Assembly (NCBI GenBank): GCA_010093745.1
Contig: MU006013.1
Coordinates: 62,001 to 96,914, forward strand
DNA length: 34,914 nucleotides
Source: Piedraia hortae CBS 480.64
Lineage: Eukaryota
Direction: 5' to 3'
The notes below the pieces were generated by a model that ran no database searches, was not told the origin of the DNA, and saw only the letters and a list, made by a program, of their open reading frames with translations. This document shows, piece after piece, positions 1-34,914 of this stretch. The translations under genes were made by a program, and so were the position numbers. Numbering within the stretch: position 1 is the first letter of the stretch; each line of letters opens with the position of its first letter.

Positions 1-1
1 A

Positions 2-487
2 ACAACACACACGTTACGCGGACCCGGCATGGCGGAGCGAGCCGGACTGGCGCCGGTGATTCCTTCATTGTTCCGTCACTCAGACCGCAGTCGCGAGACT
101 ATCAGCGGCCAAGGTTCGGAGCGCGGCTTTACGCGCGTCTCCGGGCGCAAGCTACCGTCCAATTTCAGCCCAGGCATGAGCCGGGATGGAGCCCTGTCGA
201 TACCCGAGCGAAACCTGTCCAGCGCGTCGTTCTACCGCGATAGCACGGGCTTCTATGGCGGAGATGGATCCCTGTCGCCCATAACGCCGACCATGGACGG
301 GTCTATCGTTGGTGCAAGCGAGGGCATCGCGCTGTCTCCGGGCCCGCAGCGGCGGCCAACGGTGCACGCCGGTGGGCCTTATACCACCATGAACGTGGCA
401 TCGCCACAGTCGTCCCATTTTGAGCGCAGCGAGACGCCGGTATCGCTGGAACCGAACCGGGGCAGTCGGTTTACCGAAGAGGTGTGA
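2..487 (+). CDS. 3' end of a gene entering from the left edge; Ser/Pro/Arg-rich C-terminal tail, function unknown
   Basis: The frame of ORF 29..487 is also open from position 2. GC-rich coding-like composition ends at ...GSRFTEEV followed by TGA TAA, then AT-richer sequence. Confidence 0.7.
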   Translation, partial: TTHTLRGPGMAERAGLAPVIPSLFRHSDRSRETISGQGSERGFTRVSGRKLPSNFSPGMSRDGALSIPERNLSSASFYRDSTGFYGGDGSLSPITPTMDGSIVGASEGIALSPGPQRRPTVHAGGPYTTMNVASPQSSHFERSETPVSLEPNRGSRFTEEV

Positions 488-1405
488 TAATGTAGATTGT
501 ATATTCGCATGATGCCTTTGCCGCGTTTACACTGGCTATGAAAGTACTTAATACATAATGCGGTGGAACCGTATTCGTTGACACAGACGGCGGTGGAACT
601 TATACATGGTGGAGGGAAGTTGAACCTGGGAAAGCAAATCAGTTTCACAAATTTTCTGCAGCAGTTGCAATTTTGTCAACTGAATCGATTATCCTCTCTC
701 AAGCAGACACCTTGTCACACATTATCGTTATCAGCACTTGGTTATAGCAGGGTGGCCGTTCATGCTGACTCATCAGGAGGAGCGTAGAATTCCATGCCTT
801 CATTCATCATCTTCTCCACTACGGTAGGATTGATGATGTCCTTCCGAAACTGCTCCTGTTGAAGCAGCTCCAGAATCCTGATGGTGGGACCCGGATACCT
901 GCTGTTACTCAGCGTTGAAAGATGGTGGAAGTTTCATACATACGCTAGATAGCGAATATACTCTGGTCGCCGAAAGTAGCAAAGGTATTTCACGTATTCC
1001 ACAAATTCTGGCGCGTCAAGGATTTTCATGGTGGATAGCCATTGAATGTAAAGAGGGTTGGAGAGTGATTGAACGAACTGGTGATTTTCGTTGGTTTTGT
1101 AGGGCAGCAGTGATGGAGACATACCTCTAGTTCGACCTCAAAACGGCTAGGTTCATCGTTGGCCATGCCAGTGTTTGACGAGAGCTTGCTAGCCCAATGG
1201 ACTGGTGTAATGGCAACTGTGCGCGCGTGGCCCAGTGCAGACCCTAGGGTACGGCTTACTAAGCCATACCAGCTGGTCCCTGCGGGGTGGGGAGTGGAAA
1301 GGGAGATGCCGGTGCCCTTGCAAAACATCAACAACGCAGCTGAATTGACGTGCATTTGATAGTCTGAAACGCTTTACATAGTCGGCACCGCCGATTGCAA
1401 CCGCC

Positions 1406-2881
1406 ATGGCCAGCACCACGGTGAATGAAGGCCTTATGCTGGCAGCCAATGGCAAGTTTTCCCTTCCGGCGTCACACCCTCTGCCGTCTCTAACACGCCG
1501 GCCAGAACGCCAGTCGTCGCCGCGGCCCTTTGCCTCCAACAACCCCTTTCGTAACCGGGGCCCGTCGCCAGCCAATCTCTCACCCGCCTTTCTCCCACCC
1601 AAGCCCGCCAACACCAACCCGTTCCTCGACGATAGCGAGCTCGACAAGCCCCGGTCAGGCAGCGCCGTGTTGACTGAAGGCATGGTATGTGTTTACTTCG
1701 TGCGTGCGCCGTGCCTCTGACCGTCGCCCGCAGAGAGACATGTCGCTACTGGATGGTCCTGCTACCGACCAGCCGAGCCGCAAACCCGTCCCCAACCGAC
1801 CGCGTGGAGCTTCAGAGTCTTCTGTCTTCGATGAACGTGAGCGACGTGAGCGACGCGAGCGAGAGCATGACCGCGAGCGCCAACGCACTGGTCGCCCCCA
1901 TCGCAGCGAGTCGGAAGAGCGTCGGCGTCAGCGACGCAAAGAACGCGAGCGTGAGCGCGATCGTGACGGACGCGACAAGAAAGACTCGCGACGCAAGGAC
2001 CGGCCGATGGGGAAGCCACCGGGGCTAGACATAATCGACAAGCTGGACGTCACGGGAGTTTACGGTCAAGGACGTAAGATTTCCTCCCCACAGTGACGTC
2101 TGTGAGTACGGGGCTAACTCGTACAGTGTTCCACCACGATGGTCCATTTGACGCTTGTAATCCGCACCGCAATAAGCCAAAGTCTCGGCGGCCAGCGCCA
2201 ATGGAGGCCTTCCCTGCGGACAGCGCCAACATGGCTTTGGGCGGCTCGGGGCCTCTACGGAACAAACTGGACCTGGACAGGTTTCACGGGCGCGGCGAGG
2301 AGGGATTCTCTGAATTCTCGGGTACACGCAAGGCTAGCACGTCGATTGTGAACCCTACAGATCGGACCGAACAGGTGCACGGGGACGAGAGCTATGGCCT
2401 GGGCACATCGACATTCCTCGAAGGTGCGCCTGCGACCAGGAGTGCGCTGCAACGACGAGAGAGCGAGGATCAATCAATGGATGGCGGCGGTCTGTCCCGC
2501 AAGAAGAGTCTTGCCCAGCGGTTCCGCGGCATGTCCAACTCTCGCCGCGGTGAATTGCGCAGTCCCGATGAGGCGCCCGTCATACGTGCCATGTCAGCCG
2601 GCGGCCCCGTGCAGGCTCGTTACAATAAGGAGAACGAGGTCAATCCGTTCGACACGGAATACGACGCCGCCTTTGCGCGCAAGGGTCAGCAGATTCGAAT
2701 TGCCGAGCAGGACCGGCCAGTGCGGACCGGTACGCCCGGCTCGCCCAACGGACCTTCCCGCAGCCGCACGGTTGACTATGCTGTGCGCTCGTCGGGCGAG
2801 GAAGAACGCCCCCAGGGCAGTGGCTTGTTAAGTAGAATGCGGTCGATGCGTGGCGGACGGAGGGCACGGCGGGAAACGTGA
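1406..2881 (+). CDS. pal1: Pal1-family cell morphology protein; exons 1406-1684, 1734-2073, 2127-2881
   Basis: Intron 1685-1733 reads GTATGT...CTGAC...CAG and intron 2074-2126 reads GTAAGA...GCTAAC...CAG. Splicing joins three ORFs in frame and rebuilds the Pal1 signature LDIIDKLDVTGVYGQGLFHHDGPFDACNPHRN, followed by HGDESYGLGTSTFLEGAPA. Several NPF motifs are present. Confidence 0.9.
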
Positions 2882-3062
2882 ATTTGCAATCTGAGGTTTT
2901 TTGTCTACCGGAGTTATGGGCCTGGGGCTGCAGTCGTCGTCTTTGACGTGAATAAAACTGTTTGGCTTCGGTGATGTCATCTTCCCCACCCCCACACTAT
3001 CACATGTCTTTACCCTTTTCAGCCAACGACCCTCTCCCATCCGCTCCCTTTGCCATTGACAA

Positions 3063-3566
3063 ATGGCCAGCCCAGGTGAGCTGCTCATCGAATCGTGCCG
3101 GCGCAACAACGTTGATCTACTGCAAGACGAAGTGTTTTCGCGCGAAACCTCGCTCTACTCGGCGCCGCAAAATCACTTGGCCATTGCGAAGCTCATCAAC
3201 TCCACCCGCACGCCTCTGGGCGAAAGTGCCCTCCACATGGCCGCCAAGCACGGCAGCTACGACGTTTTAGATGTCCTCCTCGACCAGGAAGGGGTTGAAA
3301 TCGATCACCCCGAACCTCGCAACGGGGAGACGCCTCTACATTTTGCCGTTAGGTACACGGTAGAGGGAGGACCTCAGGCTGTTGTGGACTTGTTGCTTGA
3401 TGCAGGGTGTGATCCTCGCATCAGGGACAAACATGGGAGGAAACCGGTGGAGTTGGTCGGGAAAGATAACAGCACTCTAAGGGACGCGTTGCTTAAAGCT
3501 GAGGTGATGGCCGAGGCGGAGAGGGGAGGTGGGGATACCGTTGTTGATGATGAGGATGGGGAGTAG
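3063..3566 (+). CDS. Small ankyrin-repeat protein (167 aa)
   Basis: Ankyrin motifs LGESALHMAAKHGSYDVLDVLL and GETPLHFAVR...VVDLLLDAGCDPRIRDKHGRKP; acidic C-terminal tail. Confidence 0.9.
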   Translation: MASPGELLIESCRRNNVDLLQDEVFSRETSLYSAPQNHLAIAKLINSTRTPLGESALHMAAKHGSYDVLDVLLDQEGVEIDHPEPRNGETPLHFAVRYTVEGGPQAVVDLLLDAGCDPRIRDKHGRKPVELVGKDNSTLRDALLKAEVMAEAERGGGDTVVDDEDGE

Positions 3567-6500
3567 GGTGGCGGGTGTTGGGTGTTGGCTTGGGTGGGTT
3601 CATCACATAGACTATGAATGATTTCTTTTACAGTGTGGATGGGGAGTAGGAGTGCTGAATCATTGCGGATATGATACTAGCCATTTATCGGCTTCAAGGC
3701 TCCTCTTAGATGCTTGGTCAAGTATACCTTGGCGCCAGTATGCCTATCAACTTTGTCTGTCAACCTACCATGACATCATGTTCGCAACTGGTCAGATCTT
3801 TCAATTTTTTTCCCGGCCCATAGAATCTGCTTAATGATAACGGTTTGAGGAACCATCCATGTATTATAGAACAAAAATCGGGTACCAGTGGTTGGACCCA
3901 AATTTAGTACGCGCCGTGTATGCAGATCCTGCAGCTGCACGTGACCATTGAATCTTTGGATATATACTCGTCATGTTCCTTTGCTTAGGCCAGATAGTTT
4001 GACGAGTTCACAAGAAGCCAGCTTTCGACTCATCTTCCAGTTTTTTAATTCTAGAAACAGCAAACTCGCGCGGTGGTCCCCCCTGTAAAGCTTATAGAAG
4101 CAGGAAGCGGCCCGTCGACCCGATGTGGTTACATACATAGTCTAGGATGTATGTTTGCTGCAAAGTTGGTGGGTGCTGGCACTCCTAACCTGCACTGGCC
4201 CGATCCATTTGGCACGTCACTCGACATTATTCAACAGGTTTCCATGCCCGTACCACTTGCTCTTGCTGAACAGGATGTCAAGCAGGCATTGGACGAGATC
4301 ATGAAGACAAGTTTCCCGCGTTTTTCGAGTTTGACGCCCCGATATCACCGAGTTTCAGTGCGTTGGCGGCAGCGGGTGTTCGCCGGTAGTCCCTAGTCGC
4401 CCCTAGTCGCCCCAGGGGCAATGGAAAAGTAGAGAAGGCAAAAGGAGTTGTGGAGGCAAAACTGAACAGCAGCACAGTACTTCTTGGCACCAGGGCAGCC
4501 AAGCAGCGACCTGGATGGCGACGACGATGATGTCAAGTCGGCACGGCAGAAATCCCTGGTCGTCATCAAGAATATGAAGCACGAAACCTTGTAGGGTCTG
4601 AATTGCCATGTCGCCTAGACCGTGAAAGGATTTCCGGAACTGGTCTCCATGGAACTTGAGCCCATTGCTGTGAGACAGTTTTTCATCAACAACGTCTGGT
4701 CAATCCGGGACTTCTCCGTCATTGGTACTGGATGAAGAAGCTCACCAACCTGGAGAAAAGCACCCAGCTGGCGAATTTCTTCTGCCAGCAGCGTTGTGGC
4801 GCCCTATGTAACGCCATTTTGCAAATCCAGAGAGATGAGTGGTCCCGCCGGCGTTCAACAAGGTGACATAGGACCAATGTTTTCGGGACGGCACACACAC
4901 ACACTGGGAGATCGCACGACGAATTCCAGGCCGGTCCCGAATGAGCTTGCAATGTTTGGAGACGATAAGAGCTTCCAAGTCCGGCGCGTTAGGAGGAGTA
5001 GACATGGTCAGATGAGCAAGGGAAAGCTGATAATTGTTTGTGTCAGTCCGCATGTCTCAGACCGCGAGTCAGGGTCCTTTTCCATTGTCTCATAATCAGC
5101 AATGGTGCATATGTTTATAATCCAGCTGCTGCGCTGATCGTTTCCTTTGCATTTTCCCTTTATCACTTTTTGGTCCGTGTAAGCTGGAGAGTCAAGGTCC
5201 GTGAGGTGGTCCAGCGATGTGATTCTGTATTCATGTTCAAGAGACTGCCCAGTTAGGAAGACTTGTGCATGAGTCGACGCCACTTATACAGCTTTGTGCC
5301 GATACGAAGAGACCACATATCGAGGTTTGAATCAAGGTGGATCCTCTATGACTTGTCCTTAGCGAAATTATAAGGCCAGAGTTTTGATTTACGGCCTAGG
5401 GAAAGAGTGATGCTGGGATTCGGCGGTTGTTCACTATAACTCTCCACTGCCAAGCTGTCGAGGAGATAACCTTTGAAGAATGAAGACCAGTGAGGGGAAC
5501 AGGGGTGTGATATATCTCAGCCTACCCCGGCCATATCAATGTCACGACCAGCTGGTTAATTGGCCAGATGAAAATCCCCATCGCTCCTCCTGGCCCCACC
5601 CCACTCAGGAGGAATTGAGCACGTAAGTACATTCGTGGATTTCCAACTGTGATGCCTACACTCCGTCTGACTACACAGCCATCCGGGATGTATGACGCAT
5701 GCAGGTCCAAGACCCCTTAATTGTGCGGGTCAGCATCATCTCCTTCACCATGAGCGCAGCATTTCCCTTCGACTATACAAGCTTCGCCGTTGCGGAAGCT
5801 GGCATCGTCCCACCTTCGAGCGAACAGCTAAAGCAGCTCTGCTCCAATTCATCAAGTGGACGCCACCAAAAGCTCGCTACTAAGATGCCAACCCGCCCAA
5901 TTTCAACCTTGGGTCAATCATACTGTTCTGCGTGGTTAGCGCCGTCATCATCGCCAACCTTCCATACGGCGGCTCCATTGCTCCCACTTGTGGTGATACT
6001 TTGGGACTGCTCTTTCTCTGCCTTCCACACGAGAAAGACTGCCAGCGCCCAATCATGCTTCCCATGAGGTCCTCTGGAGGAATACGACAATATACCTGAC
6101 CGAAAGCCAGAGTCTGCCAAGCATTCAAGCCCTCCGACTTTTCACCGGCTTCACGGTTCTGGCAGTGCTGTCTGGAGCAACGTGCCTCATATCTGGGAAG
6201 GATGCATGGGAACATACAAGCCCTCACCATAGGCGTGCGGTCAGGCTCGATATATCCACCGACGACACTTCTCCTGGCAAGACAGACGCAATTCCTCGTG
6301 TTGCTTCTTGCGTGGGCTTTGTTTAATACCCCACCACCTCCATCGGTCTTCCTTGTGCGTCTTGGAGATACTGCGCCTACACGAGAAGGCACCCGACCGC
6401 CAGTCTCCTCCGAAGGCAAAACGATACTTTCGACGAGCGACAAAAAGTCTCCGCTCTGCGACCCAGAAAGCGAGAAGTGGATGCCAAGATTCGAACCGCC

Positions 6501-8592
6501 AGCTGTTTGAGTACCTACATATACTTTTTCACCCGAACAGCAAAACGTCACACCTACATCGCGCACATCAACGCAGTACGCCGTCAAGGTTATAGATGCG
6601 CAAAGTAGCAAACTTCACTTGGCCATGTTCAACGTGCTTCGATCTACTTTTCTCTGATCGGCATGTTTCGGGAACGCCATGAGGTGGAAGGTCTGGAAAT
6701 TCTTGCTCACCAATTTTGCTGATGTTCTGCCACCTTTCTGCCTGGCCTCGCTCGCGTGGCGATCCGTTCGGGATCGTTATTACTCCTCCTCACCTCTGAA
6801 CATTCGATTTCTTTGACCCTTTGGCTTGAATTTTATTGACGAAGTCGGGAATAAGGTTTTCGGTAACGGTCATTACCATAGCTGCATAGTGGCATTGTTC
6901 GAGTTCTGGGGTATCGATATCCACCGAATGGGATGTATCGATGGCCAAGGGGCATTTCCGACGCCTGGAGGCCGTTGCTGTCGCTCTGGCTCATGGGCCG
7001 TATGAGAGTCGGTGCGCGGGCTATTGCGGAGAGACGAGGTGAGGAGAAGCACTGGGAAGATGGATAGGGATAGTGGGATAATGGTTATATAGCTCAAAAT
7101 TTGGTCTACAAGTCTTTACCCATTGCGTGCGCTATTCCACTTGTATATAGATTGATACCATTTGATCGGCCTTTCAAACTCTACACTTGTTATACCCCTC
7201 AGAGGAACTCATGAAATCAGACCAAGGTTATTGATTTTTATCATATACAGCTACAGAGGAGTTTGCTACGAGCTCAGGGAGATGTTCGCCCCTTCCAGTC
7301 TGCATCGGTCCGATTCACTTGGGAAGTCACTTCAACAGAATTTGTTGCCAAACTTAGAAAATTTGTCTTGGACTGTACACGGAGCACTTGCGCAGTACAG
7401 TGTCATAACGATGTCAGTCGTCTAATGTCCGCCACAATTCAAGTCGCACAGTTCAGCTTCTCTAGCTTGGGGGTTTTAACCAGCCAGACTTGATTGCCCG
7501 GGAGGGAGCACGTTGGCATGCAGTGTGTGGCTAGGTAGTCCACCAATTTCCCCACTGATTGCACTCCAGTCGGGCATGATTTTTGCGTGGCAGAGTATGT
7601 TCCCCAAGTCCGAAGACAATAGCACAAAGGCCCGTCTTGGAGAACGCGCTCTTGGCCAGCCTTTCCGTGCGATATTTGCATGGCTTCGGGACGAAGTAGT
7701 TTTGAAGCGGATGCATGTTGTTCAGGCTGCTTGATTTTGGCACTCATGGAGCGTCTCTGGTTTTTTCACCCCAAGGGCCTTGCACGATAAGCTGAAAGCA
7801 GATACGGGCTCTTGTCGCGCAACCCACAAGTTGGTTAACAAGGCTCCGCTTGGAAATTGCATTCCTGACATCTTCAGCTACTTGCCGGTTTGAGGTCGAC
7901 GCGTAGGTACAGGAAGTCGTATTGCCCAAAGGACATCTCTTCGAGGGTGGACTTCGGTCTGCGGTACGTGGGACTTGGAGGGATTTTGCGTTGCATGATG
8001 GTCTGCTGAACAGCCTGTTCCAGTTTCTTGGCATGAGCATTGTTGTGGCTAGTTCATGAAAGTGCATGGACTCGTCTTGGCTCAATATCCAGTCAAATCT
8101 GGATATCGCAGACACGATTGCCCTACGTGTCAGATTGGCATTTCTTTGATGAGCAGAAATTCAGGATGGGACTGTGTGTTGAAGTTCAAGCTCTCTCTGA
8201 CAATGAGATTTCCAAAGCATTCTCTACAGTTTAAGCGGTCCTTGACGTACGTAGAAAAGTGGGGATTGACTCTGGCCCAGGCTGGAAGTTGGGTATAATG
8301 CTTCTTGAGATCGTTGAGATCCTTTGAAATAGTGGCAAATCCTTTAGTGGCTTTCATGAACCATTGTTACCAGGAGTATGCTTGACCTTGAAGAACCTCT
8401 TTCATTCCTGCCAAGGGGTTGCAACACGACGCCAGTGGTTTTTCTGCGTAGGGAAATCATTGCTGCTAGTACATACTAGCGGCAATGATTTTCCTCAGAT
8501 TTCATTGGATATTACTATGTAGTAAGTGATATACAATGGAACCTGGCCTTGTTGAGATTTCCGAGGGCGCACTGCAGTCCCACGCTGGAAAG

Positions 8593-8931
8593 TCTTCCAC
8601 GACCTGCATCGACGGAAAGCTTTTGTCTTTGGCCACCTGGTGTTTGGCACGAGCGAAACCTGACTCACATAGCGTACCCGAATGGCACGTAAATCTATAC
8701 GAGTTGATGGTGCGTTTGCGCAGGGAAACCATTGTTGCAGACGGAGCATACAACGGAAATTGGCCCTATTTAGGTTTTCGATGGCTGAAGGCTTTCTGCC
8801 TGCTCATTGATGCCAGAAGATCCTCCACGGACGGCATGGACGGAGCGCTTGTCTTCGGCCATCTGGCGTTTGGCATAAGCGCAAACCGCCTTGACAGGTG
8901 GGCTCGAATGACACGTACATCGATACGAGTC
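8593..8931. repeat. Diverged direct repeat pair, ~8593-8705 and ~8821-8931
   Basis: DNA similarity is visible (ttgtctttggccacctggtgtttggcac vs ttgtcttcggccatctggcgtttggcat). Minus-strand translations align: TRIDLRAIRVRYVSQVSLVPNTRWPKT vs TRIDVRVIRAHLSRRFALMPNARWPKT. Confidence 0.8.
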
Positions 8932-8999
8932 TCTTCGTTTGCAAGGACAGGCCACGTATCGTCCAGGCCAATTCTTCTCCATTTCTTGGAGAGGTTGGA

Positions 9000-10560
9000 C
9001 TCCATTGCAATCCCTTGATTACCTTCTCGTGTGCGGGAAGATTGGCGTATGAATATCTTCCCAATCCACTATCCCCGCGTCTCGCTGCCATGGATGGGGA
9101 CAGCGAATACTGCATTGTTGTCGCTATCGAACCCGCCTTGCGGACGCAGCGTTGGAGACAGTTTACCGAGAACGGCATGCAAACCCTGCAAAGTCCTTAT
9201 CGAGTTTCATCGCCTGGGTGCAGGTAAAACTCCTCTACCACTCATCAAACTCATGCAGCATCATAGACCTCCACCCCTCCATCTACTCGCTGTTCAGGAC
9301 CGCCTCAGCGTTGTCGATCGTCGAAGCCCCCTACTCGCGGAAGAGCGGATTCAGCCTTTCGCCCTCCTCAGCGTTCAAACCGCAAGCTCAGTAGCGCAGC
9401 ACTGAAACGGACGCGGCTCATACGTAGGAGCCTTGTGTGGTGTTGTAGAAGAACAAGAAAGGCGGGAGGGAAAATACCCGACGCGTTGTGGTGACACGTG
9501 CCTTGTGTCAGGCATCATTTTTTTGAGTTTGTGCGCGCACGGGCCTCCGACGCGGATCCACAGCCCCACGTTAAGCATTGAAATCGTGAGCTTCGGCCAG
9601 GAGACGGTTTGTTGGATAGTCAGCTGGGGACGGGTTAACCCCATTTCGCCAATACCACCGCGAAGATGACTGATGCAGCTGTATAGACCTCTGCTTCTCC
9701 AACAGGTCGCTGTTCAAGATCGTCTCGGCGCTGTCGATCGCCAGAGTCCCCCGCTTCTCTAGCTGGTGGGAGAACGTATGGAAGCGAGTCATCAGGTCTT
9801 GGTGGCTGTCCTCAGATGATTTTGCAGCGTTGGTGATTGAGTTCCTTTTGGTACGATAGGGCGTGAGGAACAGACCGCCCGAGGGCTTGAAGGAGCCATA
9901 GCTCGCTACTCTATCTCTTATAGTAGGATATCGGATGCCTCTTTTGCAATAGTCGCGTCGCTGTATTCCGGTATCCTCATGATCATGCCTGGGCCGCGAG
10001 AAATTGTCCAGGCCACCGACCGCCCGAGATGTAAAACAGACATCGCTGGCAGCTAGATCTATCCCAGATTCATGCTCCACATCAGTAGTGTAGCGGATGT
10101 ATTTCTTGGAATAGCTATAAAATCCTGTTGTCGACTTGGTGGGTTGGTCGGGCAAACGTATATATATATTTCAACCCAAGTCGTTCACTCCATGATATGA
10201 ACGGCCTGGGCCCTTTGATTCCACAGGACGCACGACTCTTATGCCGCAGCGCAAGGATATAGTATCAGCCTCCGCACGAGACTATCGCCCAGCCTGGACC
10301 GACTCCCTTTTGTCACCTTTCGGTCCTTAGCACGGGAGGAGAAAAGCGTCCGCCCATCGCTGTAGCGGTAAGACGTGGAGTTCAGTACCGAACGCCGAAC
10401 CCATTCTTCCACATGGTGGATAGGACTCACGCGCAGAGAGTCTTGCATTATGTAGAAGAAGGAAAATCGGAGGACGCAAAAGAGCCTCGACCTGATGCAT
10501 TGTGGTGACACATGATATTTTGCGTCGTGAGTTTGGGTTTTGTGCGCACGGGCCGCCGAG
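9000..10560 (-). pseudogene. Two tandem decayed paralogous gene units of unknown family
   Basis: A coding-like block is shared between ~9251-9335 and ~9671-9755 (GASTIDNAEAVLNSE*MEGWRSMMLHE vs GTLAIDSAETILNSDLLEKQRSIQLHQ). An upstream block is shared between 9444-9550 and 10451-10560. Multiple in-frame stops. Confidence 0.6.
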
Positions 10561-11012
10561 GCAGTGTTACTTCGGGATGTCTCTAATGGAATAGGGTTTC
10601 ACGGGGGCTTGGCATTAAATTCAAGTCGACTTCGAGGAATAAAAGCACGATGCGGAGGGACGGGAGTGAATAACGTGCAATGCCATCATGCAGGGTCAGG
10701 ATATCGAGCGTGCGGTCGATACGAGGGGGATTTTCCAACAGTGTGGCCCGCATGGTGCATGACTCGTAGACTCATCACGCCAAGCCACGGTACCTCATCT
10801 CACTCTGACACACCAAAATCTAAGGTGCATCCGCACCCTCATTCAAACAGCCTTCAGCAACAACGGAGAAAGTTTGTCAAGGAAGCGAAGCATGCAGAAA
10901 CCATCGAATAGTTAAACTCTCATATCAACAGTCTATCCGCATTACCCATCATAACTCATATCCATCCATACCCACCCCTCCCGTCAATCCCCTCCTCCGC
11001 CTCCCCGAGGAA

Positions 11013-13289
11013 TCAAACCCCCAACCCCCCTCCCAAATCCAAATCCAACCTGGGCGGGGGCTCCTCCCTCCCCCTCCCCTTCCCCCTCCCCTCCACAGGG
11101 TATCCCTCCCTAACACTCTTCGTCTCCCACCCATCTGGCACCGCCGCCGCCACATAAAGTCTGAGCGCATCATGTACCCCTCCATAAAACTTCTCTTTAC
11201 ACGTGCGGAGTGTGCCTCCCATGACTTTTTCAAACCCCGAAGTTTTGAGGTCGTTTCTGAGATTGTTCCTTTCTTCGATTGTGGGGAGGGATGCGATGAG
11301 GCCATTCAGGAGATCGAGGTGCGTGGTGAGGTAGGTTGTTGCGTCCCATTCTACGCCGCCGGTATACGGAGCGGCGGGGACCGGGGGGCGCTCTTTTGGG
11401 AAGTAATTTGCGGAGAATGGAGGGGGGGAGATGGTTGTAGTGAGACCTGCGGCTGCGCCGGTGGCTGGATCGAGGGATGAGCCTCCCGCTACACCTGCCG
11501 CTACACCGGTGGTTACGCTTGTGGCTCCACCCCCGTCAACACCCTCAGCAACCCCCCCCGCTCCCTCTGCGGCAGGATCAAGCGCCACCCGCGGCAGTGC
11601 GATGGTATTATGATGATGGAGAAAAATCCAAAACACCTCCTTCGTCACGTTTGTGACTTCTTGACACCAGCGTTTATACGGCCGGGGGACGTGCATTTTC
11701 ATCACAAAGTCGACTTTGTCCGGGTTTGTGGCGGGCAAGCTGAGGTATTTGAGGATGCGGTTTGCGCGGGCAGAGAGGATATCCGGGGATGATTTGACTG
11801 CGTTTTCGAGGAAGTTGACTGTTGGGTCTGGGTTAGTGGGGGTTCGCGATGGAGGGAGATAACACTTGCATAATACGTTGATGATAACAGCTCGTGTTGC
11901 GTATTCTGCTGGGCCTTTCTTCTCCTCGTCGAAGAGCATGGCTAGGAGGGCTGAGAAGATGTCGTCTGCGACGGTGTCGAGCTCGATCATGGCTCTTTCG
12001 GTAGTGCAGACGCCTTTAAGACAGCGTAGAGTTTCGTGGAGGAGACGATCTTCGTGCTCTTCGCGCCATTCGATGGCCATGATGCGGTGGAGAAGGGAGA
12101 TGATTTCGCTCATGCCGCCTAGGTCTATGAATGTGTCGACCCAGGTTACGGTCTCGTTGCGTAGGAGAAGACGCAGCTTGTGCACTCGGCCGACCTCTAT
12201 GGCGGTTGGGTCTTGGTGCAGTTTTAGATACGAGATGTAGTCAACTGGCGTCGTGTACTCACGGTGCATAGAGACCGGACGCCGTTGTTTCTTGATCGGC
12301 GAAGAGGTTTTTTCCTTGGAAAAGGTAAATGTCCTGCTGCGCGTACGACTTCGTTTACCAACAGGCTGTACGTCATCTTCATCGCCCGTGTCCTCAATAG
12401 CACAGCTATTGGCAGCGTCTCTGGCCTGATTTTTATTGATAAAGTCTTGTTTAATTTCCTTAGTCAGAGAACGCATCTTCTGGCGCTGTGCCTCAGGGAT
12501 GTTGCGTGCGTCCAAAACAGCCTCAAACGCAGCATCAACGTCCTTTGGCTCCGCTGGAGGTTCGTTCATTTTGCCTTGCAACGCAGCCACAGCCGCCATG
12601 ACTTTGCCTCCCGTACGGCCTCTGGTCAGTGTAAACTTGCTCTTACGCTTCTGTTCACGACTGCTGATGCTCGATGAGCCGTCGTCTCTCTTACCATCCT
12701 CCCTCATCTTAGCCCGCAGCTCCGCAATTTCATTCCCCGGCAAACACGCACTTTTGGGTCGTTTCTTAAGCATCGGCCTTAGCGTCGGCGGATCCATGGA
12801 TCCAAAATTCCGCTGTTGACCATCGGAGGGCGTGTACTTCCTCATCTCATTCGCCAAAACAGCATCCTGCGACCTCCTCGACTCCCAATCACTTCCCTCA
12901 GGCTGCGTATTCTCCTTCCCCTGCTCTTTGCTTGAAAAATCCTTAGACGAGCGATTGATCCGCGCAAACATGGCGCCGAGATTGGCCGAGGATTTGCTCT
13001 TTCTAGGAGCTTGCTGCTGCGGCAAACGTTTGCGGGGACTTTTGGTAGGTGATGGGGGCAGATCACGGGCGTTGTCGTGGAGTTCTCCTAGGACGTGGCT
13101 GGACATCATTGCAGCATGGGGATGGTCTGGTGGCAGGAGCGGCACGGATTTTGTGCGAGTCGCTGGCCTGGCTCCTTCTGGTGAAGATGGCCGTGACTTG
13201 GACGATACCAGAGAGCGTAGAATGTTTCCCCCGCGGGAGCTGGGATGGCGGCGGTGACGTCCACGGGGTGTTTTTTCGCTGGGATCCAT
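11013..13289 (-). CDS. Formin-type GTPase-binding/FH3 (Drf_GBD) domain protein, Rid1-like, with no FH1/FH2; probable intron 11819-11869
   Basis: GBD motifs FEAVLDARNIPEAQRQKMRSLT and LRLLLRNETVTWVDTFIDLGG...LLHETLRCLKGVCTT. Likely ATG at 13289 (context GCCACCATGG); stop at 11013-11015. Confidence 0.85.
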   Translation of the reverse strand: MDPSEKTPRGRHRRHPSSRGGNILRSLVSSKSRPSSPEGARPATRTKSVPLLPPDHPHAAMMSSHVLGELHDNARDLPPSPTKSPRKRLPQQQAPRKSKSSANLGAMFARINRSSKDFSSKEQGKENTQPEGSDWESRRSQDAVLANEMRKYTPSDGQQRNFGSMDPPTLRPMLKKRPKSACLPGNEIAELRAKMREDGKRDDGSSSISSREQKRKSKFTLTRGRTGGKVMAAVAALQGKMNEPPAEPKDVDAAFEAVLDARNIPEAQRQKMRSLTKEIKQDFINKNQARDAANSCAIEDTGDEDDVQPVGKRSRTRSRTFTFSKEKTSSPIKKQRRPVSMHREYTTPVDYISYLKLHQDPTAIEVGRVHKLRLLLRNETVTWVDTFIDLGGMSEIISLLHRIMAIEWREEHEDRLLHETLRCLKGVCTTERAMIELDTVADDIFSALLAMLFDEEKKGPAEYATRAVIINVLCKCYLPPSRTPTNPDPTVNFLENAVKSSPDILSARANRILKYLSLPATNPDKVDFVMKMHVPRPYKRWCQEVTNVTKEVFWIFLHHHNTIALPRVALDPAAEGAGGVAEGVDGGGATSVTTGVAAGVAGGSSLDPATGAAAGLTTTISPPPFSANYFPKERPPVPAAPYTGGVEWDATTYLTTHLDLLNGLIASLPTIEERNNLRNDLKTSGFEKVMGGTLRTCKEKFYGGVHDALRLYVAAAVPDGWETKSVREGYPVEGRGKGRGREEPPPRLDLDLGGGLGV

Positions 13290-13435
13290 GGTGGCAAGTG
13301 TGTTGTAGAGCAAGCAGCTGGATAGCGGATATCTGAGGATGACTTGTTGACACGCGCACCCGTTGGCCGGGCAACGGCTGTCATGTCGTCGTTAGGCCGG
13401 ATTGGGAATGGCCGCTATGACGTCTTACGCGACGC

Positions 13436-13444
13436 ATGACTCAT
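13436..13444. promoter_or_regulatory. Perfect Gcn4/Cpc1 (AP-1-type) consensus ATGACTCAT in a short divergent intergenic region
   Basis: Exact ATGACTCAT at 13436-13444, with a CRE-like TGACGTC ~20 bp to its left. Motif match only. Confidence 0.3.
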
Positions 13445-13526
13445 GGTGTTGTAGCAACAACTCGTTGCTGCTGATGTTGTCGCGTAGGGGTAGATAATAT
13501 TATGATGGACGCTCCCCACTTCAATA

Positions 13527-14036
13527 ATGTCGCAAGTAAGATTATACTCTGCACTGCAGGCCTCAAAGTTGCACTTACGGTCCAGTCTTGAGCGATTCCG
13601 GACCATCCGCGTGCGATTCAACGCCCACGAGATCAGCATTCATCCTCAATTCTTCTCCTCAAAGGCCCGTTTTATCCAAGCATATGAAGGGGTCGAAGCA
13701 GTTTTATTGGACATTGATAAGTTATTTTCCGAACGGATCTTGGAGGCCAGTACCACACGTCCTCCTGTCGAGTACTATGAACTCGGAAGCGAATTGGAGT
13801 TCATCTACTTCTTCTACGATTACCCTTCACTGGAGGCTAAAGAAAGGATAGCGGCTATCATGAGCAGAAACAAGCCGAGGATGATCAGTGAGTGGCAGAA
13901 CGTAATGGACGAAGACTTGACGACGATGGAAACACTGCTGATCGACGCCCGTGTTGACGAAGAGCTAATGTCTGACTTCACCCGGAGACTGACCTTTGAT
14001 ACGGGTGTTGACAATGACGTGGCAATGACGTACTGA
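13527..14036 (+). CDS. Hypothetical protein, 169 aa, probably helical
   Basis: ATG-initiated ORF with protein-like composition that fills the gap between two conserved genes without overlapping them. No family recognised. Confidence 0.55.
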   Translation: MSQVRLYSALQASKLHLRSSLERFRTIRVRFNAHEISIHPQFFSSKARFIQAYEGVEAVLLDIDKLFSERILEASTTRPPVEYYELGSELEFIYFFYDYPSLEAKERIAAIMSRNKPRMISEWQNVMDEDLTTMETLLIDARVDEELMSDFTRRLTFDTGVDNDVAMTY

Positions 14037-14106
14037 GACGATAGCGTGAGCATGAAAACTTTGCTCTGCCAAGCCCACCAAAACTAAAATAAAATGTACA
14101 AAGACG

Positions 14107-14387
14107 CTATTGACCAGGTGCAATAAGCATGCCCTTCTTGACTGCATCGTGATCCCACCCACCAGCCAGTGCCTCGCCGCCGCTCTTCTTTGCATTTTCA
14201 GCAATGCGAGCCTCTAATTCTGGGCGGAAGTGTCTGATAAGCCCCTGGATAGGCCAGGCAAAAGCCTCTCCCAGCGCGCATATAGTGTGACCCTCGACCT
14301 GCTTGGTCAGTTCCTGCATCATATCAATCTCTCTTGAGCGCGCGGTGCCGGCCTCGAAGCGCTTCATGATCTGATCCGTCCACTTGC

Positions 14388-14418
<31 letters not shown>

Positions 14419-15564
14419 CGACTCGTGATGGTAAAACTTCGCAAGGCGCGAGATGGCACGGACGATATCCGTCGACTCATCCATGACAATAACCGCCGCC
14501 GTTCCAAGTCCAGACTGCGAATCCTTGAGCGCATCAAAGTCCATCAACTGGTCCTCACAAAGCCGTTTAGGCAACATCGGCGTCGACGATCCACCGGGGA
14601 TAACAGCCTTAAGCCTGTCCCAACCCCCAATAACGCCTCCACAGTGTCGATCAATAAGCTCCCTCAGCGGAATCGACATCTCCTCCTCGACGGTGCAGGG
14701 GTTATTAACATGCCCCGAGATGCAAAACAGCTTCGTCCCACTGTTCCTTTCGCGACCAAACGAGCTAAACCACTTCGCCCCACGCCGAATAATCGTCGGC
14801 GCGACAGCAACAGTCTCCACATTCGTCACCGTGCTCGGACACCCAAACAAACCCACCGACGCCGGAAACGGCGGCTTCAACCTTGGCTTTCCTTGCTTCC
14901 CCTCCAACGACTCAATAAGCGACGTCTCCTCCCCACAAACATACGCACCCATACCCCTATGCACAAAAACATCAAAATCATACCCCGAGCCGCAGGCATT
15001 CTTCCCAATCAATCCAGCCTGATACGCCTCCTGAATCGCCCTCTGCAGCACAGCAGCCTCGTGATAAAACTCGCCCCGTATATAAATATACGCAGCCGTA
15101 CAGTTCATGGCGCGTCCCGCCACAAGACACCCCTCAATCAACTTATGCGGATCCTTACGCATAATTTCCCGATCCTTACACGTTCCCGGCTCGCCCTCAT
15201 CAGCGTTCACAACAACATACCTTGGCTTGGTATCTTTCTCCCAATCCTTGAAATTCATAAAACTCCATTTCATCCCAGAGGGGAAACCTGCTCCGCCTCG
15301 GCCCCGGAGGCCGGAGGATTTGATCTCGGAAATAAGCCAGTCGTGGCCTTTGAGGATGATTTCTTTGGTCTTGTACCAGTCGCCGTTTTTTTGGGCCGTT
15401 TTGAGATCCGCGCCGTGCCGGCCGTAGAGGTTGGTGAAGATCCGGTCTTGGTCGCGCAGGCCGCCGTGCCGGTGGACCGGCGGCGTTTCGAGGACGGTGG
15501 CCATGCTGCGCACGGTTTTGCCCGTCGCCGTGGGGCGCAGGGCGTTCTTCGGGAGGGCGAGCAT
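14107..15564 (-). CDS. nuo-51: Mitochondrial NADH:ubiquinone oxidoreductase 51-kDa flavoprotein subunit (NDUFV1/NuoF homolog)
   Basis: Motifs [33 protein letters not shown] and [18 protein letters not shown]; 4Fe-4S motif [12 protein letters not shown]...HTICALG; basic N-terminal presequence; single uninterrupted ORF. Confidence 0.98.
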
Positions 15565-16278
15565 GCTGGTTGGGTGGGCTTAGAGGTGCGGTGAGGTTGA
15601 GGCGGGTGCGTTCCGCGCACGGGCCACGGACCCGAAGTGCTGTCAACCGGGGATGGAGCGGGCAGTGAAGATGGTGCAACACACCTATGTACACTGAGTA
15701 CTAGATACAGCGAAACCCTCGTTATAGCGGTCTGTCTCCGTGCACTTGTAGACTTGATAGCGCAATCATCGTGACAGTTGTCATATCGAAGTATGACTGC
15801 AGCAGCCATGTACATCTACCTCTCCACCTTACAATCCCCTCTCTGCCACTGACACTCCTTGTTCAATCCAATTTCCCAAATGAAGACACCCGACGGAGTT
15901 ATTCTGTTGGGATAGACCACCATAAAAGCTATGGCATCGTTGAAAAACTCCGAATCCCGTACCCAACAAACCGAGTGATGCTGTCTCAATACTCTAGAAC
16001 TCGATGATAAATCCTCCTGCACGCACTTCGGGTTAGGGAGCTTCCATAGACAGGTAACCCACTCTCTAACTTTGACCTACTGATTCTTGGCAGATGTGTG
16101 GAGAATTGAAAGGTTTCACTGTGTAAGTAAGCTGATATCAGTAGATGCCTTTGCAGAAGAGTTAATAAACCTCATTGAAGAAATGTGACGTCTGAGCAGA
16201 ATGTATTGTGATTAACTCTGTAACTGCATACTCTCTGCTTGGCAAAACCGCAAAACTCTCCCCCAAATCCCACGGCTC

Positions 16279-19200
16279 CTACCCCCTCGCATTCTGCCAC
16301 TCATTAAACGCGTTCGCCGCAACAGCAACTTGCTTATAGAGCCAATTCCTCGCCTGTTCATCCCCAATGGGAATAAATGGCCCGTTCGTGCCACCATTCA
16401 AAATAATCCCCATCCCCGTCCTTTCTTTCGAAATCGTCCTAATGTCCTTCAACGGAACCTCCCACTCCGTCGAAAGCCTCTTCGCACGAACCAAGATAAT
16501 CAGGTTATACGTCACGAATACAATCATTGATGCTTCGGAACTTTTTCCCTTCTGGGGGGAGGCTTCGCTATTGAGTTCCAAATGGGCAATGTATTTTTCG
16601 TTAAAGTAGCGTCCGTTGTCGATTGTTTTGAGCCAGAATTGGCCGAGGGCTTCGCGTTGGGAGTAGGGACGTACGATGCCGCTGATGTCTATAAAGCGAG
16701 GCATGCGCACCCGGTCGAGACCTTCTTGGTCGAAGATTGCGGTCGTATTTTTGACGCCTTCGGCGAGGTTGGAGGCGAAATCAAAGGCGCCGATTGCGGG
16801 TTTAGTGGCGAAGCCTAGGAGGCCTTTTCCTACGCCTTTTACGAAGCCTGCGGCACCTTCTTTCTCTGCACCTTGCATGGGTGCGCGGGCGAGACCACCG
16901 ATTCCGCTTGCGAGACTTGATGCTAATGCGTTGCCGCCAGAGGTTATGCCATAGAGGGCGTGTTTGGGTCGGTTTCGTGCCTTGGACATGCGGCGCTTGT
17001 CTTGGAATTCCTTGTCCATGCTCGCTGCTGCCAGTCCTTTGCTTATGCTGCCTGTGAATTTGGAGACACTGTCTGAGAAGCCAAAGACAGATTTCTTAAC
17101 GAAACTGCTCGCACCCTTGGCGATACCAATGCCAAGGTCCTGTGGGCGGTCGGTTACCAGACCTTGATACGGTTCGTAGAATATATCTGCTACGCCGGAG
17201 CTGATGTTGTTGAACAGACCTATGGGATTGCCGAGGAAGTCGGCTGAGCCGATTACGATGTGCACTTGTCGTAAAGACTCCTGCACGTAATGGCTTTGGA
17301 TGCTGGATATTAAAGCGTTGACCGAGAGACGGGCGTTTTCGAGTATGAGGGCATTGTAGCGGATAGGAGCGTCGTTGACGTTGCCAATTGACATTGTCAA
17401 GACGTTGACGGCGAACATAAACGGATTGTTCGATGAACTCCCCGTATCCTCTGCGTTGATGCGTTCTGTGCGCACAAAGGACAAGTCAAACTGCATCGGC
17501 TGCAGATGTAAGAGCTCAAAGTAAATGTCCTGGCCCGACTGCTCTTGTTGCGGCTCTGGAATGTCAAGCTTCTCCGGAGCGAGTTGGCCCTCCTTTTGCT
17601 CCGTCCACGACGCGCCAGGGACCTTGGTAAAGTCCAACAGGGCAAAGATAAAGTCTTCGTCGATCTCAATCGTCATCTGCTGCAGCAAAAAGGTAAAGTA
17701 CTTGATGTAGAGCACGCCATACGAGTCGTCTTTGACTCGCGTAACCGATGAGCGAAAAATAGGATGAGCCTCCATTTCCTTGCCCGTCTTCGGCACCACA
17801 CTGGGATAGAAGATGAGCGGGAAGATGCCTCCGTAGAGCTGATTGTCAATCTGAATCCACTTGACAGTCAACGCTGCCGTTTGGTATAACGGCGAATCGG
17901 TGTATTTCAACTCAATGTCACGCAGCGTAATGTAGACCAAATCACGCAGCTGCGAATTGATCAGAGACACGCCAATACCGGCAAAGCGCAACGTAGCCCG
18001 CATCGACACATTGGTGTCCTGCTCCTTCATCTCAAAATCGTTTGCGCCCAACGTCTTCTGCTTAAAGTGGCTCTTACTGGGCTTGTAATTTGAGATGATG
18101 AGCGTCTGAGTGGGACCCTCGGCAACGACATTGAGATCAAGAATCTTTTGTCTCTGTGCAGACGCCTGCCCTCTTGGCGGACCGGAGATACGCCACGGAA
18201 TTTGCTGCCCAATCTCCGCCAGCTTTACGTGCCGCACCTTGTCATTTGTGCTGATGACGAGGTTCTTGTTCTTGCTCGCAGGATAGTCCCAGGCATAGGG
18301 CATGATACTGCGGGGCGGCAGGCGGTAGCGAAGTGGCTTCCACCCAGTTGAACGATCATCTTCATCCTCATCAACATTGGGATTAGCCTGCCAGAAGATA
18401 ATCTCCTCGGCGCTCTCGTTCCGCATGGAAAACGGCCAATGCTTCGTCTCTAGGCTGAGGTGAAGGAAGATTGTGGCCTGTTCTACGAGAATCTCGACAC
18501 GAATCAGCTTCTGACTCTGTCCGGCCTTAGCCACCTTGACGTGGACGCTGCCCAAGTTGGCCATGTCAAACGGCGACGACCACGAGCTGTTAGCCCCTGG
18601 GAGGCACAGGCACAGCTGCTGGCCTGTGGCGTGCTTGAGGAACCGCAGCGGGTGGAGTTCGCCTGGCTTCAGCGTGGCCGCGTCCGAAGAGCCCGGTTCA
18701 CGAATCATAATGTTTTGCCCAAGCTTGTTCTTGACGATAAATCGAGGAGTGATGGTGACGACTTTGGTCAGTTTGTACCTGCCCTCGCCCTCCATGACAT
18801 TTAGACCGGCATGCATCTGCTCCTTGCCCGATTGGGACAACAACTTGGCATCTGCATTGGCCCCAATGGCGTCAAACGAAAGCGGCTGACTCCAGGCCGA
18901 GTCGCCAAGCTTGATGAGCGCCCTGTTCTTGCGGTCATCCGTGGGGAACGAGAACATGAGCGGCTTCGCCTCCCTGACATTAGATTCATCATCAGAGAAA
19001 GCCATTTGACCAGCCGCGTTCCTGGTCCCTCCAAACGTAGCCTTGCTCTTGATCTCCAAGTCCAAACCAGTGCGATTCAGGACGACATACGGACTGTATA
19101 CGGTGATTCTGAACGCACCACCACTGTCCGGGATGGTATAGTAGTGGATGCCCAATCTTAGCGGGATGTTATGATTATCCTTGACCGTCAGAGTCTTCTC

Positions 19201-22200
19201 TCGACGGAAATCCGAATCATTGCTATTGATGATGGCAAAGTCGCTGGTCTGGAACTGGGTGCCCTGCATGTCAACACTAAGTAGCAGCAAGTGGCTCAGC
19301 TCGACTACATGCACCGGGCTCTCTCCGCCCTTGCGTAGGAAATTGGTCCAGTCCTTTTTGGACTGCTTGTCGTAGATGCGGTACTTGAAGTCGTACGGCA
19401 GCAAGTTTTGCACCACAACCGGCGCAGACAAGCGGATGCGCATATACGGATAGACACTAGTGAGCGGGTTCTTCTTGTCGTATACGGCTTGCATTTGGAA
19501 ATAGAACGGCGGACTTCCCTGCGGACCATGTTCCCCGGCGCAAGTTAGTGTTCGGACGGGACGCTTGAGGAGGTCCTTCCAGAACAGCCGCTCGTTGCTC
19601 CAGGTGTAGTGAAAGCCTGGATCAGGCCGGACGACAAGGCTGTGCATGAAAGCGGCCCCGACCGGAGCCGGGCGTGAATCGCCAGGGGCAATCTTCTCAA
19701 TCTTGAGCAAGTGACCCGCATCCGGGCTGTATACACCCATCTCAATGGGTATATGCGTGTTGTTTTCCACCACCAGAGGCGAGCGGAGGGTGATGTACTT
19801 GACATTGTCAGTGCCCAGAGTGACATCGACCATTAGACGATGCTGCACATTGTCCTTCTTGGGCCTTAGATTGTACAGCGTCTCAGCCTCACGGGTGACT
19901 TGGATCTGCTCGATGCTGTCGAAGCCACTTCCATCTAGACGCACACCAATGACTCCGCTCTGGCTTTCCGGAGACAATGTCTCACGCGTCCTGGTGGGAT
20001 CCTCGAACCGCCAGGGCTTTTCTTCACCGTCTTGCATCTTCTCTGCCTGTCCTTCACCGCTCCCTTCTCCACCCACTGACCACACGAATGCCTCAAAGCC
20101 AGTGTAGTTGCGGATGCGGTATGGGGCATCATTACCTCTGGGCTTGCTGAGTACATCCTCATCGCTCGACAAGTACTGGGTGCTCTTGCTGGCGAGGGCA
20201 ATTGTGGCAGATGTGATTGTCAACTCCAACGTCTTGCGAGAAAACAACTCAATCGAAAGCTTCTCCGCCTCCCTGGCCATGTGGAAGCCAAGGCTCCAGG
20301 GCTCAATCAGTGGCTCCCACGCTGACTTGGAGAAGTTGTACACGTTAAAGTACGTGTCAACAGTCGTATCAGCCGTCATGTTGTCAGTCCAATCACGCAC
20401 ATCAACGTCAAATTTGTGTACGGTCCAATCAAGCATCGGCAGCTCATGTCTGTCTCCAATGAGAACTACACGTACGCCGCCAACCTCGAGGTGCATCTCC
20501 TCCCGTTTAATAACTCCAGATGCCGGAGCCGGGCGATCTGGTTTCTGCACTTTCGACGACTTTCTGGTAGCCATAGTCCTGGTCTCTGGTCTATGAGACG
20601 TCTTTGCACTCTTGGCTCTTGTGCTCTGGCTGGACTTGGTAATCTTCTTGGGGGCTTCGTCTTCCAGTTGCTTGTTCTGCTGGCCCGACATTGCCGACGC
20701 CCGGTTGACAATCTGCATGGCAAGCAAGATGTCGCGCAACGACAACCGTAGAACTAGAGGCTCGATATCGACGTGGATGCTGGTCACGTCAGAATCTTTG
20801 CCTTGGGACTGCATGTCAAGAGACATTTGGACGCTGAAGTCATCCAATATCCGCAGTCTGGTCGTCTCAAACTTGTCCATCCGACAGAGAAACATGCCGA
20901 CCTTCTCGACCTGCAGTGTCATTGCGTTTTGCTGACTAAACAAGACCTGCTTCGTGCCCAGGACGATCGCCTCTGACTCCTTGATGGCCGGGTTAGCGAT
21001 GAGAACAGCCTGGGCATCTACAATATTGACCCGATACGCTATGCTCATGCCGCTCTCCTGCTTTTTCTCAGTTGCCACCTCCTCCTGGGAACGACTCCGT
21101 TGCTGAATGATCTTATGCGTGTCGACGCTTGATGCTTCTTGTTCCATCTCGCTCTGCGACTCTGGCTCGCTCTCCTCCTCGACAATCATTGGCTTATCCT
21201 GCGCGATGCCGGTGTTGACGAAGCTGAGCAATGCAAACAGATAGTCCAAGGCAACGATTACCCGCGGACTGTCTATGCTGAGTATGGCAACAAGCTGCTT
21301 GTTTTCCCCGCCAGAGATGCTGACAGAAGCCATAAACTGCTGCTTGACATCGGTGTTGATAAGCGACATGACCTTGCGGAACTCGGTCTTCTCATGCGCC
21401 CGTGTATCGTTGATGATAAACGATTGCACCAGGAACTCGCCTTCAACCGCCCCGTTGTCCAGCATGCGGAGCTTCACGCTGGTCTCGTTGAGGGAGAACT
21501 TGGACAGACTCGCTGCGTTCACGTCACCGATTGGCTGGTCCAGCTTGCCAGATACCAGCTCAAGGGAAACGGCCCCAACACGGAATACAAGATCCATCTT
21601 GGTCCAGTTCTGACCATCATTGCCCAGCTCAGGGCCGAGGTGAGAGGGAGCTGCATCTTTGATGATCATAGTCTCGCTCTTGGCCTCTTGGCGGACGTTC
21701 TCGGCTGGTCTGACGATGCTCTTAGGCAAGTCGTCCTTGGCCTCTTCCTCGGCATCTTCGCCAGACTCCAATGCAAATGCCTCGGGCAAGTTGCGAGACA
21801 GCTCCATGACGAATTTGAGCTGTGCCTCGGTGATGCGGATGTTGATGTTTGACATTGATCCCTCAACCTCAATGTCGGGTCGCTTGGCTCCCGGTTGGTG
21901 GTCCATCTGGAGAACATTGAACTCTATTCCCGCCTGGTCAATCAGGTCAAGTGACTCAGGCTTGTCATCTGCATAGTGGAATAGAGACGTCAGCCGCACC
22001 TTGCGAAGCCCGATGCTCATCTTATTGGCAATCGATGACGACTGTTGACTTTGTTCTAGCGGGACAAACTCATTCTTGGCATATATTTCACCCAGATACG
22101 CAGTCAGCGTGTCCCGCTGTGGGCTCTCGGCAACAACAATTTTGGGAAAGGCCACGATAGGCGTCTTGATCAGCACGTCAAAGTGCATCTTGCTAGCATT

Positions 22201-25200
22201 CTGCTGCACCCTCGTGGCCTGGTTGGCGGCCGCTTGACGTGCAGCGTTGAACAAGGCCTGCATCTTGCCGAATTTGATGCCAAACTCCATAATCTTCCGA
22301 AATGGCTCCGTCATGAAATTGACCTTCAACGACCCAGAGCGTAGATAGATTTTAGAGTCATGGCCAGGATATAACTTGGAGTTGGGATCGAAGGTTTCAT
22401 ACCGCAGATCAGCAAGCTCATCGCCCTGGATGCTGACCAGCTGTCGAAGCTCAGAGTCCTCAGCAACGCCTTGATTGATGTCATCGACGAGATTAAGATT
22501 ACCCAGGCGAGCACCAACTTGCATCGTGCTCCCAGCAAGAAACACGTTGACCTCGGCGGACGTCAGGCTCAGCGTGGCTAGACGGATGCCATCACTGTTC
22601 AGAATAACTGCAATCCGTCTGAGCTCAGCTCTGATTCTGATCTTATCCTGGTTTTGACTCCGGTTTTGTTGAATCGCCTTCTGCTCCTCGGGCTTGTCAC
22701 CCTGCTTAGCCTCGCTGTCCTTGTTGGTGTCATTTCCAGTAGTAAAGGTGTCGAGAGTAAAATCTAGCAACGTGAGGAGAGTCTTTCTGGTGACCATAAG
22801 GTTGATGGTCGACACTGCCACGTCAAGATTTGTCTTGATTCCCTCGAACTTGGAGTTGAAATCCGGATGTGACGGATTGACTTGCTGGAAATTGACCACA
22901 AGCAGGTCCTGCTGCTCCTGCGAGGACGAGTCTTTGCTAGAAATGAGGTTCTTGAATTCTGGCACCGGCGTTTCTTCAACGTGGTCCTCTACAGTCACCG
23001 AGCGAAGTCGAACTTCGGCAACCATGTCATAGGCTCGTTGGTAGAAGTTCAGATGGAAAGATTCGGCAATCAGATCAATCAGCAACTGGTCTGACTTTTC
23101 ATCTGTGCCATCGGCCTTGAACAGGGAGCCCTGCAGTTTGCCAACAGTGAACTGGAATTCAAAGTTGTGCTGCTCAGGATTGACATCAGCTGTCTTTTGA
23201 CGGCCTACTGTGGTCACCGATGAGGTAGAGTATGTAGTTTTGTGTCGAATGCCTTCATCATCATCGTCGTTGTCGTCGTCGTCGTTGTCGTCGTCGTCAT
23301 CAATGACCAGATCATGACCGCGTGCTTGGAAGCTCTTCGCTCTAGGACGGCCACTCCCGCTTGGTCTCCGCTTGATCTTCTCCTCTTCGGCCTCCGCTTC
23401 TGTAGCCTTCTCCGGTGCATCACCACCGAATTTAGGGATGGCAAAGTCGATGATTTTCATCAAAGCCTTGTACTTTGCATCGCTGATGCTGGCGTGCAGA
23501 ATAGGCAAATGGCCCACAACCTTGAACTTGGTTAAGTCTTTCGCCTTTGGGATGATGCAGACTTCGATCTGGAAATCCATGTTGATACGCTGTACGACAT
23601 GAAAGTTCTTGGACGAGCTGCTCCCTTCCAGCTGTTTCTTGGTCTCCTCCAGCGTAGTACCTATAAGGACTTGGGTCGAGTCCAGCGTGACATCGAACTT
23701 GTCATACATCAGGCTTTCCAGCTGCCTAAGGTCACTTTCGCTGTAGTGCTGCCTCTGCTTATTCTGCACATCTTGCAGCGTAGCCTTGTCGATGAGTTTG
23801 CTCCGCACAGCGATGTGGCCGGCGTCCATAATTAAGCAATAGTTGCTCTGCCGAGTGACCGTATCTGGCAGAATGATGAGAGGGGCTTGGAGATCAAGCT
23901 GCACATCGATGCTCTTGTGCTCTTGGAGGGCAAATTCTAGGCTCGCACGAGTCTGCTGCCTCAAACCCTCTACAGTCTCACCAGCCGTCTCCATCAAAGC
24001 CCCAATACTTTCCATTTGCCGCTCCGGAGGTTCAAAAAATTTGGCCACCTGAACTACAAAATTTGGATTGTACACGATTTCCATGGCCTTTAGCTTCAGG
24101 TTGATGGCCTGGTCTGCATGTCCATCGAGGGGGTTCATCTCATACGACATGGCAAAGAACGAATCCTCGACCTCGGTGCTATCTGCAGCTTCGTCATCGT
24201 CCCCAACCTCCTTGATCCTCTCAGAATCAGGCACAGGTGGTGCGTCCTTGACCCTCAGGATCTCTTCGTAAAGACTGCCAGGGGTGCTGCCGTCATACAC
24301 CCTCAGGCCACCCAGAGACAGGTTTAAAAGAGTGGAATCCGTCCGCTGGATCAGCTCTGTGGAGAAATCCTCATACAATAGGCGGAGAATGTCGGTTTGC
24401 TTGCCATGAGCATCTTTTCTAAGCGTAAACGATCCGCTCCGCAGACTCATGTCGACTTGGAGCTTAATGGCCTCTTTGGGCACATCGACGGATTCAGCCA
24501 AGGATTGCTTTTCGTTAAAGTCAATAGCCTCGTAAAGCTCTTTGCGCTGCTGGTCCGTCATCTGGCTGTCGTCACTTGCCTCTTCTTGCTTGCTGGAACT
24601 GCCCCAGATGTATGACGTCCACGAGCGTTGCTTGGGCTGTTCTTTTTGCCTCAGAGCACCCTCTTTGCGCAGTTCGTTTCGAGCCAGACTACGCCAAAAT
24701 CGTAGGTCTTCGTAGCTCAGCTTGTGTTCTAGGGCATCCAGTTCCTGTGCATCCTCAGGGCTGAGCTTCTCGTCTAGCTTCTTCTGCTTAAACAGCGAAA
24801 TGTACCTGATGCGGTCGTCTCGCCTCTCTTTGAAATAGGCCCAGGTCCAGCGCTTGTTCTTGTCGTGGATGCGCTCCAGTACAACTTTGGCGGCGAACTG
24901 CAGCCAGGCACGGGCATCTTCTTTGGGTGTCTTTTTCGGTTGCCACTTGCGATATTCTTGGTGTCTGATAAAGTAATGGAACAAGTCAACCAGCATCAAG
25001 GCATCGCGATACTGCTCATCATCAAGGACGAAGCCGAGTTCATTGAAGAGGAGACGGGCTTTCATCTTGGGACGGTCGTACTTGCCCGTCTTGCTCATTT
25101 CCAGTCCGGCCCGGCCAGACACGGGCTTGAGAATGTATTGATGGTCCTTGACCGCCGGATTATCGCCCTGAACAATGAGATTGCGGAACTTTTCAAGGAG

Positions 25201-25914
25201 TTCCTGATCGTCGCTGCCCGTCACCTGCTCGCCGGTGCCTTGACCGAACAACTTCGCATCCGTGTCCCAGTACAGACCCAGCGAGCCCAGGGTGGCGAGT
25301 TTGTGCGTTGTATCGCTGGTGCTCTGGATCCATGTCGGTCGCCAGCCTTCATCTGTACTAACGGCGCTCAGTTCGCGCAGGGTCAGACCCGCAGCGAAGG
25401 GATGATTAGGGTCGGAGATGGCATCTTCATAGCGAATGTGCACGTTCTTGACCTGGATCTGAACGTTATCTATGACTGTCGTGGTCAGAGCAGCGGTAAA
25501 TGACTGGTGTTTCTTCTGCTCCTCGGCTGAAAGGTTCTCTGAAGTGCGTTCATGGAGCATCTCGGCGCTCTCCAACTTCTCCATCTTCACCGTATACGCC
25601 CTCCGCTCCTCTTCTTCGACGTTGTACTCCTGCTCCTCCTTGGGACTTGCCAGCAGAAACACATCGTCAATTTGGATCTGGACGGGCTGGCCGCGCAAGT
25701 TGCTCCATGGGATTTTGAGCACCAGCAAACTAATGTGGCCCTTTACAACGTTTAGAGGCAGACGGAACTGGTCGAGGGCTTCCCGCCGCAGCTCCAAGTC
25801 CCGCAACTTGACGTCGCCGCCCCAGATGCCCACGTTGAGCTGTTTGGGGTCGAAATTGCGCACGTACAGGCCCAGGAACCTGTTCAGCAGGTTCGCTACC
25901 AGAGACTCCAACAT
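16279..25914 (-). CDS. VPS13: Vacuolar protein sorting-associated protein 13 (bridge-like lipid transfer protein), 3211 aa
   Basis: Chorein-N start MLESLVANLLNRFLGLYVRNFDPKQLNVGIWGGDVKLRDLELR; WEPLIEPW motif; C-terminal GSADFLGNPIGLF...GFVKGVGKGLLG region; single uninterrupted ORF. Confidence 0.98.
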   Translation of the reverse strand: MLESLVANLLNRFLGLYVRNFDPKQLNVGIWGGDVKLRDLELRREALDQFRLPLNVVKGHISLLVLKIPWSNLRGQPVQIQIDDVFLLASPKEEQEYNVEEEERRAYTVKMEKLESAEMLHERTSENLSAEEQKKHQSFTAALTTTVIDNVQIQVKNVHIRYEDAISDPNHPFAAGLTLRELSAVSTDEGWRPTWIQSTSDTTHKLATLGSLGLYWDTDAKLFGQGTGEQVTGSDDQELLEKFRNLIVQGDNPAVKDHQYILKPVSGRAGLEMSKTGKYDRPKMKARLLFNELGFVLDDEQYRDALMLVDLFHYFIRHQEYRKWQPKKTPKEDARAWLQFAAKVVLERIHDKNKRWTWAYFKERRDDRIRYISLFKQKKLDEKLSPEDAQELDALEHKLSYEDLRFWRSLARNELRKEGALRQKEQPKQRSWTSYIWGSSSKQEEASDDSQMTDQQRKELYEAIDFNEKQSLAESVDVPKEAIKLQVDMSLRSGSFTLRKDAHGKQTDILRLLYEDFSTELIQRTDSTLLNLSLGGLRVYDGSTPGSLYEEILRVKDAPPVPDSERIKEVGDDDEAADSTEVEDSFFAMSYEMNPLDGHADQAINLKLKAMEIVYNPNFVVQVAKFFEPPERQMESIGALMETAGETVEGLRQQTRASLEFALQEHKSIDVQLDLQAPLIILPDTVTRQSNYCLIMDAGHIAVRSKLIDKATLQDVQNKQRQHYSESDLRQLESLMYDKFDVTLDSTQVLIGTTLEETKKQLEGSSSSKNFHVVQRINMDFQIEVCIIPKAKDLTKFKVVGHLPILHASISDAKYKALMKIIDFAIPKFGGDAPEKATEAEAEEEKIKRRPSGSGRPRAKSFQARGHDLVIDDDDDNDDDDNDDDDEGIRHKTTYSTSSVTTVGRQKTADVNPEQHNFEFQFTVGKLQGSLFKADGTDEKSDQLLIDLIAESFHLNFYQRAYDMVAEVRLRSVTVEDHVEETPVPEFKNLISSKDSSSQEQQDLLVVNFQQVNPSHPDFNSKFEGIKTNLDVAVSTINLMVTRKTLLTLLDFTLDTFTTGNDTNKDSEAKQGDKPEEQKAIQQNRSQNQDKIRIRAELRRIAVILNSDGIRLATLSLTSAEVNVFLAGSTMQVGARLGNLNLVDDINQGVAEDSELRQLVSIQGDELADLRYETFDPNSKLYPGHDSKIYLRSGSLKVNFMTEPFRKIMEFGIKFGKMQALFNAARQAAANQATRVQQNASKMHFDVLIKTPIVAFPKIVVAESPQRDTLTAYLGEIYAKNEFVPLEQSQQSSSIANKMSIGLRKVRLTSLFHYADDKPESLDLIDQAGIEFNVLQMDHQPGAKRPDIEVEGSMSNINIRITEAQLKFVMELSRNLPEAFALESGEDAEEEAKDDLPKSIVRPAENVRQEAKSETMIIKDAAPSHLGPELGNDGQNWTKMDLVFRVGAVSLELVSGKLDQPIGDVNAASLSKFSLNETSVKLRMLDNGAVEGEFLVQSFIINDTRAHEKTEFRKVMSLINTDVKQQFMASVSISGGENKQLVAILSIDSPRVIVALDYLFALLSFVNTGIAQDKPMIVEEESEPESQSEMEQEASSVDTHKIIQQRSRSQEEVATEKKQESGMSIAYRVNIVDAQAVLIANPAIKESEAIVLGTKQVLFSQQNAMTLQVEKVGMFLCRMDKFETTRLRILDDFSVQMSLDMQSQGKDSDVTSIHVDIEPLVLRLSLRDILLAMQIVNRASAMSGQQNKQLEDEAPKKITKSSQSTRAKSAKTSHRPETRTMATRKSSKVQKPDRPAPASGVIKREEMHLEVGGVRVVLIGDRHELPMLDWTVHKFDVDVRDWTDNMTADTTVDTYFNVYNFSKSAWEPLIEPWSLGFHMAREAEKLSIELFSRKTLELTITSATIALASKSTQYLSSDEDVLSKPRGNDAPYRIRNYTGFEAFVWSVGGEGSGEGQAEKMQDGEEKPWRFEDPTRTRETLSPESQSGVIGVRLDGSGFDSIEQIQVTREAETLYNLRPKKDNVQHRLMVDVTLGTDNVKYITLRSPLVVENNTHIPIEMGVYSPDAGHLLKIEKIAPGDSRPAPVGAAFMHSLVVRPDPGFHYTWSNERLFWKDLLKRPVRTLTCAGEHGPQGSPPFYFQMQAVYDKKNPLTSVYPYMRIRLSAPVVVQNLLPYDFKYRIYDKQSKKDWTNFLRKGGESPVHVVELSHLLLLSVDMQGTQFQTSDFAIINSNDSDFRREKTLTVKDNHNIPLRLGIHYYTIPDSGGAFRITVYSPYVVLNRTGLDLEIKSKATFGGTRNAAGQMAFSDDESNVREAKPLMFSFPTDDRKNRALIKLGDSAWSQPLSFDAIGANADAKLLSQSGKEQMHAGLNVMEGEGRYKLTKVVTITPRFIVKNKLGQNIMIREPGSSDAATLKPGELHPLRFLKHATGQQLCLCLPGANSSWSSPFDMANLGSVHVKVAKAGQSQKLIRVEILVEQATIFLHLSLETKHWPFSMRNESAEEIIFWQANPNVDEDEDDRSTGWKPLRYRLPPRSIMPYAWDYPASKNKNLVISTNDKVRHVKLAEIGQQIPWRISGPPRGQASAQRQKILDLNVVAEGPTQTLIISNYKPSKSHFKQKTLGANDFEMKEQDTNVSMRATLRFAGIGVSLINSQLRDLVYITLRDIELKYTDSPLYQTAALTVKWIQIDNQLYGGIFPLIFYPSVVPKTGKEMEAHPIFRSSVTRVKDDSYGVLYIKYFTFLLQQMTIEIDEDFIFALLDFTKVPGASWTEQKEGQLAPEKLDIPEPQQEQSGQDIYFELLHLQPMQFDLSFVRTERINAEDTGSSSNNPFMFAVNVLTMSIGNVNDAPIRYNALILENARLSVNALISSIQSHYVQESLRQVHIVIGSADFLGNPIGLFNNISSGVADIFYEPYQGLVTDRPQDLGIGIAKGASSFVKKSVFGFSDSVSKFTGSISKGLAAASMDKEFQDKRRMSKARNRPKHALYGITSGGNALASSLASGIGGLARAPMQGAEKEGAAGFVKGVGKGLLGFATKPAIGAFDFASNLAEGVKNTTAIFDQEGLDRVRMPRFIDISGIVRPYSQREALGQFWLKTIDNGRYFNEKYIAHLELNSEASPQKGKSSEASMIVFVTYNLIILVRAKRLSTEWEVPLKDIRTISKERTGMGIILNGGTNGPFIPIGDEQARNWLYKQVAVAANAFNEWQNARG
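23255..23303. repeat. Imperfect trinucleotide (TCG/TCA) run encoding a poly-Asp tract in VPS13
   Basis: tcatcatcatcgtcgttgtcgtcgtcgtcgttgtcgtcgtcgtcatca encodes DDDDDNDDDDNDDDD on the minus strand. Confidence 0.8.
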
Positions 25915-26230
25915 GGTGTGTGGTGTCGCTGGCCGCAGCCTTTGGGTGTTGGTGGCGGCCTGATTGCGTCACACCATCCACGTCGATGTCTACGAAACTC
26001 GCGCTACAGTGGCTACAGATGGCATTGGTCTTGTGTAGTGGCCAACGTGTCATGTTGCATTCCAGCCGAGGTCTGCGTCATTGCCCCGCCGTTGACATCG
26101 AGTCTCGACTACAGGATGCCAACACAGGTCCTTCCCATATGATAGGAATAGGTCATATTAACAGCCATATCTAAACGCCATCTTCTCGTCGCCCCTTCAC
26201 GTGTCCCAGCCCAGCTTCCTCTTCCACTTA

Positions 26231-26375
26231 CACAGCCAACCTCCCCGCATGATGCTGCGTCACGCGTCGTCGGACGATGAGGCAACTAATCTCGACATTT
26301 TGCGAACATATCAAGGCTATTGGCAAGTCAAGCACATACAGATAAATAACAAAAGAGAATACGGCCGCTTTGCCA
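26231..26375 (+). repeat. Left terminal inverted repeat of the CMC-like element
   Basis: Reverse-complement match to 28320-28494, e.g. ggcaactaatctcgacatt(t/a)tgcgaacatatcaaggctattggcaagtcaag. Confidence 0.92.
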
Positions 26376-26462
26376 AAAGTACATTCTTCACCGGAAAATC
26401 AGATAATACTAAACTCCCTTATAATTCCCGCGCATATGTTAATCTCAAACAGCCCAGCATGA

Positions 26463-28313
26463 TCAATCATCTTGCGTTAGCATGTGGATGTTGTCAATCC
26501 AGCGATTGTCATACACGCCGTCTGTGGAGTGCCTCCAAGCAACCCCTTCAACGCTTTCCCGTTCTGTTCTGGTTGCGTTAGGCACCCAAACTTTTCGGCA
26601 TTTCACAGTGCAGAAGTGTTGCACGTTTAGGACACTGGAGATCGAGCCCATGGGCACTGTTGTGAATCGCTCACTGGAGGCCAACACTGGAAACCCAAAG
26701 GTGCCATGCTGTTCTTCCAATGTGGTTGTACAAAATTCCTCAAGAAGGGCGACATGATGGGCTGTGCCCACAAGAGAAATCTGAGCTGAAAAAACAGTCT
26801 GACCACCACATTTCACGAACGACCCGGCACTGCATTTGACAGGCACATGCAAGCGGGTAAGTGCCTTGTACGAATTTTGGGACCAGCCCAAGCCAAACTT
26901 CGTACAAAGCCCATCATGAGCTGGCAAGTCCCTGATGGCAATTGTATGCTCATTGTGTGGGTCGGTGCAGCCGGTTCAACGGGAAGGCCCAGCAGCTGTC
27001 GTGTCTTCGGCTGGTTGAGTGCCGTATGCATCCCCGCAGGTGCCTATTGAGCGACTCTGGGATTTTCGAGGATAGGTCTTGCGGTGGACCAAATCTGCGC
27101 ACCATTTCGGGCACATGGATAACCATATGAAGCTTAGTCTTTTTCCTGATGCTCTCCAGGCCCCAGACGTCGGTCCATAGCTGAAGCATACGTTCGTAAC
27201 GATGCTTGAACAGTGCTTTCCACTGGTTAATGTATTCGATCTGCCTTGGATATATCGTTCTGGCAAGGTCGGCTGCGATACACCACATCAGCAGGAGCCT
27301 ACGGACTGGACCCGTCCGTCCCCTTGAGGAATAGAAGGAGACCAAAGTTGCCGGCCAGATCTCGATCAAAGCCCGAAAATCCGAGCCCACAAAGGACTTG
27401 CTCCAAAGCAGGATTTGTTGCGCGTCCAGAAAATTGTTCATCCCACCCCGGTTTGATGAGGCTGCGCAGAGAGCCAACTCCTCAAAGTCCGACTTCATCC
27501 TCGGGTAATCCAAGGACTGGTGCCAGAGGCTTCTGACAAACCCCAGTGGCACACCGTGCAATATTCCAAATGGGATATCCTGGTACGGATCAAATACTTC
27601 CAAGTGGTATAAGGAGGAGATTGGCGGCTTGATGCCATTCTCGGTTCTCTCAAGTGCCCCAGAGTACTATTCGGATCTGGGTGCTGCCGCCGAAGCCACA
27701 TCTTGCCACGACGTAACACTTGCTATGTTGAACAAGCAATTGCAACAAGAGCAGTTACTCGTGTGCTGATTAAAAATCACACCAGAAGCTGCAGGAATAT
27801 CTGCGAGAGCCATGGTAACCCCTCCAAAGATAGCCTGCGCTCTCTTACGCCGAGGATCAAAAGCTTTGATTCCCCGTTGGAGCCGGACGAACTCAGGAGT
27901 GAGGCTATCAATCATGGTATTGCCCTTCATCCTTGCCCCAACAACCACGAAATGGTTGGTGGAGGTATGGAAATTTTCCTTGAAAGGCATTAGTGACAGT
28001 ACCGCATTGGTTGTGAATGCAGTATGGTACTCACTACACGTGGCTTCCCGGAAAAGGTATGTGACCAAACCTCCAGGGGGTTCCATTTGGAAGTGGTTGT
28101 GGCGCTTGTGCCATCCGTCCAGAAATTGATGTTGAATTGGGATACTTCAGCTCCATATTTTGTGACGAAGGCTCAAGCAGGATGTGGTCTCGTTATGGAT
28201 TCCATGAACCCCGAAGCAAGGCGTTCCGCATTTTCGGCTACCAGACTGAAATTCGACCCGGGAAAAGCGTTTAGGAATTTGTACTCTGGCACCCATAGGA
28301 TCGTATCCTCTGC
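26463..28313 (-). pseudogene. Decayed CMC-type DDE transposase: 5'-truncated, predicted intron 27979-28034, two premature stops, one frameshift near 26980
   Basis: Reconstructed motifs in order: FWTDGTSATTTSKWN, SGKPRV/ENFHTSTNHF, GIKAFD, ALADIP, CCNC, FDPYQDIPFGILHGVPLG, KSFVGSDFR, KLHMVIH, RRFGPP...PESLNRHLR, LNVQHFC. Confidence 0.82.
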
Positions 28314-28319
28314 AACATC

Positions 28320-28494
28320 TGGCAAAACGGTCGTGTTCTCTTTTGATATTTATCTGTATGTACTTGACTTGCCAATAGCCTTGATATGTTCGCATAATGT
28401 CGAGATTAGTTGCCCAATCGCCGCACGACGCTGCGTCACGCAACCTACGCCGCGTGACGCAGCATCATGCCGGGGGAGGTTGGGGTTGGCTGTG
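28320..28494 (-). repeat. Right terminal inverted repeat of the CMC-like element
   Basis: Reverse-complement match to 26231-26375; carries an additional internal hairpin segment at 28430-28463. Confidence 0.92.
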
Positions 28495-28642
28495 TATGCC
28501 CTGTGCTCTGCTGTTGCCCGCTCGCCTGTCTGCCAGCCTTTCCTGCATTTGTCGCCTGTTTAACCTTCATCATCCCACGCATTACTATCTTTTATTGTTC
28601 ACGTCTCTCCTTCCCAACTCTTCGTCACACTCCACTTTGACC

Positions 28643-30387
28643 ATGGCCAAAACTTTTTCGCCAGAACAACGCCTCACTGTCGAGGAGTTCTCCTCCGAGA
28701 GCGGAAAGCCCTTTGGCACCGTCAAGGGATGCTCCTCCCAAGACGAGCGTGACATGGACCGCATGGGCAAAGTACAAGAACTGCGCCGGAACTTTAGCTT
28801 TCTGCCCATCCTCGGCTTCGTTTCACTGATTCAAGGCACCTGGGAGGGCCTATTGGTGTCCAACTACCCTGGCTTGCTGAACGGCGGTAGAGCCGGTCTC
28901 TTCTGGTGCACCATTGCCGTGTGGATCTTGACCATTGGCGTCAGTGCCTCCATGGCCGAGATGGCCAGCATGGCCCCGACTGCTGGAGGCCAGTTTCATT
29001 GGGTACGTTCTCCATGCACCTCCCCACCCCGAGCTGAACTCCCGCTGCCGTCAGGTCAGTGAGTTTTCTCCGCCGTCGTTGCAGCAACCCATCTCGTACC
29101 TCGTCGGCAGTTTGGGTGTTCTTGCTTGGGTTGCCGGCATCCCGGCCATCTGCATCCAAACAGCAACCCTCGCACAAGGCATGGTTCTCATCACCTACCC
29201 GGACACCAACATTCAACAAAACTGGCAAGTCAGCCTCATGTCCTTTGCGGTCATTATCCTTACCGTTTGCTTCAACGTCTTCTTCGCACAACACTTGCCG
29301 CATGTGGAGGGCGTGGTCCTTTTCCTACACGTCTTTGGCTTCCTTGCGTTTATGCTTGTTTTGTGGATCACGCCAGCAAGCCACGCATCTGCTTCTGAAG
29401 TCTTTGGAAGCTTTTAGTGAGTCCAACTTTATGGCGCTCGGTTCATGTCGCTGACTAAAACAGCAATGGTGGTAACTGGCCCAGCACTGGTCTCTCCTGT
29501 ATGGTTGGCTTGTTGACGCCCATCTGGTGCTTCGTCGGCACCGATGCCGGCGCCCACATGTCCGAGGAAATGAAAGATGCATCGGTCGAGCTGCCCCGTG
29601 CCATGATGTTCTCCGTCATTGGAAACGGAATTTTAGGATGCACAATGCTCGTGACCTTTCTGTGCGTCCCTGCTTCGGTTTTCTCCATCCAACGGCTAAC
29701 AGTTTGCTCAGATTTGCCATTACCGATGTCGAGAAGCAAATTATCAATGCCGAAAACAACGTTCCCTTTCTTTTCATCATTTACAGTGCTACAAATTCCA
29801 AAGCCGGAACCTGCATTTTGGGCACCGTCTCGCTCATCCTCTGCTTCTTCTGCGCCGTCACAAATGTTGCAAGCTCTTCGCGCCAGATCTGGGCCTTCAG
29901 CCGTGACCACGGCCTTCCCTACGCCTCCGTCATCCGTCAGGTGCACCCCAAATGGGAGATCCCGCTCAACGCACTCCTCATTTGCCTCGCCATTTCGCTG
30001 CTCCTTGGCGCGATCCGTTTCGGCTCAAACGTCGCCTTCAACGCCATCACCAGCGTCTGCACCTGCGCAGCCTTCTTCTCCTACATCATCTCCATTGGCT
30101 GCGTCCGCCTCAAGCGTCTGCGTGGCGAGCCACTGTTGCCCCGCCGCTGGTCGCTCGGCCGCTGGGGCGGCGTTATCAACGACATCTCCCTTGCGTGGCT
30201 GCTCATTGGCTTCGTCTTTGCCTTCTTCCCCACCTCCGTCTACACCGGTGATGGCACCTGGTGGAGCACTTCTTGCAACTTCGCCTCCTTCATCTTCGTC
30301 GCCTACTTCATTCTCACCATCACCTACTACTTCATCAGCGGCCGCTACCACTATGTCCCACCAGTCCGGCTGGTCAAGACCGAGTGA
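28643..30387 (+). CDS. APC-superfamily amino acid/choline/GABA permease; exons 28643-29002, 29055-29416, 29464-29661, 29712-30387
   Basis: Motifs MGKVQELRRNFS, SMAEMASMAPTAGGQFHWVSEFSP, DAGAHMSEEMKDAS and SSRQIWAFSRDHGLP; many TM segments. Three GT-AG introns (52, 47 and 50 nt) restore one continuous frame. Confidence 0.93.
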
Positions 30388-30704
30388 CTGGCTTGCGCGC
30401 GCCGCACGTGTCGAGACAAATGTGCACGCAGCGGGCGAGCAGATTGTGTAGAGCGTACGCAAGGGCTTCATTTCGTGTGAGGCCTTTAAGAGGCTTCGGC
30501 ACGCGCCCACAGAAGGCGAAATGGCATTGGCTCAACAATCGATACGGGATCAGCATTTGTTGTCCATATCCACAATCCGGATTAGCGCATCTGTATAGAA
30601 TTATTTGCTGCTGCGTCTGCCCACTCTAGCAGAGAAGAGGTTCGGAGCTTAAAAGACGTTTGGTACTCGAGGTGATGGCGGCAGAGGACGATGCGTGCGT
30701 GTTA

Positions 30705-31656
30705 CAGTGCCCCCAAAACTGCCCATAATCGACACCTCACTTGGTGCAGTAGATTAGGAATTAGTATCGCCAGATAGCTCTTCCAATATGCCGTCTAACG
30801 AGCCTTATTTGGTGCTTGTACAATGCGTGTTGCATAAGACAATGTGAGTTGAGTCGTGGCCGGTGATTTGGGCACTTTTATGGGGGCCAACGTGAACAAC
30901 AAACGATCATCACGCAAGTGAAAGCTGTCCAAAACGCGCCAAACTCCCGCAGCATGCGTCATCCGTAAGGACAAATCCATTGGCATAAGTTTGACTTATA
31001 TCGCGCCAGTGTCGTACAGTGCGGCCGCTCGAGAGGTCAAACGCGAGAATGTCCTTGCCAGCTTTCAGCAAGGCAAATCAGAGCGCAGGATAGCCGAAGA
31101 AGCTGGTTGCTCGAAATGGTACGTTCAGAAACCAAAAAAAAAACCCAAAGAAATTTTCAGACTTCGAGAAAATTGTAGGAGGACGTCCCAAAAAACTGTT
31201 GGATGTCGACGAACGACGCGCAATGCGTCTATTGAGAACAAGATATTGCGAGTCGGCAGCAGAAGTTGATTGGCAAGATACGACAAGCCAGCCGCAGGCA
31301 AACGCGAGCTAATGGAAAGAATTCAGGACCGTTGGAATTCAGTGACCTCGGAAAAATATATGAACCTCATTAGTAGCATGCCGGACAGGTTGGTGGCGGT
31401 GAAGAAGGCGAAAGGGGGCGCCACCAAGTATTAAAGCTACCCCGCCATAAGAGTGCCCACATACTTAGACAGCACAGATAGATGTCTCTCGCTACACGCA
31501 TTGTAAAAACATCAAGCTAGGCTCGTTCATTGGATAGCGCATTGGAAGGGCTATCAAATTGCACTACTTTCTAGTCTATTGCACCAAGTGAGATGTCGAT
31601 TATGAACAGATTCCGTAAAAGACGCTAAATATGTGGGGCAGTTTTGTGGGGCACTC
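30705..31656 (+). mobile_element. Tc1/mariner (Tc1-type) element, internally deleted, 952 bp
   Basis: Ends read TA|CAGTGCCCCCAAAACTGCCC and GGGCAGTTTTGTGGGGCACTC|TA. Imperfect TIRs at ~30705-30804 and ~31520-31656. Transposase N- and C-terminal remnants lie between them. Confidence 0.9.
31009..31434 (+). pseudogene. Tc1 transposase remnant lacking the DDE domain
   Basis: HTH-like GKSERRIAEEAGCSKWYVQK; frameshifted GGRPKKL motif; typical Tc1 C-terminus ELMERIQDRWNSVTSEKYMNLISSMPDRLVAVKKAKGGATKY*. Confidence 0.88.
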
Positions 31657-32368
31657 TATAAATGTCAATGCTGTTGTGCAGGTCTGTTGTGAATATGCGG
31701 TATATTACGCGCATTATTAGTAACCGGCGCTCGGCTCTCGACTTCACGCGTCAACTAGTTTTCCGTAGAGGTTTGTATGCAGGTACACATCTACTCACAA
31801 TCATAATAACCACCTCTTTTGTTCAAGAAGATAACGAGCTCGAGTACTAGGGAAGAAAGAGCCAAGAGGCTATCCAAGGTGCACTGACCTGGGCCCATGC
31901 TTCACAGACCTGCTACCTATCTGCGGGTATGTCAACGAGCTACAGGGAGAACTGAAATTCCAACATGAAACCACCCACGAGGATACGAATAATTAGGCCT
32001 ACGATTAGACGACATGCAAGAGAGGACTGTGAAAGACATTTGGCGTCTGCGGCACGAAAGCTGGCCCTAGGAAGTGAGAGGGTGGACTCCACATTTGAAT
32101 GCCGCAGCTCGATGACGTCTGCGCCTGAGTCAACTCGTGGCGTACCACTCCATCACCAATCTGACCACGGTGAACAGTCTTTCCTAGAAGTTCGGGTACC
32201 TAATCGCTGGGCAAACATGGCTATCACAATTTCACAGGCACTCTCGATTCGAACCCTCGTAAAACTTTCAGCAACCCCTCTCTACCACCCATTGACCAAT
32301 TACAATAGCCAAGCCAACCCCCGTGCCATTACAAGGTACCTAACTTAGCTGAGCAAGCCCATTATCTC

Positions 32369-32413
32369 GAAAGTTAAATTGGGTTGCGAGTCTCGCACCC
32401 CAGTTTAACTTTC
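32369..32413. repeat. 45-bp near-perfect palindrome (22-bp arms, 1-nt spacer)
   Basis: GAAAGTTAAATTGGGTTGCGAG-T-CTCGCACCCCAGTTTAACTTTC; 20 of 22 positions are Watson-Crick complementary. Confidence 0.85.
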
Positions 32414-33681
32414 TCAAGCACGGATAACAGTGACTGCCACCAGACGACACGTTCTGCACACCCCCGAGCTGCCTAACGCGATGCACAACGGCGCGGTGAG
32501 ACTGGCAGAAGATTTTGGATGCTTTTACTGACAGACTGCTTCCGAACTGCTAGCCGAGGGCATGGAGGTAATCGTCGCAGTGTCTTCACGGAAGAAGGAC
32601 ACGCTCTCAAATCCCGACGCACTGTGCAGTCAACCTGGCGTTGTTGCTTCCCTACCCAATTGGGCCTAGGTTGTGACGTCACACAAACTGTAACGATTGA
32701 CCCGTCCACCAGCAATCCGTAGCAATTAATACATGGCAATCCGTAACATTACCCACCCAGCAATCAACAATGTCCCTCCCCCCAAAAAAACGTCGGCCCT
32801 CAATGCCTCCAAAAAAACGCAACCCCCCTCAAACGAAAATTCCCACCCCTTCACTCCTTCCGCCTTCCCCAGCTGGATCGAACTGGAATTCGAACCCGCC
32901 TTCTTGACCGTGATGAGTTGAAGAGGGAGGAAAGGGAAGAGATGATCAAAGTGAGGAATCGGAGACACGATTTTGAGGGGTTCGTAAGGACTTGGTTACG
33001 TGTCCTGGCGGAGAATGGAACGTTGGGGGAGTTGGTTAGGTGGCGTTAGGCGGGGCAGAGTGGATAAACGCTGCGACATAGCGGGTGGTGGGGCGGAATG
33101 GAAGGGTGCTGAGAAAACAAGGCAGAGATTCTCATGAGTGTGTTGCTCATTGCGTCTCGAGGACCACGAATAAACGGCGTAAGATGGTAGGTACGGTGAG
33201 CAATGGGTTGGTCATTTGGAGTGTAAACGTTATCCCCTACACAGAACACCTCAGTACTGTCACCCCAGTACTGTCAGTGTTTTGAGCAAATATCAGGTGC
33301 AGTTTAGATAATAATGTGATCAAGGTTACGGAGCTACTTGAAAGGCAGGCCTAGACCCGAAGCCATCAGGCTGAGCTGAATGCCACGCCGCAATTGTGCT
33401 TCCTGCCAACCCCTCCAGTTGGGAATAACTGTAGCTGCGCCCGATTGATCCCGGTCCATAAAGGCGGGGTAGTGTGGAGTAGGTTCGGGCCGTTTGCTGT
33501 CTGAGCTGCTACGATGCATCGACTTTATTAATATCCGCCAATTGGAATGGCTGCGCACTTTACCCGCGCGCGATCGGCGCGTCGCAGTTCCACCTCATCT
33601 GATCCAAACGTGCTGAAGTGCGCGCCTGAGCGAAACCTCGTGGCCTATCATTAAACGCCCAAATCTTAATAGGCACATCGC

Positions 33682-34914
33682 ATGGAAGGATCCGACCAGA
33701 TAGCTGCAATCGTCGGTACCAAACGGAAGCGCGATGGGGACGCATTATTAGAGTCGGACAGATCCCCGAAACGCTTTGCTACAAGTCTTTCGATTCGTTC
33801 TTTTGATATAAGCGGTCCGGATGACCCCGTTGCTCATTGGGTTTTAGCATCCAACTGGCCATCCAGCATGGGCGAACCTTCCAACCCCCGAAAGCGGACT
33901 GCAGAGTCTATAACCACAGTCCCGATCAACGAATACAAAAAGGTTATTGTTCAGCTTCCAACGAACGTCCAAAATTTGATGAAGCAGGAAAACTTGGAAA
34001 AGTACAGCAAGTATGGGAACGGTGTCTATCTTCCCGTTCCGGATACAGAGCTTGATTCTGCTAAAGCGTGGGACGAGAGGGAAAAAAGTTTCAGATATTC
34101 AAACGAATCCTACCTTGTCCAAAATTTGACCAAACTCATCCTGCCACGCCCCGCTGACATACTGACCAATGACGACCCTGGGAGGACGGAGATTAAGAAT
34201 CTTCCTAATGTCGACTGGAAATGGAAACTGTCGGATGGAAAACAACCGAGGCCGGACATCACTCTCGGTTTAAAGCCGGAAGTTTTCACCGCAACGCAGC
34301 TGAGAAGACTCGAAAATTACAATCAATTAAGACCAGCAGTGTTCGCGAAAGAGTTGTTTTTCCCATTCTTCGTGTGTGAGGTGAAGGCCCACAACGGCAA
34401 ATGGGATGAAGGACTAAAACAGGAGTTTGGTGCTGCGGCTACCTATGTTGACGCAATCGTTCAGTTGTGCGAGGCTGTCAAACCTGACGAGGTTAACCAG
34501 CTGCAGGGCCAGATCCTTGGCTTTGGCATGTTGCACAACCATGAGAAAATTGAAATCTATGGACACTTCTTTCTCAAGGAAGATGACGAGAAGGAGATCA
34601 ACTACTATCGCCACAAGTTTTTCGACATCCAAGTCAGCGAAAACTTTGAAGTGAATCCTGACTATGGCGTCCCGGGTGGGAGACATCCAGATCGCAGGAT
34701 GAGCAGTAAATCTGCTGCAATTATTCAGGAGCTGTACACCAAATTTTATGCCTTGCACAAGAAAAGAATCATGGACTATGTGAACATGCTGTCTGACGCA
34801 ACCGATCTACAAGTGGGCATCACCAAGGAGCATCTTGAGGCGACATCTAGCAAGAGACAAAGGACTGCCGCCAACGCTACCTCCACCGCCCAGGCTAACA
34901 ATAAAGTGATTGCG
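33682..34914 (+). CDS. Fungal PD-(D/E)xK nuclease-like protein (DUF7924-like), 3'-partial, at least 411 codons
   Basis: Hand translation in frame +1: ATG at 33682 after TAA TAG, no stop to the window end. Motifs DPVAHWV...WP, QPRPDITLGL, FFPFFVCEVK, HNHEKIEIYGHF, YYRHK. Missing from the ORF track because it has no stop in the window. Confidence 0.8.
   Translation, partial: MEGSDQIAAIVGTKRKRDGDALLESDRSPKRFATSLSIRSFDISGPDDPVAHWVLASNWPSSMGEPSNPRKRTAESITTVPINEYKKVIVQLPTNVQNLMKQENLEKYSKYGNGVYLPVPDTELDSAKAWDEREKSFRYSNESYLVQNLTKLILPRPADILTNDDPGRTEIKNLPNVDWKWKLSDGKQPRPDITLGLKPEVFTATQLRRLENYNQLRPAVFAKELFFPFFVCEVKAHNGKWDEGLKQEFGAAATYVDAIVQLCEAVKPDEVNQLQGQILGFGMLHNHEKIEIYGHFFLKEDDEKEINYYRHKFFDIQVSENFEVNPDYGVPGGRHPDRRMSSKSAAIIQELYTKFYALHKKRIMDYVNMLSDATDLQVGITKEHLEATSSKRQRTAANATSTAQANNKVIA

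Follow-up and report, generated by a model that had tools for sequence, protein, structure and literature searches.

Among the criteria for CMC transposons (Yuan and Wessler 2011), as quoted in PMC12730594, are CAC..GTG termini. The TA-duplicating lineage ESTA (Kojima 2025, published December 2025) is characterised in passages of that same paper by TA duplications, an EnSpm-like character, similarity to RAG1 by HHpred and 5'-CA..TG-3' termini. The ESTA families examined in its supplement come from Puccinia or Melampsora and measure 7-14 kb; their consensus sequences begin CACCACGGG or CACAGCGGG, the latter being the start of ESTA-5_PCor and ESTA-12_PCor. The passages further treat fungal EnSpm and ESTA as distinct lineages, give CMCT duplications as 2 to 5 bp, set PHISTA apart as a separate TA-targeting lineage and list the termini of Plavaka as TGT..ACA (A) or CATCA..TGATG (B). 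For the dothideomycetes, a part of PMC4522978 reports annotated CACTA/En-Spm elements in Mycosphaerella graminicola.

Here, we analysed a stretch of 34,914 nucleotides from Piedraia hortae CBS 480.64 (contig MU006013.1, positions 62,001 to 96,914; hereafter the window) and compared an element found in it with these systems. Like ESTA, it combines a presumed TA duplication with CAC-starting termini, two ESTA families having CACAGC like this element, and its transposase, too, is seen as RAG1-like only by structure-level comparison. Compared by description, the two differ in that ESTA, in the published passages, is described from rusts only, at 7-14 kb and in some cases with a TET/JBP gene, whereas the present element is a 2.26-kb deletion derivative in a dothideomycete, without a TET/JBP gene. 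CACTA/En-Spm elements likewise have CAC at their termini and encode a DDE transposase that contains the C(2)C, [M/L]H and H(3-4)H motifs, and relatives of the transposase found here give weak Transposase_21 and DUF4218 matches; however, CACTA/En-Spm duplications are 3 bp instead of the 2-bp TA seen here, and the short CACTA ends of plant elements, accompanied by subterminal repeats, contrast with the terminal inverted repeats (TIRs) of the present element, which span 140-170 nt. RAG1, BbRAGL and Transib (6oep, 6b40, 6pqx) match the whole core fold of a modelled relative (P0005), and the heptamer of recombination signals, CACAGTG, opens with the same five bases as the element (CACAG), but sequence identity is 12-14 % without a sequence-level match, Transib duplications are 5 bp, and the family described here has two additional parts, a C2H2-like finger at the N-terminus and a BAH-like domain at the C-terminus. 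Plavaka is a fungal lineage with the same motif set and, in PlavakaA, 2-bp duplications, and Plavaka clusters of the ESM Atlas lie near (0.94); unlike Plavaka, none of the 30 and none of the 21 relatives and no window piece contains PF18759, and the element ends in CACAG..CTGTG. Mirage, a CMC lineage known mainly from animals, resembles the element in its 2-bp duplication and CMC-type motifs. With a TA duplication, CAC termini and a RAG1-like transposase, the element comes closer in structure to the definition of ESTA than to plant-type CACTA, to Plavaka or to Transib. The preliminary description of this locus had set the CACAG end with a TA duplication apart from plant CACTA elements and had considered an uncatalogued family; the combination of CAC termini with a TA duplication is, however, already described and defines the published ESTA lineage (passages of PMC12730594), and CACTA/En-Spm elements had been annotated before in the dothideomycete M. 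graminicola (part of PMC4522978).

Ends and flanks of the element

The element occupies 2264 bp (window 26231-28494) and has long TIRs starting CACAGCCAAC, with TA on both sides. Its outer features are:

26229..26230, no strand: left TA, presumed 2-bp target-site duplication (read from sequence)
26231..26372, plus strand: left TIR starting CACAGCCAAC, with one GCGTCACGC motif at 26257-26265
28323..28494, minus strand: right TIR with extra 8- and 22-nt blocks (repeat search and alignment)
28495..28496, no strand: right TA, presumed target-site duplication (read from sequence)

The earlier observation of a TIR element with TA directly outside both ends is confirmed. Read from the sequence, CACAGCCAAC starts at 26231 on the plus strand and its reverse complement ends at 28494; this exact 10-mer occurs only twice in the window, at the two ends of the element, which accordingly carries CMC-type 5'-CAC..GTG-3' termini (CACAG at 26231, CTGTG ending at 28494). 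A repeat search returned inverted arms of 117 nt (89 %) and 31 nt (90 %), and an end-to-end alignment of 26231-26380 with 28494-28315 contained 135 matching and 15 mismatching positions besides 30 gap columns, which fall into blocks of 8 and 22 nt that only the right arm has. The similarity is solid up to about 26372 and 28323, i.e. arms of ~142 and ~172 nt, close to the ~145 and ~175 bp first claimed. The 22-nt block gives the right TIR an inverted pair of GCGTSACGC motifs (28433-28441 and 28452-28460), which is predicted to form a hairpin (DNA fold -26.1 kcal/mol, z -2.79). A tandem-repeat scan found none inside the element.

Since TA makes up 0.0345 of the window dinucleotides, TA on both flanks would occur by chance with a probability of ~0.0012; for any identical dinucleotide on both flanks the value is ~0.064. 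The three bases on either side are TTA and TAT and have only TA in common, which speaks for a 2-bp duplication, as proposed earlier, and not for the 3-bp CACTA type. Judging from the family, the transposase would bind the long TIRs and cut at the CAC ends, the cleavage chemistry presumed for the family, and insertion would proceed with a 2-bp stagger at TA, whereby the TA would be duplicated. Of the claim that both ends are intact, the part on the two TIRs and CACAG termini stands; between them, however, the element has suffered a deletion and contains stops and a frame break.

Transposase remnant, relatives and clade

Searches with relatives (tblastn) support ~575-600 codons of a DDE transposase remnant on the minus strand, in three fragments (28331-28035, 28041-27016 and 26930-26466), in agreement with the three minus-strand fragments of together ~600 codons in the preliminary description. 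From upstream to downstream in the gene, the features are:

28322..28323, no strand: internal-deletion breakpoint; other copies go on with upstream coding sequence, the window copy into the right TIR
28035..28331, minus strand: 99-codon remnant of the upstream exon, including the first catalytic D; in-frame stop at 28173-28175
28104-28121, minus strand: WTDGTS, first catalytic D
28077-28091, minus strand: SKWNP, in the upstream exon remnant
27979..28034, minus strand: probable 56-nt intron, GT..AG, joining ..KPRV to ENFHTS..
27016..27978, minus strand: main exon remnant of 321 codons; in-frame TAG at 27667-27669
27793-27807, minus strand: LADIP, second D
27736-27753, minus strand: CSCCNC, C(2)C motif
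27553-27567, minus strand: GILHG, ILH motif
27115-27129, minus strand: HMVIH, H(3)H motif
27046-27060, minus strand: PESLN, E motif
26931..27015, minus strand: frame-disrupted stretch, frame -1 to -2, at least one indel
26466..26930, minus strand: C-terminal remnant of 155 codons, no stop inside; stop codon 26463-26465 next
26610-26627, minus strand: NVQHFC, part of a conserved H..C..C..H, in the C-terminal remnant

Rather than damage, the first frame change most likely reflects a 56-nt GT..AG intron (27979-28034). One contig of sequencing run X1 skips 27978-28033 and ends CT..AC with 'cut +1', the same junction is present in the P. hortae protein model P0002, and the spliced element is collinear with P0005. 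The second disrupted stretch (26931-27015) is coding in relatives (HSN..SRD region), and other copies have an extra base after 26929 in three contigs of run X1 and three of run X2. The C-terminal remnant is 80 % identical to P0153 (tblastn).

Against 1.84 billion representatives, phmmer with a 398-aa read-through piece gave at least 270 matches with E<=1e-3, of which 41 had values <=1e-10 and 12 values <=1e-30. The closest named proteins are four from P. hortae (74-93 % identity); outside this species, no protein among these representatives exceeds ~38 % identity. Five relatives of ~1100 aa show 30-32 % identity, P0005 reaching 31.5 % over the core, and the full-length relatives have four parts, including the N-terminal C2H2-like finger and the C-terminal BAH-like domain. 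The only other named relative is a distant one from Armillaria novae-zelandiae, and the nearest ESM Atlas clusters (scores 0.92-0.94) are Plavaka-bearing or unnamed and mostly from Basidiomycota; these are leads only, though two that agree with the basidiomycete flavour suspected at the outset. In a metagenome scan with five close rows, a single locus (L001) was obtained; it is truncated and 30 % identical to the N-terminal half, and there a search for a TACACAG-type end found only chance-level matches.

The D, D, C..C, H, H...H and E of the window align with D515, D601, C619/C622, H683, H829/H833 and E853 of P0005. These columns are conserved among the aligned family members (D 34/37, D 47/48, C 44/47, C 38/45, H 139/141, H 135/137, H 134/137 and E853 133/134), so that the residues of the window follow the CMC motif set, and the motifs named at the outset (WTDGTS, LADIP, PESLN, CCNC, ILH, HMVIH) could all be located in line with conserved family columns.

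Is this similarity also visible to profile models? Pfam returned no transposase family in the five frame pieces and the 398-aa read-through piece, the weak matches being DUF7796 on the C-terminal piece (E 0.0039, 16.6 bits, cut-off 27) and EKR (E 0.23). No family reached its curated cut-off, for window pieces and relatives alike. Transposase_21 (PF02992) appeared below threshold in 4 of 21 relatives at E<=0.01 and 6 of 30 at E<=0.1, with a best score of 19.7 bits against a cut-off of 28.6, and DUF4218 likewise in 2 of 30.

As to the fold, an AF2 model of P0005 (pLDDT 79.9, pTM 0.76) retrieved in Foldseek only RAG1, BbRAGL or HzTransib among the matches listed at E<=1e-3 (48 of 48), headed by 6oet_A (7.4e-9, 467 columns). 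In VIA-align, model residues 234-919 superimposed on RAG1 461-1008 with Z 17.1 and rmsd 4.7 over 447 aligned residues, with Z 14.4 for BbRAGL and 13.5 for HzTransib. The RAG1/Transib-type fold is thus that of the predicted model of a relative, the core of the window copy being broken. A profile of 30 family members against PDB sequences gave no RAG1 or Transib chain at E<=10, only chance-level matches (E 0.57-1.7), and the 50-aa window piece from H(3)H to E likewise found chance-level matches but no RAG1 or Transib. Thus, the clade assignment rests on predicted structure, motifs and weak HMM matches. Together, the RAG1/Transib-type fold and the weak similarity to CACTA models uphold the initial 'CMC-like' call at clade level, by fold and motifs, but not to the extent of a transposase HMM at cut-off, the lack of such a match being what the preliminary description had named as refuting the call. 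We put a probability of about 80% on the reading that the element is a cut-and-paste DNA transposon (class II, TIR) of the CMC/CMCT clade (CACTA/EnSpm-Mirage-Chapaev-Transib), here in a decayed and non-autonomous copy.

The C-terminal window piece (26466-26930) is predicted to adopt a BAH-like beta fold (AF2 pLDDT 81.5). Among 48,161 PDB representatives, the best 12 matches of the model are BAH domains, with Z values of 9.5-7.4 that only moderately exceed the tool's stated background of 7-8; residues 933-1105 of the P0005 model match the BAH domain of BAHCC1 with Z 11.0. In its model, the piece folds like a BAH domain; the Pfam BAH model has no match in window pieces or relatives. H105, C107, C111 and H134 of the piece are invariant in 26 of 26 rows. 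By its fold, the domain may read chromatin. Judged by the titles and abstracts listed, we found no description of a BAH-like domain in DNA transposases, and the passages of one paper on transposon-borne domains mention Chromo and PHD only.

Copies in the host and decay of the window copy

We compared copies using contigs from two sequencing runs of one organism, X1 and X2, of which 146 and 191, respectively, align to the stretch compared at 85-100 % likeness. Several diverged copies of the family exist in the host, with differences of up to >10 %. The right end of another copy is followed by TA in two contigs, and one left-end contig has a non-TA flank. The flanks of these other ends are alike in inverted orientation and may therefore represent one locus family and not independent insertions. 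With the window copy and one other end in support, the family may target TA. The window insertion itself is the same in both runs, with zero differences across the left junction. The empty site with a single TA that the preliminary description had proposed to look for did not appear: none of the 9 joints listed for the two runs of one organism connects ~26230 to ~28495. A listed joint from 26395 to 28320 on opposite strands was disregarded as an ambiguous match to the two TIR arms, which are nearly identical.

The window copy is dead, a decayed ordinary remnant unable to make transposase. It matches only residues 438-1109 of P0005, so that ~437 N-terminal codons of the full-length relatives are gone. 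Three X2 contigs part from the window sequence after 28322, and their reverse-complemented loose end encodes ..RTLNGF as in P0154. Two in-frame stops (28173-28175 and 27667-27669) and a frame break between 27016 and 26930 add to this, and the conserved E680, E850 and R620 (P0005 numbering) are replaced by G, K and C. RIP was considered as the cause of decay and rejected, TpA/ApT (0.55), (CpA+TpG)/(ApC+GpT) (1.45) and GC (0.50) all being like those of the flanks. VPS13 and amino-acid permease genes flank the element, which lies in their divergent promoter region of ~460 bp. A course of events consistent with these features would begin with insertion at a TA within this promoter region, followed by an internal deletion (breakpoint ~28322) that removed the 5' part of the transposase gene, and by further decay in the form of two stops, one or more frameshifts and exchanges of conserved residues.

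At most, the copy could be moved in trans, provided that an intact copy exists. Does it still move as a non-autonomous element, served by an intact family member of the same genome? Both TIRs and both CACAG ends are present, longer copies exist (the loose end at 28322), and, if run X1 is RNA, the intron-less contig points to transcription of some copy. However, both runs have the same insertion, with no element-spanning joint among those listed, the arms have diverged, with 15 mismatches in 150 aligned positions and a further 30 nt in indels, and the four named proteins from other copies are all fragments of 233-551 aa, so that no intact source of transposase was seen. We regard ongoing mobility as very doubtful.

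Lineage, origin and meaning of the family

A TA duplication with TIRs is typical of fungal Tc1/mariner and Fot1/pogo elements, and the TA-flanked TIRs might be read as an element of Tc1/mariner or pogo type that encloses an unrelated gene fragment. This is hardly credible: no frame piece contains a Tc1/pogo transposase or other Pfam family, in contigs of other copies the TIR region leads into the same RAG1-like gene, and CAC termini with TIRs of 140-170 nt suit CMC, not Tc1. Within the CMC/CMCT clade, the family could form a separate branch, fungal EnSpm- or Mirage-like, whose 2-bp TA duplication would have arisen independently of ESTA. Its sole Pfam similarity is to the CACTA/EnSpm-associated models Transposase_21 and DUF4218, albeit always below cut-off; CACTA/En-Spm elements are annotated in a related dothideomycete (part of PMC4522978), and fungal EnSpm is distinct from ESTA in a clade with duplications of 2 to 5 bp (passages of PMC12730594). 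EnSpm proper, however, duplicates 3 bp, and the flanks here are TTA and TAT. A separate branch is a serious candidate, at slightly less than even odds.

Alternatively, the family may be a true ESTA member, the first beyond rusts, having reached the dothideomycete lineage through old vertical descent with patchy loss or through horizontal transfer from a basidiomycete. The TA flanks and the CACAG start agree with ESTA, of which two consensus sequences start CACAGCGGG, and the RAG1-like fold parallels the HHpred similarity to RAG1 by which ESTA is defined; but the families examined in the supplement are all from Puccinia or Melampsora and 7-14 kb long, and TA targeting arose repeatedly in DNA transposons, e.g. 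in the separate PHISTA (passages of PMC12730594). Regarding transfer, nothing closer than ~38 % identity was found outside P. hortae among the 1.84 billion representatives, and the named distant relative and nearest Atlas clusters, which are leads only, are basidiomycete. The multi-copy and diverged state of the family, with host copies differing by up to >10 % and proteins of other copies 74-93 % identical, argues against a recent arrival, and the element has the GC of its flanks (0.50). We consider ESTA membership possible, though rather doubtful. Going further, we speculate that the family is an uncatalogued ascomycete CMCT branch and the first ESTA-like TA-targeting family beyond rusts, that its BAH-like domain is an H-C-C-H histone reader steering integration towards particular chromatin, and that it is patchy in a 17-Mb dothideomycete genome by way of basidiomycete transfer; taken as a whole, this scenario is unlikely.

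For the host, the dead remnant is immaterial, apart from its position in a shared promoter region. The interest lies in the CMC/CMCT family to which it is assigned, which lacks a Pfam model, is poorly catalogued in ascomycetes and counts among the fungal relatives of the RAG1/Transib transposases. With ESTA, so far described from rusts only, the family would have the TA-duplicating habit in common. The BAH-like domain adds to this interest, the titles and abstracts listed having yielded no description of it for DNA transposases.

Ends of the element and its neighbouring genes

The preliminary description had proposed a transposon bounded by terminal inverted repeats (TIRs) of ~145 and ~175 bp and TA at both ends, and the sequence, together with an alignment of the two arms, bears this out.

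26231–28494: the element, 2264 bp, 5' start CACAGCCAAC, 3' end the reverse complement of those ten bases
26229–26230 and 28495–28496: TA dinucleotides directly abutting both ends

In the whole window, the terminal ten bases are matched exactly at the two element ends only. An inverted-repeat search returned arms 117 nt (89 %) and 31 nt (90 %) long. Aligning the arms end to end gave 135 matching and 15 mismatching positions plus 30 gap columns, which form an 8-nt and a 22-nt block confined to the right arm. The arms thus measured are ~142 nt (left) and ~172 nt (right) long, with solid similarity up to ~26372 and ~28323. Since TA makes up only 3.45 % of the dinucleotides of the window, its presence at both flanks has a chance probability of ~0.001; at three bases the flanks differ (TTA vs TAT). 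Three occurrences of the 9-mer GCGTSACGC, a putative binding motif of the transposase, are found in the window (0.33 expected by chance), all within the TIRs: one in the left arm (26257–26265) and an inverted pair in the right arm, created by the 22-nt block. The stretch holding the pair (28423–28470) is predicted to form a hairpin (−26.1 kcal/mol, z −2.79).

A complete gene for a VPS13-type lipid-transfer protein (16282–25968, minus strand; one unbroken frame of 3229 codons with Pfam VPS13_N, VPS13_M, VPS13_VAB and VPS13_C) starts ~300 bp from the left end, and an amino-acid permease gene on the plus strand (from 28643; its first exon matches AA_permease_2 below threshold) begins 148 bp beyond the right end. 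The short promoter region between these divergent genes is thus interrupted by the element. Contigs of both genes from X1, one of two sequencing runs of one organism and guessed to be RNA, reach 100–130 nt into the TIRs (25400–26330; 28365–28974), and the permease gene shows GT..AG-type skips in X1 (29001–29054). If X1 is RNA, the neighbouring transcripts could begin within the TIRs or run through them; the contig ends may instead be assembly branch points, as a contig of the DNA-like run X2 stops at the identical place.

The transposase remnant

Using relatives as queries, tblastn delimited three minus-strand coding pieces (28331–28035, 28041–27016 and 26930–26466). The features of the remnant, all on the minus strand, are:

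upstream of ~28322: internal deletion, all coding sequence gone (comparison with P0005 and X2 contigs)
28173–28175 and 27667–27669: in-frame stops
27979–28034: putative intron, 56 nt, GT..AG, skipped in one X1 contig
between 27016 and 26930: frame disruption
26466–26930: C-terminal piece, 155 codons, open, BAH-like fold

The first frame change between the coding fragments of the preliminary description is probably this intron rather than damage: apart from the X1 contig, the junction (KPRV joined to ENFHTS) is the same as in the Piedraia hortae protein model P0002, and after splicing the sequence lines up collinearly with that of full-length relatives. The RNA nature of X1 being a guess, it is conceivable that the contig represents a DNA copy without those 56 nt and not splicing. 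The genuine lesions are the following. Measured against P0005, a full-length relative of 1109 aa, the element matches residues 438–1109 only. Three X2 contigs diverge from the window exactly at ~28322 and continue into upstream coding sequence resembling the protein P0154; the missing equivalent of P0005 234–437 corresponds in alignment to the N-terminal part of the RAG1 core. In six contigs from other copies one additional base follows 26929, and at conserved positions E680, E850 and R620 (P0005 numbering) the element has G, K and C, respectively. RIP was rejected as the cause: the RIP-type indices are normal and like those of the flanks (TpA/ApT 0.55, (CpA+TpG)/(ApC+GpT) 1.45, GC 0.50), and the decay is ordinary mutation. 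What lies here is a dead family member with an internal deletion.

No Pfam family matched any coding piece or the 398-aa read-through piece P0001. Searching 1.84 billion representatives exhaustively with phmmer returned 270 proteins at E ≤ 1e-3 (41 at ≤ 1e-10, 12 at ≤ 1e-30). The closest named ones are four fragmentary proteins of P. hortae CBS 480.64 (74–93 % identity, 233–551 aa), followed by five proteins without organism name (1041–1166 aa, 30–32 % identity); the sole named distant relative found is an Armillaria novae-zelandiae protein (28 % identity to P0005). A profile of these five long relatives matches 156 of the 156 collected proteins, the window-derived queries P0001 and P0003 included. 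The motif set read earlier from the sequence aligns with conserved columns of this family, the motif residues being retained in 34/37 up to 139/141 members aligned per column; these counts are a lower bound, since large insertions left some proteins only partly aligned.

Motifs of the element, with the family form and P0005 position
WTDGTS: family WNDGMS, D515
LADIP: family GDNP, D601
C-C-N-C: family C-R-V-C, C619/C622
ILH: family ILH, H683
HMVIH: family HQLSH, H829/H833
PESLN: family NEAAN, E853/N856
NVQHFC: family NVQHVC, C-terminal domain

On metagenome contig L001, positions 2351–3997 code for the N-terminal half of a relative with 30 % identity; this half begins MPNCPLC (a C2H2-like finger) and extends to the first catalytic D (FWNDGLS). 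The contig stops short of the remainder, and termini were not found on it. In P0090, a relative of 1661 aa, the C-terminus holds three Annexin repeats (Pfam E 7.3e-41), which reflect a fusion or else an artefact of the gene model.

Fold of the transposase and its C-terminal domain

Transposase_21, the Pfam CACTA/En-Spm model, appeared below threshold in 4 of 21 relatives at E ≤ 0.01 and, at E ≤ 0.1, in 6 of 30, with DUF4218 in 2 of 30. The Plavaka model PF18759 matched none of the relatives in either scan (21 and 30), and a profile search of PDB sequences gave nothing relevant. From 30 relatives AlphaFold2 produced a confident model of P0005 (pLDDT 79.9, pTM 0.76). Among its 48 Foldseek matches with E ≤ 1e-3, all those listed are RAG1, amphioxus RAG1-like or Helicoverpa Transib (best 7.4e-9, ~465 columns). 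With VIA-align, residues 234–919 superpose on RAG1 461–1008 (Z 17.1, rmsd 4.7, 447 residues), and BbRAGL and Transib reach Z 14.4 and 13.5. The modelled fold, the motif set and the CAC ends together place the family in the CMC/CMCT clade (CACTA/EnSpm, Mirage, Chapaev, Transib). The designation 'CMC-like' thus holds at clade level, but the transposase HMM did not reach its cut-off (best 19.7 vs 28.6 bits).

Residues 933–1105 of the P0005 model resemble BAH domains (BAHCC1 Z 11.0, ORC1 10.7, DNMT1 10.2). When the element's own C-terminal piece was folded with 25 relatives (pLDDT 81.5) and compared with 48,161 chains, without Foldseek, the 12 best chains were all BAH domains (Z 9.5–7.4), and a BAH domain was present in 16 of the 18 best. 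As modelled, the domain folds like BAH, a call made through consistent matches at Z-scores moderately above a background of 7–8; the Pfam BAH model did not match it. Four residues of the piece, H105, C107, C111 and H134 (NVQH-x-C-xxx-C ... H), do not vary across the 26 aligned rows, which suggests a zinc site. We speculate that the domain may read chromatin for target choice. Judged by title or abstract, none of the literature matches listed deals with BAH domains of DNA transposases, and one of these papers, in the excerpts available, names only Chromo and PHD domains for transposons.

Copies, TA flanks and lineage

The stretch is present in both runs (share 0.93 in X1, 0.68 in X2). A zero-difference contig (25400–26330) spans the left junction in X1 and X2, and an X1 contig (28365–28974) spans the right; the insertion is therefore fixed in the material sampled. 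As to an empty site, none of the contig joints listed for X1 and X2 bridges the element. Contigs placed on the stretch number 146 (X1) and 191 (X2), the latter comprising 49 at ≥ 99 % likeness, 33 at 95–99 %, 70 at 90–95 % and 39 below 90 %; summed depth, which is not a copy number, is 56–257 within the element vs 11.6 in the X2 left flank. We take this as showing that several diverged copies exist, and their divergence argues for long residence, not recent arrival.

TA specificity of the family is supported but not established: both flanks of this copy and the right end of another (..GTTGGCTGTG then TA, two contigs, without the 8-nt block) agree with it, whereas in one contig at the left end the flank does not end in TA. 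At the X2 loose ends at 26231 and 28476, the foreign flanks belonging to other copies look alike when one is inverted, though TA ends just one of them. Their likeness may reflect one duplicated locus, insertion into a target that is palindromic or repeated, or a single junction placed on both arms.

To which lineage does the element belong? In the sections of Kojima (Biology 2025, PMC12730594) available, ESTA are EnSpm-like transposons with TA duplications, their transposases identified through HHpred similarity to RAG1. They join EnSpm, Mirage, Chapaev, Transib, Plavaka and Lanisha in the 'CMCT' clade, which has 5'-CA..TG-3' termini and 2 to 5 bp duplications. The ESTA families among those listed are all from Puccinia or Melampsora, measure 7–14 kb and start CACCACGGG or similar, two of them CACAGCGGG. 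In structure the element resembles ESTA through the TA at the flanks of this copy, the CAC ends and a RAG1-like enzyme; we give membership in ESTA a probability of roughly 0.35. The alternative, in which the family forms a CMC branch of its own and came to target TA independently, has somewhat less than an even chance. EnSpm proper was rejected for the absent 3-bp duplication, Plavaka for its different termini and the unmatched PF18759, and Tc1/pogo for the absence of such a transposase from the coding pieces.

As far as the excerpts extend, RepBase records CMC elements for Basidiomycota and Mucorales although they have been observed more widely, and DNA transposons are few in Dothideomycetes (PMC5751038); in Mycosphaerella graminicola, 'CACTA En/Spm' elements account for 0.2 % of the genome (PMC4522978), and the P. 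hortae assembly, at 16.95 Mb, is the smallest of 101 Dothideomycetes (PMC7082219). The family is multi-copy and appears to belong to the CMCT clade (RAG1-fold, CACTA-like), with apparent TA duplication, in a dothideomycete host. With an ESTA-like structure outside rusts, no curated model and a BAH-like domain, it merits a phylogeny.
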